Part shown: positions 1 through 64,000 of the stretch, piece after piece | How the letters are laid out: each line of letters begins with the position of its first letter | How positions within the stretch are numbered: the first letter of the stretch is position 1 | Origin: a phage | DNA length: 64,000 bases | Strand: one strand, 5' to 3' | Sequence record: NC_135730.1 | The notes under the pieces: model-generated | The model's input: only the letters and a program-made list of their open reading frames with translations | Database searches by the model: none | Told to the model about the DNA's origin: nothing | Program-made: the position numbers and the translations under genes

Positions 1-4
1 AATT

Positions 5-1435
5 ATGGCAGAATCGCAATCTATGATGGTTGAGGAATTGCGTTGGCCTCAGCTGATTGCCACAGTGGAGACTATGAAATGTGATTCCACAGTTGCTACT
101 GCCTTAGATACAAAATATGTTTTCATCACGAAAGCATTCAATGATTTTAAGATCCTTTATAATGTTAAAAGTGAAGACTCTAAGAAAGCTGCCGAGCTTA
201 TAGAGTATTCTTTGCGTAATTTGGCAAACCAACAAACTCTTCGAGATATTGCAAGAAGCGCAGCTACCTTTAACGAGTATGGTTTTTCACTGTTTGAGAA
301 AGTATACCGCAGAGAGAAAGAAGGTAAATATGCCGGGATGCTTCTTATCGATAAAATTGCATTCCGACCTCAGGCCAGCCTGTCCAGATCAGAGCCGTTT
401 GTTTTTGATAAGAATAGCAGAACACTGACAGGTATTTATCAGTCACCTAATGCATTTCTAAACACTCAGAATGCACGCTGGGCTGGACCTCTTGCTGCAA
501 TGCCTTCAAAAGGCTTTAATGAGCCTGAAATTTTCATCCCTGCTAAAAAGCTTATGCTCATGACCCTGTCAGGAACAGAATCTAACCCTGCAGGTGTGTC
601 ACCTATGATAGGTTGCTACAGATCTTTCCGTGAGAAAGTTCTGATTGAAAACCTTGAGGTTGTTGGCTGTTCCAAAGACCTTGGTGGTGTGCTTGAGCTG
701 AAAATTCCTTCCAATATTTTGAACAAGGCCAGCATTGACCCGAATTCAATGGAAGGGAGAATGGTTGCAGACCTTATGCTTGACGCAGCAAACGCCCATA
801 GTGGTGAGCAAAGTTTCTTTATACTTCCGTCTGATAGAGATAAGTCTGGTAAAGAGCTTTACTCCATGACCCTGAAGGGGGTTGACGGTATGGGTAAGCA
901 GTATTCCACTAAAGATTTGATTGATGCCCGTAAGAAGGCGATTCTTGACCGTTTCGGTGCTGGCTTTATTAACCTCGGTAACGATAACGTTGGATCCTTC
1001 TCTCTGTCTGAGTCAAAACAGTCTATCCATGGTCATTTTGTTCAGCGTGATATAGATATTATCACTGAAGCCTTCAATAAGGATCTTATTCCACAGCTTC
1101 TGGCATTGAATGGTATCATCCTTGAAGATGATGATATGCCTAAACTGAAACCTGGTCTGATTGAAGAAGTGGATATGGAGAGCTTCTCCAAGTTTGTCCA
1201 GAGGATCGGTGCTGTAGGTTACTTGCCAAAAACTCCTGCAGTAATTAATAAGATTCTTGAAGTAGGCGGGTTTGATGAAAGATTTGACGAGGACATGGAT
1301 CAGGAAGAGCTGATGAAGCTCTTGGGCCAGGACATCAGTAGAGCTGGTGATGGAATGGCTGCAGGATCCACTGGCAACGGCACTTCTAAGATATCATCAA
1401 CCAGAGATAATTCCATATCCAACATGGAAAATTAA
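5..1435 (+). CDS. putative portal protein (may be 5'-truncated at window edge)
   Basis: 476-aa ORF at the head of the capsid module, upstream of XkdF-like, scaffold, decoration and capsid genes; the frame is open to the window start. Confidence 0.45.
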   Translation: MAESQSMMVEELRWPQLIATVETMKCDSTVATALDTKYVFITKAFNDFKILYNVKSEDSKKAAELIEYSLRNLANQQTLRDIARSAATFNEYGFSLFEKVYRREKEGKYAGMLLIDKIAFRPQASLSRSEPFVFDKNSRTLTGIYQSPNAFLNTQNARWAGPLAAMPSKGFNEPEIFIPAKKLMLMTLSGTESNPAGVSPMIGCYRSFREKVLIENLEVVGCSKDLGGVLELKIPSNILNKASIDPNSMEGRMVADLMLDAANAHSGEQSFFILPSDRDKSGKELYSMTLKGVDGMGKQYSTKDLIDARKKAILDRFGAGFINLGNDNVGSFSLSESKQSIHGHFVQRDIDIITEAFNKDLIPQLLALNGIILEDDDMPKLKPGLIEEVDMESFSKFVQRIGAVGYLPKTPAVINKILEVGGFDERFDEDMDQEELMKLLGQDISRAGDGMAAGSTGNGTSKISSTRDNSISNMEN

Positions 1436-1502
1436 AAATTATCAACACAGGGGGTTGCAAAACCTCCTTTGGCGTGATAAAATAATCCACATGGGGAATA
1501 AG

Positions 1503-1922
1503 ATGCCACAGGAAGAAATGATTTCCTACGAAATCATCTACGAGCCTGACACTAAAGATGCTCACGGTGAGTGGATGAGTAAAGACACCATCAAAAAGGC
1601 TAAAGATAACTGGGACGCAGCATACGCTGCAGGCCTAGTTTCTGAAAACCTTTTCCACTTGACCTCTACAGATGCTTTCACTATTGAAAAAACGTGGATT
1701 CAAGAAGAGTTTGATGTTGTAGTAATTGGCACTGAGCAGGTCATCAAGGCTGGCTCTTGGGTTGCTAAAGTTAAATACAATAATCCTGAATTATGGGAAG
1801 CTAAGAAGGCTGGCATTGTTGGTGGCCTAAGCATTCAGGCAACAGGTAATGTTGATGAAGAAACTGGTGAAATTACCAACGTAAACTTCGGGATCAGTGT
1901 TGTAGAAGAGGGCAATGAATAA
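1503..1922 (+). CDS. XkdF-like putative prohead protease / head morphogenesis protein
   Basis: Motifs DAHGEWMS and ELWEAKKAGIVGGLSIQATG resemble the XkdF family; start moved to ATG 1503 after GGGG to avoid overlap with the portal ORF (track start 1347). Confidence 0.4.
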   Translation: MPQEEMISYEIIYEPDTKDAHGEWMSKDTIKKAKDNWDAAYAAGLVSENLFHLTSTDAFTIEKTWIQEEFDVVVIGTEQVIKAGSWVAKVKYNNPELWEAKKAGIVGGLSIQATGNVDEETGEITNVNFGISVVEEGNE

Positions 1923-2899
1923 TGTCTGAAAAAACGATTACTATTAAAGAGAAGGGGATTGCCCTGTGCCATAAGGCGCAAGGCTATAGCGCTAACAACA
2001 GACCTGTATCTCTTTTGATGAAGAGTGATCTTAAGCCTGAGCAGTTAACAGACGATATTGTTAAGGCACTTCGCCAAGTTACTGTGGAGCTTAGTTTTGA
2101 AGAATACCTGCGTCGTTTCTTCGATATGTGGTATGATGATGCTAAAGCACTTGCACACATGCTTGGTTTTGAGATTGAAGAGGAGGCTTGGGCTAAAGAG
2201 CATCCTGATTGGGAATGGGCGCAAGCTGACGCAGAGTCTTGTATTGCATGGCTGGAAGAGCGTTGTGATAACGTGACCATTCATAAGGCTGCAAAAGAAG
2301 GCAAGCAGCTTAGTGTGGTAGATCAGTACAGCCTGTTAAAAACACAACAGATTTTTGAACAAGTAACCGCTGATCTCTTCGATAAAGAAGGGAACCTGAT
2401 CAAGGCGGTACAGGAACCTGCTGAGGTGGATAAAACTACCGAGGTGGATGATGTTGCAAAATCCGCAAATACCGAGGAGAATCCGGTGGACGTAACCAAA
2501 ACTAAAGAGTATCTGGATCTGCTGAAGCAAGTAGAAGAGCTGAAAGCAACCCAGAGTAAAGCTGAAGAAATCATCAAGGCCCAGGTTGAAGTTGAAAAAG
2601 CTAAAATGCTGACTAAGGCTCAAGCTTTAAGCTTTGTTGGTGAAGAAGATCACGCAACCCTGGTTGACTTCATGCTGGAAAAAGCTAACGAACCTATCGT
2701 AGCTATGCTGGAGAAAGCTCAAGCAAAAATTGAAGAGCTGGAAGCAGAGGTGCATAAAACTAAAGAAGAGTTTGCCACCACTGAACATGGTAATGATGGC
2801 GAACCTGTTGTGGATGATATTGCGAAATCCGCAGAAGAAATTCTTGCTGAAAACGTTGCAAAAGCACTTGCTCGTGCACGTGCAGAATCTAACAAATAA
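1922..2899 (+). CDS. putative scaffolding protein
   Basis: Acidic, helical/coiled-coil-like 325-aa ORF between the XkdF-like and decoration genes; internal repeat VDDVAKSA / VVDDIAKSA; start overlaps the upstream stop (TAATG). Confidence 0.45.
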   Translation: MSEKTITIKEKGIALCHKAQGYSANNRPVSLLMKSDLKPEQLTDDIVKALRQVTVELSFEEYLRRFFDMWYDDAKALAHMLGFEIEEEAWAKEHPDWEWAQADAESCIAWLEERCDNVTIHKAAKEGKQLSVVDQYSLLKTQQIFEQVTADLFDKEGNLIKAVQEPAEVDKTTEVDDVAKSANTEENPVDVTKTKEYLDLLKQVEELKATQSKAEEIIKAQVEVEKAKMLTKAQALSFVGEEDHATLVDFMLEKANEPIVAMLEKAQAKIEELEAEVHKTKEEFATTEHGNDGEPVVDDIAKSAEEILAENVAKALARARAESNK

Positions 2900-2919
2900 G
2901 ACATTAACGGGGGAAATAA

Positions 2920-3309
2920 ATGATTACCGCTCAATATTCTGATATCGTGCTCGGCAAAGTTGATTCTAGCGATGCTGGCTACAATTTTAAAGAGATGGAA
3001 ATTACACTGACAGAGCACCATCATGCTGGTACTGTTGTAACAAAAACTGGCACTATCGCTAACGATGATGGCTCAGACGTTTATGGTGTTCTTGTAGACC
3101 GAGCTTTGGTAAAAGATGCAGGAAAAGTTCATCTTGCTGAGCCTCTGAAAACAGGTCAGAAATATAAACTGGTTGTTGCAGTTCATGGTGTTACCTTTGC
3201 AAAAGATAAGCTGCTGGGGTCTAACGGTGAAGCAGCTAAGCAGGCTGTTCTTGAAAAGCTGGAAGCTCTGGGTAACAAAGTTCACGTCCAGACTCTTGGT
3301 GAAGAGTAA
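2920..3309 (+). CDS. head decoration protein (lambda gpD-like)
   Basis: 129-aa ORF directly upstream of the gpE-like capsid gene; size and position match the gpD family; RBS ACGGGGG. Confidence 0.55.
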   Translation: MITAQYSDIVLGKVDSSDAGYNFKEMEITLTEHHHAGTVVTKTGTIANDDGSDVYGVLVDRALVKDAGKVHLAEPLKTGQKYKLVVAVHGVTFAKDKLLGSNGEAAKQAVLEKLEALGNKVHVQTLGEE

Positions 3310-3357
3310 GTCCTAAATTGTTCGGGAAAATATTTAAGTTTTACTTTGGAGAAATAA

Positions 3358-4365
3358 ATGATTACTCGTAAAGATGAATTTGGCATTGTTGATTTAGGTG
3401 CTACTCTGGACCTTGTTCCGCGTCAATTTCGCCTGATTACCGGTATGGATCTGTTCGAAACTCGTCTCGGCACCTCAACAATTGCTCAGATCGAGCGTGT
3501 TGATGAAGTTGTAACCGACATTCCGGCACGCCGTCGTGGTGGTGAGCGTAACTACGTTGGTAGTGAACGTGCTCAGGTTAAAAACCTGAACATCCCGTTC
3601 TTCCCTCTGGACAAAGGCATCACTGCCGCAGATGTTCAGAACTTCCGTCGTTACTTCACTCCTGATGCTCCGAAAACTGTTCAGGACGTAGTAACCCGCG
3701 TTGTTCGCCGTATCCGTGTTTCTCATGAAGCACTGCGTGAGAAAGCGCTGTTCCAGGCTATTCTGGGTAAATCCTATGCACCTGGTGACACAACCTGTCA
3801 GTATGACTACTACACTCTGTGGGGCGTAGATCAGAAATCTGTAGAAATCGATCCAGCAAAAGCAGATCAGGACCCGATGGAAGTTCTGGAAGACGCTCGT
3901 CTGCATATCGCCCTGCAAGCTGGTGACAACGCTGCTGGCTACCGTATCGTGGCTCTGTGCTCTCCTGAGTTCTTCAGTGCAATCACTCACCACCCTCTGG
4001 TAGAGCTGGCATACACCTACTACGGCTCTGCTCAGGAACCTCTGCGTCGTCGTCTGGGTGCTGGCGGTCAGGACAGCGTTTATCGTGTGTTCGAACATAA
4101 AGGTATCACCTTTATCGAAGATATCTCTGGCAATATTCCTAAGAAAGAAGCTCGCATTCTGCCGATGGGTATTGATCAGATGTTCCAGCTGCACTTTGCT
4201 CCGGCAGATGATGTTAACGAAGCAAATACCCCAGCACAGGAACTGTATATGTGGTATAAACACTCTGCATACCTGCGTGAAGAGAAGATTGAATCTGAAA
4301 CTTCCATGCTGGCAGTTAACACCCGTCCAGAGCTGGTTGTTAAAGCAACTCTGAAAGGTGAATAA
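3358..4365 (+). CDS. major capsid protein (lambda gpE-like)
   Basis: 335-aa ORF with length and sequence character of the gpE capsid family; followed by a strong intrinsic terminator. Confidence 0.7.
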   Translation: MITRKDEFGIVDLGATLDLVPRQFRLITGMDLFETRLGTSTIAQIERVDEVVTDIPARRRGGERNYVGSERAQVKNLNIPFFPLDKGITAADVQNFRRYFTPDAPKTVQDVVTRVVRRIRVSHEALREKALFQAILGKSYAPGDTTCQYDYYTLWGVDQKSVEIDPAKADQDPMEVLEDARLHIALQAGDNAAGYRIVALCSPEFFSAITHHPLVELAYTYYGSAQEPLRRRLGAGGQDSVYRVFEHKGITFIEDISGNIPKKEARILPMGIDQMFQLHFAPADDVNEANTPAQELYMWYKHSAYLREEKIESETSMLAVNTRPELVVKATLKGE

Positions 4366-4389
4366 TCACTAAGGTGATTCATCCCATAT

Positions 4390-4417
4390 GGGGAGGGGGT
4401 TCTCCCCTCCCCTTTTT
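4390..4417 (+). terminator. intrinsic terminator after the capsid gene
   Basis: GGGGAGGGG-gttct-CCCCTCCCC, 9-bp perfect stem, then TTTTT. Confidence 0.7.
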
Positions 4418-4445
4418 ATTTATTAGGGTTTAACAGGAGTGTCCC

Positions 4446-5291
4446 GTGAAGAGAGCCGTATATCCAGTTGAGTATGATCCGCTATTAAGAGTTTTCAACA
4501 ATCAGTTAAGTTTTTATCAATTTTTAGCACAATATAACCCAGAAATCAATGTTGGTTTATCAGCCCTGCTGCCACCAACAGAATTCGTTATTGGCAGTGT
4601 TCACTATCCATGTAGAACGATTGTAGACTTCTTTGAGAAGATTGCAAAACATACAGGCCTGCCAATTGATACTGGTATTTCAACTATCCGTATGGGTGTT
4701 ATTCTTCTGTTCTTCACAGAGAACCTTGATGAAAGCACTTTAACACTGCAAAGCGGGGATGTCAATATCACCCTCACCCCGTCAGTGTTTAAAGAGGTAG
4801 ATGCTGCTTTCCAAGTTTCCGTGGCAGAGGGGCATCTATGGGACCCTGTAGGGATGCCTAAAAAAGTGACCATAAACGATGAGCAATGCAACATTGTTTA
4901 TGAAGAAGATACCCAAACTTTCACCATTGAGTGGCCTAAGAAACGTTCTCAGGTTGTAAATCTTGGACTGGTTTCTACGATAGCTCCACCGCCTGAACCA
5001 GAACCGGAGCCGCCTGTAGGTCCTACTGAACCTGGTGGTGACGGTGAAGAATCCCCAGATCCGGCTGCACCGGGAGGCACTGAGCAGGATCCTGAACAGG
5101 CACAAGAATCAAGATCTTCTCGCAGTGATATTGATGCCATACTGCAGCAGGCCGCAGCTCTTAACAACGAAGATGACAAAAGTGGTTCAAAAGATGCACT
5201 CCAAACCTTCGCCAAAGAGCACGGTGTTACCTTAAGTAAGGCAAAAACTTTCCAAAATATGATGAAAGATTTTGAGGCTGCACTGGCATAA
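4446..5291 (+). CDS. hypothetical virion-associated protein with Pro/Glu-rich linker
   Basis: GTG start 8 nt after AGGAG; PPPEPEPEPPVGPTEPGG low-complexity linker; followed by a terminator. Confidence 0.4.
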   Translation: MKRAVYPVEYDPLLRVFNNQLSFYQFLAQYNPEINVGLSALLPPTEFVIGSVHYPCRTIVDFFEKIAKHTGLPIDTGISTIRMGVILLFFTENLDESTLTLQSGDVNITLTPSVFKEVDAAFQVSVAEGHLWDPVGMPKKVTINDEQCNIVYEEDTQTFTIEWPKKRSQVVNLGLVSTIAPPPEPEPEPPVGPTEPGGDGEESPDPAAPGGTEQDPEQAQESRSSRSDIDAILQQAAALNNEDDKSGSKDALQTFAKEHGVTLSKAKTFQNMMKDFEAALA

Positions 5292-5298
5292 TTTTGTT

Positions 5299-5336
5299 AA
5301 GGCCCCTTCCAAATCAGGAATGGGGCTTTATTTTTA
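5299..5336 (+). terminator. intrinsic terminator
   Basis: AAGGCCCC ... GGGGCTTT extended hairpin followed by TTTATTTTT. Confidence 0.5.
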
Positions 5337-5350
5337 CGAGGTATTTTCAA

Positions 5351-5971
5351 ATGGCATGGTATGAAGATGAAGAGATTATCCCGTCCCCGCCTAACCATGA
5401 TGGTGTAGTCGATACCCCAGAAGAACCACCAAAAGAAGATCCTGTACTTCCGGAACCTGATCCAGACCAACCTCTTATCAATATTATGAGGTTGTTGCTC
5501 GGCAATGTTGATGAGGAAACTCTCCCTGATGAGGTAATTAAAACATTCCTTGACATGGAGAAGTTGAAACTAAATTATCCGGCAGATCCTGATAAGCTAC
5601 CTCTGCTCAAGTACAATGTGCTTGTGCAACTTGTGCGGTGGCTAATGATGCAGGAAGTGTCCAGCGGTAATGCAAGTATAACTTCCCGTCTGGAAAAAAT
5701 AGGTGATGAGACCATAGAGATTCGTGGTGGATCTTCCTACGCTCAATGGAAAGATTTCCTTGATTGGCTGCTGGCACACCCAGACTATGTAGATTCTGAG
5801 CTAGATGCTTACAGCAGAATGATTATCATTGGTGGTGTTCGTGTAGATGAAGGAATTCGGGTTAAATTTAATGAAAACAGCAACGGGCCGTTCGATGTCC
5901 AGGGTATTACACCTATCAGTGGTCTAAATAACCAACCTCCCCGCCACCCAAGACGCAAACGCAGTTTTTAA
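5351..5971 (+). CDS. hypothetical protein with Pro-rich acidic N-terminal region
   Basis: ATG 5351 downstream of the terminator at 5299-5336; track start 5294 lies inside the terminator hairpin. Confidence 0.35.
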   Translation: MAWYEDEEIIPSPPNHDGVVDTPEEPPKEDPVLPEPDPDQPLINIMRLLLGNVDEETLPDEVIKTFLDMEKLKLNYPADPDKLPLLKYNVLVQLVRWLMMQEVSSGNASITSRLEKIGDETIEIRGGSSYAQWKDFLDWLLAHPDYVDSELDAYSRMIIIGGVRVDEGIRVKFNENSNGPFDVQGITPISGLNNQPPRHPRRKRSF

Positions 5972-5977
5972 AAATTG

Positions 5978-6006
5978 TTGCTTTTGATGTATCTTTGTGG
6001 TAAAAT
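5978..6006 (+). promoter_or_regulatory. sigma70-like promoter with extended -10
   Basis: TTGCTT -17- TGgTAAAAT. Confidence 0.4.
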
Positions 6007-6024
6007 ACATTAGTGAGGGATATA

Positions 6025-6483
6025 ATGCTAAAGGTTAAATGTCAAACAAGGTTCAACCTAAAGCGTTTAGATAGCTTCTACAAAGAACTTGTGAGACTTG
6101 AAAGTAAAACAATAACCTACGGCTTTTATGATGAACCTCACCCGTCAGGCTTAAATATGGCAACATTGGCAGCCATTCACAACTTCGGTTGGAACGGGCT
6201 GCCTGTTCGCAATTTCATGGAGACAGCCTTTGCATTTCACAGCACTCAACTACAGACCTTGACAGAAAAATTGTTGAGAGCTATGGCTAGAGGATCAAGT
6301 GCAGAGGCTATTCTTAAGCAGATGGGGGACACAGGGGCCAAAGCTATCCAGTTTGTTATTGAGGCTGGGCAGTTTAGTAATCCTACTGTTAGCGAGCAGT
6401 GGGCACAAGAGAAAGGCTTCAACGAGGCTATGCGGCATTACGATGTGCTGCTTGAATCTGCAACCTTTAAAATCGGACAGTAA
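6025..6483 (+). CDS. hypothetical head-tail connector protein
   Basis: ORF between capsid and tail genes, downstream of promoter 5978-6006; start taken as ATG 6025 (track GTG 6013). Confidence 0.35.
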   Translation: MLKVKCQTRFNLKRLDSFYKELVRLESKTITYGFYDEPHPSGLNMATLAAIHNFGWNGLPVRNFMETAFAFHSTQLQTLTEKLLRAMARGSSAEAILKQMGDTGAKAIQFVIEAGQFSNPTVSEQWAQEKGFNEAMRHYDVLLESATFKIGQ

Positions 6484-6498
6484 AAATAAGGGGGTTGA

Positions 6499-6924
6499 GT
6501 GGCAGCAGGTTATAAGCTGATAGGAAAGAACAGACTAATACCTCGTAAAACATTCAAAGGTCGCCACAGAGTGTATAACAAAACAGTTGGTGGCCCTTTT
6601 GCCAACGAGGGGTTAGAACTTGAGTATGAAGAGTTTGATGTCTTAGAGTGTGTTGTGCAGCCGTTGACAGGAAGGGCAGCCAAAGATTACTCCTCTCAAA
6701 TAAACCCTGAAGGTGACAGACAGTACGAGGCTTTTACAGTTTACTCCTCAACCAAGTTGTATAGTCCGGATGAAGGAACATATGCAATGGCTGACCAAAT
6801 TCAGCTGCCTGACATCCGTGGTGACTTGAAATGGTTTACCGTTTTAAAATGCGATGCATATGTTACCTCCGGCGGCGGGAGATATAGATTTTTTGTGGTA
6901 GAAGAGCCTGAAGGAGAGAACTGA
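6499..6924 (+). CDS. hypothetical head-tail joining protein
   Basis: 141-aa ORF, GTG start after AGGGGG; position in the connector region. Confidence 0.3.
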   Translation: MAAGYKLIGKNRLIPRKTFKGRHRVYNKTVGGPFANEGLELEYEEFDVLECVVQPLTGRAAKDYSSQINPEGDRQYEAFTVYSSTKLYSPDEGTYAMADQIQLPDIRGDLKWFTVLKCDAYVTSGGGRYRFFVVEEPEGEN

Positions 6925-7475
6925 TGGAAGCTTTCGAAAAAGTTTTTTCTGATCTTGAAACAACCATTGCTAAGCTCGTCAAGGTTGCCACAGGAAGAAC
7001 TGTAGTTCTGGCAGAAAGCTCTACCATACCGAAGCCGGAAGGTGAGTTTGTACTTTTACAAACCTTAGCGATCAATCCCACCACTTGGGAAGATAATGAA
7101 TTTCAAGATGCGGAGGGTAATGCTTACGTCACCCACAGCTACACTGTTACTTATCTATTAACAGCTTATCGTGGCAGGGCATATGCTGCACTTAGCAGAG
7201 TATTGCAAGCAATAAACCTTCCAATGTTTTATGACAAGTATTTCCCTCTGGGATCGTGCTTTGCCTACTCTAACAATTCAACAATCTCACCTCAAAGAGT
7301 GCCGTTGAATAAGCAGACGTATGAAAATAGAGCCACTGTGATGCTGACATTTAACGTAAGGTTTGTTGAAACAGACATTGGGGCTTTTGAGGATCTTGAG
7401 GGAATTAAGGCTGAAATAACCACACACTTCCCTTCACCCAATTCTGGTAAAGCGGTTACAGACAGTGGTCAGTAA
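6924..7475 (+). CDS. putative neck / tail completion protein
   Basis: 183-aa ORF directly upstream of the major tail gene; start overlaps the upstream stop; RBS AAGGAGAG. Confidence 0.35.
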   Translation: MEAFEKVFSDLETTIAKLVKVATGRTVVLAESSTIPKPEGEFVLLQTLAINPTTWEDNEFQDAEGNAYVTHSYTVTYLLTAYRGRAYAALSRVLQAINLPMFYDKYFPLGSCFAYSNNSTISPQRVPLNKQTYENRATVMLTFNVRFVETDIGAFEDLEGIKAEITTHFPSPNSGKAVTDSGQ

Positions 7476-7547
7476 TCGTTATAGTTGTGTAGTGTAATGA
7501 TTACACTGCGTGTTTGATATCCGTGCACAGATATTAAGAGGAAACAA

Positions 7548-8924
7548 ATGCCATATTTAGATAAAGTGGTAGATGTTACAGTTAACCTCGGAACCCAACC
7601 TATTGACACTGTAGGTTTCGAAACTCCCCTGTTCATCGCTATCCACAACAACTTTACTGAGCGAGCTCGCGTATATGCAGAGCTGGATCAGATGGTGGAA
7701 GATGGTTTCGCACAAGGCTCTGCAGCGTATGAGTTTGCAGCAAAAGCTTTTGGTGGTGTATTCCCTCCACAATACGTTATGATCGGCAGACAGGCCAAAG
7801 AAAAGACAACTGTAGATTTTAAAGGTATTGCTGCCGCAGCTGATACCGATGTCGTAATGACTATTGCAAAAGGTAGCTACAATACTTCTTTGATAGTACC
7901 TATCTCTGGTGGAACAGGTGCAACTCAGATTGCAGAGTCAATGAAGACTAAGATCGAAGCAGATGATAACTTGGACGATATCACTGTAGAGGCTGCCGAT
8001 GGTGTTATCACCATCACTGGTGACTGCACTGTTGGTTATCATACTGGTAACTATACAATCAAAAATATCGCCAATGCTGAAAAACCTTCTACAGTAGTTG
8101 ATAAGATCAATGCTGAGCGTGACAATTGGTACTTCCTGTGCCATGAAGACCACACCGACATTGAAGCATGTGCGAAGTGGGCTCAGGCTAACTACAAGCT
8201 GCATGTCTACTCTACTGCAGAAGATGTGACTGGTAAAGATAATAACATCGCCACCAAACTGATGGCTGCACAATATGACAGTGTTGGCATGTACGATCCT
8301 CGTGCTGATAAAGATTTTCCAGAGGGTGGTATCGTAGGCGCTATGGCATCCAACGATCCGTCTTACGGTGACAGCTTGCATTTAAAACAGATGCCTGGTG
8401 TGATTGCACCATCTATGACTTTAACTCAGCGTATGTCGATTTGGGAAAACCACGTTAACTTCTACAGAATGATTAACGGTGTTGGCGCTTTCTGGGAAGG
8501 CAAGTGTGCTTCAGGTCAGTATGCAGACGCTATTCGTTTTGCGCACTGGATCAAGTTCAGATCTGAAGAATCCATGTTTGGGTACATGCATCGTCGCTCT
8601 AATATGGGTTTAAGCATGAAGATGTCTGATGATGATCTTCCGGTTATCAAGTCTGTTCTGATGAACAACCCGATCAATACTGGCATTAAGAATGGCGCGA
8701 TCCTGACAGGTTTTGACGAAGACAACAATGTGTTCTACGACCCGATCATCACAGTTCCTAAACGTGCAGAGATCCCAACCAATCAGTTGGCTGCTCGTGT
8801 TCTGGAAGGTGTGAAAGTAGAACTGGTGTATAATAACGCCCTGCACTTCGTTCGTATCCGGATCAACGTCCTTCTGGACAAAGTTGGTTCTAAATCCACC
8901 AATGCTGTTGCAATGACTGAATAA
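7548..8924 (+). CDS. major tail protein, sheath-like (458 aa)
   Basis: Large ORF followed by a ~157-aa tube-like ORF, chaperones and tape measure, as in contractile-tail gene order; a T5-type long tube protein is not excluded. Confidence 0.4.
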   Translation: MPYLDKVVDVTVNLGTQPIDTVGFETPLFIAIHNNFTERARVYAELDQMVEDGFAQGSAAYEFAAKAFGGVFPPQYVMIGRQAKEKTTVDFKGIAAAADTDVVMTIAKGSYNTSLIVPISGGTGATQIAESMKTKIEADDNLDDITVEAADGVITITGDCTVGYHTGNYTIKNIANAEKPSTVVDKINAERDNWYFLCHEDHTDIEACAKWAQANYKLHVYSTAEDVTGKDNNIATKLMAAQYDSVGMYDPRADKDFPEGGIVGAMASNDPSYGDSLHLKQMPGVIAPSMTLTQRMSIWENHVNFYRMINGVGAFWEGKCASGQYADAIRFAHWIKFRSEESMFGYMHRRSNMGLSMKMSDDDLPVIKSVLMNNPINTGIKNGAILTGFDEDNNVFYDPIITVPKRAEIPTNQLAARVLEGVKVELVYNNALHFVRIRINVLLDKVGSKSTNAVAMTE

Positions 8925-8934
8925 GGAAGACTAG

Positions 8935-9408
8935 ATGGAAACTCAAATTTTAACTCCTTATGCGTATGACCCTAAAAAGGTCAAACTGTACCTGATGCAG
9001 CAGCGTGTCACTGGCTTCGCTGCTGACACCAAGATCGTTGTTTCAAGAAACGAAGACAACATCTACCCTCACGTTGGTGTGGATGGCGAAATGTCTGCGG
9101 CCCTGTCTCGTAACCAATCTGGTGTTATGACTGTATCTTTGCAGAACACTTCTGTATGGAACGCTTACCTTTCTGACTGGCAGAAACAGGCATCGATTAC
9201 TGGTCTGGTATTCTTCCCAGTTCTGCTGGAAGGTAGCCAGGGTCCTGGTATTTCCACAATCGGTTGGATCCAGAAACAGCCTGACCTGACTTACGGAACC
9301 GAAGTAGGTCAACTGGACTGGGATATCGGTATTCTGGATGCATGGCTCAACCGTGATAACATCACTGGTGCTCTTACTGGCCTCGCAGGTCTTGCAGGTA
9401 TTATCTAA
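8935..9408 (+). CDS. putative tail tube protein
   Basis: 157-aa ORF between the sheath-like gene and the tail assembly chaperones; RBS AAGGAAG. Confidence 0.4.
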   Translation: METQILTPYAYDPKKVKLYLMQQRVTGFAADTKIVVSRNEDNIYPHVGVDGEMSAALSRNQSGVMTVSLQNTSVWNAYLSDWQKQASITGLVFFPVLLEGSQGPGISTIGWIQKQPDLTYGTEVGQLDWDIGILDAWLNRDNITGALTGLAGLAGII

Positions 9409-9424
9409 GGGCACACTTTAGCAT

Positions 9425-9451
9425 AAGCCTCACCTTCGGGTGGGGCTTTTT
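9425..9451 (+). terminator. intrinsic terminator (TTCG tetraloop)
   Basis: AAGCCTCACC-ttcg-GGTGGGGCTT then TTTTT. Confidence 0.6.
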
Positions 9452-9498
9452 GCTTTTATGGTTTTGACACACGTTCTTGAATTGCTTGAAAGGTTAAA

Positions 9499-9527
9499 TT
9501 GACAATGCACCGTAATCATGGTAAAAT
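9499..9527 (+). promoter_or_regulatory. sigma70-like promoter with extended -10
   Basis: TTGACA -17- TGgTAAAAT, downstream of terminator 9425-9451. Confidence 0.55.
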
Positions 9528-9570
9528 ACACAAATATGGTGCACAACATGACTAATAAGGATGCTATAAA

Positions 9571-10044
9571 ATGGCTATAAACTTTAGACCTACAACAGAG
9601 ATTGATTTAGCAGGGCACAACTTTGTGATCACCCACTGGGGACCGATGAAAGCAATGAAAAACATGCCTAAAATCGGTAAGATTGTGGCTGTCCCGCTAG
9701 GTGCTATCGGTGGATCTATTATCTCAGGCGGTCAGAACATGGCAGAGGTCCTTCCTACTGCTCTGGCTTACCTGTTCCAAGAACTTGATGATAACTCTAT
9801 TGAAGAGCTATTTAAAATCTTGTTCGAAGATATTACCGTAGATGGTGTGGATAAGCTTAACCCGGATGTTGTGTTTGCGGGGCATCTGCTGGAGATGATT
9901 AAGCTGGCAGGTAAGGTTCTGGAGGTTAACTACGGCTGTTTTTTCACACAAGACGGTTTAGGAAGCCTTCTGGAGATGTTACAGCAGATGGGTATGATTC
10001 AGCAGGTGAACAACCTGGATCAGACTCCGGAAGAGCAGGAATAA
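9571..10044 (+). CDS. tail assembly chaperone (gpG-like)
   Basis: 157-aa acidic C-terminus ORF directly upstream of the tape measure gene; overlapping -1 frame is open through to 10304. Confidence 0.5.
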   Translation: MAINFRPTTEIDLAGHNFVITHWGPMKAMKNMPKIGKIVAVPLGAIGGSIISGGQNMAEVLPTALAYLFQELDDNSIEELFKILFEDITVDGVDKLNPDVVFAGHLLEMIKLAGKVLEVNYGCFFTQDGLGSLLEMLQQMGMIQQVNNLDQTPEEQE

Positions 10045-10304
10045 GCAAGGTTGTTGTGAGGGCCAGTGAGTGGGCAGCCAAGAACAGTTCACTCAACTGG
10101 TTCGACTTTCTTTGGTGCAGGGTGCTCAAGAATTTCAAAGGGGAAAATTTTGAATCGCTAAATCTTGCAGATATGGCGTATTTCCTGAAGCTCTGTGAGT
10201 ATCTTGATATCGAAGAATTCCTAGATACCGTCCAAAACAGGGAAATGGAGCGGGAGCAGAAGGCTGCCGCAGCTGCTGCGAAAGCTAAGCGCAGGAGAGG
10301 ATAA
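9571..10304 (+). CDS. putative -1 frameshift extension of the tail assembly chaperone (gpGT-like fusion)
   Basis: Slippery heptamer T_TTT_TTC at 9939-9945; -1 frame open from 9930 to stop at 10302-10304 with no intervening stop; arrangement analogous to lambda G/GT. Confidence 0.35.
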
Positions 10305-10308
10305 TCTA

Positions 10309-10347
10309 AGGGCCGGATTCCTTTTCTGGGATCTGGCCCTTTTTATT
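10309..10347 (+). terminator. intrinsic terminator before the tape measure gene
   Basis: AGGGCCGGAT ... ATCTGGCCCT hairpin followed by TTTTATT. Confidence 0.45.
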
Positions 10348-10358
10348 ATGAGGAAACC

Positions 10359-12695
10359 ATGGCTACAAACAAAATAGTTGCCACAACAGTCAACAAGATT
10401 GGCTTTGAGATAGAGAACTCCTCCTACAAAAAAGCTGTAGAGAAAATTCGCAGTATTGGGAGGGAGTTCAGGAAACTGGGCGAGGATTTTAACTCAGCCA
10501 ACCCCATGAGTAGATGGCAGGCGGTAGCTGTTAAAACCCAGCAGACAATGCAGAGGGTTGCCAGACAGCAATCTCAGGCAAATGCTAAACTGCACAGAGA
10601 GAGCGTAGCACAGGCCAAGAAAGAGGCTGCAGTAAGGGCTGCAATAGAACGTAGGGAGAATGCGAGACGTAAACAAGCTGTAGGTAATCTTACCGCTAAA
10701 AATCCAGAAATGGCTAGGATGCGTAAGTTCTACCAGCAGCAAGCTAAAGAGGCCAAAAAGGCTGCCAAATCTGCACCAGTGTCTTACGGTGGTTATAAGG
10801 CACCTAAGGCAAGAGTTTTGGCTAATGCCAAATCTTTCAAATATATCCCCGGTAACCCTAATATGGGTGGTGTGGCTTCCGACCCTAACCTTGTGAAAGC
10901 TCAGACAGCCGCTATGAATCGTTATCATAGACAGCTAAGAAGAGACAGTAAAGCTGGTATGGATAATAGGCTTATGTCGGATCGTGAGGCAAGGAGAACC
11001 CACCTCTACAACTCCGCGATAAGACTTTCTGCCAAGTATGGGGCCGGATTCCGTGGAAGCTTGCCAGGATACTCAGAGTTAGAGTCCAGGTTTGCTCGCG
11101 GAGAGATGAAGAAGTCAACCTTTAACGCCCACCTGTCAGCGCTGCAGTCTGGGTTTAAAAGCGCCACCAGCCAAACGCTTACACTAGGCGATGCCATGAG
11201 AGACTTACGTAGATCTGTTATTAATGCAACAGCTGCGTATACAGCTTTTTCTGGATTTGCTGCGGTTAACAGATCTGGTCACATGATGGAGGGGGCAAGT
11301 GCTGCTCTTACTGCTGTTACTGGAGATCCAAACAAAGCCAACAGTGAGGTTGCGTTTGTCCAGCAAGAGGCTATGCGTCTTGGTTTTGATCTCAAATCTG
11401 GTCTTCAAGGTTACGCTCAAATGTCGGTAAACGCCAAAAACCAGATGACAAATCAGGAAGTGCATGAGCTGTTTTCTGCATACTCACAGTATGCTGCTGC
11501 TTATGGTGCCGATGAGGTAAAATACCAGCGCGGTATTATGGCAATCCAACAGATGCTCGGTAAAGGGCAAGTAATGTCTGAAGAACTGAAGCAACAACTT
11601 GCTGAAGCATTGCCTGGTGCATACGAACCTTTTATCAAGGCCACCAAAGAGGCTTTTGGTCTTTCTGAACTCTCCATGGATCAGTTCATGGACATGATGA
11701 AGAAAGGTGAGGTTAAAACAGCCAAGATCATGAAGTATGTGGCTAAGTACATGAACGAGGCATCTGCAGCTGGTTATGAAAGAATGCAGAAGTCTAACGT
11801 GCTGGCAGAAAACAGACTGAAAACCTTCATCGAACTGACTCGTCAGAAACTGTTCACCCGTTGGTCTGACGAACTAACAGAGTTCTATTATACACTAATC
11901 CGCACTGGTGAGACTCTGCAATTTGTGTGGGATGCCTCTGGTGATTTTGTTAGCGGGTTTGTGAGAGGCCTTAACTGGGTAGTTGGTGAACTAAACAACA
12001 CTATAGTCAAGATCCGCATGTTTTTCCTTGAATGGGGGATTAAATGGGGATTCATAACAGCTAAGACGAAGGAATATTCTGAAGAGCTTCATGACACCTT
12101 TAGCTATGCTAAATGGGCAGGGTTTGCTGCTGCCATCATGCTGGTAGTCAACGCCCTAACAAAAGGTTTTGTCATGGCATCCATGCTTGTAAAAACCTTT
12201 AAATTCCTTAACTCTCTAAGGGGTGCAGCTGGAGCAGCGGGTGCCGCTACTACAGAAGGGTCTGGTGGTGGAGCTCCGGCAGGAAAAGGTGGAGGTGGCC
12301 TCAAGACACCTGGTGGCAAAGTTGGTCTGCTCGGTAAGCTGGGCATTATCGGTACAATACTAAGCGCCGGGGAATTATTTAATGACCGTTACAACCCACT
12401 AAGTGAAAGAAATCAGCAGCTGGATACTATCAGCGATATGATTCGCAAAGATATCATATCGGGAGGTAACGGGTTTGTTAATCCTTTGGACACCTTACCT
12501 GGCGGGACTCTTCCGTTGCCAGGTGGCCCTGGTTTTGCTTCTCAATTAAGAACTATGGAAATGCTACCTTTAGAGATCAGTGATGGGAAAATCACGATTT
12601 CAATAGATGAGGGTGAGTTTAACAAAATATTTGATGCAAAACTTGAGTGGGAGAACAATAAAGATATCAACTTCATGTCTACCGACCTTTGGTAA
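10359..12695 (+). CDS. tail tape measure protein
   Basis: 778-aa ORF with helical N-terminal region and Gly-rich segment (GAAGAAGAATTEGSGGGAPAGKGGGG); located after the chaperone pair. Confidence 0.7.
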   Translation: MATNKIVATTVNKIGFEIENSSYKKAVEKIRSIGREFRKLGEDFNSANPMSRWQAVAVKTQQTMQRVARQQSQANAKLHRESVAQAKKEAAVRAAIERRENARRKQAVGNLTAKNPEMARMRKFYQQQAKEAKKAAKSAPVSYGGYKAPKARVLANAKSFKYIPGNPNMGGVASDPNLVKAQTAAMNRYHRQLRRDSKAGMDNRLMSDREARRTHLYNSAIRLSAKYGAGFRGSLPGYSELESRFARGEMKKSTFNAHLSALQSGFKSATSQTLTLGDAMRDLRRSVINATAAYTAFSGFAAVNRSGHMMEGASAALTAVTGDPNKANSEVAFVQQEAMRLGFDLKSGLQGYAQMSVNAKNQMTNQEVHELFSAYSQYAAAYGADEVKYQRGIMAIQQMLGKGQVMSEELKQQLAEALPGAYEPFIKATKEAFGLSELSMDQFMDMMKKGEVKTAKIMKYVAKYMNEASAAGYERMQKSNVLAENRLKTFIELTRQKLFTRWSDELTEFYYTLIRTGETLQFVWDASGDFVSGFVRGLNWVVGELNNTIVKIRMFFLEWGIKWGFITAKTKEYSEELHDTFSYAKWAGFAAAIMLVVNALTKGFVMASMLVKTFKFLNSLRGAAGAAGAATTEGSGGGAPAGKGGGGLKTPGGKVGLLGKLGIIGTILSAGELFNDRYNPLSERNQQLDTISDMIRKDIISGGNGFVNPLDTLPGGTLPLPGGPGFASQLRTMEMLPLEISDGKITISIDEGEFNKIFDAKLEWENNKDINFMSTDLW

Positions 12696-12706
12696 TAAAC
12701 TGTGCA

Positions 12707-12730
12707 GGGGGGCTCCGGCCCCCTTTATTT
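12707..12730 (+). terminator. intrinsic terminator after the tape measure gene
   Basis: GGGGGC-tccg-GCCCCC then TTTATTTT. Confidence 0.6.
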
Positions 12731-12738
12731 TATCGGTG

Positions 12739-12767
12739 TTGTAAAAACGGCTATTTTATGATACAAT
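12739..12767 (+). promoter_or_regulatory. sigma70-like promoter with extended -10
   Basis: TTGTAA -17- TGaTACAAT, immediately after the tape-measure terminator. Confidence 0.45.
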
Positions 12768-12800
12768 ATCTAGATGGTATCGGAGTGTCCTGGAGAGGTT

Positions 12801-13685
12801 ATGCCAAGCAATATAGTTGATGAAAAAGACCTGTACAAGCCTCAAGAGGTTAAATCTCCAAAGGCTGAAAAGGCAGAGCAGCAAACTGAAAGCGATGTAA
12901 AGTACACTATGTTTGTCAGCGGTCTTAACTATGGCGGTCGCAATACGGAGATGAAGGGTAAAAACTTTACTAACGATCTTGCCATTATCTTCGATCAGGT
13001 TGAGAATTACTCTTTCAAACATTCTGTTGATAAGACTGGGTTTGCGGTGGAAGATAAATCTACCCTGTCAGACCACGCTGTAATTAAAGATGGTGTATTT
13101 TCTTTTACTGGTAGGGTAAATACATCCCCACACATAATCTATGAGCAAAACTACATTGATAGGAATACTGACTCTAAAAACCCTGCAGCATCTATGCGAC
13201 CAGGCGCTGCATTGGAGGCTTTGACTGAGATTATCAATAAGCGACAGTTGGTTTCTTTGGTTACCGAGGAGAGACTTCTTGAGAACTACATCATAACCAG
13301 TCTTTCTGCCAACAAGTCTGTTGGTGAAGGAGCTGCAATGGTGTTTGATGTAGAACTTACAGAGTTCCGCACATTCTACTTGAATAAGGTTGTTAATGCA
13401 ACTGTATACAGCAATCCTAAGAAAGTAGGCAAGACCCAACAAAAAGGCGCTGTCAACGACTGTAAGAATGGTAGTAACGTAGGTAACAAGAGGGACACAG
13501 GAGCATTCGCAGACACTGCATCCACAAACGCTGCAGAGGAGTGGCAGCCATACAAATCTATGATGTGGACAGATGAAAACGGTGTTACCCAATCGGCTGC
13601 GGATTGGTATTATCAGGAATATGGAAGACCTTCTACCATAGTCCCATCTGAGCAGGGAAACTACAACAAAGTTAACGGGAAATAA
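12801..13685 (+). CDS. putative baseplate / tail protein
   Basis: First ORF after the tape measure; ATG 12801 with RBS GGAGAGG downstream of promoter 12739-12767 (track start 12774). Confidence 0.3.
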   Translation: MPSNIVDEKDLYKPQEVKSPKAEKAEQQTESDVKYTMFVSGLNYGGRNTEMKGKNFTNDLAIIFDQVENYSFKHSVDKTGFAVEDKSTLSDHAVIKDGVFSFTGRVNTSPHIIYEQNYIDRNTDSKNPAASMRPGAALEALTEIINKRQLVSLVTEERLLENYIITSLSANKSVGEGAAMVFDVELTEFRTFYLNKVVNATVYSNPKKVGKTQQKGAVNDCKNGSNVGNKRDTGAFADTASTNAAEEWQPYKSMMWTDENGVTQSAADWYYQEYGRPSTIVPSEQGNYNKVNGK

Positions 13686-13697
13686 GGGGAGCGTATA

Positions 13698-14078
13698 ATG
13701 GAGCTTAAAGATTGGTGCATAATCACCTTTGTGTGGGACATTGACGGCTTTCCTGACCAAACCATGCGTGTTGTTTTAGACAATGAAACGTATGAAATGC
13801 GTATGCAATGGAATGAGAGGGATGAGTCCTGGTGGTTATCTCTTGGTCCAGTAGGTGATAGCCCTTTAGTAACCAGAAAAGTAACAGCTTGTCAAGATAT
13901 TTTAGACGGACTGCATTACAGAGATGATTTACCGAAAGGAAGACTGATGGCGCTGTCGTTTAAAGACGATCAATATTGGGGTAGAGTTGGAAGATATAAC
14001 CTTGGGGCGAGATCTGAGCTACAACTTGTATACGGCACCCCGGTTGATCTTTACAAGGAACAGCAAGGGTTAGAATAA
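13698..14078 (+). CDS. hypothetical tail protein
   Basis: 126-aa ORF with RBS AAGGGGA, inside the baseplate gene run. Confidence 0.3.
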   Translation: MELKDWCIITFVWDIDGFPDQTMRVVLDNETYEMRMQWNERDESWWLSLGPVGDSPLVTRKVTACQDILDGLHYRDDLPKGRLMALSFKDDQYWGRVGRYNLGARSELQLVYGTPVDLYKEQQGLE

Positions 14079-15082
14079 TGGCAGAGTACAGACGTAGAAC
14101 ATGGCGATTATTGTTTGGTCGTCCGGTAGAGCATGGTGGTAAATCAAAAACCAATATCCCAAAATCTGTTGAAAAGAAAGGGGAGAGTGATTCCGGAGTT
14201 TATGAAGTTAGCTCAGACACTGGTGCTGCCAATATAGAGTTTGACATACAAAAGGACAATACCAAAGAGCCAAACAAAGGTTATGTGACAGTTTACAACC
14301 TGTCTGACGATACAGTTAACTATCTGGATATGCATCAGGCTGATGCCCTTGCAGTTATGTTTGAGGCTGGCTATGATGATGAGAACCAGTTAATATTCTC
14401 CGGAACTGTGGAGTTTGTTGAAGACAGATGGGAAGGTCCGACCAGAAAAACTAAGTTCATCTTCGGGGATGGCACTGAGAACATCATTAAGTGCCAAAGC
14501 ACAAGATCTTATCAGAAAGGCACACCTCTGAACTCTGTGCTTAATGACCTGCTGAAGGATATGAACTTGCCAAAAGGTAGGGTTGTTGGTTTTGGAAACC
14601 AGACTTTGCAATACTCTATGGCTTTCTCTGGAAACACTGCAGAGAACCTCCGCAGGTTTGCAAGGCTGACCAACTCCACATTTAGCGTTCAGGATGGGGC
14701 TTTGTATTGGACCAAGGTTGGAAAAAGGTTCAAAGACTCTGTGTTTGAAATAAGTGCAGAGTCTGGGATGCACGGATCTCCTACCCCTAAAAACCCAGAA
14801 CCTGCTAAAAAACGAAAAGCTAAAGCTGCTGCCAAAGGTGGTTCGACATCTAAAAAGAAAAAGAAAAACCCGAGAGAGGATGTTGGCCTTACTGTAACCA
14901 CATGCCTTAACGGAGCTATCCTCCCAGAGTCCACTATTTATCTTAAAAGCAAGCAATATACAGGATTCTATAAGGTGATCACGGTGCATCATAAGGGCAC
15001 CATAGAAGGAGGTGATTACACTACAGAGCTTGGCCTTGGGGAAACAGTGGGTGGAGTTGTTGACAAAACTGAGGAGGTATAA
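14078..15082 (+). CDS. putative baseplate hub protein
   Basis: 334-aa ORF directly upstream of the gpV-like spike gene; start overlaps the upstream stop. Confidence 0.3.
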   Translation: MAEYRRRTWRLLFGRPVEHGGKSKTNIPKSVEKKGESDSGVYEVSSDTGAANIEFDIQKDNTKEPNKGYVTVYNLSDDTVNYLDMHQADALAVMFEAGYDDENQLIFSGTVEFVEDRWEGPTRKTKFIFGDGTENIIKCQSTRSYQKGTPLNSVLNDLLKDMNLPKGRVVGFGNQTLQYSMAFSGNTAENLRRFARLTNSTFSVQDGALYWTKVGKRFKDSVFEISAESGMHGSPTPKNPEPAKKRKAKAAAKGGSTSKKKKKNPREDVGLTVTTCLNGAILPESTIYLKSKQYTGFYKVITVHHKGTIEGGDYTTELGLGETVGGVVDKTEEV

Positions 15083-15759
15083 TGGCAATAAATAGGAAAG
15101 ATGCTGCTGTAAGATCCTTTATAGAAAAAATAATGAGGGACTACCACACCAGTATCAGGGCCAGAGTTGTCAGTGTTGACTACAGTATACCTTCTGCAGC
15201 CGTGCAGCCAATAGCTGAAACTACGTTTGATGACGGAGATGTGGAGAGATACCCTCTTATCTATGACGTTCCAATTCAGGTGATGTCTGCAAACAGCGGA
15301 AAGGCAAGGTTAACACTTCCTATTAAGGCTGGAGATGTTGTAGGATTACAGTTTTCAGAGAGAAATGAAAACAATAACGACGATCAACAAACTCACGGCC
15401 TGTTTCCAGGGTGGGCAATCACCTCTGTCCATTCAGACTCAAACGCTTTACAGATCGATCCTGATAACGTAGAGTTATGGAATGATAGGGTTTATTTTAA
15501 ACTGACACCTTCTGGCGATTTTGAGCTTCAAACACCTGGTGGGACATTACGGTGCGACAGCAGCGGGGAGTTTTCTTTCACTAACGGGGCTGCCAATTTG
15601 CGAGCTGCTGTGGATGGGAATATCAGAATGAATGGTGCCACAATAGACCCATCTGGTAGAATTATAACTGCTGCTGGTGTGGATTTGGATTCATTCTATG
15701 CAGAATATAAAGGTCATACCCACTCTTGCCCTGATGGCGAGACAAGTGGACCGCACTAA
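15082..15759 (+). CDS. baseplate spike protein (gpV / gp5-like)
   Basis: C-terminal apex motif GHTHSCPDGETSGPH resembles the HxH apex of P2 gpV-type spikes; N-terminal OB-fold-like region. Confidence 0.5.
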   Translation: MAINRKDAAVRSFIEKIMRDYHTSIRARVVSVDYSIPSAAVQPIAETTFDDGDVERYPLIYDVPIQVMSANSGKARLTLPIKAGDVVGLQFSERNENNNDDQQTHGLFPGWAITSVHSDSNALQIDPDNVELWNDRVYFKLTPSGDFELQTPGGTLRCDSSGEFSFTNGAANLRAAVDGNIRMNGATIDPSGRIITAAGVDLDSFYAEYKGHTHSCPDGETSGPH

Positions 15760-15771
15760 TAGAGGGCTTTC

Positions 15772-16488
15772 ATGGCTACGCTTTACAGTGATATATTGAT
15801 GGACCCACAGACAGGTGATTTGGCGATAGACAAAGGTCTTGAGTTGATAGATTCAAACCAGGTAAGTCTGCGCCAGCGCTTGTGGATGAGGTTTAATACG
15901 TGGAAGGGGAGCTGGTACTTTGACGAGTTGTTTGGCTTCCCTTATATGGACTTTCTCAGTAAGAAGGTCATGAAGACTGTTCTTGATAACAAGATTATGG
16001 AAGTGGCAAGACAAGAGCCGGATGTGCTAAACATCATAAACTTCCAGTCTACCATGGATCGAAGATCGAGAACATACCAAGCGTTCTTTGAGGTTGTTAC
16101 CAAAGAGAACGAGATTGTAAGGCTGGCTTTCGTAGGTCTTGATCAGTTCACCTACCCACAGCCTGATTCTGGGACAACCTCTCTCTGTGATGATGAGGGT
16201 TGGATTAAGTGGGCTAATAAACTGTACTATCTGATCAACTTCAGGTTGCCTAGAACCGGAGATGCCACATGGTGGAACCAGTATGCTGGTCCTGAGATGG
16301 AAAACCCGATCCCTGTAGGCTCTCTGTTGACTCAGGATAAAGATCTGCTGATGACTGAGGCAGAACAAACCATTAACCGCAATACCTGGACGCTTGCTCC
16401 AGATGAGCGCGAATACTCTGGTGTTATTGCTACCTCCAATGACGAGGCTATTGCCAACCAGTCTGGTCGTGCTATTGATGTTAACTAA
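15772..16488 (+). CDS. putative baseplate wedge protein (gp25 / gpW-like N-terminus)
   Basis: N-terminal pattern DPQTGDL...GSWYFDELFGFPY resembles gp25-like proteins; follows the spike gene. Confidence 0.35.
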   Translation: MATLYSDILMDPQTGDLAIDKGLELIDSNQVSLRQRLWMRFNTWKGSWYFDELFGFPYMDFLSKKVMKTVLDNKIMEVARQEPDVLNIINFQSTMDRRSRTYQAFFEVVTKENEIVRLAFVGLDQFTYPQPDSGTTSLCDDEGWIKWANKLYYLINFRLPRTGDATWWNQYAGPEMENPIPVGSLLTQDKDLLMTEAEQTINRNTWTLAPDEREYSGVIATSNDEAIANQSGRAIDVN

Positions 16489-16497
16489 GGAGAAATC

Positions 16498-17166
16498 ATG
16501 GCTGTAGCTTATCCTACAATACCAATTCCAGATCTTGAAGATGCAGAAACAGTCCTGAGTGATGACTTCTTGGTTGTCAACCAGACTGATGGGACAAGAA
16601 AGGCTAAGATTGACGATGTTGTCAACGATCTTAGCATTACTAAGATAGTCTATTTCACAGAGGGTGGTTATCTTAAGAGCAAGAAGGACTTTGCTTATGA
16701 TCCAGAAACTAAGCGCTACTACACGTGGAACGGGGATTATCCTAAAATAATCCTCCCAGACTCCACGGTAGAGGGCGCTGGGGGTGTGTCTGCAAATGCC
16801 TGGTCTGTTTTTGGTGAGCTTGCTGCAACTTCTTCTGGCAGAATAGTTGATTACGGATCTATCGGTGGTCAGCTTGATATGGATCTTGAAGTTGCGGATA
16901 CCTTTAAAGTTCGACTAACTTCAAATACCACAATCTCTTTTGAAAATCAAACAGAAGGTCTTGAAGGGGTGGCGAGAACTATAACCGTATGCATTACTCA
17001 GACCTCTGGCGGCAACAAAGTCTATTGGCCTGGTAATGTTAAATGGTCCTACGGAAGAGATCCTATCCTAACATTTACAGCTGGTGCAACAGACATTTTC
17101 AAGTTGGAAACCTACGACAACGGGTTAACTTGGTACGGGGCACTGATTATCGCAGGAGCTATCTAA
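16498..17166 (+). CDS. short tail fibre / tailspike-like protein with shared N-terminal anchor domain
   Basis: N-terminal ~100 aa align with the N-terminus of the 1266-aa fibre (DDFLVV..D.TR.KI.DVV...EGG.L...DFAY...AW). Confidence 0.45.
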   Translation: MAVAYPTIPIPDLEDAETVLSDDFLVVNQTDGTRKAKIDDVVNDLSITKIVYFTEGGYLKSKKDFAYDPETKRYYTWNGDYPKIILPDSTVEGAGGVSANAWSVFGELAATSSGRIVDYGSIGGQLDMDLEVADTFKVRLTSNTTISFENQTEGLEGVARTITVCITQTSGGNKVYWPGNVKWSYGRDPILTFTAGATDIFKLETYDNGLTWYGALIIAGAI

Positions 17167-17167
17167 G

Positions 17168-19765
17168 ATGCGTATTCAACATAACATTGATAACGTATTT
17201 CAGATGATTGAGGGGCACAGGAAGTGCCTCGATAACAACACAGGTATTACCAACACCCCTACACAAAATAAGCTAGTAAACCCTGATGGTCTTATAGCTG
17301 CAGGGTGGGCAGGTAATAAGATAAATAATGATTGGGCAATGCATGAGTCCCAAGCTGTGTTGATTCTGGGATACATTGAAGCATACAGAGCATCGAAAAG
17401 CGATTTCTATCTGGATAGGGCAAAAGATGCTTGGGAAGCTTACAATAGTCATCTTCTGGGTGCATATGCAGTAGAAAGTAAAATGCAAAGATTGTCCCAC
17501 TACCCTCTATCCACAGATGGGGTTCCATCACATGGTGGGTTTAAAGATGTGGTGGTGTCTTTTACCAATGGTAGAGGAAAAATCCCAGCTGGATCTCCGA
17601 CATGGGGGGAATACCTGGACAAGGCATTCCAAGCGTATAACGGCGTGTTAGGAAGAAACACTGTAGACTCTGATGTTTACGGCGGCACAGATGCTAACCC
17701 AGATTGGACAACATCCGGATTAAGTTGGTGGGTTGAGTGGTATATAGCATGGGATGGTAATCGCTATTGGGCTAACGGTAGTATAGCTGATAGTGGTCAT
17801 ACGTCTGTAGAGTTTGGCACAATCCAATTACAAGATAAGGGTGTTACAGGCAACCACAAAGTGACCTATTGTGTAAGATTACCTCAAGAGCAGGGTGGAT
17901 CGGTGATACCTGCAGGATCCCCTGTAATTGTAAATCCCATAAACGTGGTTGCAGATAATCAGGCCCCAGAGTTGGACGGGGAAGAAATGTGGTGTGACGC
18001 TTGTTATCAACTCTACACCTTGACAGGTGAGGAAAAGTATTACACCGCGTTTGAACAGTCTTACAACAAGTTGCTTAATTTCAGTGATATAAACGCCTAC
18101 GACAAACTGTTTAGGAAGACCACGTTGATTAAGGCACCGTTTACAGATGGTACTTGTCTTGTTGCAGGAACAGTTCCTGTCATGAGCAGGGACAGTGACG
18201 GATATATCAATTTTAGAATGAACGCACGCCAGCCTTGCGAAATAATTCAAAAAGGGACTACATACAAAATAGGCAGAGATGCTGAAATTGTTATGAATTT
18301 CGGAGGAGAAGGGGTTCTGTTCCAGCCACATTTCATCATTAATGATGGCAACAATAACAAAAAACAGTACAGGATAGGTGTTCCTTTTGGAGGGGCAGAG
18401 GTAACAGAAATAGTTGCCAAGGTTACCGATTTCGTAGAGGTGGTTGGTAAAGACGGTAATCCATATCTCTTACCTAAAGAGGAAAACATTGTCGTAAGTG
18501 GTGGCGCTAGTGTTAGTATGCAGTATGATACCGACATTTACAACCACTCTGACAACTTCACCCGTTGTAATATAGCAAGAGGTAAAGTAACTTTCAATTT
18601 TGGAAGAGAGATTTCTTTAAACTCAGTAACTTATCGATCAGATGATGAGATGGTAAGGGTCAAATTTCTTGACAAAGACAGGTGGTTATGGTATGCTGAT
18701 CTATATGCCACTAATGGACAATGGATAACAGAAACTCTTACTCTAGGAGATTTCAAACTAGATCCGACACAACCTCATCACACTGAAGAAGAGATTAAAC
18801 CTTTCTTTGCTAATCCTAAGGGGCTCACCTCTGTAGATTTCAGCCTAAGCGACAGGCAGATAGGTAATGGCTTGTTTGATCTATATTGCGTCAACACGCT
18901 GCCGCAATTCTATATTGCAGATAGGGATGCTTATCTAATCTGGTTTAGCGTATGGATGGCAAGCAAGACAGAATCAACCGCTAAGGTTGGCGATTGCTAT
19001 GTCAGAAACTACAAGCAAGGTGCATACAGGCACACACCAGGTGTGTTCCCTGCCGGAAAGGTGATAGATAAGGAAAACTATCTCTTAGAGGAAAGGCCAA
19101 ATTGGCCCTACCCAGGCATGCAATACCCGGCAGTCTACTGCATGGGTGCAGAAAACATAGATCGCCATAGATTGTCAAATACAATAGGCTTTCTGTATGA
19201 CGCTCAAGTCTGGTATAATAATACATTTAAGACAGAGGGTCCAGTTGCCTCACGTTATGTATGGCAAAGAGGTAATGAAGGGTTGACTGGTTGGTGGGAG
19301 ATGGTAGATAACTCCAAGCTCCAGTCAAGATCTTTTGTTGCTGCGTGCCGCACAATCTATGAGCTCAAGAAACATAAAGAACCTGTTGATGAAAGATTAT
19401 TCCTGTTCTGCCAGAAATGGGCATGGTTCCTCAACAGATTCCAGTCATCTCATTCAGGAAATCTGCCTACAGACTTTAACACCTCTGGGGGATATTCTTA
19501 TCAAGACAGAGGGGACAGGATGTGGGTGGTAGGTGAATGGCTTGCAGGTTGCTGCTGGCTAGGTCTGTGCGGGTATTCAGAGACAATACCTCAAATAGAT
19601 ATTGTTGTAGAAGCCTGTATGAAGCTACTGCAAAAGCACCACTTCATCAATGGTGATAATGTTTTAAACGGCTGCTGGGCAGTTTCTGACCCGGTGGGCT
19701 ATCACTCTGGCGAAATCCTTCGCGGTCTGGGCCTCTATGCTCAATACCGTGGATTGTACCTTTAA
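17168..19765 (+). CDS. tail-associated protein with (alpha/alpha)6 glycosidase-like domain
   Basis: 865-aa ORF in the tail operon; segments such as ESQAVLILGYIEAYRASKSDFYLDRAKDAWEAY resemble six-hairpin glycosidase folds. Confidence 0.35.
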   Translation: MRIQHNIDNVFQMIEGHRKCLDNNTGITNTPTQNKLVNPDGLIAAGWAGNKINNDWAMHESQAVLILGYIEAYRASKSDFYLDRAKDAWEAYNSHLLGAYAVESKMQRLSHYPLSTDGVPSHGGFKDVVVSFTNGRGKIPAGSPTWGEYLDKAFQAYNGVLGRNTVDSDVYGGTDANPDWTTSGLSWWVEWYIAWDGNRYWANGSIADSGHTSVEFGTIQLQDKGVTGNHKVTYCVRLPQEQGGSVIPAGSPVIVNPINVVADNQAPELDGEEMWCDACYQLYTLTGEEKYYTAFEQSYNKLLNFSDINAYDKLFRKTTLIKAPFTDGTCLVAGTVPVMSRDSDGYINFRMNARQPCEIIQKGTTYKIGRDAEIVMNFGGEGVLFQPHFIINDGNNNKKQYRIGVPFGGAEVTEIVAKVTDFVEVVGKDGNPYLLPKEENIVVSGGASVSMQYDTDIYNHSDNFTRCNIARGKVTFNFGREISLNSVTYRSDDEMVRVKFLDKDRWLWYADLYATNGQWITETLTLGDFKLDPTQPHHTEEEIKPFFANPKGLTSVDFSLSDRQIGNGLFDLYCVNTLPQFYIADRDAYLIWFSVWMASKTESTAKVGDCYVRNYKQGAYRHTPGVFPAGKVIDKENYLLEERPNWPYPGMQYPAVYCMGAENIDRHRLSNTIGFLYDAQVWYNNTFKTEGPVASRYVWQRGNEGLTGWWEMVDNSKLQSRSFVAACRTIYELKKHKEPVDERLFLFCQKWAWFLNRFQSSHSGNLPTDFNTSGGYSYQDRGDRMWVVGEWLAGCCWLGLCGYSETIPQIDIVVEACMKLLQKHHFINGDNVLNGCWAVSDPVGYHSGEILRGLGLYAQYRGLYL

Positions 19766-19769
19766 CATA

Positions 19770-19789
19770 GGGGGCTGTTTGCCCCCTTT
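19770..19789 (+). terminator. GC hairpin / weak terminator
   Basis: GGGGGC-tgttt-GCCCCC followed by only TTT, then the RBS of the next gene. Confidence 0.3.
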
Positions 19790-19800
19790 CAGGAGAAAGA

Positions 19801-22800
19801 ATGGCTGATATTAAAGTTGTCAGAATTGAATCTCTTCCTGCCACTACCGCAGTGACAGAGGATGATTACCTGGTTGTTCAACAACCAGACCTGACCCGTC
19901 GTGTAAAAATTGGCGATGTTGTCCATGTTGATGGGACTGTTTCTCATGTAATCTCCTTTAAGGAAGGTGGTAAGTTAAACGGCCCAATGGATTTTGCCTA
20001 CTTCGAAGAGGAAGACCTCTACCTGCGTTGGAAAGGCGAATTTCCGCACACTGTTCCTGCATTGTCTTCACCGTACTCCGATGGTGGGATTACTGACGCT
20101 GCATGGACGGTATATACAGACCCGTCCTTAAGGGAGGAGCTGGAATCTACCATTGGCGCATCTATGATCATGACAGCCGAAGGGCAGTCTGTCCAGGATG
20201 TAATGGATGTTACTGTTCAGACAGCTAACGATGCCAAAGCACTTGCACAGCGTGTAGATTTTGGTACAGTGCACACTGTAGGCGATGTTATTCACCTTGA
20301 TAACTTTGTTGGCCCTGCAGTTATTGAAGAGGGAAGAACTACCAACTACCCTTCTGCAGCAGCTGGTGAAAAATTTCTGAACGGTGTGGTATCTCGTCGT
20401 GATACTACAACTGTTGATGGTATTTTCCGTGGCGCTACCACCGGAGCCATGTACACCATTGCAGTAACCAACGGTGTAGCAACAACGAAAAGAATAGCAC
20501 TTCGTGATGAATTTAAACGCCTGGAGGCAAACAACCCAACAAGAACAGTTATCCGTGCTGGAGATGATTTAAACACGGCAGGGTACTTGCAGCTTGACGC
20601 AACAGGCCGTTGGGGTATGTGGAACCAACAAACAGCCTCGTGGCAACCTCTTGCTATAGAGCAAGGAGGCACAGGGGCTAGAGATGCCGCTGGAGTCCGT
20701 ATCAATATCGGTGCTTTCTATAAGCAACGTGCAGCCCTTGAGCCAAATTTCAATATCAATAACTTGACTGGTAATCAGGATGGTGTATACTACCAGCCGA
20801 TGACTGCTTATGCAACTGAGGCAAATGGTTACCCTGCAGGTTCTGGTGCTGGTCACCTGATTGTTTGGCAGAACAATGCTAACGGCGGTACAGGTTGTCG
20901 TCAGGAATACTATCCATTCTCTAACGTAGATGTTTGGTATTTAAGAACCTATCAGGCCAACACAAATCAGTGGACTGCATGGCAGCCGATGGTCAGACCT
21001 CGTAACGATGATACCTTTAGAGCGCACATCGGTCTCGGGTCTAGAAACTCCCCTACCTTTGGGCACCTTTACCTGTCTCAAAGTTCTGCTGATGTTAAGT
21101 CAGCATCAGGTATTGTTAACGGGGACAAATACAGCGCTGACGGTGTCCTTGAGCATGGATATAGGATCTACTCTGAGGTAAGAAACGACAATAAGGCTTG
21201 GTTGACAATCCACCTGCACAAAGGTGCAAAAGGATCTGAAACTCATAGATATTTAGGTTTCCGCGAAGATGGCGTGTTAGACTGCCCTAAATACATGCAG
21301 GTTGGGGATCTTACTGGTCAGCTGACAAACTGGGGTCTTGGAGAATGGATCCGTAGTTCAGGGGCAGAAAGAGGCTTCTGGGGGTCCAAGAAAGCCGCCA
21401 AGATGGTTGTCTGGGATGGTGGGATGGACGAATCCGGTAACGGCACTCTGGAATGGGGTGTTTATAACAACCGGAAGGCCAAGTGGGAACCTTTACCTCA
21501 AGCCGCAGGTGGTACTGGGGCTACAACTTTAGCAGATGCTCAGAATCTGTTCAAAGTTCCTATAGCAGCAGGTGTGAAAGACTTCTTAACACTGCCAAGA
21601 ACCGCAGGGATGGAAGATGGGAAATACTACCCGATCATCGTTAGAACAGATCCGTACTATGCTCCAGCAACTGGTACTGATATTACCATAGTTACCAGAT
21701 CGTCATCTGGAAATGACCCTATGAACTGTGCTACCTTACAGTGTCACTATAGAACTGGTGGTTGGACAGACAGAGGAGACTCTTTCTACGGGGTAGTAAA
21801 TTTCTACCAGAATGAAAAAGCACTTCTTGGGATGGTTGCTCCAACAAGGGGTAAACAAGAGTATGTTGCTTTCTATGTAGAGGCTCGTGCTTTCCCTGTC
21901 AGCATATACGCAAGTAGAAATGTTATCGAAGTGTTTACCAGAGAGCAAGATTACCAGGTCGGCTCTGTAACAAACAATCAGGATGGGGTTAAGTTCGTTG
22001 CACCTCTCCAGTCAGCAGATTTGAATCTTGCTATTCTTGGAGATAACAACACCAATACCAGACCTATTGTTGACTTCAAAGGTACTTCAGGGTTCTACAC
22101 TGGCGGCGGCACACAGTGGCACTATATAGGCACTGCTGAACGCTATGCTGTGATGAGCAAAATGAATATGCCAAAAGTCGAGCTATGGGCAGACGGTCTT
22201 GACTATTTGTGCTACGGCAGTCCTAGAAAGGCGTTATTCTCTAATGCAGGATTCCAGTGTGCATCCGATGGGACAGAGGATCTGACTAACGGTACGTTTA
22301 CCTCTAAATGCGGTAATGGTGCTGGTCTCAAAGGTCAGGCAGAGTTCAGATCTACTCCGGAAGCGGGTCAAGTTATTGTTCGCGATGTTGTAGGCACAGC
22401 TCATAGATTCTACAACTTCAACAAGGATGGTACTTTCTCAGCTCCTGGTGGTTTTGTATGCCATACTGGTGCAGACTGGAACAACCAGTTTGGGCCTAAC
22501 AACCCATCCAAAATAATGGCAGGCAATGTCAACGGACCTGAAGGATCGATGGTTGTTGGTGGGTTGTCTGTAGCGTTTTCTGGAAACTATGCCTTCCAAA
22601 TGGCTGGTCGCCTTGATCAGTTATACACCAGATCTATCGAGGGTGGTAACCATAGGGCATGGAACAAGGTTATACAGCACAGAGGACAGGGTCTTGGGAC
22701 AAACGACCTTAACGACTACAAAGGAGATAGGGAGGGTTTTTATCATCAGGAGACCAATGCTCAAGCCGCACTTGATAAAAACTACCCATGCTCCCAGGCA

Positions 22801-23601
22801 GGTACTCTCGTTGTCTACAGAAACTATGCCAACGTTCCAGAGAGTTGCGTACAGGAATATACAACATATCTTGGAGAAAAATTCCTGCGTTATGGAACAA
22901 CGATAGGTGGTGTTTTCACATGGGGCCATTGGCAGCAGCTTGGTGGTAAGGGTATCACTCTAAAAACTCAAGGATCCAATCTTGAACCGGAGTTCACAAT
23001 ACACACGGGTGGTGGGACGGATGTTACCAACACTTCCAACATGCCTTCTAATACAGGCAGGTTGTACTATTGGGGTAATGGCGCAGATAGGAAGAATGTG
23101 CTGGAGTTTCAGATAAGTGATAACTCAACAGTCGCCAACTGGGTATTCCACTGTGGCGCTAAGGCAGATGAGGCTAAATCAAGATATTTTGCTGTCAACG
23201 GCACGGTAGAATGTACTACTGTTAGCCAAAGTTCCGATAGGGACCTGAAGGATAACATAGAGGTCATACCTAACGCTCTGGAAGCAATTAGAAAAATGAA
23301 AGGCTATACCTACACCTTGAAAGAGAATGGTATGCCTTATGCAGGCGTGATTGCTCAAGAGGTTATGGAAGCATTGCCAGAGGCAGTAGGATCTTTCGTG
23401 AAAAGGAAGGAAATAGAAGGTCCTACTCAAGACGGCATTCCTTTGATGACCGAGGAAAGGTTCTATAACGTTGACTACGCAGCTGTAACAGGCTTGCTTG
23501 TCCAGGTTTGCAGGGAACAGGACGATAAAATAACCGCCCTTGAGGAGCAGGTTAAAAAATTGACAGAGGTTGTTACTGGGTTGCAAGAGAAACTGAAGTA
23601 A
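19801..23601 (+). CDS. tail fibre / tailspike with C-terminal intramolecular chaperone (peptidase S74-like) domain
   Basis: C-terminal SDRDLKDNIE...GYTYTLKENG...GVIAQEV matches the auto-cleaving chaperone domain of endosialidase / L-shaped fibre proteins; N-terminal anchor domain shared with 16498-17166. Confidence 0.65.
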   Translation: MADIKVVRIESLPATTAVTEDDYLVVQQPDLTRRVKIGDVVHVDGTVSHVISFKEGGKLNGPMDFAYFEEEDLYLRWKGEFPHTVPALSSPYSDGGITDAAWTVYTDPSLREELESTIGASMIMTAEGQSVQDVMDVTVQTANDAKALAQRVDFGTVHTVGDVIHLDNFVGPAVIEEGRTTNYPSAAAGEKFLNGVVSRRDTTTVDGIFRGATTGAMYTIAVTNGVATTKRIALRDEFKRLEANNPTRTVIRAGDDLNTAGYLQLDATGRWGMWNQQTASWQPLAIEQGGTGARDAAGVRINIGAFYKQRAALEPNFNINNLTGNQDGVYYQPMTAYATEANGYPAGSGAGHLIVWQNNANGGTGCRQEYYPFSNVDVWYLRTYQANTNQWTAWQPMVRPRNDDTFRAHIGLGSRNSPTFGHLYLSQSSADVKSASGIVNGDKYSADGVLEHGYRIYSEVRNDNKAWLTIHLHKGAKGSETHRYLGFREDGVLDCPKYMQVGDLTGQLTNWGLGEWIRSSGAERGFWGSKKAAKMVVWDGGMDESGNGTLEWGVYNNRKAKWEPLPQAAGGTGATTLADAQNLFKVPIAAGVKDFLTLPRTAGMEDGKYYPIIVRTDPYYAPATGTDITIVTRSSSGNDPMNCATLQCHYRTGGWTDRGDSFYGVVNFYQNEKALLGMVAPTRGKQEYVAFYVEARAFPVSIYASRNVIEVFTREQDYQVGSVTNNQDGVKFVAPLQSADLNLAILGDNNTNTRPIVDFKGTSGFYTGGGTQWHYIGTAERYAVMSKMNMPKVELWADGLDYLCYGSPRKALFSNAGFQCASDGTEDLTNGTFTSKCGNGAGLKGQAEFRSTPEAGQVIVRDVVGTAHRFYNFNKDGTFSAPGGFVCHTGADWNNQFGPNNPSKIMAGNVNGPEGSMVVGGLSVAFSGNYAFQMAGRLDQLYTRSIEGGNHRAWNKVIQHRGQGLGTNDLNDYKGDREGFYHQETNAQAALDKNYPCSQAGTLVVYRNYANVPESCVQEYTTYLGEKFLRYGTTIGGVFTWGHWQQLGGKGITLKTQGSNLEPEFTIHTGGGTDVTNTSNMPSNTGRLYYWGNGADRKNVLEFQISDNSTVANWVFHCGAKADEAKSRYFAVNGTVECTTVSQSSDRDLKDNIEVIPNALEAIRKMKGYTYTLKENGMPYAGVIAQEVMEALPEAVGSFVKRKEIEGPTQDGIPLMTEERFYNVDYAAVTGLLVQVCREQDDKITALEEQVKKLTEVVTGLQEKLK
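23233..23598 (+). other. intramolecular chaperone auto-processing domain (within the 19801-23601 CDS)
   Basis: Last ~122 residues starting at SDRDLKDNIE; predicted self-cleavage at the Ser preceding DRDLKDNIE. Confidence 0.5.
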
Positions 23602-23608
23602 CTGTTTT

Positions 23609-23636
23609 GCCCTCGCTTCGGCGGGGGCTTTTTGTT
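23609..23636 (+). terminator. intrinsic terminator (TTCG tetraloop)
   Basis: GCCCTCGC-ttcg-GCGGGGGC then TTTTTGTTTG. Confidence 0.65.
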
Positions 23637-23640
23637 TGTA

Positions 23641-23669
23641 TTGCGTATTAACTCAAAATCTGGTAAAAT
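23641..23669 (+). promoter_or_regulatory. sigma70-like promoter with extended -10
   Basis: TTGCGT -17- TGgTAAAAT, immediately after terminator 23609-23636. Confidence 0.5.
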
Positions 23670-23700
23670 AACTATCATGATTGTTTAACCTGGAGGCACA

Positions 23701-24291
23701 ATGTTTTTATGGGAAAGGCCTAGATACCTTCCAGATATTAGATTGGAGCTGCTGGCAGATATTGTTACGTTTAAAAGTCCGTTTACAGGTAAAACGCAAA
23801 AAGTAACCTATGCCACACCTAACTGGAAAGGCACTTTGACGGTTTCCAATATCAGCGAGTCACAGTTGCTAGAGCTTAAGAGCTTTGTTGATCAGGTGTA
23901 TAAAGATGGAAACATCTTTCTTATTAAAACTTACGGTCACTCAGTTACAGCTAATGAGCCAATCGCCCTTGGGCCTACTGGTAACGACGATTTTTTGAAG
24001 ACGGTTGGGTGGGAGCCAAACAGAGACATAGCCAGAGCTGGGGATAAAATATCTGTCAATGATGAATTGAAAGTGGTAACAGCTCCAGTGCGTAGCGATG
24101 GTGTTGGGTCTGCTGTTATAAGCATATCTCCAAGACTTAGAAAACCTATTGCCGCAGGGGACACTATGAAGATAATAACTCAATCCCCGAAGGGTAGGTT
24201 TCATATCAGAGATATTTATAAAATTAAGCAAAAAGTCGATGCTATGCAAAAAGGTGATAATATAGTTATCAACTTCTTTGAGGATTTCTAA
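23701..24291 (+). CDS. putative minor tail protein (gpM / distal tail protein-like position)
   Basis: 196-aa ORF, first gene after promoter 23641-23669, upstream of the L/K/J-like genes; call is by position only. Confidence 0.3.
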   Translation: MFLWERPRYLPDIRLELLADIVTFKSPFTGKTQKVTYATPNWKGTLTVSNISESQLLELKSFVDQVYKDGNIFLIKTYGHSVTANEPIALGPTGNDDFLKTVGWEPNRDIARAGDKISVNDELKVVTAPVRSDGVGSAVISISPRLRKPIAAGDTMKIITQSPKGRFHIRDIYKIKQKVDAMQKGDNIVINFFEDF

Positions 24292-24292
24292 G

Positions 24293-24844
24293 ATGATCAG
24301 AGCGCCATTAGATAATTTATTTCTTGAAAAGCTGGAGCTTGATGGTGTTGAGATCTTAATTGCTGCAAAGCTGGAGCTACCGACAGGAACTGTCAGGGTG
24401 TGCTCAGGCACTGGTGTTGTAGTAATTGAGGGGCAACATTTTATAGGGATAGGGGGATCAGCAACATTAACTGCTGTGTCTGAGAAAGATGCCACCAACT
24501 TCGGATCTGTGGTAGCGACATTGAACGGGTTTGATCCTAAGTATGTGGGTGATCTGCTGAAGACGGAGTATTCTGGTTGTCGTGCCACGTTGTACATTAC
24601 CGCTATGGAGAATGGTCTACCTGTCACAACTAATGGCTTGTTTGACGGCCTTATAACAGATATGGCTATTCAGACAGGTGAGAATAGTGCTTTGTCAATA
24701 TCCATCTCTTCCATCTTCAACAGTTGGTTAAGAGGTTTTCCTTATCGGTACACGGAGGAAAGCCACAGCTCAAGAAACGATAATGACAGATTTTTTAAAT
24801 ATGTGGATCAGGTGGCGAGCCGCCCGATCATTTGGGAGGTTTAA
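24293..24844 (+). CDS. putative minor tail protein (gpL-like position)
   Basis: ATG 24293 with RBS GAGGA (track TTG 24278); position between M-like and K-like genes. Confidence 0.3.
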   Translation: MIRAPLDNLFLEKLELDGVEILIAAKLELPTGTVRVCSGTGVVVIEGQHFIGIGGSATLTAVSEKDATNFGSVVATLNGFDPKYVGDLLKTEYSGCRATLYITAMENGLPVTTNGLFDGLITDMAIQTGENSALSISISSIFNSWLRGFPYRYTEESHSSRNDNDRFFKYVDQVASRPIIWEV

Positions 24845-25269
24845 TGAGCACACACCCTCGTTTAGTGGATTGGCAAGAAAGATTGTGGAAAGTGTTTGAC
24901 GAAGAGGCCACCATACCTTTTGAATGGGGATTCCACGATTGCTGCACCTTTGCAGCTAAGTGTGTTGATGCCCAATACGGAACAGATTTTCTTTCCAACT
25001 TCGAAGGAACGTATAAAACAGAGTTGGAAAGCAAAAGATGGTGCATGCTTCGTTTCAAAACTACACACCTGCCTACTATTTTTGATCTCTTTATGACTCG
25101 ACTGGATACTCCTAAACAGGTTCAGCGTGGCGATATTGTTATTTTCGAAGGTCTGAACGGGCTCACCGCTGGTGTGTTCTGGAACAACCAGATTTGGGCG
25201 AAAGGTGATAAAGGGGTCTTTATGTTCGACATGAAAGATTCTATCGTTGTTGATGTCTGGAGGTATTAA
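24844..25269 (+). CDS. putative tail assembly protein with Cys-His peptidase-like motif (gpK-like position)
   Basis: ATG 24844 with RBS GGGAGG; HDCC motif; directly upstream of the J-like gene. Confidence 0.3.
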   Translation: MSTHPRLVDWQERLWKVFDEEATIPFEWGFHDCCTFAAKCVDAQYGTDFLSNFEGTYKTELESKRWCMLRFKTTHLPTIFDLFMTRLDTPKQVQRGDIVIFEGLNGLTAGVFWNNQIWAKGDKGVFMFDMKDSIVVDVWRY

Positions 25270-28200
25270 TGCCAATTGCAATGATTGATAACATCGTTGC
25301 TTCTGCAAGATCTTCAAGTTATGACTGGAACGCATCCAAGGCAGCTCTGGCTGACAGCCTGAACACTGTGACCACCAGAACTTTGGATAAGATTTTTGAG
25401 GGCAACAAATCTTACAGAAGTCAGCAAGATAGACAAAAGCTTCTCAGATCTTCTGCTGCACCTTGCTCTGTAGTGTATGGAAAGACACGCACATCTGGAT
25501 TGCTTGCGTTTTTGGAGCAGGATAGCGACAGAACCCTCCATTGTGCTATTGTTCTTGCCAATCACCCTCTGGAAGGTATAGAAGATATACTTATCGACGG
25601 TAATCCTATTTCCTCGTATGGAGATCTGGTATCGTGGGAGCTACATAACGACAGAAAAACATCTGATCCTTTCATGGGTACACACTGCCCATCATGGTCA
25701 CCTGACATGATAGGTAGAGGGATCAGTTGGCTACGTGCCAGCTTCAGGTTTGACCCTAACAAGTTTCCTTTTGGGTTGCCAAACGTTACACTCGTCAAGA
25801 TTGGTAAAAAATGCTATGATCCTCGTATCAGTAAAGAGGTGTACACCAATAACGCTGCCTTGGTGATCCTAGACTATTTAAGAACGTACCTTAAATGTCC
25901 TGACGAAACCATCAACTGGGAGTCCTTCAAGGAGGCTGCCAACATATGCGACGAGGCGGTAAAAAACGCAGACGGAACCAGTGAGCGCCGTTACACCATT
26001 AACGGTGAGTTTGACATGGATGAGGCCCCAGCAAGTATTATGGCAGAAATGCTGAAAGCTTGCGGTGCAGATCTTAGTTATGTTGCTGGTAAGTATGGTT
26101 TGCTGGTTGGTGCATACTATGGCCCAGCAACAATGACACTTAGTGAGGACTGTGTCTGTGGTGAGGTTAAGATCTATCCGGAAGCCTCATTTGACAAAAG
26201 ATCCAACACAATAACTGGCAGATTCACTAGCCCGACCAAAGGGTATTCTGAAACAGATTTTCCATCAGTGTTTGTCCCAGAGTGGATAGAGAAGGATGGA
26301 GAAAGAAAGATAATCGATATAGACTATCGCTTTGTTACCAGCCCTTATCAAGCTCAGCGTGTTTCTGCAATCTTCTTAAGACGTGCTAGAGCTGGCAGGA
26401 TTATTGAAGTCACCTGCAATATGCGAGGTTTTAAATTTAAGCCTGGCCGTTATGTTACAATGGACCTCCCAAGTATTGGTATAGTGGGCCAAGAAATGAG
26501 GGTTCTTGAATGGGAGTTCACCAAAAAGGGCGGTGTCAAGGTAAAACTTCGTCAAGATGCTAAAGAGTGGAATGATGCCACAGGGCAACTTCCGGATTCC
26601 GGCGATGTAGATATTCCGATATCCCCGTCCGGTGTAGCTCAGCCGCAAAACTTCAGATACTCAGTTCTCCAAGCTGGGGAAGTAACTCACGGTGTTTTGG
26701 CCTGGGACAACGTTGGGACTTACGCTCAAAATATTGTGCAGGTAAGAAAGAACGGAGAGATTGTTTGGACAGCACAGACAGTTGAGCAGTTTGTCCGTGT
26801 TGAAGGTCTGACTAAAGGTTCCTACACAGCCACTGTTGTTGCAACATCTTATAAAGGTGGTGTATCTCCAGAAGCGTATTGTGAGTTTAACATTCAGGCA
26901 CCTGAAGCTCCGGTTTCTGTAGAGGTTAAGCAAGGATACTTTGCTATCACCTTGATTCCGCATAGTAGGGATTTAGCAAGTGTTAGCACCCAGTATGACT
27001 TTTGGACATCCGGTATGACAAGGTTGCCCGACACCAGTGATGCAACCGTTACTTCAAACGCCACCCGTATGGGTGTTGGTTCAACTTGGACATCTGAAGG
27101 TCTGCAGAACGATAAGGTTTATTATTGGTATATTCGAACCACAAACGCTTTTGGTAGTTCTCAGTTTGTAGAATGCGCTGCACGCTGCTACACCTCTATT
27201 GAGGATTTGATGCCTCAGATAGATGCTGAATTCAAAAAGACAGAAACTTATAAAGAGTTGATGAGCACTTTGGATTCCTCTATTGAAGAGGTTGAAAATC
27301 GTGTCACAGAACTTAACAGGTACATGGATGGTAGGGTAGATGAGGCATTCCAGCAACTTGGAGACAGAATAGGTGCGGTAGTTACAGAGACAACTCAGAA
27401 GTTTGAGGATGTCAATGGCAATATCACAGCGCTGGATAGGAAACTTGTTGCTGCACAGAACAAGTTCACCAACGATCTGAACACTGAAAGTGGAAGATTG
27501 GCATCCCTGATTGAGACAACCAATAAAGCAACTACTGATCTTCTGAACAAAAAGACAGAGGCTTTAGATGAGAAATTGGTTGCCGCCAAAGGTGAGCTGG
27601 TAGAGCAGATAGAGGGAGTTGAGAGCGGGTATTTAGCCGGAGATAAAACTCTGGATGGTAAGATCAATACTCAGAGAACAGAACTTGACGCAAGCATCTT
27701 GAGCACTAACCAGGCCACTGTGGATCTTTTGAACAGGACATCTGAAACTCTGGATCAAAAGATTAGTCAGACAAACGCGACGGTATCTAAAAACTATACC
27801 ACCCTTGACGGCAAGATAACTACCGCAAAAACTGACCTCAACACCTTGATTGCCAATACCAACAAGGCCACCACTGACTTGTTGAATCAGAAAACATCTG
27901 CACTGTCAGAGCAGATAACTTCTGCACGTGGGGAGATTTCTACCAACAAGCAAGCGATTGATGCTTTGGATGGAAAACTGACCTCCACAAAAACAGCGCT
28001 GGATGCTACAATTTCCGATACCAATAAAGCCACTGTGGACCTTATCAACGGCACAGCGTCAGCTATTCGTCAAGAACTTGCTGTTGCTAAGCAGGAGATC
28101 ATTGATGATGTTGGGGATGTGTCTGAGATCAGGGCTGCAGTAGCTACAACATCTAAGGCTGTAACCGACTTAGAGGGTAAAGTAAATGCTCAATGGGGCA

Positions 28201-29108
28201 CAAAAATACAGGTAGACTCCGCAGGGAATAAATATGTTGCAGGTATCCAGCTGGGGATGGAAGGGTCTGGGGGCCAAGTTCAATCCTACTTCATGGTTAG
28301 TGCAAACAATTTTGCGGTATACAACCCAGGAAATGGAACAGCAACCCTTGCTTTCGCAATCAAGAACAACCAAGCGTTCTTGAAAGACGCTTTTATAGAG
28401 AATGGCACGATCTCCTCTGCCAAGATCGCACAAGAAATTTCGTCAAACAACTACGATGGCAACGGGTACCATAAATACGGTTGGTATATTAATAAGAACG
28501 GGCACGCCCAATTTATGGATGTGTGGGTGAAAGGCAACATCAACGCCAGTTCTGGTAACTTCACAGGGGCAGTTAACGCCACTAGTGGTACCTTCCGTGG
28601 AGATGTTTATGCCAATAATGGCAGCTTTAGAGGCACCATAGATGCAACCGGAGGTACCTTCCGTGGTCGTGTAGAAGCTTCTGTTATCCGCGCTAACCAG
28701 TTCGAAGGTGCAATTGTTGCACACAGGACTTACGGGGATTGTGCTCCAGTATATAACTCCCAGCAAAGGGTTTGCCGTTGGAGGTGGAGATACGTAGATA
28801 ACGTTTCAGGTCAGGGTAAGAACGTAACATTCTTCTTTAAACTGAATGGTACTCTTGCCAGCTCCCAGCTCAACGTTTGGATAGCCGGACATCAAATCCT
28901 TGCAGGTAAGAAGTACGGAAACGACAACAACGGCATGTGTGCGGTAGGGATAACAGGTCTTGGTGAACAAACCATAGATATTGTTGTTGAAATCTACACA
29001 CCATGGTCAACGTCTTCTGTAACAGGGGTCGCAATATCCTGTCCTACTGTTGTGGTAAGCCGTTCTAACTCAAGCTTCCAAGGACCTTGGAACGAGTCTC
29101 ACGACTAA
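25269..29108 (+). CDS. tail tip / central fibre protein, lambda gpJ-like (host specificity protein)
   Basis: Similarity along the whole protein to lambda J as recalled from memory (YTNNAALVILDYL vs YSNNMAWCLWDML; GYFAITLIPH vs GYFQITATPH; YYWYIRTTNAFG vs YYFYIRSVNTVG; QWGTKIQVD..YVAGIQLGMEG vs MWAVKIEQT..YVAGIGLSMED). Confidence 0.65.
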   Translation: MPIAMIDNIVASARSSSYDWNASKAALADSLNTVTTRTLDKIFEGNKSYRSQQDRQKLLRSSAAPCSVVYGKTRTSGLLAFLEQDSDRTLHCAIVLANHPLEGIEDILIDGNPISSYGDLVSWELHNDRKTSDPFMGTHCPSWSPDMIGRGISWLRASFRFDPNKFPFGLPNVTLVKIGKKCYDPRISKEVYTNNAALVILDYLRTYLKCPDETINWESFKEAANICDEAVKNADGTSERRYTINGEFDMDEAPASIMAEMLKACGADLSYVAGKYGLLVGAYYGPATMTLSEDCVCGEVKIYPEASFDKRSNTITGRFTSPTKGYSETDFPSVFVPEWIEKDGERKIIDIDYRFVTSPYQAQRVSAIFLRRARAGRIIEVTCNMRGFKFKPGRYVTMDLPSIGIVGQEMRVLEWEFTKKGGVKVKLRQDAKEWNDATGQLPDSGDVDIPISPSGVAQPQNFRYSVLQAGEVTHGVLAWDNVGTYAQNIVQVRKNGEIVWTAQTVEQFVRVEGLTKGSYTATVVATSYKGGVSPEAYCEFNIQAPEAPVSVEVKQGYFAITLIPHSRDLASVSTQYDFWTSGMTRLPDTSDATVTSNATRMGVGSTWTSEGLQNDKVYYWYIRTTNAFGSSQFVECAARCYTSIEDLMPQIDAEFKKTETYKELMSTLDSSIEEVENRVTELNRYMDGRVDEAFQQLGDRIGAVVTETTQKFEDVNGNITALDRKLVAAQNKFTNDLNTESGRLASLIETTNKATTDLLNKKTEALDEKLVAAKGELVEQIEGVESGYLAGDKTLDGKINTQRTELDASILSTNQATVDLLNRTSETLDQKISQTNATVSKNYTTLDGKITTAKTDLNTLIANTNKATTDLLNQKTSALSEQITSARGEISTNKQAIDALDGKLTSTKTALDATISDTNKATVDLINGTASAIRQELAVAKQEIIDDVGDVSEIRAAVATTSKAVTDLEGKVNAQWGTKIQVDSAGNKYVAGIQLGMEGSGGQVQSYFMVSANNFAVYNPGNGTATLAFAIKNNQAFLKDAFIENGTISSAKIAQEISSNNYDGNGYHKYGWYINKNGHAQFMDVWVKGNINASSGNFTGAVNATSGTFRGDVYANNGSFRGTIDATGGTFRGRVEASVIRANQFEGAIVAHRTYGDCAPVYNSQQRVCRWRWRYVDNVSGQGKNVTFFFKLNGTLASSQLNVWIAGHQILAGKKYGNDNNGMCAVGITGLGEQTIDIVVEIYTPWSTSSVTGVAISCPTVVVSRSNSSFQGPWNESHD

Positions 29109-29113
29109 CCTTT

Positions 29114-29143
29114 AAAGCCCCGCTTCGGCGGGGTTTATTTTTA
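29114..29143 (+). terminator. intrinsic terminator (TTCG tetraloop)
   Basis: AAAGCCCCGC-ttcg-GCGGGGTTT then ATTTTTA. Confidence 0.65.
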
Positions 29144-29151
29144 TGCTCAGA

Positions 29152-29180
29152 TTGACTATTGTTACAAAATTTGGTAAAAT
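29152..29180 (+). promoter_or_regulatory. sigma70-like promoter with extended -10
   Basis: TTGACT -17- TGgTAAAAT, immediately after terminator 29114-29143. Confidence 0.55.
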
Positions 29181-29213
29181 ACCTTGTAGAGATTTTCATA
29201 CCGGAGGAGTGAC

Positions 29214-30704
29214 GTGGCTAAGTATGGATTGACAGAGGCTGGTTTCGTTATACCAACCCTAAATGACCTAATCGTTGAAACTAAGCAAAGCCTGATCCGT
29301 GCTTTTGGCGAAAACTTCAACGTACAGAGTAACTCCGTTGCAGATAAGCTGACCACTATCTTCAACGAGCGAGAGTATCAACTTATTCTTATGGCAGCAT
29401 CTGTATACGCATCACAGACGCTGTATGGGGCAGAAGGTATTTACCTGGATGAGCTTCTTGGAAGACAGGGTATTTACCGAAGAGGCCGTTCTAAATCATC
29501 AGGTACCTGCCAGTTGACAATCAACACAACTGTGCCGTACAATATGATTTATGATTCCAAAACTTATACGCTGGACAGTGGCAACTTTGTTCTTAGTAAT
29601 GATGTGCAAGTAGCAGGGAATCTTATTGCTCACAGAATAAATGCTCCGGACCTAAGGATTGGTAAATACAACTTTCAAATTACCAACCAGACAGATGGAA
29701 GTATCAAAACAAAAAGCCTGGTTTTAACAGATAAGTCTCTGGACTCTTCTGATTTGCCAAGCTTTTACGGAGAGATTAAGCAATTCATTGTCGATAATAC
29801 AACCCTGTTGAACGACGATTTGATTCAGATCGATATGTTGACAGGAACGTTGTGGATAGGGTACAATTCGAATCTTGATCAAGTTGGACTTAATAGCAGG
29901 GTAGATTTCAGAGTATCCCCGATTGTAGGGGAAAGAACTATCACACTGGATGTTATCGCTAACGAGGCTGGTGAGCTGTCAAGAGAGGCAGAAACCGTGA
30001 CAACAATGTCACCTACTCCCAGTGGATTCATCAAGCTTACCAACCGAGAAAGATTCAATGAGGGCAGGGATGTTGAGAAAGACTCAGAGTATCGCTTAAG
30101 AGCTTCCAGCACAAAACAGTTAACATCTAAGGCTACCCGTCCTGCAATCCTTAGCGCTGTAAGCGAGGTGAAAGGTGTTGAGAAAGTGAGAGTGTTCTCT
30201 AACAATACCGATAAAACTGATGCTAAAGGTATACCTCCTTACAAGTTCCAAGTGGTTGTGTTTGGTGGTGCAACGGAGGACATTTGCCAAGCACTTTACC
30301 AAACTATAGCCTGTACGAACAGGACTTATGGTAATATTTTCTACGATGTCGCTACATCTGACGGTCAAACTGAAAGAATTTATTACTCCAAGGCAAATAC
30401 CTACCGCCTAGATGTAAGAATTACCTATTCCGGCGCTGCGCTTTCCACAACCGAAAAAGATGCCATTGTAGAGGCTCTTTTGCAGGTTGTTAACGGACTG
30501 GATGTTGCAGATACGTTGTACAATATCCAATTGGTCGGTGCTGCATCCGCTGCTGTGTCGATAGGTAGATTTAATAGACTGGTAATTCAAGTTAAACCAG
30601 TAGGAGCTTCTGATGAAGCTTACACTACAAACGATATTGTTGCGAACATGACCGAGGTGTTTGACCTCGACGAAAGTAATATAACTTTCCAACAAACTAT
30701 TTAA
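29214..30704 (+). CDS. baseplate wedge protein (Baseplate_J / gp6-like)
   Basis: GTG start after GGAGGAG; conserved DSEYRLRA motif matching DTDYRLRI of P2 gpJ; downstream of promoter 29152-29180. Confidence 0.45.
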   Translation: MAKYGLTEAGFVIPTLNDLIVETKQSLIRAFGENFNVQSNSVADKLTTIFNEREYQLILMAASVYASQTLYGAEGIYLDELLGRQGIYRRGRSKSSGTCQLTINTTVPYNMIYDSKTYTLDSGNFVLSNDVQVAGNLIAHRINAPDLRIGKYNFQITNQTDGSIKTKSLVLTDKSLDSSDLPSFYGEIKQFIVDNTTLLNDDLIQIDMLTGTLWIGYNSNLDQVGLNSRVDFRVSPIVGERTITLDVIANEAGELSREAETVTTMSPTPSGFIKLTNRERFNEGRDVEKDSEYRLRASSTKQLTSKATRPAILSAVSEVKGVEKVRVFSNNTDKTDAKGIPPYKFQVVVFGGATEDICQALYQTIACTNRTYGNIFYDVATSDGQTERIYYSKANTYRLDVRITYSGAALSTTEKDAIVEALLQVVNGLDVADTLYNIQLVGAASAAVSIGRFNRLVIQVKPVGASDEAYTTNDIVANMTEVFDLDESNITFQQTI

Positions 30705-30715
30705 GGCGGCGAGAT

Positions 30716-31402
30716 ATGGCAGAGATTAAGTCGGATGTTAACCACATCCACACTCTGCCAGATTTTGTTCAGGGAGGTCTTGACTACCTACCTGGAGATT
30801 TTCTGGCTGAGAAGGTTAATTTAGTCACATTCTTAACCGTATACCTTAAAAGGTTGGAGGATGTTGATAAGATGCTGGTAGGTTTGGCTGAAGGAAGATT
30901 GCTTAACAATGCCAGCGGAAGATACCTTGACGAAGTTGGTAATCAACTTGGTATTCTTAGGAATGGACTTTCAGATGCTGATTTTCGTGCCACACTAATT
31001 ATTCAGCAGGCCGCAGCATCAAGGGGCGGGACTCGCGAAGATGTCATCTCCACCTTGCGACAATTGTTCGGAAGAGACAATTTCGATACGTGGAAAGGAG
31101 ACAACTTCAGGTTTGACATAAATATTAGAAAAACTTGCTTTGACATATTGCAGTCTATCGATCAGATCTTAGATATGCTACCATTACCTTGTCATTTGCG
31201 TCTTACAGAATCGCAAGGGCAAGCTTTTGGTTTTGAAGGGGACTCTACAGCTCTTGGCTTCGGATCAGTGTGGGAAGAAAGCCAATTCGGAGTTGGTGGG
31301 CTGGCTACTTTGCTATATGTTCCTGACGTAAGACCTGATTGGGACACCACAACCATTTATTGTGAAAGTATTACAGTAAACGCAACTAGACAGGAGGGTT
31401 AA
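30716..31402 (+). CDS. putative tail protein I-like baseplate protein
   Basis: 228-aa ORF following the Baseplate_J-like gene; motif LDEVGNQLGILRNGLSDADFR resembles gpI-family proteins. Confidence 0.35.
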   Translation: MAEIKSDVNHIHTLPDFVQGGLDYLPGDFLAEKVNLVTFLTVYLKRLEDVDKMLVGLAEGRLLNNASGRYLDEVGNQLGILRNGLSDADFRATLIIQQAAASRGGTREDVISTLRQLFGRDNFDTWKGDNFRFDINIRKTCFDILQSIDQILDMLPLPCHLRLTESQGQAFGFEGDSTALGFGSVWEESQFGVGGLATLLYVPDVRPDWDTTTIYCESITVNATRQEG

Positions 31403-33474
31403 TGGCAACAGCTGTTTTTAAACCTTACCGTGATTACTCTACAATGGCTGCACAGTTTCATTACCGAACAGTTCAGGATACTGCCGTTCCTGGTAGGGAT
31501 TATAATCATGTTGAGGGCGATGTAACTATCCCAATTGGGGCAACCAGTATTGAGATCCCCGTGGAAATTGTTGACAAATTACCCAACAGGTTGCCAAGAA
31601 GCTTCTTTATGGAGTTTTCATCAAAATCTCAAGGGGTGATGATTGGAACACAAAGGGCGAAATGTACAATAGTTTCAGATGAGAATCTTGACAGGATATC
31701 TTGGGATACTGTTGAGGAGAGAATGTTTCACCCAAGGTATTGGGTTACAACTACTCAGCAGACTGAAAGTACCTGTATTGTTGCAGATAACAACTGTTGT
31801 ATTAACCGTTTAGTGTCAAGAACATATGGAGGTATGGCTGGGTGCATTTGGGAAACAGTTGACAAGTATGACCATTTCGGTATTGGGTTTGATGATCACT
31901 ATGAGATGAGAAACACCAAGCTTTGGTTCAGAATGTCAATAACCAATGCCAGCAACTTCTCCACCCCTGAAAAGATGATTATGACTGTAGACCTTGTTGA
32001 TGGCACAATCATCTATGTTCCTTTAGCTCAATATGCTGTCAGCATCTCAGAGGATAAGAATGTTGCAGAGATTCATATTGATTTCGAGGACTGCGTCGGG
32101 ATGGATCAGAACAACAACATGATGGGTGTTGATCCTCGGCAGGTGAGAAGGATTTTAATACCGCTTATGCCTAAAGACTGGGTAAGTAATAGCACAGACC
32201 CGAGAACGGAAAATGTAGAGTGTGAGTTGCGCCTAGATCTGCTTCAGCCAGACACGGGCTGGAAAATGATGGAACTTAACAATATTCAGGTTAAAGAGCA
32301 CGACGTCGGGATCTGCACCGCATATGACGATATGTGGAACGTATCTCCTTTAAGGGTGTTGAACAATATCAAGCGTCTGGGCTATACCGGAACCATAAAC
32401 CATTATGTTGGTATGAGTCATTATTATGACTACACATGGTCAGGAACCCAATGGTCTATAAACAGAACAGGGGCGCTAAACGCTGCAGCTTATAAATGGC
32501 ATGATGATTTTATGTACAATGCCAAACGACATAACTTCGACGTTATGCAATCTGTAAGTTTTGAGCTTTTCAGCGATGCCTGCCCGTTGGAATGGACCCA
32601 AAGAGACTGGAACGATAACTACGCTAAAACAGGGTATACACCCTGTAGCTACCTCCTGTCTCCAACCATTGAAGAGGGTATGAATTTCCTTACTGCAGTA
32701 TTTAAGAATTTTGCATCAGCCGCTATGAGAAACAACCTGCCAGTGATTATGCAGGTTGGTGAACCATGGTGGTGGTACAATACCGATACTCGTAGACCTT
32801 GTATTTATGATTACCCTACAAAGCAGGCGTTTTATGATGAGACAGGTGAGTATGCATTAGATATTGGGACTATTGACGATCCTAAAACTGGCGGTGTTTA
32901 CGACAAGTATGTAGCATTTTGTCGTGGTAAGCTTGGAGCTCGTATTGCGGCTATTTCAAAGGCAATAAAGGCACACGCTGCATCAGCTCAGATGACAGCT
33001 CTGCTGTTTTTCCCAACCATTATGGAAACCGAGCTTACGCAAAAGCTGAACCTTGCTGACCAATATAAAAAGGAAGCAGGTGCTCTTGATTTCTTCTGCA
33101 CCGAGTGCTACGATTGGGTGATGCAGGGAGGTATTGAAAAGGCAAAAGAGTCTGTAAACATACCTATCGTTAAGTTAGGTTGGCAACCGTCTGAAATACA
33201 ATACCTTGCAGGGTTCGTTCCTAGTAAAGAGCTTGCTCCGGTATATGGCTACGACCCAACCAGGAATTACCAAGAATTTTTATGGAGATGTATCTGCGGA
33301 AACATGGCAACCATAGAGTATAGATACCCTGAGGTAAAACAGTATGTGTGGGCATACCCGCAAGTAATGTCTGACAGCATCACTGTTACAGCCAGAGATT
33401 CTACCGTGCTTCATATGGGGCAGGTTGCTCTGAAAGGGTATGTAGAAGATGTTGTCCCTCCAGACTTCTCATAA
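31402..33474 (+). CDS. tail-associated protein with Calx-beta-like N-terminal domain
   Basis: N-terminal pattern DYNHVEGDVTIPIGATSIEIPVEIVDK resembles Calx-beta; large C-terminal domain of unknown, possibly enzymatic, function. Confidence 0.35.
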   Translation: MATAVFKPYRDYSTMAAQFHYRTVQDTAVPGRDYNHVEGDVTIPIGATSIEIPVEIVDKLPNRLPRSFFMEFSSKSQGVMIGTQRAKCTIVSDENLDRISWDTVEERMFHPRYWVTTTQQTESTCIVADNNCCINRLVSRTYGGMAGCIWETVDKYDHFGIGFDDHYEMRNTKLWFRMSITNASNFSTPEKMIMTVDLVDGTIIYVPLAQYAVSISEDKNVAEIHIDFEDCVGMDQNNNMMGVDPRQVRRILIPLMPKDWVSNSTDPRTENVECELRLDLLQPDTGWKMMELNNIQVKEHDVGICTAYDDMWNVSPLRVLNNIKRLGYTGTINHYVGMSHYYDYTWSGTQWSINRTGALNAAAYKWHDDFMYNAKRHNFDVMQSVSFELFSDACPLEWTQRDWNDNYAKTGYTPCSYLLSPTIEEGMNFLTAVFKNFASAAMRNNLPVIMQVGEPWWWYNTDTRRPCIYDYPTKQAFYDETGEYALDIGTIDDPKTGGVYDKYVAFCRGKLGARIAAISKAIKAHAASAQMTALLFFPTIMETELTQKLNLADQYKKEAGALDFFCTECYDWVMQGGIEKAKESVNIPIVKLGWQPSEIQYLAGFVPSKELAPVYGYDPTRNYQEFLWRCICGNMATIEYRYPEVKQYVWAYPQVMSDSITVTARDSTVLHMGQVALKGYVEDVVPPDFS

Positions 33475-33486
33475 TCAGGAGATAAA

Positions 33487-34527
33487 ATGTCAAAACCTAG
33501 TTTTCCATTAGAGATTTGGGCAGAGGAGGATCAGGTTCTGCCTAACACCCACAGACAGAACAGGCTACGCCCGATTGATGATTTGTGGAGAAAAGGTTGG
33601 GATCTTGGTCAAAAGCCATCCTGTGAAGAACTTAACTATATTTTCAATATGCTCGGAACTTGGGCAAAATACATTGCTGACGAGCAGATCCCCGCTCAAG
33701 AAGGCCGTTATCTGGTACGTGATAATAACTTGAGCGATCTTTTGAACATCCCTGTTGCCCGTAGAAACCTTGGGATTATCACTAAGGAAGAGGCAGACGC
33801 CAGGTATGTAAAAGTTACAGGTGATACAATGACAGGCCCCTTGGGGTTGCAACGTATCAACTTTAAAGCTGCCGAGACAGATAAGGCTTGGATAGAGACA
33901 ACTATTGGCCCGGATAAGACAACTCTCGACTTTGGGTTAAGTGATAATGCTGGGTCGTTTGATGATGGTGGTACATCTACGGTAGATGCGTTTCGTTGGA
34001 GATTCCAGCCAACTCAGCCGGATATTAATCCAGAGTTCACTTTGATGTACCTTAACGCGATCACGGCTAATCGTGCGCTGTTGAAAGTGGTAGGCAATGT
34101 TGAAGTTGTCGATAACATGAGGTGCAATAACCTTACTATCAGCAATACAGCAACATTCACCAACTGTAATGTGGCTAGTCAGTTGACGGCTGGGTCAGTA
34201 TATGTTAATGGTGGTGCAAGTTGTGACAGTATGGTTGTAAGAAGTCAGCACTGTGTTGTCGGTAACAGAAATGTGGTGCGCTCTGTGAATGGAGTGACGG
34301 CTAACGGTAACGGTGATGTAACAATCACTATCCCGCAGACAGGTGTGCAAGACATCAGAATCGGTGCAAGACTTGTTGACGGCGTTTCCGAATCTCCAAT
34401 TCGCAACGGCTACGTTGTCACAGGCTGGCATTTCGGTGACAAAAAAGAGATGCGTGGTTCAACCTACTGGGCAGGACCTTTACAAAAACTTGTAAACGGT
34501 CAATGGATCACTGTTAATTATGCATAG
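33487..34527 (+). CDS. tail fibre protein (paralog 1)
   Basis: 346-aa ORF sharing N-terminus (PLEIWA..D.VL.NT) and C-terminus (QKLVNGQWIT..YA) with 35542-36585; followed by a Tfa-like gene. Confidence 0.5.
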   Translation: MSKPSFPLEIWAEEDQVLPNTHRQNRLRPIDDLWRKGWDLGQKPSCEELNYIFNMLGTWAKYIADEQIPAQEGRYLVRDNNLSDLLNIPVARRNLGIITKEEADARYVKVTGDTMTGPLGLQRINFKAAETDKAWIETTIGPDKTTLDFGLSDNAGSFDDGGTSTVDAFRWRFQPTQPDINPEFTLMYLNAITANRALLKVVGNVEVVDNMRCNNLTISNTATFTNCNVASQLTAGSVYVNGGASCDSMVVRSQHCVVGNRNVVRSVNGVTANGNGDVTITIPQTGVQDIRIGARLVDGVSESPIRNGYVVTGWHFGDKKEMRGSTYWAGPLQKLVNGQWITVNYA

Positions 34528-34541
34528 ATCGGAGGACTAGC

Positions 34542-35126
34542 ATGAAAATACTTCAAGAGTTTAAACTTTACCAACCGGGATCTGGCGAATACCACTCCAA
34601 CAAGGAAACCAAGGAGCTGACCCCTCAAGAGGTTGAGGATTACACCGCATACACTGGGTATTTTTTACGTAATGATGATGGCGATTGGTATGTGCAGTCA
34701 CGAACATTACGACAAGAAAATCCGGGTTGTATCTTCCTACTTGTTGACGAGAAGGGAATTCTTAAGACATCTACAGAAGAACCTGATGCCTTATGGCCTG
34801 CTCCAGGTCTTCGTGTGGTTATCGCCAAAAAAGAAGAGGTACCAGAAAACATTATGCTTCACCACGACGCTTTGCGTTTAGTTGGTGATGAATTTGTCAC
34901 AGATAATGAATTCTTTGTTCAACAGGCAGAGGGTGTCATAGAGACAGAACTTGCTTGGGCTACTGCTAGAATTGGTGCCTATCAAGACATGATTGACCTT
35001 GAATATGATCTTACTGATGACCAGAAACGTAACATCAGAGATTTGAAAATGTACAGGGTAAAACTTCTTGAAATAGATACATCTAAAGCCCCTGACATTT
35101 TCTTCCCGGAGCGACCTACCCTCTAA
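34542..35126 (+). CDS. tail fibre assembly protein (Tfa / gpG-like)
   Basis: C-terminal motif MYRVKLLEIDTSKAPDIFFPERP typical of caudoviral tail fibre assembly chaperones. Confidence 0.55.
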   Translation: MKILQEFKLYQPGSGEYHSNKETKELTPQEVEDYTAYTGYFLRNDDGDWYVQSRTLRQENPGCIFLLVDEKGILKTSTEEPDALWPAPGLRVVIAKKEEVPENIMLHHDALRLVGDEFVTDNEFFVQQAEGVIETELAWATARIGAYQDMIDLEYDLTDDQKRNIRDLKMYRVKLLEIDTSKAPDIFFPERPTL

Positions 35127-35137
35127 GAGGAGGTGTT

Positions 35138-35452
35138 GTGGAGTTGGATTTGGCGGCATTGTACGGTATCTGCATGGGTACCGTTGTCCCGATCTGTGTA
35201 TGGGCTTTCAACCAGTGGCACACCAAATGGAAAGGCATTTCCAAGAGGTTGGATGAACTGGAGAAAGACCTCATCTTAGTGAAAAACAGTATGGTTACAA
35301 AAGATAAACTTGATTCCGTTATCGAGACCCGGTTAAGCAAGCTAGAGGCCGATATTAACGACCTTAAGCAGGATGTCAGGACAGATGTCTCCGGTATCCG
35401 AGCTGATGTACAAAAGATTTTGCACATGCTCGTAGAGCATAGTAAAAGGTAA
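35138..35452 (+). CDS. small membrane protein with N-terminal TM helix and coiled-coil tail
   Basis: GTG start after AAGAGGAGG; hydrophobic LAALYGICMGTVVPICVWAF segment followed by a heptad-rich region. Confidence 0.35.
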   Translation: MELDLAALYGICMGTVVPICVWAFNQWHTKWKGISKRLDELEKDLILVKNSMVTKDKLDSVIETRLSKLEADINDLKQDVRTDVSGIRADVQKILHMLVEHSKR

Positions 35453-35461
35453 ACAAAGGTC

Positions 35462-35493
35462 AGAACGGAAAGGACTCCGTTCTTGCATTTTGT
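35462..35493 (+). terminator. intrinsic terminator
   Basis: AGAACGGA ... TCCGTTCT hairpin followed by TGCATTTTG. Confidence 0.45.
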
Positions 35494-35511
35494 TCTCTAA
35501 AGTGTTAAAAT
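35483..35511 (+). promoter_or_regulatory. sigma70-like promoter with extended -10
   Basis: TTGCAT -17- TGtTAAAAT, overlapping the 3' arm of terminator 35462-35493. Confidence 0.45.
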
Positions 35512-35541
35512 AGTCCTAAGGAATTTTCTCAGGAGAACGCG

Positions 35542-36585
35542 ATGACTAAACCAGTTATCCCTCTTGATATTTGGGCCAATCAGGATGTTGTGCTTGAAAA
35601 TACGGGAGAGTTGAATAAGTCTCAACCAAAAAAAGAAGAGAGATTGAAAGGTTGGGATATGACACAAAGAGTGGCATGTGAAGTTGTTAACTTTGAACTT
35701 CACATGCTTTCTGCGTGGTTAAAGCATCTAACAGAAGATGTTGTCCCAGGATGGGATAATAGATTCTTAAGGGTCACTAATAATCTAGCAGACGTTCCAG
35801 ACAAAGCTGCTGCACGTCAAGTTCTCAACGTATACTCGCCTGAAGAAATGGACGATCTGTATGTTGACAAGTCTGGAGACATAATGACTCAGACTCAAAC
35901 TTTAGGCCTTCAAAGAATCGAGTTTGCATCTGCGTCGACAGACAATGCGGCAATATATACCACCATAACCTCAGACAAGACGATGATGGATTTCTGGATT
36001 ATGGACAACATCGGTGGTGCTGACGGCACAGATCTTGATGATCCTTCCCACCAAATAGACGGGTTCCGTTGGAGATTTCAGCCTTCTGGTGGGCAGCCTG
36101 TGTTTTCGGCTATGAAGCTCAATGCTATAACTGCCAACCGTGCAAGACTGGCTATCCAAGGAAATCTTGAATGCAACGATGCAAAAAGTTCCTCTGCAAA
36201 TGCCAATGCAGTTACTATACCAAGAGCCACTGTTAATGGACAACAATCCTGTGGAAGCGCTCAAATAGGTGGAAGAGTTGATTGTAACGATGAAACCGTC
36301 AGGGGCCAATATGCAACAGTTGGTGGAAGAAACGTGGTCCGTAGGGTAAATGGTAACAGCGCAGACGGTAGTGGTAACCTTACTATCCCTATGCCCAGCA
36401 GAGGGGTTGATGATGTAAGGATAGCAAACCGTTTCAAAACCACCTACAGAGAGTCAAGGGTCTACCCCGGACATGTGATGTGCTCTGGTAACTACGCTTA
36501 TAAACACCCTTATCAAGGTGATTACTGGACAGGTGCTATCCAAAAACTTGTAAATGGTCAATGGATCACCATATCTTATGCTTAA
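35542..36585 (+). CDS. tail fibre protein (paralog 2)
   Basis: 347-aa ORF with termini homologous to 33487-34527 and a divergent central region; own promoter at 35483-35511. Confidence 0.5.
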   Translation: MTKPVIPLDIWANQDVVLENTGELNKSQPKKEERLKGWDMTQRVACEVVNFELHMLSAWLKHLTEDVVPGWDNRFLRVTNNLADVPDKAAARQVLNVYSPEEMDDLYVDKSGDIMTQTQTLGLQRIEFASASTDNAAIYTTITSDKTMMDFWIMDNIGGADGTDLDDPSHQIDGFRWRFQPSGGQPVFSAMKLNAITANRARLAIQGNLECNDAKSSSANANAVTIPRATVNGQQSCGSAQIGGRVDCNDETVRGQYATVGGRNVVRRVNGNSADGSGNLTIPMPSRGVDDVRIANRFKTTYRESRVYPGHVMCSGNYAYKHPYQGDYWTGAIQKLVNGQWITISYA

Positions 36586-36596
36586 AAAGAGGGTAA

Positions 36597-36863
36597 ATGA
36601 AACTAACTCAGTTTTTATGGGGACTGGTTGCGGCATCTGATGACCCTACGAAAGTGTCCCAATCTAAGCTATGGTCGAACATAGGCATGGCGGTGATGAC
36701 TGGGGTGTTTATTCATATGGGGTATAATGATACGCTTCCTGAATGGTATGCGTGGATATACGCGCCTTCAGTAGCTTGCCCCCAGCTTATTAGCAAATTC
36801 ATCTCGCTCCGGTGGGGTTGCCAGCACCCTGACCACGTTAAAAACGAAGAGCAAAAAGCTTAA
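36597..36863 (+). CDS. small hydrophobic protein
   Basis: 88-aa ORF with hydrophobic stretches (IGMAVMTGVFIHMG); RBS AGAGGG. Confidence 0.3.
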   Translation: MKLTQFLWGLVAASDDPTKVSQSKLWSNIGMAVMTGVFIHMGYNDTLPEWYAWIYAPSVACPQLISKFISLRWGCQHPDHVKNEEQKA

Positions 36864-36872
36864 GGAGAAATC

Positions 36873-38618
36873 ATGGCGCAAGACATGACAAGCTTTGAGC
36901 AGGCGGTAGATCAAGTAATTGTTGATTCTGAACGTTTGCACCTGATTGTCAACGGTAACGCTGTGGATGAAGTTGTCGTAGAGGATGGGACCACCATCCC
37001 TACGGTACGAAAAGCCATGCTTGACACCCTTTATTTTAAAACGCCACCGATCCCTTGGGCGTATGGTGCATCCACAACAGTTTTTAACCAGCTGTATGAG
37101 TTTAAAGGGGATACAGGCCCTCAGTGGTGGTACGCTCCCGCAGCATCAAAATCTAACCCGGTTAGAATGCCAGCAGATCCTTCACAATCTCCAAACTGGA
37201 GATTATACACCGACTCTGCAGTAATGGCAAAATACTACGCAAAACTTAACAGCCCAAGGTTCGAAGGTGACCCGCGAGTACCTACACCTCCAATGGACGA
37301 TAAGTCAGAGTCCATAGCAAACACAGAGTTTGTTGTTGACTATGTTGATAGCATATTTAAAGCCATGGAAGGGATGAAAGTTACTGTAGGGTCTTTGGTG
37401 GTAAAAGGTCTTACAGAACTCGCTAACACTATAGTTGGTGGCACCCTTACCTTACATGGACCTGTTAATGGGGCAGATTCTACTGCACGCTTCAGGAATC
37501 TAATCCTCACGGCAAATACTTCTACACTTACTTTTGCGTGGAGCGATCCTAAGCATGCAGACTGGAGAAGCACAGAGCTGCAACCTCATGAAGTGTCCAC
37601 CCACAGGATTATAGCTGACACTATAACTTCTGGGAAACCAGTGGCTAATAATAACGATGTGCATTTTGATGGTCTAGGTAATAACTTTTTTGACTACGTG
37701 TACATTCGTGGTAATGCCATGAAGGCAGCAACCGAACCGACATTACAGGTTGATGGGACCACCAGGGTTAAGAACCTTGAGGTGACAGGTACCGTTACAG
37801 GGATAACCTACTCTGTCGATGGCACCATGATCTACCCTAGCTATATTGAAAGCACGGGTGATGCATTGATAAATGGCGATTTGGAGGTTGGCGGGTCTGT
37901 AGTTATTCGAGGTACAGCCTCTATCCAAAATATAGCTCTGAATACTCTAAGAGTCAATGAGCGTGCAACTTTTGAAGGAGAAGGGCTTACAGCTAATAAA
38001 GGTACAATTACCGAGCTGACAACCACCACTTTAACTGCAACAACTGCAAACTCTGAAAACTGCAACGTTACCAGAAACTTGCAGGTAAATGGAGATGTTA
38101 GTTTAAACGCAGCAGGGACGGGCACCACCTACCTTCACAACCTTGAAATATCCGGCACAGTGACTGGGTGGCTGCCAGACTTCTCTAATGTCAACTTTGT
38201 TTGTAATGGCATTAACTCCAGTGGCAAGATAACCACCTCTCAAGAAATTGAGGCGGGTAAAACCATTACTGCCCCTACTTTCCACGCAGGAAAGGTAGAT
38301 TTTGATTTAGAGGAGGTTGACGCGTCCAGTGGGACATGGACACCTAACGGGCAGGCCAGTATGTATGTTGTCCACGCGAAAGGGGATTTTACAATAGGAC
38401 AATGGCCTGGTACATCAGCGGAAGATAAACCTTATCCATTCACTGCGGTTATCTATGTCATTCAGGATGCTGTAGGTCACAACGTGACTTTGCACGATAA
38501 GTATGCTATCCTGTCGGCAACGCCTGTTATTAATAACAAGGCTAATAGTGTTACCTTGCTGCAATTAACATATTGTGGTGTTGGTGATATCGTAGACGTA
38601 GTAATTGCACAACGTTAA
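36873..38618 (+). CDS. tail fibre protein
   Basis: 581-aa ORF with fibre-like N-terminal motif (SIANTEFVVDYV) and Thr/Gly-rich repetitive beta segments; RBS AAGGAGA. Confidence 0.45.
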   Translation: MAQDMTSFEQAVDQVIVDSERLHLIVNGNAVDEVVVEDGTTIPTVRKAMLDTLYFKTPPIPWAYGASTTVFNQLYEFKGDTGPQWWYAPAASKSNPVRMPADPSQSPNWRLYTDSAVMAKYYAKLNSPRFEGDPRVPTPPMDDKSESIANTEFVVDYVDSIFKAMEGMKVTVGSLVVKGLTELANTIVGGTLTLHGPVNGADSTARFRNLILTANTSTLTFAWSDPKHADWRSTELQPHEVSTHRIIADTITSGKPVANNNDVHFDGLGNNFFDYVYIRGNAMKAATEPTLQVDGTTRVKNLEVTGTVTGITYSVDGTMIYPSYIESTGDALINGDLEVGGSVVIRGTASIQNIALNTLRVNERATFEGEGLTANKGTITELTTTTLTATTANSENCNVTRNLQVNGDVSLNAAGTGTTYLHNLEISGTVTGWLPDFSNVNFVCNGINSSGKITTSQEIEAGKTITAPTFHAGKVDFDLEEVDASSGTWTPNGQASMYVVHAKGDFTIGQWPGTSAEDKPYPFTAVIYVIQDAVGHNVTLHDKYAILSATPVINNKANSVTLLQLTYCGVGDIVDVVIAQR

Positions 38619-38628
38619 TATATATCTA

Positions 38629-38655
38629 ACCGCTCCTGACGGGGCGGTTTTCTTA
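38629..38655 (+). terminator. intrinsic terminator
   Basis: ACCGCTCC-tgac-GGGGCGGT then TTTCTT. Confidence 0.5.
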
Positions 38656-38668
38656 TCTGGAGAACACA

Positions 38669-41600
38669 ATGCTTCCAATCCCTTTGCTAAAACTTGGTCG
38701 TCATTTCCTCGATAAGAGGGGTGGAATTAAGGAACTTGCTGTTCTGTCATACCCAATAGACAACAGTGATGGTACAAGCAACACAGTATCCTATGTAAAT
38801 AGCTTAGCTATACTTTTTGATGATGGTCAGCTTAATATTACTGGCTATAATAGGTTCGGGGAGTGTCGGACTGGAGATCTTGATACAATAAACTATCCTA
38901 ATGAGGCAGCTTGGAACGTAGACCATGTTTGGAGAGCTGACCGTGCATTTGTAATCCGCACATTCGATAATAAATTTTTCTATATTGGTTGCACAGCTGG
39001 TCTTATCGGATCGGAGGCAGCAGGTGGAAACGATGTTTGTGTCAGAGAGTGGACACCTTTGCCGGAACAGATCGTAACAGGGTTGCATTTGGACACCCAT
39101 CCTGAGAGACTTGTTGAAGTAATGGGTGGCGTAAACAATACAGTGTGGGTAATTGCTGCACCAGAGGCTGATGGTATGCTTCACCTGTACGGCTCTGGCA
39201 ATAATACTTACGGCTCTCTTCATGTTGACAAAAATCAGCATGCAACCCCTGTAAAGATTGGTGAGACATCGGAAAATCCTGAAACAGGTCCTTGGAAAAA
39301 CCCAAGCATCAACTGCGAGGTGCATGACAACTCTGTTATTTTCGGTGGTCCTAGAGGTTTCTGGATTGCTGGATACGACTTTCTGAGAAATAACAGTAGA
39401 AACGACCTTGTTTGGCCTCCTGTGCAGATTACTCGTAACGATTTGAGGGGCATTCCTGCAGATGAGGAGTGGAAAGGGTTTATGTGCGGTCCTAACGGGG
39501 CAATAATTGCCACACAGAGGATGCATAGACCCGATGACCAGCAGCTTGTTAACGTATTTTATGGTCAAAACATTTGGGGAGATGATACATGGCGGGAACT
39601 GAATATCACCTACACCCATGAGGTAATAATGGCTCGTGGGTACGGCACAAGTGGCATTTTCTTCAATAATGGCACCAAGCAGTATCGTGGATTCTCTCGC
39701 AACTTGTGTAATGATATTGGTGCACAATCTGCAAACAATAGTCCTAGGTCCGATTTTATCCACTATCAAGCTCTTGCTACAGCTAAATATGTTGAGCAAC
39801 GCCTGCCAGTTAGCTGGACAGAGAGTGTTTATTTCCAAGGCATCCATAGAGAAGGTTTCTTAGGGACCTTTACTGTTGTTAATGGTAAACTTTGGTGGTC
39901 AGGCATCCCAAGGGGAAGTTTTGCAGGCTCTAACAACCTGTTTGGAGGCAGACTTAATAGCCAGGGGTTCACAGAGGTTCCTGAGAATTGGTATAAAAAT
40001 GTCCCGGTAGACAGTTGGGGTGTTGAGGATATTTTCGACGTTAACGGTGTTAGCAGCGTTAGCAATATTTACATTGGTGACACGGTCAAGATGAAGTTGA
40101 AGCCTCAGCCAGAGGGGGCTACGTTCATTATTGACAAGATTGAACTGGTAAATGCTGCAGGTACGGTTGTTACAGATGCAAATTACCAATTCTCCACCAA
40201 CTGGAACCACGGCGGGGCCAACGAAGTTGTTGTTACCCAGTATAACAGAAATGTTAACAGACGTGGCCTGTACTCTGTAAAAATAACCTATCATGACAAG
40301 CATGGCACAGGCAGAACCCATACGACAAGGACTTTGAACTGGAACACCATAGTTCCTGCGTATCCGTCCAACGGCAAGTGGCATACTGTCGGTAGAAACA
40401 AACAGTTCCATGTCAACGATACTGTATACTTCGGGCTTAACGCAGCTCAACCTGCTGTAGAAGGCGATACATCGTATATAGTACGACTCCATAGAATGGA
40501 TGCCGGGTCTGTAACCTACGATGTGACTCAGGAGATCTACGATCAGAGACGTACCACGTATGACAATGTTGTGAAAACACAAGCCTTGTGGGAGTTCAAC
40601 CCTAACGGCAGAGGCGGTAAAATGTTGCAGGTCAACGAGCAAAACGGGACATCGTTGACTGTCCATGAACATCCAGATCCTTGGCCTGATCCTGGAAAAC
40701 CTAACTCTGGTGCTCGTACACTGAAAATTGTTAGCCATGATGCAGGATATTTCGGAATACGCTGGGAAGCCACAGTAAGATATGCCGACGGGACAACAAA
40801 CAACATAGGGATCACCCTTGGTGGCACTAGTGAGGATAACTCCCTGAAAATTGCCTACACCCCTAGGGGCATCTCTATTGACAACATAGATGTTGTTCGC
40901 AACGGTTACGGCGATGTGAATGTCAAAGTTACTCTTGGCGAACATCTTGGTGGGGAAAGGATCATCATGTATGCCTTTGATCATGATCCGCGCACCAATG
41001 GGACTTATGCAAATCAGGCATGGAGTTATCTGATAAATGCACCTGAGCCGAATACTAAAGAGTTCTACTACGGTATGAAGCGAGATGTGTGCAAGAAAAC
41101 AGGAACACATGATTGGATTGCTATCTGCGTTAAAGATGAGCGCACAGCTTGGGATGAGCCTGTTAACAGATGGTTCATAGGTATTCCTACCAGAAGTGAT
41201 AAGTATGTCGCAGAATATATTGTATGCATGGGCGGTACCAACCTAAACATGTGTTGGAACGAAGATGTAAACAAATACTCTGATTATGACTATATGAGGG
41301 ATTACTCTTGTAATTTGTGGTTTAACCAAACTACAGGTTACCCTCCGCGTCAGGTAAGGGTAAATCCTGCAATCTTTACAGATACGCAGGTTTTCTTGAC
41401 AAAACAGGCCAACGAGGTCCGGACCTTCAAGAACAAATACGACCCTAATAAGTGGTTCTATAACTGCTATGGGGCATTTTTCTGGGGACCTGGAGAATTA
41501 CCTGGTGGTGGCTCTTGTTTTGAGGCTGCAACTTACGCCAGTGACAGATTTATGGGCCAGGTCAAGAAATACAAGATAATTCCAGGGCCTGAAACTTTAG

Positions 41601-44305
41601 GTAACGCTGTCGACCCCTATATCATCATGAGTGATCTAAGATCGAACATGGATGGAACATCCATATCTATGCAAGTTCCGGTAACAAACGGATACAAGCG
41701 TGTTGTGATGATCATTAAGTGCGATCTGATAGGTAAGCAAGTTCTTGCAGAGAACGGAACTTCCACCCACCTATTTGAGACTGCTCTGCACTATCAGTTT
41801 GCTGATTCACCTTTTGCAGGGGATAAGAGAATATCTGACACAGACGCTGTGCGATGCAAGAAATTTATGCTAGGTGGTGGGTGGTGGTGGTATGAATTTG
41901 ACTTAACAGACAAATTCACCGACACATCTAAAGTGGTGACAGGACTTCGTCTAGACCTGGGTGAGAACATGCATAAAAGTGTTTGTGATGGCACCTACGG
42001 TGATCCTACGGTATACTTGAAGTATGTTTCTTTTGAGCACCCTGAAGATGTTGTTTATGGTCCAAAACTGAGGCTGTTTGGCAATTGGATTGCTAAAGAC
42101 AGAGAAGGGATGGGTAGGAAGGTAAGAGGCTTCCTGGTCGATGCTGGCACAGAGGATATGCTGGTGAATGCGGTGTGGCCTGAATTACCGGGAACTCAGT
42201 GGGACAATTCTGCTAAGTCTATAAACTGGTTCAATATCCACAGAGCTATGTGGGCAACTAACTGCTATCTGTGGAAAGAGTTGAATGACGGCGCTTTCGG
42301 GTTTACTGGTGGCAGAAGAATGGCAATCATTTGCTGGACAACGCTGCAGAGATGTTATGACCATGACTATGAGATTGGAGGCAGGGCATGGAAAAATATA
42401 AGGGATAGAATCATAACTAACTTTGCAGATCCTAACGGTGGCGGGGCGTATGGTTTCGACTGCAGCAGACTTATCCATTTGAACGGATCTTCGGCCTATA
42501 AGAAAGAAGGCTACTCCGGGTCCATGATTGAATGGGGCTTGGTAAAAGATGCTCGTGTGTTGATGGGTCAGCAACTTGCTGCTGCAATAGGACCGAACGC
42601 AGTACAATCTGTTAAACCAGCGTGGTTCGATATCCCATTATGGTCCTCTGGAACACCGGGAACTGCTGCAATCAACCCTACCACTGGGGATCTGGAAATC
42701 TCCTGGGAGGACTTGAAGCAGGTCGGTGGTTGGGACAAAACAGGGTATCAGGTTCAGTGGTGGAGAGCTGATGGATCTTTAGCTGCTGATGAGTTTGTTA
42801 AGGACAATTTCTACACTATGTCCTCTGCAAAAGCACAGCAATTATTTGGTCAGGCCACTCCGTCAACGATCACCATGTCTATGTGCTGTAAAGACAACAG
42901 GACTGGAGCTTTGGGGCCAAGGGTTGCTAAGGTTTTCTCAGGTATTAAATGGAATCTTCCTGTTCAAAGTGTTTCATGGAAGCAAATAGGTGATAACAAG
43001 CTGCTGGTTACCCCTGCCTGTCAGTTCAACGCAACTCTTAACGTTGATCCTGCTGTTGCGGCAAACTCAGCTAAAGCTTCTGACTTCTCTGTGTCTAACA
43101 CTGCTATGGCAGATGTGAGGAAGATTGACACACTGAACGCCAGAATTACCTGTAAAAACACTTATGGCACATTCCAAATCATCAACAACTTCACAGATGC
43201 TGATTCTAAGGTAGTGAGGACAGCAAGCCAGACTCTGAGTTTAGGAACTCTGGCCTATGCGGCACTGATCACCGAACAGTCGGCAACACTCCAAGGAGGC
43301 GGTGTAGGCAAGTCCATTGCAACACCTGTGTGGAAGCCGAATGAGTGGGTTGTGTTTGATTTGACTGTGGACTTCTCCAGTGATAATAACTGGACATGGG
43401 TAAGGAATTGTTTGTCACAGTTGATGGGCGGTACAAGCTCCATTAGCGATAGTCACGACTCTACCGACCCGAGCGTGTTCCAGGTGGGTAAAACTCACCC
43501 AGAGACTGGAGAAACGTTGCCTGACAGGAAGTATGCTTTGGTTTGCATCTCTTACGGGAAGGCAGATGTCACATTCTCAGGGACACACACTTATAACGGA
43601 ACTTACAACTTCTCAAGGAAGTATAGTCTCAAAGCAGGGAACATTATAGACGAGGTCGGTGTGCTGTATAATCCGGGCAACGGCATAGGGATTGTGGGCG
43701 GTAAACTGCAGATGCAGGAACCTTCTATCACCCCTTCCAACGTATCCGGGATTAGAAAGACTTGGGAAAGTAGTAATACCAACATTGCAACAGTGGATGC
43801 CACCACAGGGCTGGTAACATTTAAAGCTACTGGGAATGTCACCATAAAGTTTGTAGTTACAGATGATGCAGGCCGCAAAACGTCTTCAACATCGTTTACT
43901 GTCAAACAGATGGCACCACAGTGGAGAATGTGGATAGGTACAGCAACAAACGGGGCATACCCTAATCCGGCAGGTACTTCTGGTATGAAGACTTTCTCTA
44001 CAAGCAAACCGATGGAGTACGGCAGCGGTCCTAAGGTAGGGCAGATGGTGTACTTTGGTGCGTATATTCCTGAAATTATAGGGCTTCCGAGAAGTCAGCT
44101 TCAGTTGCTGTTTGGGGCTGGTGTTGACGATCTTGCCACTTTCGGGTATAGCGACAACATCGAGGCTGCAAGGAGTTCAGGATGGGTAGGGTTCAGAATG
44201 GAGTCTGGAAAGGAAGGCAGGATTCTAGGGACAGCCTCTATAGGTGTTATGTTCCCTGGTGACCAGCAGTATCGTCTAGAAGCCTACGCAACCTTTTCTC
44301 GTTAA
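38669..44305 (+). CDS. giant virion-associated protein with bacterial Ig-like (Big_2-like) domain
   Basis: 1878-aa ORF, last gene of the structural operon; Big_2-like segment IATVDATTGLVTFKATGNVTIKFVVTDDAGRKTSSTSFTV near the C-terminus. Confidence 0.55.
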   Translation: MLPIPLLKLGRHFLDKRGGIKELAVLSYPIDNSDGTSNTVSYVNSLAILFDDGQLNITGYNRFGECRTGDLDTINYPNEAAWNVDHVWRADRAFVIRTFDNKFFYIGCTAGLIGSEAAGGNDVCVREWTPLPEQIVTGLHLDTHPERLVEVMGGVNNTVWVIAAPEADGMLHLYGSGNNTYGSLHVDKNQHATPVKIGETSENPETGPWKNPSINCEVHDNSVIFGGPRGFWIAGYDFLRNNSRNDLVWPPVQITRNDLRGIPADEEWKGFMCGPNGAIIATQRMHRPDDQQLVNVFYGQNIWGDDTWRELNITYTHEVIMARGYGTSGIFFNNGTKQYRGFSRNLCNDIGAQSANNSPRSDFIHYQALATAKYVEQRLPVSWTESVYFQGIHREGFLGTFTVVNGKLWWSGIPRGSFAGSNNLFGGRLNSQGFTEVPENWYKNVPVDSWGVEDIFDVNGVSSVSNIYIGDTVKMKLKPQPEGATFIIDKIELVNAAGTVVTDANYQFSTNWNHGGANEVVVTQYNRNVNRRGLYSVKITYHDKHGTGRTHTTRTLNWNTIVPAYPSNGKWHTVGRNKQFHVNDTVYFGLNAAQPAVEGDTSYIVRLHRMDAGSVTYDVTQEIYDQRRTTYDNVVKTQALWEFNPNGRGGKMLQVNEQNGTSLTVHEHPDPWPDPGKPNSGARTLKIVSHDAGYFGIRWEATVRYADGTTNNIGITLGGTSEDNSLKIAYTPRGISIDNIDVVRNGYGDVNVKVTLGEHLGGERIIMYAFDHDPRTNGTYANQAWSYLINAPEPNTKEFYYGMKRDVCKKTGTHDWIAICVKDERTAWDEPVNRWFIGIPTRSDKYVAEYIVCMGGTNLNMCWNEDVNKYSDYDYMRDYSCNLWFNQTTGYPPRQVRVNPAIFTDTQVFLTKQANEVRTFKNKYDPNKWFYNCYGAFFWGPGELPGGGSCFEAATYASDRFMGQVKKYKIIPGPETLGNAVDPYIIMSDLRSNMDGTSISMQVPVTNGYKRVVMIIKCDLIGKQVLAENGTSTHLFETALHYQFADSPFAGDKRISDTDAVRCKKFMLGGGWWWYEFDLTDKFTDTSKVVTGLRLDLGENMHKSVCDGTYGDPTVYLKYVSFEHPEDVVYGPKLRLFGNWIAKDREGMGRKVRGFLVDAGTEDMLVNAVWPELPGTQWDNSAKSINWFNIHRAMWATNCYLWKELNDGAFGFTGGRRMAIICWTTLQRCYDHDYEIGGRAWKNIRDRIITNFADPNGGGAYGFDCSRLIHLNGSSAYKKEGYSGSMIEWGLVKDARVLMGQQLAAAIGPNAVQSVKPAWFDIPLWSSGTPGTAAINPTTGDLEISWEDLKQVGGWDKTGYQVQWWRADGSLAADEFVKDNFYTMSSAKAQQLFGQATPSTITMSMCCKDNRTGALGPRVAKVFSGIKWNLPVQSVSWKQIGDNKLLVTPACQFNATLNVDPAVAANSAKASDFSVSNTAMADVRKIDTLNARITCKNTYGTFQIINNFTDADSKVVRTASQTLSLGTLAYAALITEQSATLQGGGVGKSIATPVWKPNEWVVFDLTVDFSSDNNWTWVRNCLSQLMGGTSSISDSHDSTDPSVFQVGKTHPETGETLPDRKYALVCISYGKADVTFSGTHTYNGTYNFSRKYSLKAGNIIDEVGVLYNPGNGIGIVGGKLQMQEPSITPSNVSGIRKTWESSNTNIATVDATTGLVTFKATGNVTIKFVVTDDAGRKTSSTSFTVKQMAPQWRMWIGTATNGAYPNPAGTSGMKTFSTSKPMEYGSGPKVGQMVYFGAYIPEIIGLPRSQLQLLFGAGVDDLATFGYSDNIEAARSSGWVGFRMESGKEGRILGTASIGVMFPGDQQYRLEAYATFSR

Positions 44306-44320
44306 CAAGTGGGTAAATAA

Positions 44321-44349
44321 AAAGGGGCCAAACGGCCCCTTTCTTTTTA
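44321..44349. terminator. bidirectional intrinsic terminator between convergent operons
   Basis: AAAGGGGCC-aaac-GGCCCCTTT flanked by an A-run upstream and a T-run downstream. Confidence 0.65.
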
Positions 44350-44352
44350 TAA

Positions 44353-44553
44353 TTAGTAATATTCCCAACACGACCCATCTTCAGACGGCTGGACACGCTT
44401 ACCTTCATGATCGACATAGGTGTAACCACAGCCTTCACAGATAACAGGTGCTGCATAGCCTTCCTTCCACTGATCCTCAGTGATCAATCCTTTCAGATCT
44501 CCGCAGTCACGACCAAACAACTCTTCAGAACAGTCTTTACAAAAATCAGCCAT
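44353..44553 (-). CDS. small Cys-rich (zinc-ribbon-like) protein
   Basis: 66-aa ORF with CKDC...CEGC pairs; RBS GGAGAC. Confidence 0.35.
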   Translation of the reverse strand: MADFCKDCSEELFGRDCGDLKGLITEDQWKEGYAAPVICEGCGYTYVDHEGKRVQPSEDGSCWEYY

Positions 44554-44622
44554 CTCTATCAGTCTCCATATTTAACCAATCTATATTACATATTGCCGAA
44601 GAAACAGTATTTCATTTCATCA

Positions 44623-44841
44623 TCACAGATCTCCAACAACTTCCCAAATACCCCAGTGAGCATCTATATCCTTGATAAAGTATCTTTCTCCACGGTTTGT
44701 CCACACACCTATCCCACCTTTACCATCTATCCCATTGTATACATCTGCCTCATACTCTTTGCCCGGTGTAAAGTGTACACCCATCATAAGGGCTGTTATT
44801 CCATTAGGATTTTTAAATTTAACAAATTTTACTTTGCTCAT
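44623..44841 (-). CDS. hypothetical protein
   Basis: 72-aa ORF, ATG start with upstream purine-rich RBS. Confidence 0.3.
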   Translation of the reverse strand: MSKVKFVKFKNPNGITALMMGVHFTPGKEYEADVYNGIDGKGGIGVWTNRGERYFIKDIDAHWGIWEVVGDL

Positions 44842-44842
44842 A

Positions 44843-45172
44843 TTACTTAATCCTTGCAGTTACAGTAGCGCTATACCCCATGTAGTTATGAGACATAAAG
44901 AATGTAAGCCCTTTAAGTTCAGGATTCTTTCTAAGAAATCGTTTCAATTTTCGAATGCAATTAACACCATGATCATAGTTTGAGAAATTAAATTTAATAC
45001 CCTGCTCCATCATAGTGCACACTTCTTCATGGGTATGCCATTGTCTATCGTGGTCACAAAACCAGTAACCAATACCTTCTTTTTCTTGGATATGCAATCC
45101 CCAAAATACTTTATGCATTGGATATTTTGGTTTTCTACCATGATAGTGTAGTTTAATATTCACATGTGCCAT
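44843..45172 (-). CDS. hypothetical His/Cys-rich protein
   Basis: 109-aa ORF; RBS ACGGAG. Confidence 0.3.
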   Translation of the reverse strand: MAHVNIKLHYHGRKPKYPMHKVFWGLHIQEKEGIGYWFCDHDRQWHTHEEVCTMMEQGIKFNFSNYDHGVNCIRKLKRFLRKNPELKGLTFFMSHNYMGYSATVTARIK

Positions 45173-45205
45173 TTTTTGTTACTCCGTTCTGTATCTGTGA
45201 TAATG

Positions 45206-45235
45206 AGAATAGCAAACTGGGGTGTGTGCTGTCAA
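45206..45235 (-). promoter_or_regulatory. candidate internal promoter in the minus-strand block
   Basis: On the minus strand TTGACA -18- TATTCT in the 168-bp intergenic region. Confidence 0.2.
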
Positions 45236-45340
45236 CAACATTTTTAAGCGTTTTGGGGAAGTTTTTTGAAAGGTGGGTGTAATCACAAGAGAGGGTGGAG
45301 TTATTGAAGGCACAGGCCTCTTTTGAGGCCTTAAAATCGA

Positions 45341-45721
45341 TTATGACACTTTGACGTAGCGCTCTGACAGAGCTGGAAAGCCAAAAGCAGTACCTATACT
45401 ACCGTATGCTACCCACCATTGAAGTTCATCGTGACACCATTTTCCGATCAGGAAGGTGCTGGGGTAGCGGGTCAGTATTTTGGCATAAGCTTTAGGGTCT
45501 GCATCTTCTGGGATAATGATACTTGGAACATCTTTGTTATGGCCACAGCAGCAGTTTAGAGTTTTCAATCCTGCCGCCCATAGACTCATGATAGGCTTAG
45601 CCATACACTTATCAAGGCACACACGTTTTTTGCCGTCACGGAGCTTTTTAGGCACATCAACGATAACATTTTGATGCTTGGCACCTTTCACTTTCCAATT
45701 ATAGGATTTACACTTGCACAT
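45341..45721 (-). CDS. hypothetical Cys-rich protein
   Basis: 126-aa ORF with several Cys clusters (CKCK, CLDKC, CCCGH); RBS GGAGAC. Confidence 0.35.
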   Translation of the reverse strand: MCKCKSYNWKVKGAKHQNVIVDVPKKLRDGKKRVCLDKCMAKPIMSLWAAGLKTLNCCCGHNKDVPSIIIPEDADPKAYAKILTRYPSTFLIGKWCHDELQWWVAYGSIGTAFGFPALSERYVKVS

Positions 45722-45751
45722 TTAATCAGTCTCCATCTAGAAAGCAATACT

Positions 45752-45922
45752 TTACTTAAAATCTTTGTCACCTATTACGATTGCACGAATCCACTCATTG
45801 TGATGTTCAATGGCGGTAAGGTGTAACATAATACAGTGATTGTCATTACCAAACACGGTGCGGTAAGCTTTAGCAGCACCATGATATAACTTCCACATCA
45901 GGTAATGATATCTTCGCCTCAT
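45752..45922 (-). CDS. small hypothetical protein (56 aa, not in ORF track)
   Basis: Hand translation gives MRRRYHYLMWKLYHGAAKAYRTVFGNDNHCIMLHLTAIEHHNEWIRAIVIGDKDFK; ATG overlaps the stop of the upstream HAD gene; RBS GGAGAAAGAG. Confidence 0.25.
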   Translation of the reverse strand: MRRRYHYLMWKLYHGAAKAYRTVFGNDNHCIMLHLTAIEHHNEWIRAIVIGDKDFK

Positions 45923-46398
45923 GGCTCTTTCTCCGGTTCAGGATCTGGGTAATCTTCAATAATAAAGGGCCATCCGTTCCGCTTAGCCTCAGACTTGTAC
46001 TCAATCTCCTTCATTGCAAACTCTAACTGATTTTTAGCCGGAATACATGCCGGAGAATCATCAACCCAGATATCTGGGTAGATATCAAACTGCGCCAGAT
46101 AGGCTGCCTTCTGAACACCACCAGTATAAAACACACCAACATCGAGCTCCTTGCGCCAATACTCAATGTCCACATTGTCTTGAGTAATGAATCGGAAAGT
46201 CACAAGGTATACTGTCCACCCCTCCTTCTTCAGGTCCCTGATCAGGCGGGAGAAGATGAAAGGGCTCGCATTAAACGTTCCATCAAAGTCAATGGCAACG
46301 ATGTGCGTGCCGTGGCGAGTCTCATATGGATTGCTTGTGGTAAGATTGCTGTAGTTAAAAGGGACCTCTTCCCCGCAGTAGCTGTAGTCCATATTCAC
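45919..46398 (-). CDS. HAD-superfamily phosphatase (nucleotidase-like)
   Basis: Motif I IDFDGTF (DxDGT) and C-terminal VDDSP (DD motif). Confidence 0.5.
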   Translation of the reverse strand: MNMDYSYCGEEVPFNYSNLTTSNPYETRHGTHIVAIDFDGTFNASPFIFSRLIRDLKKEGWTVYLVTFRFITQDNVDIEYWRKELDVGVFYTGGVQKAAYLAQFDIYPDIWVDDSPACIPAKNQLEFAMKEIEYKSEAKRNGWPFIIEDYPDPEPEKEP

Positions 46399-46670
46399 AC
46401 CTTCTCGTTGATAAATTTACGGGCGGTTTGGTGAGTTGTTTCTGCTGTCTTCAGAATAATATTAATTTTATCGTCAAGATCATTCATCTCAGCAGTTAAT
46501 TCAGGAATCTCTCCGGCATGCATAGTGAAATCATACATAGACATGCCAAGAATCTCATTGATTCGGCGGTTGCATTCTGCAGCACGCTGGTTCATTTTCC
46601 AAGCTAACACCAGAGCCTCTTGCGTAGCCTCCAGTGCAAAGTCTAATACGTCAGCTTCTTCTTTCGTCAT
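46395..46670 (-). CDS. hypothetical helical protein
   Basis: 91-aa ORF overlapping the downstream gene by 4 nt. Confidence 0.3.
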   Translation of the reverse strand: MTKEEADVLDFALEATQEALVLAWKMNQRAAECNRRINEILGMSMYDFTMHAGEIPELTAEMNDLDDKINIILKTAETTHQTARKFINEKV

Positions 46671-46725
46671 CTCAGTCTCTCTTGTTGTATTGTTGGTAGG
46701 TGCATGAACACCTTATATCTCACTT

Positions 46726-47292
46726 TTATTCAAACTGCAATAGTAAGTCCACCACCGCGCTAGGTCTGTCAACAAATTCCCCAGGTCCACATGCCCACAG
46801 AGGGTATCCGTCTACATACCGCCAAATCCAACCTGCAGTGTGTAGCTCAAGCAGGGCAGTACCGTCCTTACTGTCAACCACTCTTTCCCACAGTGTTGGG
46901 CAGCGAAGCTTGAGAATCGGATCACCTCCCTTATACCCGTCCATGTAGATACCCATTGCAAAGTTCAGCATCATCTTTTTGTGCACTGATCTCTTACTGA
47001 GAGTGCTCATCACTTCCTCTTTGTGAATGTTTGTAAGCTTCTCTTTGGCTACCCGCAGATCGTTGCAACCATTGTTCAGCAGATCTTCCAGACACTTGAT
47101 CCGAAGGTCGTGAATGTCTTTGTCGTGTACCGTTGGCACAGGGTCGTAGCGGTATAGCACTGTTGATACAAGGTTGCTCGGGTGTGGGTCTGACAGCAAC
47201 CCATAACCCCAATACTCTTCTGTATCTGAAAGGACAAGACACCCAATGTCTCTGTCAAGCTTTCCTGTGTTGTAAGCCACATTGACCGCCAT
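46726..47292 (-). CDS. hypothetical protein
   Basis: 188-aa ORF in the co-directional minus-strand block. Confidence 0.35.
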   Translation of the reverse strand: MAVNVAYNTGKLDRDIGCLVLSDTEEYWGYGLLSDPHPSNLVSTVLYRYDPVPTVHDKDIHDLRIKCLEDLLNNGCNDLRVAKEKLTNIHKEEVMSTLSKRSVHKKMMLNFAMGIYMDGYKGGDPILKLRCPTLWERVVDSKDGTALLELHTAGWIWRYVDGYPLWACGPGEFVDRPSAVVDLLLQFE

Positions 47293-47294
47293 GA

Positions 47295-47540
47295 CTATAG
47301 CTCCACTAACAAAGTGCTTTCAAAGTGCCGTTCATGCAGACCGTTGTAAGGGACCACTTCTACAACGCCATCACGGACATATGGGGCCATCATGGTGGTA
47401 TAATCTCCAAACGGGTTGGTATTGTCACTAACCACAACCACCTTCTGCCCTTCCTTGGCAGAGTGCCAAATAGATCTGCACTTCATTAGGTGTTCGAGAG
47501 CTCCAGGTAAAATTTTGTTACGTTCTTTACGGGTCTTCAT
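47295..47540 (-). CDS. hypothetical protein
   Basis: 81-aa ORF tightly packed with flanking genes. Confidence 0.3.
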   Translation of the reverse strand: MKTRKERNKILPGALEHLMKCRSIWHSAKEGQKVVVVSDNTNPFGDYTTMMAPYVRDGVVEVVPYNGLHERHFESTLLVEL

Positions 47541-47986
47541 AATAGGTATAGCTCCTTATGAAAGTAGTCTTTTAATTTCTCACTGAGAAACCTCTTGATA
47601 CCTTCCTCTAAAGTGTTTTCGATGTAGTCCAGCTTAACTGCTTCGATGGACATATCATAGATCGCCAGCTCTAAGCTGTCAAGTCCCATCATAGCATGAA
47701 CCATAAGATTTTCATCTTCAGATACATTCAGGGGGCTTCCTATAACATCTGGAGGCAGAATAGTTTCCCAATTATTCTGGGCGGTAGTTCTCCCTCCCTC
47801 TACTTTACGGCGCAGTTCGAATGTGTTCTTAGTGTAGAACACTTCATAAGAAACGATACGACTGTCGCTCTCATAATAAACAAAGTTCAGGTAGGAGCCT
47901 AGCCGCAGTCGGCAAACTTCCACCCCAAACCATTGTTTCTTATAAGAATTCAGGCTAATGCTGTCGCATTCACGTTTGCTCAACAC
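47537..47986 (-). CDS. hypothetical protein
   Basis: 149-aa ORF overlapping the downstream gene by 4 nt. Confidence 0.35.
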   Translation of the reverse strand: MLSKRECDSISLNSYKKQWFGVEVCRLRLGSYLNFVYYESDSRIVSYEVFYTKNTFELRRKVEGGRTTAQNNWETILPPDVIGSPLNVSEDENLMVHAMMGLDSLELAIYDMSIEAVKLDYIENTLEEGIKRFLSEKLKDYFHKELYLL

Positions 47987-48001
47987 GGCTCTCTCCTTTT
48001 A

Positions 48002-48235
48002 TTAATCTTCGTAAATCAGGATTTCTGCTTTAGGTTTTCGTGCTTTCAGGTCCAGCTCTATCCAGTGCACCATAGCTGTTTCAAGAAAAACAGCTTGGAT
48101 GCATCCGTCCTCAGCGTGCCCCACCAACATAACGAGATCTTCACCTTCGTCATCTGCATCACGAACATAAAGAATCTCTCCAGATTCAAAGTCTTTCACA
48201 ACCTGATTGCTAGATAATTTACGAATTTTTGCCAT
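48002..48235 (-). CDS. small protein, paralog family member 4
   Basis: 77 aa; RBS GAGGG; shares the GEIL/GTVV-centred pattern with the three upstream 87-aa ORFs. Confidence 0.4.
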   Translation of the reverse strand: MAKIRKLSSNQVVKDFESGEILYVRDADDEGEDLVMLVGHAEDGCIQAVFLETAMVHWIELDLKARKPKAEILIYED

Positions 48236-48236
48236 A

Positions 48237-48500
48237 TCAGAAACCCTCTAAAAAGCTCTTGTAGAAAACAATCTCAGTATCCACACCAGTCACAATCTTG
48301 TCGTTCCTGATTTCATCGGTAAGATAGGTGTCAAAACGCAGAACCTGTGTGGTGTTGTCACACATCCACTCAGCTGTGACCATTGCGAAAATCTTAGCAT
48401 CTTCATTATCTGGTGTGAATGTTACCACCTCACCGCACTTAAACTTTTCGATAGGTTGAGTGTTAGCTTTCGGTTCTGCGATAGTGATTTTTGTGGTCAT
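48237..48500 (-). CDS. small protein, paralog family member 3
   Basis: 87 aa; start overlaps the upstream stop; motif KCGEVVTF. Confidence 0.4.
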   Translation of the reverse strand: MTTKITIAEPKANTQPIEKFKCGEVVTFTPDNEDAKIFAMVTAEWMCDNTTQVLRFDTYLTDEIRNDKIVTGVDTEIVFYKSFLEGF

Positions 48501-48763
48501 TATTCTCCTCCTTCTTTTGAATAGCTTGTCTCTCCAAGGATGGTAATTTTGGTGTCAAGCTCTGTAACTTTCATGTTTGGTGGCAGATCGTACAACTCAT
48601 TATTTTCTAAATCGAACCCCCACACACAATGTTCTCCTGTTTTGACAATCATAACTATGTTTTGAATGCCGTCTCCGTCGCAACTTACCACGGTCCCACA
48701 CGGAAAGCTGTCTGCACGCTTTTTGTTCTTCACCTTAGAATTGAATACAATGCTGGTAGCCAT
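48500..48763 (-). CDS. small protein, paralog family member 2
   Basis: 87 aa; MAT...GTVV...VTELD..ILGE pattern shared with member 1. Confidence 0.4.
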   Translation of the reverse strand: MATSIVFNSKVKNKKRADSFPCGTVVSCDGDGIQNIVMIVKTGEHCVWGFDLENNELYDLPPNMKVTELDTKITILGETSYSKEGGE

Positions 48764-49026
48764 TATTGTTCCTCCACCATAACTTCGCCAAGAATTTCTA
48801 TGCAGGCATCCATTTCTGTAACAACCAAACTGTGAGGTAGTTCTACAAACACCTTTCTGAACAGGTCAAATACCCCAACATATATGTTTGCAGGATGTGA
48901 TTTTACAACAAGTGCTGTATTCACATCCCCAAGTTCATCAACAAACATCACCACAGTGCCTGGAGCTACTGAGGACAGATACTTCTTAGTTTTACGGTTT
49001 GATGCAAATTTTAACTCTGTTGCCAT
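48763..49026 (-). CDS. small protein, paralog family member 1
   Basis: 87 aa; strong RBS GAGGAGG; MAT...GTVV...VTEMD..ILGE. Confidence 0.4.
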   Translation of the reverse strand: MATELKFASNRKTKKYLSSVAPGTVVMFVDELGDVNTALVVKSHPANIYVGVFDLFRKVFVELPHSLVVTEMDACIEILGEVMVEEQ

Positions 49027-49041
49027 AAATAACCTCCTCTC

Positions 49042-50523
49042 TTACTTAGCGTACTCGATTAATTCCACAGTTTTCCCAAAGCTCGGGATATAATTTTTAT
49101 TATACCCCTCAGTGAGGACCCATAGAGTATCGTACTTTTTCCACTTGTTGTCAACAACCTTTTGTTCAAAGTTATGCTCAAAGTATAGGTCGGTCAGGAC
49201 GATGACATCTTTTGCATTTGGTATGTTGGCATCCAGATACTCGAACACGCAAGCAGCTGTTGTTCCCCATGTCGAGTGGACCTCATAGTTGATCATTTCG
49301 TCTATGTTGCCGCGAGTGTATACTTTAACCTCTCCAACCTCAGTTGACCAACAGAACATTGTAACCTTAAATTCTTTATACAGATTGCACAATCCGGTGA
49401 TTTCATTGAACATTTTCTTTAAAGTTCTTTGAGAGATCGAGCCAGAAACGTCTAAAGCCACCACAATATCTATAGTGTTTTCCGGATTACGACCAGGAAC
49501 AATAACGTGCTGGTTCTTGTTTATAGCTCCGACTTTTCGCATTGTGCTGGTCAAAGACCCAGATCGGCGACCAGGTTTTCTGTAGGTCAGTTCAGCCTTT
49601 CGTTTAGACAACATGCGTTGCTTGATGATGTCTATATAATTGATTACAGGCTTACCTCTATTCTTGACAAACTCACGAACCGCCTCAGGGCAACGACCTC
49701 CGGAAGCTTGCATTGCTGCCTCAAGCATGTCACCAGAGTCCTGCATGGCCTGATCTTTATCAGATTGGCTGATTACAGGTTGTGGCTGATCATACCCCAT
49801 AGCCTTTCCAAGATCATCACTGGTGCCACCGTTCCCACTCATGTGATCATCGGTTTGTCGCTTATCTCCTTGAGAGTTCTCACCTTTACCGCTCTTACTT
49901 TTACCGTTATTCTGATCTCTTTGCTTATCAAGAACTGCATAGACGTTCTCAGCAATCCATCCATGAAACTTCATGTCGCAGTAGCAGTTAGCTAAGAAGC
50001 CAAAAGGCTTGCCTTTCACGAACGTAGTGCTTTTCCCCTTCGGGAAGAAAACACAAGGAGGCTTGCTAAAGTCAACCACAAGACCTGTGTTGATAACGTG
50101 ATCACAAGCAATATTGAACAGTTCCGGCTCAAAGCTTTTACCACGGACCAGGTGATCACAGATAATATGCCCCACCTCATGTGACAGAAGGAAGGCCACC
50201 TCTTTCACAGATTTTGGGGAATAGAAAACTTCAGCCATCTCAAACTGCTCGTCAGTTAGAGAAGCCTTAAGAATAGCCTTGCGTTCATCAGCCAATCCCA
50301 TAATGAACTCAGGGCTGTAATAAATGCGTTTATGGTCGGTTGCCATGGTGGAGCACCATGTGTGGTTTTCTACGAACTGCAACCCTGACAGCAGTGTGCC
50401 ATAAAACGGCAGCTTTTCAAGGAGATACATACGTGCAGCCTGCAACATTCTCAGGGCATCATCTTTCTGTGAGGCAATGATTTCTGAACTTCTGCTATCC
50501 ATTAAAACTCCAGAAGGGGCCAT
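49042..50523 (-). CDS. metallopeptidase-like / VWA-like domain protein (DUF2201-type)
   Basis: N-terminal HEVGHIICDH (HExxH zinc-peptidase motif); C-terminal IDIVVALDVSGSIS (VWA MIDAS-like DxSxS). Confidence 0.55.
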   Translation of the reverse strand: MAPSGVLMDSRSSEIIASQKDDALRMLQAARMYLLEKLPFYGTLLSGLQFVENHTWCSTMATDHKRIYYSPEFIMGLADERKAILKASLTDEQFEMAEVFYSPKSVKEVAFLLSHEVGHIICDHLVRGKSFEPELFNIACDHVINTGLVVDFSKPPCVFFPKGKSTTFVKGKPFGFLANCYCDMKFHGWIAENVYAVLDKQRDQNNGKSKSGKGENSQGDKRQTDDHMSGNGGTSDDLGKAMGYDQPQPVISQSDKDQAMQDSGDMLEAAMQASGGRCPEAVREFVKNRGKPVINYIDIIKQRMLSKRKAELTYRKPGRRSGSLTSTMRKVGAINKNQHVIVPGRNPENTIDIVVALDVSGSISQRTLKKMFNEITGLCNLYKEFKVTMFCWSTEVGEVKVYTRGNIDEMINYEVHSTWGTTAACVFEYLDANIPNAKDVIVLTDLYFEHNFEQKVVDNKWKKYDTLWVLTEGYNKNYIPSFGKTVELIEYAK

Positions 50524-50535
50524 TGGCCCCTGTCA

Positions 50536-51513
50536 TTATTTAACGTGTTTGAAAATACCTGCCAACTCGGTCATTGTCATGCGGGTGGTCTTCATAAGAT
50601 CTGTCATAGCTTTCTCCATAATTGGAGATACTACCATAAAGTTTCCTTTAGTGAAACCTTTATTCCAGTCGGTCACCAACAGTGGTTTAAGTCCAGCTCC
50701 GAGACGTTCACCAGTTAAAGCACAGCATTTGCGAATATACGAACTCTTAAATTGGCTGAACGACAGATCAACTTTCATACCTGCATCGTAGAACGTTTGA
50801 CAATAGAAAGTGTAAGCCTTAGCAATCTCAACATCATCAGGCAGTGCAGGAACTTCTTCTGCAATCTCCTCTTCGACCTCCTGAGGATCTTTTTCCTCTT
50901 CAGAGTTCTGTTCTTCAATTTCTTCTGCCACAGTCTCGTTTACGATGTCTGAAATGTGTTTGTTGGCTGCACGATCAGCCATGAAATTTTTAAAGTCCTG
51001 CATTGGTGACATATCTTCCTCCTCTTCGTCAAATAGTGCTAGTTTATCTTCTTCTGTCCCGTATTGCAAGATGAAATCTTCAAAAGTATAATCACCTTTC
51101 AATTTCTCCATACGCTCTTCGCTCAGGTGGAGCATCATCTGCTGGACAATTTTTCGATCAGTTTTGTCTTTAATCAGGATTGCAGTCTTTTTATCTACCA
51201 GACAGTCTTTCAGAGCATTGCACCTCAACCCTACCACACAACAATTATCAATTGCGTAAGGACCTTCATCATCTATCCGCTCCAGAGATGGGTAGAAAGG
51301 ATTTCCCAGTCCGTTTTCATCTGTGTGCATGTCGAAAGGTATAAGGGTGTAGTCGCATACCCCCTCCCCTAAAAGTTTTTTACCAAATAGGAGGTATTCT
51401 TCCCACGACAGGTCGAACTCTATATCTCGTTTCCGTGCATTATTCTGTTTGCGTCTATATTTTTTGAGCAGGCGCTCTAACTCTTCTGGTGTATAATATT
51501 TTTCAAGATTCAT
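50536..51513 (-). CDS. HNH-like endonuclease domain protein with acidic linker
   Basis: PSLERIDDEGPYAIDNCCVVGLRCNALK resembles the SIDRID...GY...N...C..CN..K HNH variant; ATG 51513 with RBS GAGAGA preferred over track TTG 51579. Confidence 0.4.
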   Translation of the reverse strand: MNLEKYYTPEELERLLKKYRRKQNNARKRDIEFDLSWEEYLLFGKKLLGEGVCDYTLIPFDMHTDENGLGNPFYPSLERIDDEGPYAIDNCCVVGLRCNALKDCLVDKKTAILIKDKTDRKIVQQMMLHLSEERMEKLKGDYTFEDFILQYGTEEDKLALFDEEEEDMSPMQDFKNFMADRAANKHISDIVNETVAEEIEEQNSEEEKDPQEVEEEIAEEVPALPDDVEIAKAYTFYCQTFYDAGMKVDLSFSQFKSSYIRKCCALTGERLGAGLKPLLVTDWNKGFTKGNFMVVSPIMEKAMTDLMKTTRMTMTELAGIFKHVK

Positions 51514-51544
51514 GAGTTGTCTCTCGTGCTCTGTAGGTGAAGAA

Positions 51545-51573
51545 ATCTTATCAAGTGCCTCGACAGATGTCAA
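51545..51573 (-). promoter_or_regulatory. divergent promoter for the minus-strand block
   Basis: On the minus strand TTGACA -17- TAAGAT; its -35 forms an inverted repeat with the plus-strand -35. Confidence 0.4.
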
Positions 51574-51586
51574 CCTCAAAAACGTG

Positions 51587-51615
51587 TTGACTTTACTATA
51601 AATCTACGATATAGT
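51587..51615 (+). promoter_or_regulatory. early promoter for the plus-strand block
   Basis: TTGACT -17- TATAGT, 40 nt upstream of ATG 51656. Confidence 0.55.
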
Positions 51616-51655
51616 GCACCCATTCGAAAGAAAACGAACACAGGAGCACTTAATC

Positions 51656-52555
51656 ATGGCAAATCTTAACAGCTTTAGCACTCGGTGGAAACAAGATATC
51701 ACAACCAATCTCTCAGCAGGTGATATCCTTTCTGCAATTTACGAGGCTTTGGATGATAAAGCTACTTCAAAATCGGTTTGTACCAACCCCCTAATTCCTA
51801 TAGTGATGAAGGTGATTGAGCGTAGATTGGTATCTGGGTCTGATAAGTGGACATATTTAGATAATGAAGGACACACCTATTCCAACGGGTATGTCGATAT
51901 AAAAGTAGAATACGCGGTATCATACCGCCGGAGCGGTTCTGTGACTTTCAACTTTTCTGGAGGTTTCCGATCTCTGGCAACTTCACCTTTTGTTTCCTCA
52001 GAAGAGAAGTTTGAACTTCCGTTCCTTTGGATGATGGCTAACGCGACAGGAAAAACCCCCGTGAGTATTCGCGTAAAATACAACTACAACGGGTCCAGTA
52101 AGATATATGCCGAGAGTATCTCAGCAAGTTTTTATTTTGTGATGGGAGATGGAATCCTCAAGCATATAAAGATGTGCGATATGCACGATGTTATAAATGA
52201 AGTGACTGATAAGAATGTTCTGGTGAAGGACCTCAACAATTTCTATACACCTGGAGACTATTACGTCAACCGCCCACTGTGCATCTTTAATGCCGCACAC
52301 CCTTTGGGTGAATACCTGATCGTTAATAGTGACATTGCTAACAACATTTTTGAACTGGCAAGAGTACAAAATGAGGTATTGACATCCTGCAAGAGTGGTG
52401 ATAAATTCACTGATGAAGAGATGGGCGTTTTAGAAATGATGGGGTATAAATGCAGTCTTTGGGTAGATGAGGTGTTTAATGACTACATCTACGGACAGGA
52501 TATTTACCCGTTAAAGAAGTATACTGATACAAGTTTAATTTATGCGGGGATTTGA
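51656..52555 (+). CDS. hypothetical early protein
   Basis: ATG 51656 preceded by AGGAG and promoter 51587-51615; track GTG 51614 lies inside the -10 element. Confidence 0.4.
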   Translation: MANLNSFSTRWKQDITTNLSAGDILSAIYEALDDKATSKSVCTNPLIPIVMKVIERRLVSGSDKWTYLDNEGHTYSNGYVDIKVEYAVSYRRSGSVTFNFSGGFRSLATSPFVSSEEKFELPFLWMMANATGKTPVSIRVKYNYNGSSKIYAESISASFYFVMGDGILKHIKMCDMHDVINEVTDKNVLVKDLNNFYTPGDYYVNRPLCIFNAAHPLGEYLIVNSDIANNIFELARVQNEVLTSCKSGDKFTDEEMGVLEMMGYKCSLWVDEVFNDYIYGQDIYPLKKYTDTSLIYAGI

Positions 52556-52557
52556 CT

Positions 52558-52830
52558 ATGATGAAGGCATGTGGTAATGTATATTACGTCGGTGAACATG
52601 TTCAGGCAGACAGTGTGTGGAAATCTATTAAGTCCACCACTGACGATGCCTTTCTGAGTGGACTATGTTTCCCCAATCCGGGAGACATCCTCCCTCATCC
52701 TGGAGATTTTGTTGTCAACAAGATGGACGGTTATACCGTGTGCCTGATGGTTGAAAAAATCTTTTTAGACACTAGACACAATCACCGTCTTGTGTTAAAA
52801 TTTCAAGAATGTAAAATGACAATTGCCTAA
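52558..52830 (+). CDS. hypothetical protein
   Basis: First ATG of the ORF (track TTG 52552); overlaps the upstream stop. Confidence 0.3.
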   Translation: MMKACGNVYYVGEHVQADSVWKSIKSTTDDAFLSGLCFPNPGDILPHPGDFVVNKMDGYTVCLMVEKIFLDTRHNHRLVLKFQECKMTIA

Positions 52831-52843
52831 GGAGACCTTACCG

Positions 52844-53200
52844 ATGTCTAAAGTTACTTATCGTGCAGCTATTTACTGCAATGAACACCCAATCAATAAT
52901 GATGGTCACTGCCTTTTTAAAGAAAATCAGTTGGGATGTATTGTCCTCCCTGATGAAGGGAAAGGTTATCTGATTGCATTGACAGGGTTTGAACCTGAAG
53001 CTCTGGAAGCCAATCTGGACTACCTGGTAGAAGAGGGTGCTGCAGACCTGGTTGCCAATGGCTTCTCCATAAGCCTTGACGAAGTGGAGCGCTTCATGGG
53101 CAATTACCGTGTAGTGCGTGAGTTTACTATCGAGGTGGAAACTCCAGAGTGGGGTAGCCATGAAACTAATGCCGAAGAAAAAGAAGAGGAGGTAGAATAA
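52844..53200 (+). CDS. hypothetical acidic protein
   Basis: ATG 52844 with RBS AAGGAGA (track TTG 52823); acidic C-terminus EEKEEEVE. Confidence 0.35.
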   Translation: MSKVTYRAAIYCNEHPINNDGHCLFKENQLGCIVLPDEGKGYLIALTGFEPEALEANLDYLVEEGAADLVANGFSISLDEVERFMGNYRVVREFTIEVETPEWGSHETNAEEKEEEVE

Positions 53201-53457
53201 TGAAAGTGCAGATCTTGACTAATGCCGAGAAGATGTTTATTGAAGATACACCTTTTGAAGCTGGTGAGCTACAGTTCATTTATTTTGTTGACTTAGATAA
53301 GGTGTTCCCTGCACTGAATCTTGGTCTGGATGAAGTTCCTCATAAGGTTTTGTGCCAAGTTGTTCGTGCATTAGCGGCAGATGGGGAGTTCCACACCCTT
53401 GAAGATGTCCAGACCTACGGGTATCTTGAACTACAACGAGAAGAAGAGGTGAACTGA
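53200..53457 (+). CDS. hypothetical small acidic protein
   Basis: 85-aa ORF; start overlaps the upstream stop. Confidence 0.35.
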   Translation: MKVQILTNAEKMFIEDTPFEAGELQFIYFVDLDKVFPALNLGLDEVPHKVLCQVVRALAADGEFHTLEDVQTYGYLELQREEEVN

Positions 53458-53459
53458 TA

Positions 53460-53840
53460 ATGGCCCAGTGGAAGACAACAGTTGACCTTCATGATCAGTG
53501 GTTAGGACGCATCACTGAAGACGGGAAGCTAGTGGAGTGGGACAATAAGCATGTTAGCGAGTTGGCAAGTATTGTGGCTGGCAAGTTACGCTCCAAGTTC
53601 CCTGAACAACTGGATCCTGATAGTTCAAAGTTCGATCCTGAGTTGGAGGATGTTGTATACTACTTCGACACCGTTGATGACTACGACGCGTGGTTTGCAG
53701 CACAGGAGCTTTACCCACAAGGCTCTGCTATGCGCCAGATGGAAGAAGATTATCCTCCGTGTGAGCAATTCAATAGTGCAATGACTTGCCTCTATGATTG
53801 GGCAGATAAGAACCTTGTCTGGATTCGGACCGTATTCTAG
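53460..53840 (+). CDS. hypothetical protein
   Basis: 126-aa ORF in the tightly packed early operon. Confidence 0.35.
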   Translation: MAQWKTTVDLHDQWLGRITEDGKLVEWDNKHVSELASIVAGKLRSKFPEQLDPDSSKFDPELEDVVYYFDTVDDYDAWFAAQELYPQGSAMRQMEEDYPPCEQFNSAMTCLYDWADKNLVWIRTVF

Positions 53841-53846
53841 CAAGTA

Positions 53847-54149
53847 GTGGCAAGGATGCCACTTAAAAGAGTAATAAACATGTTATACCAGCAATATGAA
53901 CTTCGTGCAGAAAAAGAGTTAAATTTTGACAAAGATATTCACAGATATTATTATGGGAAAGTTAGAGGGCAAGCAAGAAAGTGTACTCCAACACTCTTTT
54001 ATGCCAGCAGACGACTAGCGCCAGAAGAGGCAACAGCAGAAAGGGTTGCGTACAACTGGAGAGTCACGTATGATATTGACAGATCCGATGTGATATCTGT
54101 TTTGGAAAACTTTGAAAACACTTACACACAAGTAGAGGACTTTTACTAA
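53847..54149 (+). CDS. hypothetical protein
   Basis: 100-aa ORF; end overlaps the next start. Confidence 0.35.
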   Translation: MARMPLKRVINMLYQQYELRAEKELNFDKDIHRYYYGKVRGQARKCTPTLFYASRRLAPEEATAERVAYNWRVTYDIDRSDVISVLENFENTYTQVEDFY

Positions 54150-55333
54150 TGTCAAGAAACGTATTCGAAAGTGGTCAAATCACTGTCCGTGAGTTGCCAG
54201 CTATTATTCAGTTTGCCCAACGTCATAGCCGATCTGTCCTAATTTTGGGACCAATGGGTGTGGGTAAAAGCCAGGTGATGAAGCAGATCGCTGATAATAT
54301 GTTCGGTGAGCGAGATGACAACCTTGTTGACGTGCGACTGTCAGATAAAGATCCTGCCGACTTATCTGGGCTACCTATCCCTGTAGAAGCGGATGGAACT
54401 ACACGTACAGTGTTTGCAATTCCAGAATTTTGGCCTGCTGATCCTGACTGGAGCGGAATTATCTTTCTGGATGAGCTCACTCATGCAGATAACTACCTGC
54501 AAAAGGTTGCAATGCAAATTATGCTTGACCACAAGTGCGGTACCTATGCATTCCCTAAGGGTTCTGTTTTTGTGGCTGCTGGTAACCGTTCTACAGATGG
54601 TGCGGTTCTTTCGGCGCTCGAAGCCCCTCTGGCTAACCGTTTTATCATTGTAGAGGTTACAAGCAATGCAGAGGTGTTTATTGAGGACTACGCATTCCTT
54701 AATGGGGTGCACTCCTCTGTAATTGGATATCTGAAAAGAGTTCCATCAGCTATCGATAATTATGAGGCCATGGCTGAGATTAATTGTCCATCTTTTGCCA
54801 CACCACGATCTTGGGTTGCTGCATCTGACATCTTGCACGATTTTGACAGCGGTATTATTTCTGACGCTATGGCCCGTGTTCTTCTGCAAGGTGCTATTGG
54901 TCACACTGCAGCGGTAGAGATCTGGACCTACCACACCAAGAAACGCAATTTACCGGAAATCGGTCGGATTATGGCAGGTGGCTGCAAAGAATACGTAGGC
55001 CCTAAGCAGCCAGACATTTTGTGGATTCTTGGATCTGAAGGTTGTATCGCTATTCGTAATATGATGGAAAATGCAAGTATCTCAGACGAAGATCTTGTCA
55101 GCTGCGTGGCAAACTTCCTCGATTTCCTTTGGGAAAACTTCAAGGACGAGAACCGAGATTTTGTATTCTCAGTCTTTATGGCGATGATGAAGCCTAATGC
55201 CTTAGGAAATGCCTTGCTTATCGGTAAAGGTCGTGACAAGATTGTTGCTCAGCTGATCAAAGCATACCCAAACCTGATGAAGATTGTAAAAGAGTTTGGT
55301 GAAGAGTTTAGCGCCATTTTGGCTAAAGCTTAA
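54149..55333 (+). CDS. MoxR / CobS-like AAA+ ATPase
   Basis: Walker A GPMGVGKS and Walker B IIFLDELTHAD; length and layout of AAA_5 / MoxR family. Confidence 0.6.
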   Translation: MSRNVFESGQITVRELPAIIQFAQRHSRSVLILGPMGVGKSQVMKQIADNMFGERDDNLVDVRLSDKDPADLSGLPIPVEADGTTRTVFAIPEFWPADPDWSGIIFLDELTHADNYLQKVAMQIMLDHKCGTYAFPKGSVFVAAGNRSTDGAVLSALEAPLANRFIIVEVTSNAEVFIEDYAFLNGVHSSVIGYLKRVPSAIDNYEAMAEINCPSFATPRSWVAASDILHDFDSGIISDAMARVLLQGAIGHTAAVEIWTYHTKKRNLPEIGRIMAGGCKEYVGPKQPDILWILGSEGCIAIRNMMENASISDEDLVSCVANFLDFLWENFKDENRDFVFSVFMAMMKPNALGNALLIGKGRDKIVAQLIKAYPNLMKIVKEFGEEFSAILAKA

Positions 55334-55342
55334 GGGGGTTGT

Positions 55343-55723
55343 ATGGCTAAAGTAGGTAAGCGGGGAAACTACCTGGTGGTATTGACCGAGGAGCCGGAGA
55401 AGGAGTACGAATGCAGCTCCACTTGCGTGATCGATATCCGAGAAAAAGATGTAGATGAAATCTGGTTTAAAATATTGGACGCTTGCGACAGCAGTGATTA
55501 TTTCTTCATCTATGTCAACGATAAGGCTGGGTTCTTCCATGACGACGGAGAGTTGCCGTATGAAATCTATGAACTTGTAGAGGCTTGCCATCGTGGAGAT
55601 GCGGAGTTGTTTGGCTTACGGCTGAAAAGCGGTAAATTCTTCTATCAAGATGAGTGCATGAATCTTCATAACTTTGTAGAGGGAACTTGCAACGATGGAG
55701 AGATTTTGGCACACTACGATTAA
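55343..55723 (+). CDS. hypothetical protein
   Basis: 126-aa ORF followed by an intrinsic terminator. Confidence 0.35.
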   Translation: MAKVGKRGNYLVVLTEEPEKEYECSSTCVIDIREKDVDEIWFKILDACDSSDYFFIYVNDKAGFFHDDGELPYEIYELVEACHRGDAELFGLRLKSGKFFYQDECMNLHNFVEGTCNDGEILAHYD

Positions 55724-55736
55724 TTTCTAAGACCTC

Positions 55737-55762
55737 CCCCGCTTCGGCGGGGATTTTCTATT
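55737..55762 (+). terminator. intrinsic terminator (TTCG tetraloop)
   Basis: CCCCGC-ttcg-GCGGGG then ATTTTCTATTT. Confidence 0.55.
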
Positions 55763-55772
55763 TGGAGTTATT

Positions 55773-56273
55773 GTGAAAATTAAGATCTTTGCTATTATTT
55801 TGAGCGCATTTTTATCGCTGCCTGTTGTTGCAGCACCAAAACAAAAAGTATATCATACTTGCAAGCCCTCAGATACTAAGGAAAACATTCTGGCATGCAA
55901 TATCTACAGGGAGGCTAGAGGGGATGGCACGATGGGTATGCTGGCATCCGGGTTTGCCACACTAAACAGGAAATCTCACCCCAAATACCCAGACACTATA
56001 AGAAAGATTGTCTACCAACCTAACCAGTTTTCGTGGACAAACCACGGCAAAACTTTTAAGGTGACAGAAAAAGATTCATGGGATCACGCTAAAAGTCTTG
56101 CAAAGATGCTTCTAAAGGTCTATAATAACAACCATGTTGCATACATGGCTATGGACATAACAGGTGGAGCAACACACTACCATACAACCAAAGTACGACC
56201 GAAATGGGCAAAAAAGATGCAGAGGACAGCTCAATTCGGGAGTCATATCTACTACAAGGAGCGCAATAAATGA
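55773..56273 (+). CDS. secreted cell-wall hydrolase (SleB / Hydrolase_2-like)
   Basis: N-terminal signal peptide MKIKIFAIILSAFLSLPVVAA; family-like motifs NIYREARGD, QPNQFSW, GGATHYH; GTG start. Confidence 0.55.
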   Translation: MKIKIFAIILSAFLSLPVVAAPKQKVYHTCKPSDTKENILACNIYREARGDGTMGMLASGFATLNRKSHPKYPDTIRKIVYQPNQFSWTNHGKTFKVTEKDSWDHAKSLAKMLLKVYNNNHVAYMAMDITGGATHYHTTKVRPKWAKKMQRTAQFGSHIYYKERNK

Positions 56274-57389
56274 TTGTAAACAGTAATGAAACTAAAGCAG
56301 TACTAACCGGAAATATGGAGGTCACCAGGGGCTCAATTTCTCTGAACAAAGAGACTTTTGGGCTAATCATTAAAGGGATTTACGAAGATAAGGTGCTGGC
56401 AAGCTGCCGTGAACCAATCTTCAATGCTGTGGACTCTCATGTTGAGTCTGGACGGGGTGATGTGCCGATCATTATTCACTCTCCTACAGACCTTGAACCA
56501 TACTTCTTTGTGCAGGACGTTGGATTGGGCATGTCAGAAGAGATGGTCCGCAACACTTTCATGAACCTCGGTGAGTCAACCAAGCGCAACAGCAACGCTC
56601 TGGTTGGCAATAAAGGTGTTGGTTCAAAGGCTCCGTTCAGCATGGTGGACACTTTCGATGTTATCAGTGTGCACAATGGTATTGAAAGCACATATCTATT
56701 GTTCTTGGATCAGGGTATCCCAAACGTTACCAAGATCCGCGAGCGGAAGACTGAAGAGCACAACGGGGTAAAAGTTCAGTTCCATGTTAAGAAAGAGCAT
56801 GTCCTGAAATATCGCACTGCTATTGCATCGTGCTTACGCTATGCGAAGTTTCCGTTCATCGTCACCGATCCCATGACCAGTAAGATGTTAGAAGGTGACA
56901 AGGTTGAGGCACAGTATCATTACGAGAAGGATGGCTGGAAAATGACCATCCTGAAAGGTTATACCAGTTCTGATGAGAGCCGTGTTGTGATGGGTCACCA
57001 ACCTTACCGCTCCAAGTTCCTGGAGACATTGACCGATTACCCTGCAATCTGCGTGGAAATTCCTATTGGGGATTGCAATATTAACCCTGGGCGTGAATGG
57101 ACCATAGAGGGCCATGACGACGGTGGATTCCAGGATCGCCTGGAGGCATTTGTCAAAGAAGGTATACGTCTTCGCGGGGCAGAAGTTGTTGCAGAACTGG
57201 AGACGGCAAAAACCTCCGCAGAAGCACGTGAAATGATGAAGAATAGTGGAGTGTTCGGACACATCTTCGGCAAGAACTTTATGTGGAACCGTTGGGAAGA
57301 AACAGGGCTTGGCGACTTAGGCGATTGTGAAATTTTCGCTGGCGGCTTAAATAAAGGCCGCATAGGCTATGCTTGTTACGGAAAGTCGG
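56270..57389 (+). CDS. GHKL-family (Bergerat-fold) ATPase, N-terminal portion; 3' end runs into the assembly gap
   Basis: N-box REPIFNAVDS (ExxxNAxD), G1 box DVGLGMS (DxGxG), G2 box GNKGVGSKAPF; ORF continues into the N run at 57390. Confidence 0.5.
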
Positions 57390-57399
57390 NNNNNNNNNN
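57390..57399. other. assembly gap (10 N)
   Basis: Run of ten n characters in the sequence. Confidence 0.99.
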
Positions 57400-58262
57400 A
57401 GTTCTTACGAGGTGTATACCTTGTATTTAACGACGGAGACGGCAAATATAACCGGAATAAGTGTAACTACTTAAGCGAGATCACCGGACGCAACGTTTTC
57501 TATTGCCGGAACACGGATCTGGTGAAAGAGTTTAAAGAGGCGGCACACCATCCGTTCTTTGCAGATACGGTCAAATTGTTATCGGAGCTTCCACGCCGAC
57601 CTGCGAAGAAAGGTGAAACCAAAACTCGTTACGAGCCAGGCTACTGGGTTAAGAAGCTTAGAGAGGATGGCTACTTCCATCGTGAGCGCCTCACGAAGGC
57701 AGAGTTCAAGAAGATTAAGCATTGCATCCCTTATGAGGGGGATATCCAACGGGGAAGCTGCTGGCTGGGCCAGATGAGTAACATCTACCAGCAAAATTAT
57801 GACCGTGTGCGTGCTGCACTCCAGATTCCTGAAGGTGAAGATCTGTACCTGGTATCAGAATCTCGTCTGCTTTGGACTGATCCTGATTGCCAGTATGTTA
57901 CAGAGAAGAATGTGGAACATTTGTTGAAAGAGGATGCTTGGAAATTCTTACTGACTCGCGCAGCAAATGAAACTTCATATGACAGCCTGTATAGACAATT
58001 AGGGAAAATTATCCCCATGCAGGATTTTGGAAATTATCGGCCACATTTCCACAAGTGGGAAGGTAACACCGCGTGGAAGCACAGTGAGCTAAATCATCGT
58101 GCCAAAATCTTAATCGCCAACCGGGTTAAGTGCGGGAAGGCCTATATTGCAAGATTGGAAAAGAAATATCCACTTTTGAAGCATGTGGGCTTGAAATATT
58201 GGGACACTCCTGCTATGATTGAATACCGTGAACTGATCGATACAAAGAATAACATCAAATAA
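57400..58262 (+). CDS. hypothetical protein, post-gap portion (possibly the C-terminal part of the GHKL ATPase gene)
   Basis: Open frame from the gap to the stop at 58262; reading-frame relationship to the upstream ORF cannot be determined across the gap. Confidence 0.35.
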
Positions 58263-58272
58263 GGAGACCAAG

Positions 58273-59478
58273 ATGATTTTCATCTACGAACATTTCAAAA
58301 CCCGTAAAGAAGCACGAGACCGCCGTGCAGAACTTGAGAAGAAGGGTTTCACATGTGCCATTGAGAAAGGCGACACAACCTGGACACTGGCAGTTGGTGC
58401 CCCAGAGTTGTTCGATCCTGACCGTGACAGCGTCTGCTACACCCGTGAGGATTTTGAAACCCGCGAAGAGGCCCGTTTATTTCGATACGGTCTGGAAGAT
58501 AACGGTAAGTACGCTATGATCTTAGATTTAGGCGAAGGTTCCGTTAAACGTTGGGGCGTGGTATACCCACTGTGTGTTGTTCACGGTGTGGGGTTCACTG
58601 GGGTAGCAATCAAGTCAGAAGAACCTTTAGTAGAAGTCAAAGATCCGGTGCTGGAGGTGGTGAGCAGTGTGTCTCAGCAACAGTCTCGAAGCATCGAGCC
58701 TTTGGTAGTTATTTGTGGGGAACTCCTCCAGATCACCTGCAACGAAGGCATTTTTGAAATTCGCCGCAGCGAAAGTGAGGAAGTTTACCAGAAAGTCTTC
58801 GACCATATCTCTGTTCAGGAATATGATGAGGCAATTGGTGAAATCCTTGTCTGGCTGGAACGCAAGAATGAGTTCACCACACTTGCAGACAACCTGATCA
58901 TGAAAGATGGCAAGCTCTACTACTACGGTGTAGAGATGCGATCCACCATTGCAAAGAAAATTGAGAAAGATTATGCAGACGGAACGCTGGATGACCGCTA
59001 TGTGAAATTCCTCGTTCGCCTGCTACGCAATCCTTCTGCAAAATCTGTAAACATGCTCTACGATTTTATGCAGGCCAACGATATCCAGATTGCAGAAGAT
59101 GGTCGAATCATTTGCTACAAAGGGGTTCAGTTTAACGGCAGCAAGTGGGTGGATTGGCACAGTGGTAAAGTTCCACAATACCAGGGTGCTTTTGTATCCA
59201 TGCCTCGTAACTTTGTAGAGGATGATCCTGAAGCTGCGTGCTCCTATGGCTTACACTGCGCCAGCAAGGAGTATGCAAAGAGCTACGGCACTGTAATGAC
59301 TGTTATGGTTGATCCTGCAGATGTGGTTAGTGTGCCATACCAACACAATAGCGCTAAATGCCGTGCATGCCGCTATGAGATTGTGGTAGCTCCGGAAGCA
59401 CGCAAAGATGGAGACCCTATTGAATATGTAGTTGATCGTGACGGTAATACTATCGACATTCTTTACGAGGAGGCGTAA
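58273..59478 (+). CDS. hypothetical protein with two N-terminal ~45-aa tandem repeats
   Basis: Repeats EHFKTRKEARDRRAELEKKGFTCAIEKGDTTWTL and EDFETREEARLFRYGLEDNGKYAMILDLGEG; RBS AAGGAGA. Confidence 0.35.
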   Translation: MIFIYEHFKTRKEARDRRAELEKKGFTCAIEKGDTTWTLAVGAPELFDPDRDSVCYTREDFETREEARLFRYGLEDNGKYAMILDLGEGSVKRWGVVYPLCVVHGVGFTGVAIKSEEPLVEVKDPVLEVVSSVSQQQSRSIEPLVVICGELLQITCNEGIFEIRRSESEEVYQKVFDHISVQEYDEAIGEILVWLERKNEFTTLADNLIMKDGKLYYYGVEMRSTIAKKIEKDYADGTLDDRYVKFLVRLLRNPSAKSVNMLYDFMQANDIQIAEDGRIICYKGVQFNGSKWVDWHSGKVPQYQGAFVSMPRNFVEDDPEAACSYGLHCASKEYAKSYGTVMTVMVDPADVVSVPYQHNSAKCRACRYEIVVAPEARKDGDPIEYVVDRDGNTIDILYEEA

Positions 59479-60848
59479 TGGAAAAAGGGCAGTATGATGT
59501 AGGCACAGATGCTGCCCTCGTTGCAATCATGAGCGGTGAGAATGTCTTCGTTTCAGGACCCGCAGGTTGTGGGAAGACGTACCTCATCAACATGATCCAG
59601 TCAATGTATGGAGACTCTTGCATAACGGTTGCCCCGACAGGGGTAGCCGCTTTAAACGTTAATGGAGCAACAGCACACCGAACCTTCGATCTTGCAGCAG
59701 GTGTGAGCATGGAGTCGGACTGGACCGCAATAAGGGCAAAAACAGCAAAGCCTTTGAAAAGCAAGGCATTTACCATCCTAATTATCGATGAAATCTCTAT
59801 GATTCGTGCTGATAAGTTTATAGAGATGGATAGGAAACTCCGCTTCCTTCGAAAAAATGACAAACCTTTCGGGGGCATACAGGTCATATTGTTTGGCGAT
59901 TTTTACCAGGCACCTCCTGTTGTCTCTTCTATGGAGAAGGAAGCCTACTTCAACTTCTACCATACGGACCTGTGTTGCTATACCGAATCTTGGAAAGAGC
60001 TTGACCTCCACAACATAGCCCTAATAGATCAGTTCCGACAGGAGTCTATTCGATTTGCTACAATGCTCAACTGTGTTCGTGAGGGTCGTCGCATAAAAGA
60101 GGTTGTAGCAGAACTTAATGCTCGCTGTTACAAAGGAGGTGTACCAACAGACGCTCTCACAATTTGCGCCACCAACAAACAAGCAGAGGAAGTGAACAGA
60201 AGGTTCTATGATGCCATCAACGCCCCAGAGAAGGTATACACTGGTGAAATGAAGGGTAAGTTTCCCTCCACCCTGCCAGTTGAGCAGGAGATGAAGTTGA
60301 AAATTGGCATGAAAGTTATGATAACCGCCAACGATGTTGACCCGACGCACAAAGTACCTTATTATGTTAACGGAACACGTGCCACAATTGTTAAATTTAA
60401 GAACAAGGCGGTGGTGGTAGAGCTTGAAGATGGAACACAGGTTGACATAGAGCAGAGGTTGTGGGAGAATAACGAGTATAAGCCCTCTCAGAGATACAAC
60501 ATTGCAGAAAGGAAGATGGAGAAGTTTATAGAGAGGGTAGTGATTGGGTCATACAAGCAACTTCCTCTGAAATCTGGGTACGCCGTAACATCTCATAAAA
60601 GTCAAGGACTTACGCTAGATTGTTACAACCTAGACCTTGGAAAGAACGGAGCTTTCTCTCCTGGGATGACGTATGTCGCTTTGAGTAGAGTTAAGACAAT
60701 ACAAGGAATAAACTTGTTGCGTCCACTAAGAGAAGTTGACATTATTGTTGACCCGCGAGTCGTAGAGTTTTACAATACAACATTCCCTGACTTAGACAAA
60801 ATTGTCAGGAAAGATTTTGAAACCAGAGCAGAAGAGGGGGACGTATGA
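59478..60848 (+). CDS. SF1 DNA helicase (PIF1 / RecD / Dda-like)
   Basis: Walker A GPAGCGKTY, motif VAPTGVAA, Walker B IIDEISMI, GDFYQAPPV. Confidence 0.6.
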   Translation: MEKGQYDVGTDAALVAIMSGENVFVSGPAGCGKTYLINMIQSMYGDSCITVAPTGVAALNVNGATAHRTFDLAAGVSMESDWTAIRAKTAKPLKSKAFTILIIDEISMIRADKFIEMDRKLRFLRKNDKPFGGIQVILFGDFYQAPPVVSSMEKEAYFNFYHTDLCCYTESWKELDLHNIALIDQFRQESIRFATMLNCVREGRRIKEVVAELNARCYKGGVPTDALTICATNKQAEEVNRRFYDAINAPEKVYTGEMKGKFPSTLPVEQEMKLKIGMKVMITANDVDPTHKVPYYVNGTRATIVKFKNKAVVVELEDGTQVDIEQRLWENNEYKPSQRYNIAERKMEKFIERVVIGSYKQLPLKSGYAVTSHKSQGLTLDCYNLDLGKNGAFSPGMTYVALSRVKTIQGINLLRPLREVDIIVDPRVVEFYNTTFPDLDKIVRKDFETRAEEGDV

Positions 60849-61186
60849 GTTTGTGGAGAAATATCGTTAACTACGTGTGTGGCAATCCAACTCCTGAAGA
60901 GAAGGATGTTGTGATTCACGATTTTACTAAAAGATCTCGTGAAAAAGATCTACTGCTAACAAAGGTGACTGATAAAGATCCTGCAGTAGGGGACTGGGCA
61001 GGTTTTGCGTTTACATCGGACAAATACACCTTTAACAAAGGTGACTATCTTGTTGTGGATTTTAACGAAGACATCGAGGGTGCTGAACCTTACTATCAGA
61101 CCCTTATCGTTGCAGGGTGTGTTGATCTCTCTGCAGGTATGCACAGTTTGATTCTTTTTGAGCTTGACTCTGAAGACCTCCAGTAG
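60845..61186 (+). CDS. hypothetical protein
   Basis: 113-aa ORF overlapping the helicase stop by 4 nt. Confidence 0.35.
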   Translation: MSLWRNIVNYVCGNPTPEEKDVVIHDFTKRSREKDLLLTKVTDKDPAVGDWAGFAFTSDKYTFNKGDYLVVDFNEDIEGAEPYYQTLIVAGCVDLSAGMHSLILFELDSEDLQ

Positions 61187-61192
61187 TAAGAT
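61164..61192 (+). promoter_or_regulatory. candidate promoter for the methyltransferase gene
   Basis: TTGACT -17- TAAGAT overlapping the 3' end of the upstream ORF. Confidence 0.35.
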
Positions 61193-61203
61193 GTAAGTAT
61201 AAA

Positions 61204-61221
61204 GGGGAGGCACTCCTCCCC
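61204..61221 (+). promoter_or_regulatory. perfect GC-rich hairpin in the methyltransferase 5' leader
   Basis: GGGGAGG-cact-CCTCCCC, 7-bp stem, no 3' U-run on the plus strand; lies between the candidate promoter and the RBS. Confidence 0.3.
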
Positions 61222-61247
61222 ACAAAAACTAAGGAGAGCACCAAACG

Positions 61248-62573
61248 ATGAGTAAAACCAAATTAGAACTTACCTGGATAGGTAAAAACGAGCGCAAAAA
61301 GTTAGAGCCGCACATTTTGTTAGAAGATTCTAGCAAGTCTTACCACAGCCAGAAAGTGACCGAAAACGATATTTTTGATAATAAACTGATTTTTGGAGAT
61401 AACTTATTAGCATTGAAGGCGCTAGAGCAAGAGTACGCAGGCAAAGTGAAGTGTGTTTACATAGACCCACCATTCAATACCGGGAGGGCTTTTGAGCACT
61501 ACGATGATAGCCTGGAGCATTCCATTTGGCTGGGCTTAATGAGGGATAGGTTAGAAATAATTCGTAATCTTCTAAGTGATGATGGGGTAATATTCGTTCA
61601 CTTAGATGATTGCGAAATGGCGTATTTAAAAGTTTTGATGGACGAGATTTTTGGTCGTGCAAATCAGTTAAATACCATATCGATGACCACAAATTCCCCT
61701 TCGGGATTTAAGGCAACGGGAGCCACAGTTTTCTCCACAGCAAACTTTTTGCTTGTATATGCAAAAGATCGCACCCAGAAACCGCTTAACAAAATCTATA
61801 TACCTAAAGGGTATGATACCGGATATAACAAATACCTATTAAACCCGGATGATCATTATAAAAATTGGACGTGGTGCGGTATTGCCGATGCGTTTGCAAA
61901 GGCCAATGGCTACAAAGATGCAAAAGAAGCCAAGAAAAAACTGCCTGACACATTCGAGGATGAATTAGCACAATTTGCAATTGATAATGCAGAACGTGTA
62001 TTTCAATCTGTTGCAATTGGTGGTGGTGCTAAAATAAAGAGAAAAGAAACTATAGAGAAGTCAAAGAAAGATAGGGATAAGGTTTATGTACATCCAAATG
62101 AGGATGTTGAAGGATTTTATATCGCAAATGGTAGGCAAATGGTCTTTTACTCCAACAGGCTTTTGGAAATTGACGGTGATATGCAACCTGCGGAACTAAT
62201 AACTGATGTTTGGACAGACATTAGTTGGAATGGAATAGCAAATGAAGGCGGCGTTAGTTTCAAAAATGGTAAAAAACCAGAAGCGCTTTTGAAGCGGATT
62301 TTCGAAATGTGTACGCGAGAAGGTGATTTGGTATTGGATTCATTCGGTGGTTCGGGAACTACTGCCGCTGTAGCTCACAAGATGAAAAGACGTTGGATCT
62401 CCATCGAGATCGGTGATCATTGCCATACCCATATTATTCCGCGCTTGGAAAAAGTGATCGATGGGGAAGATCAAGGTGGTATTTCTAAGTCTGTAAACTG
62501 GCAAGGTGGTGGTGGCTTCCGTTATTACAAACTTGCCCCGACCTTAATTGCGAAAGATAAGTCTGATCAATAA
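61248..62573 (+). CDS. DNA methyltransferase, beta-class (N6-adenine or N4-cytosine)
   Basis: Motif IV IDPPFNTG precedes motif I LDSFGGSGTT with a long intervening region; RBS AAGGAGAG. Confidence 0.65.
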   Translation: MSKTKLELTWIGKNERKKLEPHILLEDSSKSYHSQKVTENDIFDNKLIFGDNLLALKALEQEYAGKVKCVYIDPPFNTGRAFEHYDDSLEHSIWLGLMRDRLEIIRNLLSDDGVIFVHLDDCEMAYLKVLMDEIFGRANQLNTISMTTNSPSGFKATGATVFSTANFLLVYAKDRTQKPLNKIYIPKGYDTGYNKYLLNPDDHYKNWTWCGIADAFAKANGYKDAKEAKKKLPDTFEDELAQFAIDNAERVFQSVAIGGGAKIKRKETIEKSKKDRDKVYVHPNEDVEGFYIANGRQMVFYSNRLLEIDGDMQPAELITDVWTDISWNGIANEGGVSFKNGKKPEALLKRIFEMCTREGDLVLDSFGGSGTTAAVAHKMKRRWISIEIGDHCHTHIIPRLEKVIDGEDQGGISKSVNWQGGGGFRYYKLAPTLIAKDKSDQ

Positions 62574-62586
62574 AGAGTACAATCAA

Positions 62587-62892
62587 ATGATGAAACGTTA
62601 TAAACCATACACTTTTGAAATCGATTTCGAACTTGACGATATGTTCACTGTAGAAGCTCAGGCAGTTGTCCAGTTGCCAGACCCGGAGTGCCGTGATTCT
62701 GATGTTGACTATTACGGATTTAGACAGATCACTGATGTGCATGTTTACCACAACGGTGAAGAGGTGGACTTCCACCAACTGCCAAACGATATTCGCCACT
62801 CAATTTACAAACGTGCAGCCCGTGAACTAGAGTCCTATCTGGATGCAGCGACGACAGCAGCTGCATTTGCTGAAGAAGTGGGAGGTTTCTGA
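62587..62892 (+). CDS. hypothetical protein
   Basis: First ATG after the methyltransferase stop (track start 62548 overlaps the upstream gene); weak RBS. Confidence 0.3.
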   Translation: MMKRYKPYTFEIDFELDDMFTVEAQAVVQLPDPECRDSDVDYYGFRQITDVHVYHNGEEVDFHQLPNDIRHSIYKRAARELESYLDAATTAAAFAEEVGGF

Positions 62893-63287
62893 TGATTACA
62901 GGTGTGAAGATTATCCAATACCACTTAACCAAATTGGAAGATGCTGAAAAAGAGCTTGCAGAAGTTCTAAATAGTGGATATACTTTGCTATCATGCGCCT
63001 GCTCAGACACCTACGCTGTGTGGACACTTATCTGGAAGGAGGAGCCTGCAGGGATCTTGGTGCCAAACCCTAAGATTATCAGTGAAGTGGAGGACTGCTC
63101 TCAGGACGGCCTGTCAGAAGACTGGGAAGCATGGGAAGGTGGTGAAAACCCTGCACCAGGTAAGTGGGTAAAATACAAACTACGTAGCGGTGCACAGCAC
63201 GCTGGATACTCTGATAACCTGGACTGGAGTCATTCTTCACCGGAATCATTGGTAAGTGCATATGATATCGTTGCTTTTCAGGAATAA
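62892..63287 (+). CDS. hypothetical protein
   Basis: 131-aa ORF; start overlaps the upstream stop. Confidence 0.35.
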   Translation: MITGVKIIQYHLTKLEDAEKELAEVLNSGYTLLSCACSDTYAVWTLIWKEEPAGILVPNPKIISEVEDCSQDGLSEDWEAWEGGENPAPGKWVKYKLRSGAQHAGYSDNLDWSHSSPESLVSAYDIVAFQE

Positions 63288-63299
63288 GGAGAGAGTGTT

Positions 63300-63782
63300 A
63301 TGTCAGATTTTATGTGGAAAGTAGGTTATGCCTCTCCTGAAATGTGCGAGGCTTGCTTTGTAAAAATAGGCCGCGAGGATATTGACAAAGTGATCTTTAA
63401 GTTTCGTGATGTATCTGTGATCGGCAACCGAGTGCTTAAGCACTTAAAGAATCTGAAGCTCACCAAAAAGAAGTTCTTCGGACTTTTCGAAGAGAAAGTT
63501 GATGCTTGGACCCATTGCATTCAGGAAGCTAAATCTCACTACAGTGCTATCGTTACCCCAGAACGGGTAGCCAAGATGGAAGGATTCATCAACAGCACAG
63601 AGTTTGAGTGCCTAAAGGCTGCCCTTAATAGTTATCCAAAGTGCCTCAAACACCTTGACAAGTATGTAGAAAAGGATGGGGAAATGTATCTCACCCTGGA
63701 TGCATACTATGAGATGCAAGAAATTTTAAATTTAGATTTGACATTGGTATCCACCGAGTATACAATAGGTATCCGGGTTTAA
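63300..63782 (+). CDS. hypothetical protein
   Basis: 160-aa ORF with RBS AGGAGAGAG; followed by a terminator. Confidence 0.35.
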   Translation: MSDFMWKVGYASPEMCEACFVKIGREDIDKVIFKFRDVSVIGNRVLKHLKNLKLTKKKFFGLFEEKVDAWTHCIQEAKSHYSAIVTPERVAKMEGFINSTEFECLKAALNSYPKCLKHLDKYVEKDGEMYLTLDAYYEMQEILNLDLTLVSTEYTIGIRV

Positions 63783-63788
63783 CACTAG

Positions 63789-63816
63789 GTCCTGCCCGAA
63801 AGGGTGGGGCTTTTTG
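63789..63816 (+). terminator. intrinsic terminator
   Basis: CCTGCCC-gaaa-GGGTGGGGC hairpin (with wobble pairs) followed by TTTTT. Confidence 0.45.
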
Positions 63817-64000
63817 CATTAGGAGACAGCAAATTGAAATTTATCTATAAAGAACACTACCACAAAGGTGTTGTGTGGAGTCTATTTGACGGATCTGGCG
63901 GTGCAGTCATTGACTAGGCAAAAGCTGGATATCTGTGCCTGTGCTTTAACGCAGAAGGTGCTGACCACGGCAGTTATGCAGAGGTGATCACCGATCATCC

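Follow-up and report, generated by a model that had tools for sequence, protein, structure and literature searches.

The leftward block of small genes in the 64,000-nt stretch of phage DNA analysed here (record NC_135730.1; the window) raises the question whether it is an early accessory region that serves host takeover and anti-defence, as a sequence-only reading had proposed. Exactly 16 minus-strand ORFs are listed, from 50536–51513 down to 44353–44553 (g1 to g16, Table 1), which together with a local flip in base skew bears out the block claimed at 44353–51513; both the GC and the AT skew drop below zero at ∼44–52 kb alone and are positive elsewhere in the 64 kb. Neighbouring genes overlap by 1–4 nt at 5 of the 15 junctions and are 1–2 nt apart at 3 more, and a GGAG-type ribosome-binding site precedes most of the starts. 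For g2 and g11, the ATG codons at 50502 and 46392, respectively, are more likely starts than those of the listed ORFs.

The source phage is a Vequintavirus (rV5-like) with ∼98% identity to published phages, and the block as a whole is 97.9% identical to rV5-like phages. The locus is ordinary and has been known in rV5-like E. coli phages since 2013, a point missed by the sequence-only reading: Kropinski et al. (2013, Virol J 10:76) defined the unit as 'genes 11-26' of rV5 and reported for it the same set of promoters and the same terminator. It occupies the same place, with the lateral tail-fibre gene (gp27) on one side and gene 10 on the other, and it has the same gene order (gp11 being named Srd-like and gp12 DUF2201_N), the same P010/P011, an identical P020, a position-equivalent P025 and the same t026/t027. 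The differences are a single 85-aa gene 14 in rV5 versus the two-gene g3+g4 allele here, and a 135-aa gene 25 versus g14+g15; the rV5 list additionally holds ORFs 13 and 23, which are probably spurious or frameshift-derived. We consider it likely that the block corresponds, in Vequintavirus, to this rV5 transcription unit, a set of non-structural, individually dispensable genes read leftward from a host sigma-70-type promoter, probably early, with internal promoters as reinforcement. It is a mixed bag and not one machine, and a function can be assigned to no more than 5 of the 16 genes. One testable lead emerges, the MoxR/g2 pair with its counter-defence hint in phage Bas54.

Table 1. Features of the block and its surroundings (positions in the window).
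Feature	Position	Strand	Evidence
Bidirectional intrinsic terminator	44321..44349	both	GGGGCC-AAAC-GGCCCC; T-runs on both strands
g16, 66 aa, acidic, zinc-ribbon-like	44353..44553	-	two CxxC pairs (Cys 5, 8, 39, 42); phrog_2210
g15, 72 aa	44623..44841	-	phrog_30425, phrog_15992 (11-81 of 135)
g14, 109 aa, basic, polymorphic distal cassette	44843..45172	-	phrog_12630
Internal promoter candidate for g14-g16	45206..45235	-	TTGACA-18-TATTCT with TG; scan 10/12 and pattern search
Hairpin AGGCCTC-AAAA-GAGGCCT	45314..45331	-	directly 3' of g13 stop; without U-tract; read from sequence
g13, 126 aa, basic, Cys-rich	45341..45721	-	8 Cys: CxC, Cx3C, CCC-GH; phrog_12958 only
g12, 56 aa, basic	45752..45922	-	phrog_12006; pN/pS 0.23
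g11, capless HAD-fold phosphatase-like, 157 aa from ATG 46392	45919..46398	-	HAD fold
g10, 91 aa, acidic	46395..46670	-	phrog_12604; pN/pS 0.023
g9, 188 aa, genus-restricted	46726..47292	-	phrog_12232 only; pN/pS 0.014
Internal promoter candidate (rV5 P020)	46740..46772	-	33-mer identical to rV5 supplement; non-canonical 21-nt spacer
g8, 81 aa	47295..47540	-	phrog_4868
g7, 149 aa, conserved	47537..47986	-	tblastn matches directly after g2 homologue in L006, L007
Internal promoter candidate	47682-47654	-	consensus scan and pattern search
g6, 77 aa, small acidic	48002..48235	-	separate PHROG 12046
g5, 87 aa, probable distant g3/g4 paralog	48237..48500	-	hhalign vs g3/g4 profile
g4, 87 aa, g3 paralog, polymorphic cassette	48500..48763	-	cross-matches with g3 at E ~1e-8
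g3, 87 aa, g4 paralog, polymorphic cassette	48763..49026	-	38% identity to g4; phrog_10698
g2, zincin metallopeptidase + VWA (DUF2201_N + DUF2201)	49042..50523	-	PF13203 3.4e-28, PF09967 6.4e-11
GC palindrome AGGGGCCAATGGCCCCT between g1 and g2	50515..50531	.	terminator-like flag on + strand only
g1, 325 aa, acidic, Srd-like	50536..51513	-	PHROG 3118 (8e-111)
Main block promoter (rV5 P011 equivalent)	51545..51573	-	TTGACA-17-TAAGAT, TG extended -10; consensus scan 10/12
Divergent partner promoter (rV5 P010 equivalent)	51587..51615	+	TTGACT-17-TATAGT
MoxR AAA+ ATPase, outside block	54149..55333	+	Walker A GPMGVGKS, Walker B IIFLDE; annotated MoxR in relatives

Both elements that had been claimed to bound the block are present. 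The divergent promoter is strong and of the sigma-70 type, with the published P011 of rV5 at the same place, and the bidirectional terminator is a hairpin with a 9-bp stem (6 GC pairs), published in rV5 as t026/t027 and common to the block and the convergent lateral tail-fibre gene. The main promoter stands back to back with a plus-strand promoter that is near-identical to the published P010 and serves the arm with MoxR and rIIA/B. Its position is conserved in other genera: Av-05 and Hena1 also have a TTGACA plus extended −10 site ahead of their Srd-like gene. The claim that the block is read from this promoter holds in part: given the internal candidates at 45235–45206 and 47682–47654, the block is not necessarily a single transcript. 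The former candidate lies inside the 168-nt gap between g13 and g14, upstream of the distal cassette, as does the published P025 of rV5. The exact late-promoter motif of rV5 has 0 copies in the block; its 4 copies are all on the plus strand in the structural region. Expression of the block is probably early. Published transcript timing was not found in the literature for any Vequintavirinae phage, and in rV5 the sigma-70-like promoters are spread over the entire genome, late genes included (Kropinski et al. 2013), so that the promoter alone is no proof of early expression.

Selection on the block was estimated from five close relatives. Summed over these, pS was 0.083 and pN 0.005, yielding a pN/pS of 0.06, and a purifying pattern was seen in every gene but g15 (ratio 0.51, few substitutions). 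For phage Bas54, a transposon screen from 2025 showed all orthologous block genes to be dispensable on E. coli K-12; we confirmed the orthology at 96–100% for 14 genes. Comparison with relatives, expected to separate variable from conserved members, gave four genes detectable outside the genus (g1, g2, g7 and g11) and two cassettes that are polymorphic within it (g3+g4 and g14+g15); the block genes other than those four encode genus-restricted small proteins. Together with the tolerated insertions in Bas54, these distributions support the accessory nature of the block. Swapping of the two cassettes between strains is a pattern to be expected of host-interaction genes. The broader proposal of a takeover and anti-defence region fared unevenly: a discrete accessory unit with an Srd-like first gene is present, and no block gene matched the defence-related library (PADLOC). 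The one hint of anti-defence comes from outside this phage, from the MoxR/g2 pair in Bas54, and reaches g2 through its presumed MoxR partner.

The same data bear on a different reading, in which the block is expressed in the middle phase or constitutively and its small genes mostly ride along as neutral passengers, without a role in takeover or anti-defence. The rV5 authors doubted a T4-like promoter switch, which would agree with this, as would the genome-wide sigma-70-like promoters, the dispensability of all genes on K-12, the lack of an effect in host CFE311 for 12 of 15 genes, and the lack of a match of most block genes in PADLOC, NCBIfam and Pfam. The strong purifying selection on nearly every gene is, however, hard to square with neutrality; the conserved promoter and the Srd-like gene in first place fit T4-like early-gene practice, and the cassette swapping suggests host-driven selection. 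We regard the passenger reading as possible but doubtful, and prefer that of a probably early accessory unit.

The first gene of this unit had been described as HNH-like, a description that needs correction. g1 is composed of an N-terminal degenerate HNH/EndoVII-like module, an acidic variable linker and a conserved C-terminal domain, and its 'YPS[VL]ERIDD' stretch is without His in a four-genus alignment. Since the module has no catalytic histidine, binding and not cutting is expected. By PHROG the protein is Srd-like, with additional matches to the Srd anti-sigma family phrog_1400 (3.8e-9) and the sigma70 decoy family phrog_4592 (1.5e-12); Pfam gave no match. Its rV5 counterpart gp11 was named an Srd homologue (Kropinski et al. 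2013). The Srd protein of T4 is a host-takeover protein that acts as a decoy of sigma70/sigmaS and as an activator of RNase E. The resemblance resides in the N-terminal part of g1, which matches the Srd and 'decoy of host sigma70' profiles, and in the position of the gene, first behind a host-type promoter; g1 differs from T4 Srd in being longer, with the linker and the second conserved domain. As judged from sequence, the similarity to Srd covers part of the protein only, and the two halves of g1 are not demonstrably duplicates. By analogy with T4 Srd, the most likely target of g1 is a host factor, either RNase E or RNA polymerase/sigma, whose binding would favour phage gene expression.

The metallopeptidase/VWA protein of the sequence-only reading is g2. 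Both of its Pfam domains score above the cut-off, and the HEVGH motif at 115 and the MIDAS motif DVSGS at 358 are intact; homologues are present in 673 phage records, N4 gp25 among them. Known pairs of MoxR AAA+ ATPases and VWA proteins are RavA-ViaA, the tail maturation pair of ATV, the MoxR plus metallopeptidase-vWA pair of jumbo phages and N4 gp24-gp25. Like the jumbo-phage protein, g2 combines an N-terminal zincin with a C-terminal VWA domain, retains HExxH and MIDAS, and has a MoxR protein encoded in the same genome. In N4, 121Q, ABPH49, PBES02 and UPEC06 the VWA gene is immediately preceded by the MoxR gene, whereas in the source phage the two are not adjacent and lie on opposite arms of the divergent promoter, a split arrangement shared by Avunavirus, Henunavirus and a Salmonella relative. 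By analogy, g2 is presumed to serve the phage MoxR ATPase as a co-chaperone. The likely candidate for a third partner is g7, which comes after g2 in six lineages, its place behind the VWA gene being conserved in Vequintavirinae-like phages, and which aligns with its positional equivalents in Hena1, PBES02 and UPEC06 (hhalign probability 90.6%, E 1.3e-6). The AF2 model of g7 is of low confidence (pLDDT 62.7) and shows a beta-meander plus three helices; a fold search with this model gave no informative match.

In Bas54 the MoxR orthologue is needed to overcome the bacterial defence system DS-28. The knockout is DS-28-sensitive, a phenotype that is reproduced by cloned DS-28 alone; a second validated counter-gene, bas54_0140, is located outside the block. 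In host CFE311 the log2FC was −7.23 for the MoxR orthologue, −2.20 (q 0.009) for that of g2 and −2.28 (p 0.028, q 0.195; not significant after correction) for that of g7. The depletion of g2 is modest next to that of MoxR, and the authors gave no validation or discussion of g2. The genes between g2 and g7 were neutral in this host, which argues against simple polarity. In the proposed scheme a target protein would be captured by the VWA MIDAS of g2 and remodelled by MoxR with ATP, and the HExxH site of g2 could cleave it; in Bas54 the MoxR-g2-g7 set may be required in a DS-28-carrying host.

For the jumbo-phage pair, Iyer et al. [quoted passage not shown] The MoxR/g2 pair could likewise be an assembly chaperone-protease and the block partly a morphogenesis unit: it adjoins the lateral tail-fibre genes, the PHROG label of the g7 family is 'tail protein', and several tail-fibre genes also shift in fitness in CFE311. 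We nevertheless consider this unlikely. The Bas54 orthologues of g2 and MoxR tolerate insertions at 94% of the TA sites on K-12 and are thus dispensable for infective virions there, and the sole functional datum for the pair is counter-defence (DS-28), not assembly, with the knockout phenotype recreated by the cloned system. Moreover, the rV5 gene table holds no MS evidence for block products, the genes are served by sigma-70-type promoters and lack the late motif, and the N4 pair is situated among nucleotide-metabolism genes.

Behind g2, a four-gene paralog array had been claimed. The relation between g3 and g4 is firm. That of g5 is probable, with a full-length match to the g3/g4 profile (hhalign probability 81%, E 1.3e-5) and no match by BLASTP. 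Membership of g6 is unsupported (BLASTP none, hhalign probability 1.8%). The g3+g4 allele occurs in 43 of 121 related records; nom, bov10K2, MaxBurger and rV5 have in its place a single gene of 85–88 aa, ∼40% identical to either. Systems of MoxR, vWA and propeller proteins are known (Pfam bpX1), and the position of g3–g6 immediately behind the VWA gene, the paralogy within g3–g5 and the matches of the g3–g5 profile to ∼109 NHL-repeat proteins (via profile positions 40–69) could point to a four-copy tandem array akin to beta-propeller (NHL) blades, the propeller component of such a ternary system. This is very improbable: the NHL matches amount to 0–12 bits per repeat, their significance coming from summed repeats, and Pfam NHL does not match g3–g5. 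In addition, g6 has no sequence relation to the others, the family comprises only about six small-protein clusters among 1.84 billion representatives, and in Bas54 neither the g3/4 nor the g5 orthologue has an effect in CFE311, the host where MoxR matters.

Among the following genes, g8 is 100% conserved in the five relatives despite 25 synonymous changes, and g9 has no match in Pfam, NCBIfam or PADLOC. The HAD phosphatase of the sequence-only reading is g11, in which the HAD fold and all four HAD motifs are present; it has no match to Pfam or PDB sequence profiles and belongs to a family of 626 phage proteins that is without a Pfam model. The closest known systems are the capless (C0) HAD phosphatases (the 3'-phosphatase domain of T4 Pnkp, KdsC), relative to which g11 is of very small size and carries an additional helix at its C-terminus; we read it as a capless HAD-fold phosphatase.

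The 'several' Cys-rich proteins are reduced to two, g13 (6.3% Cys; no match to PDB sequences) and g16 (9.1% Cys). The g14+g15 allele was found in 29 of 121 records; in MaxTheCat and rV5, g14 is absent and a single 135-aa gene replaces the cassette. g15 is a short relative of the 135-aa rV5 gp25/RTP rtp9 family, with 53% identity to the MaxTheCat gene, and its orthologue in Bas54 is the sole block gene scored 'Reduced fitness'. The g16 family is common to FelixO1-like phages, as seen from the match of rV5 gp26 to WV8 gp011 (2e-28) and a FelixO1 note in the record of phage nom.

The sequence-only reading had described a minus-strand block of 16 genes lying between a divergent promoter and a bidirectional terminator, and this layout was recovered: the ORF listing gave 16 consecutive ORFs on that strand, g1 to g16, with both boundary signals in place. 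Start/stop overlaps, claimed to be pervasive, were found at 5 of the 15 junctions, and at three more the genes were 1-2 nt apart. A GGAG-like site preceded most starts, and GC and AT skew were both negative in the 44-52 kb bins only. When the window was compared with five close relatives, the divergence of the block was 0.083 for synonymous and 0.005 for non-synonymous changes (ratio 0.06); the ratios per gene ranged from 0 to 0.23, except for g15 (0.51, nine substitutions in total). On the basis of these ratios, all 16 ORFs are real coding genes. For g2 the start ATG 50502 is favoured by the spacing of the ribosome-binding site and the annotation of relatives, and for g11 ATG 46392 by the same spacing and a homologue of 157 aa.

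Positions of the features in the window.
Feature	Position	Strand	Remark
Block g1-g16	44353-51513	-	
g1	50536-51513	-	Srd-like
g2	49042-50523	-	zincin-VWA
g3-g5	48237-49026	-	
g16	44353-44553	-	
Divergent promoter	51573-51545	-	TTGACA-17-TAAGAT, TG-extended -10
Partner promoter	51587-51615	+	back to back with the divergent promoter
Bidirectional terminator			stem of 9 bp, 6 GC pairs, T-runs on both strands
P020-like site	46740-46772		33-mer identical to that of rV5
Hairpin without U-tract	45314-45331	-	directly 3' of the g13 stop
Promoter candidate	45206-45235	-	TTGACA-18-TATTCT (TG), in the 168-nt g13-g14 gap
GC palindrome AGGGGCCAATGGCCCCT	50515-50531		perfect; between g1 and g2
TGGTTAAATA	44569-44578	-	late motif with one mismatch, in the 69-nt gap upstream of g16
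MoxR ATPase gene	54149-55333	+	divergent arm
rIIA	56270-58262		read as two ORFs, 56270-57430 and 57369-58262
N run	57390-57399		10 N, inside rIIA

Matches to the 7.3-kb region were found in 121 phage records, and in 111 of these they covered at least 80% of the region. At the top, with 97.9% DNA identity, were the Escherichia phages Mangalyan, DrSchubert (Bas50) and RudolfGeigy; all three are Vequintavirus, rV5-like myophages with genomes of 135-140 kb. In these genomes the block is flanked on one side by a gene for a 'lateral tail fiber protein with intimin domain' and on the other by the divergent arm, which in relatives carries a putative fucosyltransferase, several small genes, the MoxR ATPase, a cell-wall hydrolase, rIIA, rIIB and a helicase. 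Sixteen GenBank records of 'Campylobacter phage' (MG065658, MG065661, MG065682, MG065662 and others; host C. jejuni) share about 97% identity with the block, and their host labels look doubtful. The reading of rIIA as two ORFs is owing to the only N run of the window; a true frameshift or split was rejected, as the sole indel relative to DrSchubert rIIA is a 10-column gap, which points to an assembly gap.

The block is an accessory operon that had been described before, in a phage genus that is well sampled: the unit was mapped in 2013 in rV5, and in 2025 its dispensability was measured in Bas54. For rV5, Kropinski et al. (2013) recognised four transcriptional units, one of which is 'genes 11-26'; the promoters in their supplement include P010 and P011 and the internal P020 and P025, and the terminators include t026/t027. 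Like that unit, the block in the window consists of 16 co-directional genes, with the lateral tail-fibre gene (intimin/Ig-domain) on one side and the divergent gene 10 arm on the other; it is bounded by bidirectional promoters (compare P010/P011) and, at the opposite end, by a bidirectional intrinsic terminator (compare t026/t027). The terminator hairpin is that of rV5 (GGGGCC...GGCCCC), the P020 33-mer is identical, and a site similar to P025 is present in the g13-g14 gap. The same paper annotated gp11 as a homologue of Srd and gp12 as DUF2201_N, and its gene table gives 'MS evidence' for none of gp11-26. The locus itself adds little to this description; its worth is in the shortlist of candidates that it yields.

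The accessory character was assessed from a preprint on HIDEN-SEQ, a transposon-insertion sequencing of Bas54 (phage MaxBurger; doi 10.1101/2025.11.20.689424). The orthologous genes run from bas54_0056 (g1) to 0042 (g16); 14 genes are 96-100% identical, and the g3/g4 pair corresponds to a single gene that is about 40% identical to g3/g4. In the screen on E. coli K-12 every block gene was scored 'Non-essential', with 79-100% of the TA sites hit, and the g15 orthologue alone was scored 'Reduced fitness'. All block orthologues are thus dispensable in Bas54 on K-12, which makes the term accessory a reasonable one. The further label of host takeover and anti-defence draws on the resemblance of g1 to Srd and, for the pair of MoxR and g2, on data from outside the window.

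The metallopeptidase/VWA protein was confirmed as g2, which matched PF13203 with 99.4 bits and PF09967 with 42.9 bits (cut-offs 23.2 and 26.4) and has intact HExxH (HEVGH at 115) and MIDAS (DVSGS at 358) motifs. The label 'HNH endonuclease' given to this family in RefSeq and PHROG 1314 is wrong, since the Pfam assignment is zincin plus VWA; the mislabel (NC_041869, NC_024134, PHROG 1314) has spread to many records of N4-like and Vibrio phages. Phages with a g2 homologue account for 673 records; N4 (gp25) and jumbo phages are among them. In N4, 121Q, ABPH49, PBES02 and UPEC06 the homologue lies directly 3' of a co-directional gene for a MoxR-type ATPase, whereas in Vequintavirus, Av-05, Hena1 and a Salmonella relative the MoxR and VWA genes are on opposite arms of the divergent promoter; in the window they are 3.6 kb apart. 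The pair of MoxR and metallopeptidase-vWA was described by Iyer et al. (2021), who proposed a role in virion assembly with peptidolytic processing. In the general model, the VWA protein captures a substrate peptide and MoxR releases the substrate in an altered conformation. In each of the six Vequintavirinae-like lineages that were compared, the VWA gene is followed by a gene of 108-145 aa, the equivalent of g7. Two of these g7 equivalents were found by tblastn and the rest by profile comparison (probability 90.6%, E 1.3e-6). The AF2 model of g7 (pLDDT 62.7) has a six-strand meander and three helices, and a fold search with this model gave no informative match.

According to the preprint, the MoxR ATPase (bas54_0063) and bas54_0140 are required against DS-28, a predicted two-gene defence system of the clinical strain CFE311, and the role of MoxR was validated with cloned DS-28. 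The fold changes given here come from the resampling table of the preprint that, by its command line, belongs to the CFE311 library: in Extended Data Table 8 (sheets Data S6/S7) the title reads 'resampling_K-12_vs_CFE303' and the TRANSIT command line gives library 311, and the numbers of the mistitled sheet are those at the file position indexed as the CFE311 sheet. The VWA partner was depleted too in the sole host where MoxR counters the defence, and g7 showed a similar, non-significant drop; the block genes not listed were near zero (log2FC -0.09 to +0.47). As insertions in the genes from g2 to g7 (these two apart) were neutral, the two signals are not accounted for by simple polarity; the authors of the preprint pass over both. 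We tentatively consider, with the odds against it, that MoxR, g2 and g7 could form a split three-gene counter-defence machine, which would capture, remodel and cleave a component of DS-28 or of its activation pathway. If this were true, it would be the first function assigned to the widespread phage pair of MoxR and DUF2201 (N4 gp24/gp25, jumbo phages, Vequintavirinae), giving a role to a very common gene pair (hundreds of lytic phages of several families) and a handle on DS-28.

Resampling values for Bas54 genes in strain CFE311.
Bas54 gene	Counterpart	log2FC	Significance
bas54_0063	MoxR	-7.23	q 0
bas54_0055	g2	-2.20	p 0.0009, q 0.009
bas54_0054	g3/g4 equivalent	+0.46	neutral
bas54_0053	g5	+0.33	neutral
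bas54_0052	g6	-1.32	n.s.
bas54_0051	g7	-2.28	p 0.028, q 0.195

The first gene, g1 (325 aa), had been called HNH-like, and this label did not hold: no His is present at the HNH catalytic position of the beta-beta-alpha-Me motif in four genera, and the Pfam search gave no family and no HNH match at E<=0.1. Its PHROG matches include HNH endonuclease, endonuclease VII, 'decoy of host sigma70' and 'Srd anti-sigma factor'; the 'endonuclease' matches span residues 13-121 only, and the Srd profiles matched with partial coverage (phrog_1400, 3.8e-9, residues 13-212; phrog_4592, 1.5e-12). Aligned across four genera, g1 falls into three parts: the N-terminal module is conserved ('CDYT...YPS[VL]ERIDD...GN.CVV...N.LKD'), the linker after it is acidic and varies in length, and the C-terminal domain is again conserved. 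An internal duplication was considered from the same visual register of the two domains but was rejected (BLASTP E 0.63, hhalign probability 1.8%). Srd of T4 binds RNase E in its catalytic (N-terminal) half and accelerates the decay of host mRNA. By analogy, our best guess is that g1 may have a host-factor-binding role related to that of T4 Srd. Single-sequence PDB searches with g1, g11 and g13 gave chance matches only.

The HAD phosphatase of the sequence-only reading is g11, which retains that designation as putative on the strength of fold and motifs. Among 50 diverse homologues D37, D39, T41, R69, K97, W111, D113 and D114 are invariant and T67 is present in at least 90%, a set that includes the four HAD motifs (DxDxT; S/T; K; DD), and the protein has the Rossmannoid HAD core fold. 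No HAD model was matched in Pfam or NCBIfam, and PDB profile searches gave sub-threshold matches only (2obb and AphA, E 0.3-0.6). A single-sequence search of 5.8 billion proteins returned only 5 matches, an alignment query being needed; with an alignment of six sequences 626 homologues were obtained, none of which (0/626) had a Pfam domain.

Of the proposed array of four paralogs, g3 and g4 are related (38% identity, cross-match about 1e-8) and g5 joins them by profile only (probability 81%); for g6 no relation was found. A search of 1.84 billion representatives with the g3-g5 profile yielded about six clusters of small proteins. Its positions 40-69, 'N[IV][YW]V..DL....[LV]..LP....VTE[LM]', resemble one blade of an NHL beta-propeller. 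Homology to NHL proteins was rejected: about 109 NHL-repeat proteins were matched through summed weak repeats, none significant per repeat. The several Cys-rich proteins were reduced to two, g13 (8 Cys) and g16 (two CxxC pairs). The PHROG matches of g8, g9, g10 and g12 to g16 were of unknown function only, a PADLOC scan of ten block proteins gave zero matches, and the NCBIfam scan gave nothing meaningful. Pfam matches above cut-off were obtained for g2 only, with weak Lar_N, Kelch_HCF and spectrin-like ones below it. Across genera only g1, g2, g7 and g11 were detectable; g16 has relatives in FelixO1-like phages, and for g15 it is the long form that has a relative in phage RTP. The g3+g4 pair was present in 43 of the 121 records; nom, bov10K2, MaxBurger and rV5, examined among those without it, have in its place a single gene about 40% identical to g3 or g4. 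The g14+g15 pair was found in 29 records, and MaxTheCat and rV5 have a single gene of 135 aa instead. Judging from the 100% coverage of the block, six records only carry both alleles. Host-specific functions may reasonably be sought in these two cassettes, which vary between strains.

A literature search for a transcriptome of any Vequintavirinae phage found none. The promoter upstream of the Srd-like gene, with its perfect TTGACA and extended -10, is kept in Av-05 (Avunavirus) and Hena1 (Henunavirus), whose Srd-like proteins are only about 40% identical. The late-promoter motif of rV5, TGGTAAAATA, has four exact copies in the window, all on the plus strand in the structural region, and none in the block; the one-mismatch copy TGGTTAAATA may be due to chance. 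Early expression of the block is plausible on the indirect basis of a host-type promoter, the lack of an exact late motif and the lack of virion MS evidence. Sigma-70-like promoters occur all over the rV5 genome, and Kropinski et al. (2013) doubted a promoter switch of the T4 type; because of this genome-wide spread the call of early is not firm. The palindrome AGGGGCCAATGGCCCCT is terminator-like on the plus (antisense) strand only, and could attenuate read-through into g2 or stabilise the end of the g1 transcript. The hairpin after g13, followed by a promoter candidate in the gap, makes g14-g16 look like a sub-operon, and this region coincides with a polymorphic cassette.

The Srd-like arm is much longer in other genera of the Vequintavirinae (Av-05, L006 10427-19440; L007 and L008, loci of further genera). 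The Av-05 arm is annotated with a nudix hydrolase, lysozyme, DenV endonuclease, internal head protein, site-specific RNA endonuclease and valyl-tRNA synthetase modifier; the nudix hydrolase, DenV, the RNA endonuclease and the synthetase modifier are names of non-structural T4 genes, a further indirect hint at early timing. A MazG-like pyrophosphatase is annotated in the arms of L007 and L008. In Vequintavirus the tail-fibre module cuts the Srd-like arm short.

Follow-up and report, generated by a model that had tools for sequence, protein, structure and literature searches.

MoxR ATPases and VWA proteins are usually partners that are encoded in one operon, and the question raised by the present locus is why a candidate pair of this kind lies on opposite strands of a phage genome and whether the two proteins still belong together. 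The window, i.e., the whole 64,000-nucleotide stretch of sequence record NC_135730.1 that was analysed, comes from an rV5-like coliphage of the genus Vequintavirus and is 99.8% identical to GenBank MG065659. Both genes are already known from this well-sampled genus, in GenBank as "MoxR ATPase" and "putative metallopeptidase", while a search of the literature found no functional study of either of them. On the basis of sequence comparison, we consider it reasonably probable that the two proteins are cognate partners, i.e., the halves of a conserved two-component machine; this estimate covers the partnership, the inversion that would have separated the genes, their expression and the mechanism jointly.

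On the minus strand, an open frame of 493 aa was confirmed at 49042-50523. The gene, which corresponds to rV5 ORF12 and is a homologue of N4 gp25, likely starts at the ATG at 50502 (49042-50502) and not at the ATG at 50523, because a GGAG is found 7 nt upstream of the former, the resulting product of 486 aa is the one given in the annotation of phage RudolfGeigy and also found in cluster P0121, and the ATG at 50523 falls within a hairpin. The residue numbers used here follow the 493-aa frame (ATG at 50523). The protein scored well above the cutoffs of the Pfam families DUF2201_N (99.4 bits, cutoff 23.2; E 3e-28) and DUF2201 'VWA-like' (42.9 bits, cutoff 26.4; E 6e-11) and matched phrog_1314 (E 4e-123), and its hhalign alignment with N4 gp25 reached a probability of 100% (E 2e-57). 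The preliminary description had proposed an HExxH peptidase-like N-terminal domain, which is borne out by DUF2201_N, a zincin-like, putative metallopeptidase region that spans residues about 14-321 (49561-50484, minus strand). Within it, the metal-binding/catalytic motif HExxHxxxxH reads HEVGHIICDH (50152-50181, minus strand), and H115, E116, H119 and H124 are invariant in 36 sequences with identities down to 21%. Conservation also revealed a second zincin motif, A139-C140-D141-x-x-I-N145 (50089-50109, minus strand), in which A139 and D141 never vary and the conservation of N145 is 90% or more; in the homologue P0267, an intein is inserted exactly between the A and C of this motif. The AlphaFold2 model had an overall pLDDT of 83, which fell below 50 in the acidic and Gly-rich residues 210-235 of the zincin-like region. 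Fold searches with the protein were dominated by the VWA domain, and no close solved relative of the zincin-like domain was found, the best sequence matches having E values of at least 0.012; the weak profile matches were to selecase MJ1213 (E 0.012) and, around the HExxH, to BepA/HtpX.

The C-terminal part of the protein has a genuine VWA fold (residues about 348-490; 49054-49482, minus strand), as had been anticipated, with a full MIDAS motif that consists of the DxSxS D358-V-S360-G361-S362 (49438-49452, minus strand) and is completed by T421 and D445. D358, S360, G361, S362, G420, T421, T444 and D445 are invariant, and the structural matches include the VWA domain of NorD and the MIDAS domain of Rea1. 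These results bear on the description of PHROG 1314 and on RefSeq product names, e.g., in NC_022323 and for N4 gp25, according to which the protein would be an HNH endonuclease that is unrelated to the ATPase. However, no HNH family in Pfam or NCBIfam matched the protein, DUF2201_N and the VWA domain account for its whole length, and its conserved motifs are those of zincins and of the MIDAS, which leaves the endonuclease reading with next to no credibility; the label of phrog_1314 looks like a propagated misannotation.

The putative partner is encoded on the plus strand at 54149-55333, where the open reading frame was likewise confirmed. The gene (394 aa; rV5 ORF4, homologous to N4 gp24) is labelled 'MoxR ATPase' in the rV5 annotation, and its start codon shares bases with the stop codon of the preceding ORF (TAATG). 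Whereas the expected Pfam profiles were recovered in the VWA protein, the ATPase of the window remained under all of the Pfam gathering scores (AAA_5, 16.7 bits against a cutoff of 22), and hence its assignment to MoxR rests on its homologues, conserved motifs and fold. Homologues that are about 35% identical to it match AAA_3/AAA_5, the thresholds of which were passed by 12 of the 35 family members. In Foldseek, the top matches of the model, and thus the nearest solved structures, were NorQ and CbbQ2 (E about 5e-8), and the best match of the family profile in the PDB was midasin (E 1.4e-9), which together uphold the earlier claim of a MoxR-like ATPase. The protein also matched phrog_1297 (E 2e-110) and, in hhalign, N4 gp24 (E 7.5e-35). 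For both genes, such matches greatly exceed what chance would produce. The catalytic motifs are all invariant in the family alignment: in the Walker A GPMGVGKS (residues 34-41; 54248-54271), G37, G39, K40 and S41 never vary and the conservation of G34 is 90% or more, and the Walker B D108-E109 (54470-54475) is invariant. Conservation further delimited a segment (54584-54640) with sensor-1 N146 (AAGNR), the post-sensor-1 loop and R164 (PLANRF), a putative arginine finger, in which G145, N146, R147, D150, L161, N163 and R164 do not vary. The sensor-2 arginine R220 (ATPRSW; 54806-54808), invariant like P219, lies at the beginning of the lid helix 219-233 in the model. The AlphaFold2 model predicts both a helix-2-insert and a pre-sensor-1 hairpin, and the former (residues 75-90; 54371-54418), which is indicated by predicted secondary structure and conservation, adjoins the strongly conserved D61-R63-L64…D71…G74…A90-P92-P96-P99. 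The product is, thus, a divergent MoxR-class AAA+ ATPase with intact catalytic motifs.

The two genes point apart on opposite strands, with start codons 3.6 kb apart and seven genes between them, and the strand switch coincides with a sign change of the GC skew. The ORF coordinates, the rV5 annotation and a promoter scan agree with the divergent operons that had been described. The leftward unit is opened, directly upstream of the VWA gene, by a Srd-like 'anti-sigma factor' gene (rV5 ORF11; 50536-51513, minus strand; phrog_3118, E 1e-110) with weaker PHROG matches to Srd and endonuclease VII-like proteins; this position is kept in locus L012 and in Henunavirus. In the rightward unit, the ATPase gene is preceded by six small genes (rV5 ORF10 to ORF5; 51656-54149, plus strand), for which no Pfam matches were found. 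Between the units, a consensus scan, the sequence itself and the rV5 annotation point to back-to-back σ70-like promoters (51545-51615, both strands). The leftward one (rV5 'P11') consists of TTGACA (51573-51568), a 17-nt spacer and TAAGAT that ends at 51545, and the rightward one of TTGACT (51587), a 17-nt spacer and TATAGT that ends at 51615; their -35 hexamers are 13 bp apart. The number of promoter-like sites in the region, 35, was not clearly above the shuffled expectation of 27 ± 5. Co-regulation of the two genes from these divergent promoters is plausible, and such an arrangement may still allow their joint early expression.

The linkage of the homologues in other phages and in bacteria carries much of the case for a partnership. 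In 76 phage loci for which downstream sequence was available, the next gene past the ATPase gene, read in the same direction, is the VWA gene (median gap, 72 bp); many of these loci come from one metagenomic clade and are not independent. Ten phage loci had no VWA match, mostly contigs that end at most 184 bp past the ATPase gene; in L042, there was none within the 1,067 bp left beyond it. Only five phage loci break the adjacency, and all of them belong to Vequintavirinae. The pair is also adjacent in N4 and N4-like contigs, in Certrevirus and in a contig where the upstream gene is an AAA_3 gene; in L174, the two are separated by three small genes. On bacterial chromosomes, the ATPase gene adjoins the VWA gene in the same orientation in 73 of the 73 loci with enough upstream DNA, and one of these loci has an apparent AAA_5–DUF2201_N–DUF2201 fusion. 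Thus, what had been presented as a pair of candidates has homologues that run in the same direction, side by side or almost so, in all of the other lineages examined. The host distributions of the two proteins in isolate genomes are nearly identical (Escherichia 211/213, Pseudomonas 104/108, Pectobacterium 26/26, Cronobacter 17/17, Achromobacter 17/17). Their divergence also appears parallel across lineages, with identities of 53, 44, 35, about 33 and 27% for the ATPase and, in the same order, 43, 44, 34, 25-31 and 22% for the VWA protein. Homology, fold class, motif conservation, linkage, purifying selection and the rearrangement pattern were all established by such comparisons.

An ATPase gene followed by a VWA gene in one operon is the layout found almost everywhere and the one we take as ancestral, and the split is derived and lineage-specific, being found only in Vequintavirinae other than Certrevirus. 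It could be explained by a single inversion that had one breakpoint in the short spacer between the ATPase and VWA genes and would have moved the VWA gene across the early divergent promoter region. In Certrevirus, the helicase and SleB genes run leftward and the ATPase and VWA genes rightward, while in the window the leftward VWA and Srd genes are followed, across the strand switch, by rightward genes that lead to ATPase, SleB, rIIA, rIIB and helicase; this order of the anchor genes fits a single inversion. Because the small genes between the anchors had no detectable homology between Certrevirus and the window, the model rests on four anchor genes, and we infer the direction of the inversion from distant outgroups.

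It could be argued that the split left the two proteins functionally independent in Vequintavirinae, so that the ATPase would act by itself or with a different partner, and the VWA-zincin protein without an ATPase. The genes are no longer co-transcribed, and translation of the ATPase gene is coupled to that of a small ORF unrelated to it. Moreover, the stretch ahead of the ATPase gene has candidate internal promoters (consensus scan; rV5 'P4'), which could uncouple its expression from that of the VWA gene. However, both genes are kept in every split-arrangement genome examined, including L012 and Henunavirus, and the catalytic and MIDAS residues and the helix-2-insert region are all conserved. 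In a comparison with a relative that is 93% identical in DNA, 80 codons differ in the ATPase gene, 8 of them with a change of amino acid, and 94 in the VWA gene, 10 of them with such a change, i.e., both genes are under strong and equally strong purifying selection, which, like their parallel divergence, argues against independence. No domain was gained or lost alongside the split, and the clade-specific insertions are already present in the Certrevirus-type proteins. For the two genes, about 118 and 117 Vequintavirus records have at least 95% protein identity, and 114 records cover at least 80% of the whole region. Functional independence thus seems quite improbable to us.

For the partnership that we favour, analogy with NorQ/NorD, CbbQ/CbbO and Rea1, together with the conserved residues, makes a remodelling ring with a target-cleaving VWA-zincin partner likely. 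The ATPase would assemble as a hexameric ring and hold the VWA protein via its helix-2-insert pore loops and the post-sensor-1 loop; the MIDAS site would bind a target protein via one of its acidic side chains, and this target would be remodelled by ATP hydrolysis and cleaved by the zincin domain, in which the catalytic Glu is invariant. We infer here the physical interaction, the ring formation, the proteolysis and the expression timing. In the NorQD complex, the helix-2 insert of NorQ grips a 'finger' of the VWA protein within the pore (PMC13036017), and predicted MoxR–vWA–peptidase degradation systems offer a precedent (PMC3495828). The zincin domain, which Pfam files as a putative metallopeptidase, may, however, not cleave anything. 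In a non-proteolytic chaperone or cofactor-insertion pair, as in NorQ/NorD, CbbQ/CbbO, RavA/ViaA and the chelatases, the ATPase would remodel a target held by the VWA protein, and the HExxH domain would bind or deliver a metal or bind the target. The closest solved ATPases, NorQ and CbbQ2, indeed serve metal insertion or inhibitor release and not degradation, some bacterial homologues lie near ferrochelatase, thioredoxin and MoeA genes, and no report of peptidase activity of DUF2201_N was found in the literature searched. Nevertheless, metal binding alone needs no Glu, which is the general base in zincins, and yet this residue and three further positions are invariant across members from phages and bacteria that are as little as 21% identical. 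Since selecase, BepA and HtpX, to which the weak similarity runs, are genuine peptidases and the Pfam classification points the same way, we regard a non-proteolytic role as unlikely, although less so than functional independence, and retain the target-cleaving machine.

Among known systems, N4 gp24/gp25 of Schitoviridae are direct homologues with a domain architecture identical to that of the pair in the window, and rIIA–rIIB–helicase lie downstream of the genes in N4 as they do here. They are two of the 14 N4-like core genes and middle genes in N4, and their function is as uncharacterised as that of the present pair (PMC4193335). In N4, however, gp24 and gp25 are adjacent, co-directional and transcribed by N4 RNAP II, in contrast to the divergent units with σ70-like promoters in the window. 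The identity between the proteins is only 22-27%, and those of Vequintavirinae have about 30 additional aa in the zincin domain and about 35 in the C-terminal region of the ATPase. NorQ/NorD and CbbQ/CbbO (CGN subfamily of MoxR) are the closest solved ATPase folds and also have a VWA partner with a MIDAS; like NorQ, the ATPase of the window has a conserved helix-2 insert and a post-sensor-1 loop available for a finger-in-pore contact. Unlike the protein of the window, NorD and CbbO are much larger adaptors without an HExxH peptidase-like domain, and their systems serve to insert a cofactor into NO reductase and to activate Rubisco. The identity to these systems is only 16-23%, and in the alignment and the AlphaFold2 model no long NorD-like 'finger' insertion was obvious in the compact DUF2201 VWA domain. 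The MoxR–vWA–YebA operons described by Zhang and Aravind in 2012 (PMC3495828), with a MoxR unfoldase, a vWA substrate recruiter and a peptidase, follow the logic proposed here; YebA, however, is a separate membrane-embedded cysteine-type TGL protein, while in the window a soluble zincin domain is fused to the VWA domain, and degradation is only predicted in both. RavA/ViaA of E. coli are described as a MoxR AAA+ ATPase and a VWA partner from one operon, which act as chaperones on specific complexes; they differ in the MoxR subfamily, the LARA domain of RavA, a ViaA without a peptidase domain and the adjacency of their genes. A virus-encoded pair, p618 (MoxR AAA+) and p892 (VWA) of Acidianus two-tailed virus, is likened here by its description and is cited as a tail-development chaperone (PMC9964418, PMC3495828); it differs in its archaeal virus, its role in extracellular tail morphogenesis and its lack of a zincin domain. 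Finally, Midasin/Rea1 docks its own MIDAS/VWA domain on the AAA ring; it is a giant chain of six tandem AAA modules without a peptidase domain that acts in ribosome biogenesis. Taken together, the split of this gene pair is not peculiar to the genome in the window but a trait of the subfamily; it is a known and unremarkable feature that evolution explains neatly.

The comparison of homologous loci provided explicit evidence that the ATPase gene at 54149-55333 (+) and the VWA gene at 49042-50523 (-), which correspond to ORF4 and ORF12 of phage rV5, are a cognate pair despite their separation in this phage. Both ORFs were located on opposite strands in divergent units, as the preliminary description had it, with their start codons 3.6 kb apart, and the sign of the GC skew changes with the strand switch between them. 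This linkage is loose compared with the adjacency that was found elsewhere. When HMMs that were built from the ATPase and VWA alignments were run over all of the fetched loci, the proposed co-occurrence was borne out by an adjacent, co-directional pair in 76 phage loci, in the order ATPase–VWA and with a median gap of 72 bp, and in 73 bacterial loci. In large uncultured phages, the gene that encodes DUF2201_N and DUF2201 directly follows the ATPase gene on the same strand. A further 10 phage loci had no VWA match; nine of these contigs stop within 184 bp past the ATPase gene, while the remaining one (L042) had 1,067 bp left. A split arrangement was found in only five phage loci, all of which belong to the Vequintavirinae (L001, L002, L011, L012 and L091). 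On bacterial chromosomes, the ATPase gene adjoins the VWA gene in 73 of the 73 loci with enough upstream DNA, all of which came from sulfur-oxidising gammaproteobacteria and their relatives; the genome-collection scan with a bacterial sub-alignment sampled one gammaproteobacterial clade. Adjacency was also kept in one contig that carried an AAA_3 gene upstream, and in a 67-kb phage contig (L174) the two genes are on the same strand with three small genes between them. Moreover, the host distributions of both proteins among isolate genomes were nearly identical, their divergence from the window proteins was parallel across the lineages, and strong purifying selection acts on both genes. The upstream ORF5, which is labelled 'ATPase' in PHROGs, was considered as a third conserved component and rejected, as it is not conserved in the Klebsiella BIS47-like genome (L012) or in Henunavirus.

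The same ATPase–VWA adjacency was observed in N4 and the N4-like phages. The window proteins were found to be homologous to N4 gp24 and gp25, with hhalign E-values of 7.5e-35 (probability 99.9%) and 2e-57 (probability 100%), respectively, whereas the window lacks the adjacent, co-directional order of the N4 module. Chan et al. placed gp24 and gp25 in the 14-gene core that N4-like phages share, and their transcripts in N4 are middle ones (PMC4193335). A separate observation was made in a Nitrosomonadales MAG (JAHFQY010000030.1; locus L133, 3948-6248, +), in which a single ORF of 767 aa combines AAA_5, DUF2201_N and DUF2201. The two partners may be naturally fused here; a lost stop codon is also possible because the coverage of the contig is only about 4×.

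Assigning the ATPase to the MoxR class required more than a single search. The class itself was supported by homology and fold, while the match to the AAA_5 profile (PF07728) that had been proposed as the check fell below the gathering threshold (16.7 bits against a cutoff of 22). The protein stayed below every Pfam cutoff, AAA_3 was not listed, and direct sequence searches of Pfam, NCBIfam and the PDB returned matches at the level of the P-loop only (ClpB, ClpC and p97). As such matches could not support the name 'MoxR', the homologues, the family profile and the fold were used. A search of 5.8 billion proteins revealed homologues of about 360 aa (about 35% identity, E 1e-44) that bear AAA_3 (PF07726), the MoxR family, as well as AAA_5. 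Both profiles were matched at E ≤ 0.001 by 12 of the 35 aligned homologues, i.e., by the clade of about 360 aa, and the member of this clade that was inspected in detail (P0048) lies above both cutoffs. Since the window protein fails the Pfam threshold, its membership in AAA_3/AAA_5 is transitive, through these homologues at E 1e-44. Across the 35 sequences, the Walker A motif GxxGxGKS (residues 34-41), the Walker B residues D108-E109, the sensor-1 N146, R164 (PLANRF) and the sensor-2 R220 (ATPRSW) were invariant or nearly so. R164 is the putative arginine finger, and a further strongly conserved block covers residues ~61-99. The AlphaFold2 model (pLDDT 82.6) predicted a β-hairpin, which would be the helix-2 insert, between β2 and β3 (residues 75-90) and, ahead of the sensor-1 strand, short strands (residues 129-134) that would form the pre-sensor-1 β-hairpin. 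These two elements mark the AAA+ clade that contains MoxR, the chelatases, McrB, MCM, dynein and midasin. In the Foldseek search of the PDB, ranks 1-17 were all NorQ or CbbQ2 (E 5e-8 to 1e-6; target-normalised TM-score 0.58-0.66), with NorQ both alone and bound to the VWA domain of NorD, and CHU_0153 (2r44) was also among the matches. The family profile additionally matched midasin (E 1.4e-9). Based on this homology and the predicted fold, we accept the ATPase as belonging to the MoxR class.

The VWA fold and the HExxH peptidase-like N-terminal domain that had been suggested for the partner protein were both confirmed. The 49042-50523 product matched DUF2201_N (PF13203, a zincin-like family of putative metallopeptidases; E 3e-28, 99.4 bits against a cutoff of 23.2) and DUF2201, the 'VWA-like' family (E 6e-11, well above the curated cutoff), and its model (pLDDT 83) consists of a helical N-terminal half and a C-terminal α/β domain with the Rossmann-like VWA fold, with a disordered, acidic/Gly-rich stretch at residues 210-235. 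In 36 sequences, down to 21% identity, the zincin residues H115, E116, H119 and H124 (HExxHxxxxH), A139 and D141 are invariant, as is a complete MIDAS (D358-x-S360-G361-S362, G420-T421 and T444-D445). A sequence search of the PDB returned no match for this protein, and a profile search found no close solved relative of the zincin half; its best matches, which were weak, were selecase (MJ1213, E 0.012), a minimal metallopeptidase, and BepA/HtpX around the HExxH motif. The family is large (14,483 clusters at 50% identity, E ≤ 1e-30), and the literature that was searched contained no characterised member of DUF2201_N. Two of the longer homologues were considered as fusions and rejected: P0145 (819 aa) has no AAA domain, and the extra length of P0267 (701 aa) is an intein. 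The latter (CVVGE…VVHN) lies exactly between A and C of the invariant zincin motif A-C-D-x-x-I-N; conserved, functionally critical positions are the usual sites of inteins.

Several of the existing labels are doubtful. Following PHROG 1314, the DUF2201 protein is called an 'HNH endonuclease' in NC_022323, NC_011041, NC_008720 (gp25), NC_048807 and others. This identity, which also stands in RefSeq, was rejected because no HNH family was found in Pfam or NCBIfam and the zincin and VWA domains explain the whole protein; the widespread label is thus very probably wrong. In Henunavirus, the names 'tail protein' and 'prolyl-tRNA synthetase' have been given to small neighbouring genes, and all three labels look like propagated misannotations. 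As for the gene start, ATG 50502, which is preceded by GGAG 7 nt upstream, is the likely one and gives the 486-aa product known from RudolfGeigy and P0121. Another in-frame ATG, farther upstream (50523), is covered by a perfect, GC-rich hairpin at 50515-50531 (AGGGGCC-AAT-GGCCCCT on the - strand), which lies between the Srd-like stop codon and the start of the VWA gene. Since no T-run follows it on the sense strand, the hairpin may act in processing, stability or translation and not as a terminator. The VWA gene is divided into two overlapping CDSs in the original record of rV5, ORF12 and ORF13 (L001 4001-5462), and the HMM scan located it in two frames, 4004-4252 and 4140-5492. It is unbroken in JES2013, RudolfGeigy and the window, and the division probably stems from a frameshift error in the sequence of 2006.

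The divergent layout is common to Vequintavirus, the Klebsiella BIS47-like genome (53% ATPase identity) and Henunavirus (L091, 44%), while in Certrevirus (L013 and L173, 35% identity) the pair is still adjacent. Since the two genes adjoin everywhere else, the split arrangement is derived. In Certrevirus, the helicase and SleB genes point leftward and are followed, farther on, by the rightward ATPase and VWA genes. In the window, the leftward VWA and Srd-like genes are followed by the rightward six small genes, ATPase, ORF3, SleB, rIIA, rIIB and helicase. Inverting the block from SleB to the ATPase–VWA spacer turns one layout into the other, and so a single inversion with a breakpoint in this short spacer is sufficient to explain the split. 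No homology could be detected between the small inter-anchor genes of Certrevirus and those of the window; as they are not alignable, the model rests on four anchor genes. N4 (L172) and the window at 54149-60845 have a common order of ATPase, rIIA–rIIB and helicase downstream of the pair, which may be remnant synteny between the replication and early modules of the Schitoviridae and the Vequintavirinae.

Co-regulation of the two genes is plausible from the sequence. In a compact control region from which both units start, two candidate promoters that match the consensus lie back to back with their -35 hexamers 13 bp apart: a leftward one (51573->51545, TTGACA-17-TAAGAT), which is the annotated P11 of rV5, and a rightward one (51587->51615, TTGACT-17-TATAGT). 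The VWA gene is the second gene of the leftward unit and the ATPase gene the seventh of the rightward unit, in which its start overlaps the stop codon of the upstream ORF (TAATG). Candidate internal promoters, also consensus matches, were located upstream of the ATPase gene (53926-53954 and the 'P4' of rV5), and a terminator-like hairpin follows ORF3 at 55737-55752. The literature searched held no expression data on the pair.

Some of the neighbouring genes are also worth mentioning. The 'anti-sigma factor' gene at 50536-51513 (-) (rV5 ORF11), which is kept beside the VWA gene in the Vequintavirinae with the split arrangement, carries conflicting PHROG labels (HNH endonuclease, endonuclease VII, Srd anti-sigma and σ70 decoy). 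Its product had no Pfam match and, by eye, resembles a pair of HNH/EndoVII-like modules that are degenerate and no longer have the catalytic His residues. The 'putative alpha 1-3 fucosyltransferase' at 51656-52555 (+) (rV5 ORF10) had only an unnamed PHROG and no match in Pfam or NCBIfam, and its label seems to go back to an old, weak similarity. Directly downstream of the VWA gene, at 48002-49026 (-), there is a tandem array of three to four small paralogues (87, 87, 87 and 77 aa), the first two of which are 38% identical and the others 15-22%. Within rIIA, 10 N at 57390-57399 make the gene appear as two ORFs (56270-57430 and 57369-58262), which has the look of an arbitrary-length gap left by assembly or scaffolding and not of a real disruption.

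The genes, their labels and the divergent layout were all previously deposited in more than 100 rV5-like genomes in GenBank. In megablast, the 49042-55333 region matched 121 phage records, 114 of which span at least 80% of it. The closest was MG065659 'Campylobacter phage C5' (99.8% identity), and the remaining records were Escherichia rV5-like phages (90-98%); based on these matches to rV5-like phages, the window was assigned to Vequintavirus. Sixteen records that are titled 'Campylobacter phage', with C. jejuni given as the host, share 96-99.8% identity with rV5-like phages of E. coli, and their host attribution looks doubtful. In rV5 (DQ832317), ORF4 is labelled 'MoxR ATPase' and ORF12 'hypothetical protein'; for the BASEL phage RudolfGeigy (Bas52), the labels are 'ATPase (MoxR ATPase)' and 'putative metallopeptidase'. 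Likewise, the family is already catalogued in Pfam and PHROGs and is a recognised core in the N4-like phages. What is new here is the explicit evidence for the partnership, the link to N4 gp24/gp25, the inversion as an explanation and the very probably wrong 'HNH endonuclease' label.

As for what the pair does, a structural precedent is provided by NorQD, in which a VWA 'finger' inside the AAA+ pore is gripped by the helix-2 inserts, a mode that the authors expect AAA+/VWA pairs to use in general (PMC13036017). By analogy, the VWA partner would contact the AAA+ ring of the phage ATPase. Zhang and Aravind predicted a degradation role for MoxR–vWA–peptidase operons, with the substrate recruited by the vWA domain, unwound by MoxR and then cut by the peptidase (PMC3495828). 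The pair could be an ATP-dependent remodelling and cleavage machine that acts on some target early in infection, and this is the most likely reading since the peptidase-like domain, with its invariant catalytic Glu, and the VWA domain are parts of one protein. Its main rival is a non-proteolytic role of the pair, as a chaperone or in cofactor insertion. With remodelling and cleavage as the preferred reading, we tentatively propose that the pair may be an unrecognised phage ATP-dependent protease, although we consider this full proposal rather unlikely. In such a protease, a MoxR-class unfoldase ring would work with a peptidase supplied in trans on a VWA adaptor, and unrelated virulent lineages (N4-like, rV5-like and several jumbo phages) would use it in early/mid infection to cut one particular protein of the host or the phage, such as a host factor whose removal is needed for takeover or replication. 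The invariance of the ATPase motifs, the catalytic Glu and the MIDAS, the core status of the pair in the N4-like phages and the size of the family are compatible with this. An assignment to defence or anti-defence was unsupported by PADLOC, as its models had no match for the VWA protein and only P-loop-level matches for the ATPase (E 0.003 or worse). The literature on DUF2201, rV5 ORF4/ORF12 and N4 gp24/gp25 yielded no specific function or essentiality data (CRISPRi-ART or transposon mutagenesis).

While the locus itself offers little that is new, the pair can now be treated as a single functional unit even where its genes are not neighbours, as in the Vequintavirinae, in which tools that are based on adjacency would miss the partnership. 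The pair also ties the rV5-like phages to the gp24/gp25 core genes of N4 and to a very large family, and a functional result that is obtained in one model, such as N4 or BASEL rV5-like phages, e.g., Bas52 RudolfGeigy, would transfer widely. If the pair does prove to be an ATP-dependent protease, it would represent a new type of phage takeover enzyme.

Follow-up and report, generated by a model that had tools for sequence, protein, structure and literature searches.

The window, that is, the whole 64,000-nucleotide stretch analysed here (sequence record NC_135730.1), belongs to an rV5-like coliphage of the genus Vequintavirus. The 2.1 kb around the site share 97.8% identity with Escherichia phage rV5, and nearly all of the 117 near relatives of this region are Vequintavirus coliphages. 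A 100% match to the 2.1 kb was found in GenBank MG065659 (MG065659.1), an unannotated record titled 'Campylobacter phage C5' whose sister records carry the UNVERIFIED flag; set against a sequence typical of E. coli Vequintavirus, its Campylobacter host label is doubtful. GC skew places the genes between ~44 kb and 51.5 kb on the minus strand, with plus-strand genes on either side. The 142 bp from 51514 to 51655 form the only divergent intergenic region within the window, and they contain two predicted sigma-70 promoters placed back to back; because the strand blocks meet here, the pair lies at the sole divergent junction. We also considered a replication origin at the GC-skew minimum near 52 kb, and this was rejected because the skew tracks the direction of transcription and no repeats are present.

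The features of the junction are as follows.

50536 to 51513, minus strand: gp11 homologue (rV5 ORF 11) from the open reading frame list, 325 aa, ATG at 51513..51511, first gene of the leftward operon.
51520 to 51525, minus strand: GAGAGA, a weak putative Shine-Dalgarno-like sequence read from the sequence, 6 nt 5' of the gp11 ATG.
51538, minus strand: leftward transcription start (A) predicted from the hexamers, 7 nt 3' of the -10 element.
51545 to 51553, minus strand: extended -10 element TGA TAAGAT of the leftward promoter (rV5 'P11'), with the TG at 51553-51552.
51568 to 51573, minus strand: -35 hexamer TTGACA of the leftward promoter, read from the sequence.
51574 to 51586, no strand: segment between the -35 boxes, CCTC-AAAAA-CGTG, read from the sequence; 13 bp here and 12-14 bp within Vequintavirus and its sister clade.
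51587 to 51592, plus strand: -35 hexamer TTGACT of the rightward promoter (rV5 'P010'), read from the sequence and given in Table S4 of PMC3606486.
51610 to 51615, plus strand: -10 hexamer TATAGT of the rightward promoter, read from the sequence.
51622, plus strand: rightward transcription start (A) predicted from the hexamers.
51642 to 51646, plus strand: Shine-Dalgarno sequence AGGAG of gp10.
51656 to 52555, plus strand: gp10 homologue (rV5), 299 aa, ATG at 51656, first gene of the rightward operon.

The leftward operon would extend from gp11 to gp26, and the rightward operon from gp10 to gp1 and then on through rIIA. The gp11 homologue matched PHROG 3118 (E = 8e-111) and gave weaker matches to PHROGs annotated as Srd and 'decoy of sigma70'; its relatives include T4 Srd and proteins sharing an endonuclease VII/HNH-type fold. 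We know of no DNA-operator role for this Srd/HNH-fold family. Public names for the protein disagree ('anti-sigma factor/Srd', 'HNH endonuclease' or 'anti-termination'), and one record starts it at an upstream TTG (51579), giving a minus-strand open reading frame (50536-51579) that crosses the promoter; gp11 annotations using this start read through the promoter and need correcting. The protein resembles a tandem duplication of a single domain, its N-terminal part (R..EF.LT...CDYT..PF...YP..ERID..GY..GN) and C-terminal part (Y.RK.C.LTGE.L...K.IL..D...GF.K.NF) being alike, and the histidine of the active HNH motif is apparently substituted (ERID). The gp10 homologue belongs to no Pfam family and matched PHROG 12338 (function unknown); its label 'alpha 1-3 fucosyltransferase' in some records has no Pfam support. 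Two neighbours also call for care in annotation: a DUF2201 metallopeptidase and VWA protein (49042-50523, minus strand) is called 'HNH endonuclease' by PHROGs and RefSeq, and the rIIA homologue (56270-58262, plus strand) is split into two apparent open reading frames by a 10-N assembly gap at 57390-57399, beside which the sequence is 99.8% identical to rV5 rIIA.

Both hexamer pairs are present as the first-pass annotation had described them: TTGACA-17-TAAGAT on the minus strand (51573..51568 and 51550..51545) and TTGACT-17-TATAGT on the plus strand (51587-51592 and 51610-51615). To that description we add the extended -10 TG of the leftward promoter. Each promoter matches the sigma-70 consensus at 10 of 12 positions, with an imperfect -10 element in both cases (TAAGAT and TATAGT). 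The two are strictly back to back, with the -35 boxes 13 bp apart and facing outward, the -10 elements 59 bp apart and the predicted starts, 51538 (minus strand) and 51622 (plus strand), 84 bp apart, so that the predicted transcripts do not overlap. The corresponding leaders would be 25 nt to the gp11 ATG and 34 nt to the gp10 ATG.

This promoter pair is already known, having been predicted for rV5 since 2013 as P010 and P011 (Kropinski et al. 2013, Virol J 10:76, PMC3606486, Table S4). The sequences listed there are CAAAAACGTG-TTGACT...TATAGT for P010 and TTGACA...TGATACGAT for P011 (PMC3606486), and the feature 'Sigma70-type promoter; P11' of GenBank DQ832317 maps exactly onto positions 51545-51573 of the window. 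The locus between the gp10 and gp11 homologues, the layout of four hexamers and the 17-nt spacers are the same, whereas the leftward -10 element is TACGAT in rV5 and TAAGAT here, and a few spacer bases also differ. In both the rV5 paper and the present analysis the promoters are predictions; the inverted repeat, the central A-tract and the conservation in other genera, on which that paper is silent (PMC3606486), are considered below. Our literature search on transcription in the Vequintavirinae found no study of start sites, RNA-seq or expression timing; in PMC13250531, the subfamily appears only in a plating assay.

Are these hexamers functional? They could be chance matches, with the operons starting elsewhere or needing a modified polymerase. 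Consensus-like matches are indeed frequent in this genome: 38 sites in the window match the sigma-70 consensus at 10 or more of 12 positions, many of them intragenic, compared with 16.6 +/- 4.2 in first-order Markov simulations. A consensus match alone is therefore weak evidence, and a T4-late-like motif is present in rV5 for other genes. However, no other match at this threshold occurs within the intergenic region to provide an alternative, and no phage RNA polymerase has been reported for the related phage CB7. The 64 kb contain a single back-to-back pair (gap 0-30 bp), located in the sole divergent intergenic region, precisely where two promoters are needed; only 5.5% of simulated 64-kb sequences contained at least one such pair anywhere.

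Conservation weighs against chance. We aligned 16 sequences: 12 from Vequintavirus genomes and four from metagenomic relatives with ~65% identity in gp11. Among the 12 Vequintavirus genomes, the four hexamers vary in 1 of 24 columns and the two 17-nt spacers in 21 of 34 (Fisher p = 5e-6); the rightward -10 element TATAGT is constant, whereas its spacer varies at 12 of 17 columns. Across all 16 sequences, the rightward -35 box is constant, and the leftward extended -10 element retains its TG and its TA...T. In the clade with ~65% gp11 identity, the spacers cannot be aligned, yet AGTCAAC, GTTGACA, the T5 tract and the TG are all present, and the -10 elements (L004-L007) are in place as TATTCT, at the same spacing on the rightward side, and TGnTAATGT. 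Beyond these clades, back-to-back promoters with the same architecture were found at the orthologous divergence in every genus examined (Seunavirus, Mydovirus, Avunavirus, Henunavirus, Certrevirus and Phapecoctavirus), and TTGACA of the gp11-side promoter is the sole block that stays invariant when 30 sequences covering at least six genera are compared. Conservation that is specific to the hexamers and extends across genera is characteristic of functional promoter elements, and we consider it very improbable that these matches arose by chance. The description of the site as divergent promoters is thus borne out by position, orientation, distance to the start codons, hexamer-specific conservation and the published rV5 annotation, and both promoters are very likely real. 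That the promoters act 'early' can reasonably be inferred from the strong host sigma-70 consensus together with the genes that the operons carry (rIIA, a MoxR-type ATPase and many small open reading frames).

The first-pass annotation had further proposed that the -35 boxes form an inverted repeat that could serve as a shared operator for a regulator that switches the two operons. The arms GTCAAC (51569-51574) and GTTGAC (51586-51591) do lie 11 bp apart, as it reported, the hexamers proper being 13 bp apart; the functional reading of the repeat was not supported. Each arm consists of a -35 box and the G preceding it. Since two outward-facing TTGAC boxes produce a 5-bp inverted repeat by construction, only the sixth base requires comment. 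Of the 21 TTGAC-type matches in the window, 10 have this base, a G directly ahead of TTGAC, and the same G belongs to the early-promoter consensus TGTTGAC of Certrevirus (PMC7344957); the extension of the palindrome to 6 bp thus follows from a Certrevirus-type TGTTGAC arrangement. The symmetry ends there, because the next outer bases are T in the left arm and T in the right arm and do not pair. The 271 bp around the site contain 13 inverted repeats of 6 bp, so the palindrome is unremarkable against chance, and a local repeat scan for iterons or longer dyads near the site returned only trivial 6-bp repeats.

In the operator model, a dimeric regulator of the phage or the host would bind GTCAAC-N11-GTTGAC, cover both -35 boxes, and shut off or switch the operons. 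The model has some appeal, given that the 6-bp repeat is perfect, that an inverted TCAA...TTGA pair is retained across genera, and that one dimer over two -35 boxes would be an economical shut-off. Against it, a search tolerating one mismatch found no second copy of the motif in the window. At the orthologous junction of other genera, the second -35 box reads AATCAA, ATGCAA, CTTCAA or AGTCAA, the first three representing decay of the left arm, and the bases between the arms are unconserved except for the A/T tract. From one genus to another the half-site distance shifts by 10 or 20 bp, and inside a clade it changes by +/-1 bp, a variability beyond the tolerance of most rigid dimers. A Pfam scan (E <= 0.01) of the 33 mostly small orphan proteins of both operons within the window revealed no helix-turn-helix or other DNA-binding domain, although a novel binder could still be hidden among the small, family-less ones. 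Taken together, these observations leave a shared operator with little credibility. The repeat very probably has no function of its own and represents two (G)TTGAC boxes on opposite strands.

Between the -35 boxes, the one conserved element is the central A5/T5 tract (51578-51582), which occupies positions -44 to -40 of both promoters and is thus exactly midway; its T5 form is the tract retained in the clade with ~65% gp11 identity. The proximal UP-element subsite has the consensus AAAAAARNR, and TCAAAAACG of the rightward promoter fits 7 of its 9 positions. A Fis site over the A-tract, inspected by eye, was discarded since the central W-rich core is missing. The putative early-promoter consensus of Certrevirus, AAAA(N3-4)TGTTGAC(N17-19)TATAAT (Buttimer et al. 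2020, PMC7344957), was defined in a genus other than that of the window, and the rightward promoter nevertheless fits it as AAAA-ACG-TGTTGAC-T-N17-TATAGT, with A-tract, TG and TTGAC. The leftward promoter departs from it, having GG before TTGAC and a T-tract on the non-template strand where the consensus has TG and an A-tract.

The predicted leaders were also examined for RNA elements. Neither has significant RNA structure (folding z-scores +0.44 and -1.08), and an Rfam scan of 51000-52200 identified no family; its group II intron match was dismissed as sub-threshold (E = 0.42). The first ~20 nt past the rightward -10 element (GCACCCATTCGAAAGAAAAC, within 51616-51641) are constant in the 12 Vequintavirus genomes while the nearby spacer varies freely, and this block is not accounted for by RNA structure or by any Rfam family. 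The gp11 homologue of Seunavirus, Mydovirus and Henunavirus has a leader in which ACGGG-N5-6-CCCA is retained immediately before the Shine-Dalgarno sequence (L008:1955-1975; L010/L011, about 1955-1975; L013, about 1950-1975; L084-L092). Its GGG and CCC are constant and its loop varies (AACAA, TAAGA, ATTGT, AATAA), so it could be a small conserved hairpin; the element is absent from the genus of the window.

The distance between the two -35 hexamers differs among genera in a discontinuous manner. Our survey of junctions, which included a metagenome scan with a 6-sequence alignment, gave 3 bp in Seunavirus, Mydovirus, Avunavirus, ChuuTotoro, Certrevirus (CR3, phiTE), phAPEC8 and A5-4, 4 bp in Henunavirus, 12-14 bp in Vequintavirus and its sister clade, and 23 bp in phage SSBI34; gaps of 5-11 or 15-22 bp were not observed among these junctions. 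Clustering near 3, 13 and 23 bp weakly suggests helical phasing, with both boxes on one face of the helix, and hints that the two promoters are not fully independent. Similar geometry occurs at other sites. At a second divergence in rV5 (genes 81/82; rV5 66724-66744, outside the window), we noted TTTCAA-GTG-TTGACA with a 3-bp gap, including a candidate promoter TTGACA-17-TGnCAGGAT for gene 82; the rV5 paper found no bidirectional promoter at this junction (PMC3606486). Back-to-back -35 boxes with a 3-bp gap are also present in the relative L050 (about 560-580). An attempt to find further second divergences through the RnlA homologue was abandoned, as most IMG/VR matches came from unrelated phages whose copy of the gene does not border a divergent junction.

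We therefore weighed a model in which the two polymerases affect each other and selection keeps the -35 boxes in a fixed helical register. The possible routes are competition for the A-tract or upstream DNA, interference of the kind seen at lambda PR/PRM, and mutual help through supercoiling by divergent transcription. Since the two polymerases must share part of their upstream contacts, a degree of interplay between them is plausible. In its favour are the occupied gaps (3, 4, 12-14 and 23 bp) and the empty intervals between them, the retention of the 3-bp gap across genera with 25-40% identical gp11 and otherwise unalignable intergenic DNA, the A5 tract exactly midway, and a predicted start distance of 84 bp, near that of lambda PR/PRM. 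However, the pattern comes down to about two independent 10-bp jumps, which makes its nominal probability (~0.01-0.09) a post hoc figure; shifts of +/-1 bp (12, 13 and 14; 3 and 4) are tolerated, and genome compaction could by itself explain the 3-bp gap. On balance we regard such coupling as unlikely, though more probable than either a shared operator or chance matches. Its most specific form, a module in which polymerases on the same DNA face compete or cooperate through the shared A5 tract, seems somewhat less probable still.

Comparison with known divergent promoters further defines the pair. The start sites of lambda PR and PRM are ~82 bp apart, close to the 84 bp predicted here, and both systems consist of divergent, non-overlapping sigma-70 promoters. 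In lambda, polymerase bound at PR inhibits PRM (PMC3167631). Lambda, however, has three 17-bp CI/Cro operators in and between the promoters and an adjacent repressor gene, whereas the present pair, in a phage group described as lytic, has neither repeated operators nor a repressor recognisable among the 33 proteins scanned; the dyad ends with the -35 boxes and the G before each, and the half-site spacing varies among relatives. The symmetry-driven bidirectional promoters of Warman et al. (2021) reportedly have overlapping -10 elements and starts ~18 bp apart. The pair in the window resembles them in divergent transcription from elements that read similarly on both strands, but here the -35 boxes face each other, the predicted starts are 84 bp apart and no symmetric -10 element is shared, the two -10 elements occupying 51545-51550 and 51610-51615.

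We consider it highly probable, judging from the sequence comparisons above, that the site comprises two ordinary host sigma-70 promoters, back to back where two divergent early-type operons begin. Upon entry of the phage DNA, the host sigma-70 polymerase would engage each -35/-10 pair, and both promoters would fire outward from starts ~84 bp apart, the leftward one aided by its extended -10 TG. The A5 tract would probably provide an UP-like contact for alpha-CTD, at least at the rightward promoter, and the arrangement would presumably operate without a dedicated regulator.

Beyond annotation, the significance of these results is small: the 2013 prediction for rV5 now has comparative support. 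In practical terms, the 142-bp region would offer a ready, strong bidirectional promoter cassette for E. coli. The clustered gaps between the -35 boxes (~3, 13 and 23 bp) pose a question on polymerase-polymerase interplay that is cheap to test. If the promoters were indeed coupled, the coupling would set the balance of the two early operons without a dedicated regulator.

Follow-up and report, generated by a model that had tools for sequence, protein, structure and literature searches.

The rIIA protein of phage T4 associates with the inner membrane, according to older biochemical work. T4 requires both rIIA and rIIB on lambda lysogens, where the two proteins act against RexAB, a system for abortive infection that works by depolarising the membrane (PMC8594841; PMC10312443; bioRxiv 10.1101/2025.11.20.689424), and transposon insertions in rIIA/B of T4 are depleted only if RexAB is present (bioRxiv 10.1101/2025.11.20.689424). 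Adler et al. studied five phages from four subfamilies (T4, MM02, SUSP1, N4, and the Vequintavirus EdH4) and reported that CRISPRi knock-down of RIIA or RIIB lowers the EOP on RexAB-expressing E. coli only (PMC11879866). In the description by Iyer et al. (PMC7824862), rIIA combines a GHKL ATPase at the N-terminus with a C-terminal domain that varies, and is central to counter-defence systems that are "poorly understood."

Here, we describe the rII locus in a window of 64,000 nucleotides from a phage (sequence record NC_135730.1). As a whole, the window is Vequintavirus. It contains structural and tail-fibre genes at 1–44 kb, then a leftward block of small genes, and then a rightward block that includes rII. 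We did not find tRNA or Rfam elements anywhere in the window, and a PADLOC scan returned only noise. rIIA with its features, rIIB, the hydrolase, the helicase, and the methyltransferase described below are on the plus strand.

The initial annotation had pointed to an open reading frame (ORF) that starts at 56270, runs into ten N's, and continues open to 58262, and had proposed that it would encode a GHKL protein of about 660 amino acids if the two parts are contiguous. This is what we found. An AAGGAG box sits 10 nt before the start codon (ATG at 56270), which shares an ATGA overlap with the stop of the preceding gene. With the N's deleted, the 5' part (56270–57389; codons 1–373 and the first base of codon 374) and the 3' part (57400–58262; the rest of codon 374 through codon 660 and the TAA stop at 58260–58262) form a single ORF of 1983 nt, which encodes 660 amino acids. 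We compared positions 56000–58600 to GenBank phages with megablast and obtained 119 records; in 114 of these, the match extends over 80% or more of the query. Among the matches listed, all are rV5-like phages of E. coli (Vequintavirus), and the top match is O157 typing phage 5, with 99.5% nucleotide identity. The joined protein is identical to that of typing phage 5 at 659/660 positions; the sole difference is Cys369 for Arg369 (T for C at 57374). This private substitution is in a variable loop, 16 nt upstream of the N-run.

Both parts of the protein match the same PHROG profile, 612 ("RIIA lysis inhibitor"), and in order: residues 1–342, from the 5' part, align to profile positions 1–354 of 725 (E = 8.4e-102), and the C-terminal half aligns to positions 403–724 (E = 2e-19), so that together they reach from position 1 to position 724. 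BLASTP aligns the first 198 amino acids to T4 rIIA (28% identity, E = 3e-21), and T4 rIIA matches a profile of the window protein's relatives at E = 1.6e-61 (profile positions 1–419). Several of the GenBank relatives name the pair rIIA/rIIB or "membrane integrity protector." By its profile match, its similarity to T4, and its rIIB partner, this protein belongs to the rIIA family, and the ORF is rIIA from a Vequintavirus (an rV5-like E. coli myophage); our analysis shows both the identity of rIIA and rIIB and their pairing. The initial annotation had considered that profile searches might lead to a family of known function, specifically a topoisomerase or MutL family. The searches did lead to a known family, but it is rIIA instead. 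The gene, the family, and the phenotype were already known, and rIIA is annotated in dozens of Vequintavirus genomes.

The 401-amino-acid ORF that follows rIIA is rIIB (58273–59478). It matches PHROG 609 ("RIIB") at E = 1.5e-61, and BLASTP aligns it to T4 rIIB at 37% identity over 204 amino acids (E = 4e-39). To describe the gene neighborhood, we used 80 IMG/VR loci, each with a gene for a relative of the window's rIIA. In 74 of these loci, rIIB comes immediately after rIIA, and the remaining six end before the position of rIIB, so the pairing holds in 74/74 informative loci. We therefore regard rIIB as the obligate partner of rIIA.

The other neighbors, none of which is part of rII, are a SleB/CwlJ-like cell-wall hydrolase (55773–56273; Pfam Hydrolase_2, E = 2e-19), whose stop codon forms the ATGA overlap with the start of rIIA; a Dda/PIF1-like SF1B helicase (59478–60848; Pfam PIF1, E = 1e-32; PHROG 325 "Dda-like helicase," E = 6e-112); and an N6/N4 DNA methyltransferase (61248–62573; Pfam N6_N4_Mtase, E = 2e-42). 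The initial annotation described the 401-amino-acid protein, the helicase, and the methyltransferase correctly, and viewed them with the GHKL protein as a DNA-metabolism block whose conservation in related phages would be informative. However, the helicase follows rII in just 8/80 of the IMG/VR loci (L005–L012, which have full-length similarity to the window's rIIA and which we infer to be a Vequintavirinae-like clade), and the methyltransferase follows it in just 1/80. Because rIIB is always linked to rIIA while the helicase and the methyltransferase rarely are, the functional unit is rIIA–rIIB. The adjacency of the helicase and the methyltransferase is lineage-specific synteny outside rII, and we rejected a functional module with these two genes, as the linkage is confined to loci with full-length similarity.

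The genes from the hydrolase (the first gene, at 55773) to a 113-amino-acid ORF (which ends at 61186) are tightly packed, with stops and starts that overlap or nearly abut. There is a terminator-like hairpin just upstream of the hydrolase gene (55737–55752) and another hairpin beyond the 113-amino-acid ORF (61204–61221). This arrangement is compatible with a single transcription unit between the two hairpins. Scans for promoters and terminators found no excess over the shuffled expectation.

The initial annotation called the role of the GHKL protein unknown and listed DNA topology, modification, and anti-defence as possibilities. Because the EdH4 proteins are nearly identical to those in the window (651/660 amino acids for rIIA and 390/401 for rIIB), the Rex result, which was obtained by others with the EdH4 orthologues, carries over to this phage with little risk. 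And because the knock-downs in EdH4 affect plating only on hosts with λ RexAB, the role is in counter-defence and not in DNA topology. As a finding about this window, this is of low importance: the gene is correctly assembled and already annotated, and the phenotype was tested in a near-identical phage.

Is countering RexAB the main natural role of rIIA in this phage? It could instead act mainly in membrane integrity, in the timing of lysis, or against other abortive-infection systems, with the sensitivity to Rex as a side effect. The RIIA/B homologues of Bas63 have been linked to QatABCD (PMC11482910), and rIIB itself triggers a bacterial gasdermin/CARD defence (PMC10312443); these reports suggest a wider role for rII. 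Also, the rIIA/B orthologues of bas37 affect fitness on clinical isolates (bioRxiv 10.1101/2025.11.20.689424). GenBank annotations such as "membrane integrity protector" and "lysis inhibitor" fit with a broader role, as does the translational coupling between rIIA and the gene for a cell-wall hydrolase. At E ≤ 1e-30, the family has at least 13,499 representatives (clusters at 50% identity), which makes it very large, and most of the matches listed span the profile from end to end. Furthermore, many viral contigs with rIIA are from environmental metagenomes, which suggests, but falls short of showing, hosts that are unlikely to carry lambda's Rex. On the other hand, in the sole direct experiment on a Vequintavirus orthologue, the phenotype depended on Rex, and there was no defect in its absence (PMC11879866). 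Overall, we think it unlikely, though well worth keeping in mind, that the main role of rIIA is something other than countering RexAB.

We then considered how rIIA might act as a counter-defence protein. The N-terminal part of rIIA (approximately amino acids 25–200; 56342–56869) is a GHKL (Bergerat-fold) ATP-binding domain, as supported by hhalign to HtpG and by a profile search of PDB. The initial annotation had reported three Bergerat motifs, and all three can be read from the sequence where it placed them. Motif I is E48-P-I-F-N52-A-V-D55 (E48-x3-N52-A-x-D55; 56411–56434), with the catalytic glutamate and the magnesium-binding asparagine. Motif II is D83-V-G-L-G87 (D83-x-G85-x-G87; 56516–56530), with the adenine-binding aspartate. 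Motif III is G113-N-K-G-V-G118 (G113-x2-G116-x-G118; 56606–56623), and it is at the end of an ATP-lid segment that begins with S103-T104-K105 (56576–56623) and that aligns, by HMM, to "SGTK ... IGQFGVG" of HtpG. In a search of the kind that the initial annotation had proposed, the protein matches Pfam's HATPase_c_3 (PF13589) with a score of 36.9 bits (E = 4.4e-9; gathering cut-off, 25 bits). Because this score is above the cut-off, the Bergerat motifs are not a chance pattern. By its motifs, its profile match, and its predicted fold, rIIA is a member of the GHKL/Bergerat-fold ATPase family.

To check which residues are conserved, we examined 169 representatives of the rIIA family, with a median identity of 22%. 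Y38, R47, E48, N52, D55, P72, D83, G85, S103, G113, G116, G118, Y246, R275, and E276 are conserved in 100% of these, and G87 is conserved in 92%. The strict conservation of the catalytic glutamate, the magnesium-binding asparagine, the adenine-binding aspartate, and the glycines of the lid argues for a working ATPase. rIIA probably hydrolyses ATP in the manner of Hsp90.

The likeness to Hsp90 comes from several comparisons. When we compared the family profile to the sequences in PDB, the best 60 of the 140 matches with E ≤ 1 were all to Hsp90, TRAP1, GRP94, or HtpG (down to E = 3e-10), with no topoisomerase or MutL chain among those 60. These matches needed the family profile: with the single rIIA protein as the query, the best match in PDB had E = 0.12. 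hhalign places residues 28–198 of rIIA on residues 15–210 of E. coli's HtpG, with a probability of 96.8% (E = 2.3e-10). The rIIA profile does not match gp39, which is the GHKL subunit of T4 topoisomerase II. Finally, structure prediction, as had been suggested, gave an AlphaFold2 model with a pLDDT of 82.6, in which the three-dimensional Bergerat fold is present, and the top 50 Foldseek hits to this model are all Hsp90s (E about 1e-15). Judging from the profiles and the predicted structure, the ATPase module of rIIA is specifically Hsp90-like.

Taken together, the PDB, hhalign, gp39, and Foldseek results also suggest that the similarity to Hsp90 extends into a second, middle/transducer-like domain (approximately amino acids 201–344; 56870–57300). 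In Hsp90, an arginine of the middle domain (R380 in yeast; R336 in HtpG) contacts the γ-phosphate of ATP. rIIA has an invariant R275-E276 (57092–57097; S-R278-E in T4 rIIA), which is a candidate for the γ-phosphate-sensing arginine loop. HMMER aligns R275-E276 with the "LNVSRE" loop of HtpG (R336), although a stand-alone hhalign of rIIA 195–345 to the middle domain of HtpG is not significant. We looked for the C-terminal dimerisation domain of Hsp90 in rIIA and it is absent, and rIIA scores just 18 bits against NCBIfam's NF010683 ("HSP90 family protein"), which has a cut-off of 455. Because it lacks the dimerisation domain and is so far below the curated threshold, rIIA lies outside the Hsp90 family proper. 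All of the GHKL matches in NCBIfam (sacsin, HSP90, and BbrUII) are below threshold. The C-terminal (output) half of rIIA has no known fold.

These results also bear on the idea that rIIA acts on DNA: it could be the ATPase subunit of a topoisomerase II or VI, or a MutL-like or MORC-like protein, that works with the neighboring helicase and methyltransferase in DNA topology, repair, or modification. The initial annotation noted the lack of TOPRIM or MutL context, and indeed, searches of Pfam and NCBIfam found no TOPRIM domain, MutL C-terminal domain, or MORC-associated domain in rIIA. With these accessory domains missing, with the best 60 PDB matches all to the Hsp90 family, and with gp39 unmatched, we rejected an identity as a topoisomerase, MutL, or MORC protein. 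The rare linkage of the helicase and the methyltransferase to rII also counts against a DNA-acting rIIA, as does the knock-down phenotype, which is specific to Rex and is not a defect in replication (PMC11879866). We consider a DNA-acting rIIA to be very improbable.

We are highly confident in the joint claim that the intact rIIA and rIIB of this Vequintavirus are an accessory counter-defence module, with a mechanism that appears to be Hsp90-like. As we envision it, the rII module would allow the phage to grow in cells with abortive-infection systems that act by depolarising the membrane, of which lambda's RexAB is the classic case. rIIA would be an active ATPase with the architecture of the N-terminal and middle domains of Hsp90. 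In this ATPase, Glu48 would activate a water molecule, Asn52 would hold Mg2+, Asp83 would read the adenine, the glycine-rich lid would close over ATP, and Arg275 from the second domain would contact the γ-phosphate. By analogy with Hsp90, the binding of ATP may dimerise or clamp the N-terminal domains and so drive a conformational cycle. The C-terminal half, which is specific to rIIA, would relay this cycle to a target, probably together with rIIB at the inner membrane, and Rex-type depolarisation would thereby be blocked or reversed. No transmembrane segment is predicted in rIIA (the maximum Kyte-Doolittle average over 19 residues is 0.84).

More specifically, we propose that the rIIA family is a distant phage-borne offshoot of the Hsp90 lineage that has kept the split active site, and that an ATP-driven clamp cycle, beyond the mere binding of ATP, neutralises depolarising defences of the RexAB type. 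We put this forward tentatively, with slightly more doubt than belief. Our literature searches turned up nothing relevant on the biochemistry of the rIIA ATPase or on a connection of rII with Hsp90. The Hsp90-like reading is absent from the literature that we searched, but others who repeat these structure searches may notice it too. If the proposal is true, then the roughly 70-year-old rII problem could be tested with point mutants (E48A and R275A) and possibly with inhibitors of the Hsp90-type ATP site. More broadly, the invariant catalytic residues, the Hsp90-like module, and the output half without a known fold suggest concrete and cheap rII/Rex experiments.

The window has one N-run, at 57390–57399. 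As the window stands, the two parts of rIIA differ in frame, but only because ten is not a multiple of three (10 = 1 mod 3). In Escherichia phage naam and O157 typing phage 5, no base separates the 40 nt to the left of the run from the 40 nt to its right, and at least three relatives have contiguous flanks. Similarly, in every megablast match listed, the 2601 bases of the query correspond to 2589–2591 bases of the record. In naam, typing phage 5, and EdH4, the gene is annotated with exactly the length of the joined ORF. Since the flanks abut in the relatives, the ten N's stand for zero missing bases, and we view them as an artefact of scaffolding or masking. The junction that is predicted from the relatives runs from ...GGAAAGTCGG directly into AGTTCTTACG..., with zero extra bases. 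That the N's are instead a real assembly gap, with two separate and perhaps unrelated genes or a truncated pseudogene on either side, has the different frames in its favor, but the frame shift is just 10 mod 3, the comparison with three relatives speaks against a true gap or two genes, and both halves fit one PHROG profile in order, so we give this practically no credence. The lesson for annotation is to delete the N-run.

Among described systems, the closest to this locus is the rIIA of other Vequintavirus phages (rV5, O157 typing phage 5, naam, EdH4, and the Bas48-type isolates of BASEL), which is essentially the same gene: it has 97–99.5% nucleotide identity to the window's rIIA, 651–659 of 660 amino acids are identical, and the synteny is shared. 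The window's rIIA differs from these only by the inserted N-run and the private Cys369.

The Hsp90 family (HtpG, TRAP1, GRP94, and Hsp82) has N-domain motifs that resemble those of rIIA: RE(L/P)I(S/F)NA(S/V)DA, D-x-G-x-GM, SGTK/STK, and (I/V)G-x-(F/K)GVG. Both also appear to have a second domain with an "SRE" arginine loop, which is followed by a long helix.

T4 rIIA is the founding member of the rIIA family. The window's rIIA has only 28% identity to T4 rIIA, BLASTP reaches only the first ~200 amino acids, and the C-terminal halves can be aligned only at the level of profiles. rIIB is longer in the window than in T4 (401 vs. 312 amino acids) and carries an additional, duplicated module at its N-terminus. 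The surroundings differ as well: rII is next to the topoisomerase gene 60 and denB in T4, and next to the cell-wall hydrolase and the Dda-like helicase in the window. Yet the two rIIA proteins are of similar length (725 amino acids in T4 vs. 660) and have the same order of domains: a GHKL ATPase at the N-terminus, then a second domain in which an S/G-R-E loop is invariant, and finally a long C-terminal region. In both phages, rIIB is the adjacent partner gene, and T4 rII and the Vequintavirus orthologue (in EdH4) have a Rex-dependent phenotype in common.

The rIIA gene of the window carries T at position 57374, so codon 369 encodes cysteine, while three close Vequintavirus relatives (naam, O157 typing phage 5, and EdH4) have C at this position and encode Arg369. 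Cys369 is the only amino-acid change in rIIA that is private to the window relative to these three phages, and position 57374 lies 16 nt upstream of the run of Ns. T57374 may be either a contig-end error or a genuine polymorphism in a variable loop.

Sixteen GenBank records titled "Campylobacter phage", all without annotation, also match window 56000–58600. Over this region, these records (for instance MG065659.1, MG065646.1, and MG065647.1) are 97–99% identical to E. coli Vequintavirus phages. Their stated host, C. jejuni, looks doubtful: contamination or mislabelling.

Directly 5' of rIIA is a gene for a SleB/CwlJ-like cell-wall hydrolase (55773–56273), whose stop codon overlaps the rIIA start in a shared ATGA. 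The hydrolase gene is itself preceded by a GC-rich, terminator-like hairpin (55737–55752). A hydrolase homolog also directly precedes rIIA in several of the IMG/VR loci that encode rIIA relatives (L005, L009–L012, and L047). Within 55737–56273, a wall hydrolase gene adjoins genes (rII) that are named "lysis inhibitor". Another gene, within 53847–55333, encodes a MoxR-like AAA+ ATPase of 394 amino acids (PHROG 1297, E = 2e-110). It is preceded by a 100-aa ORF, which relatives label "ATPase" as well, and the pair is kept in 4 of the 80 related loci (L005, L006, L007, and L011).

Downstream, the stop codon of the helicase gene is overlapped by a 113-aa ORF (within 60845–61225) that belongs to PHROG 11869, of unknown function, and has a weak match to a DNA-ligase family (E = 2e-4). 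Beyond this ORF lies a hairpin (61204–61221), perfect and GC-rich, that scores as a minus-strand terminator. After the tail-fibre genes, a 1878-aa ORF (38669–44305), annotated in naam only as "hypothetical protein", contains long antisense ORFs of 347 and 403 amino acids, which hint at unusual composition or repeats.

Finally, rIIB opens with two tandem modules of about 45 amino acids each (within 58273–58600), with the pattern F-x-T-R-x-E-A-R. The two modules match each other in a pairwise comparison (E = 2e-4), and residues 8–42 have a sub-threshold match to Pfam's SPOR domain. The rIIB protein of T4 is 89 amino acids shorter, and its BLASTP alignment with the window's rIIB begins only at residue 172 of the latter.
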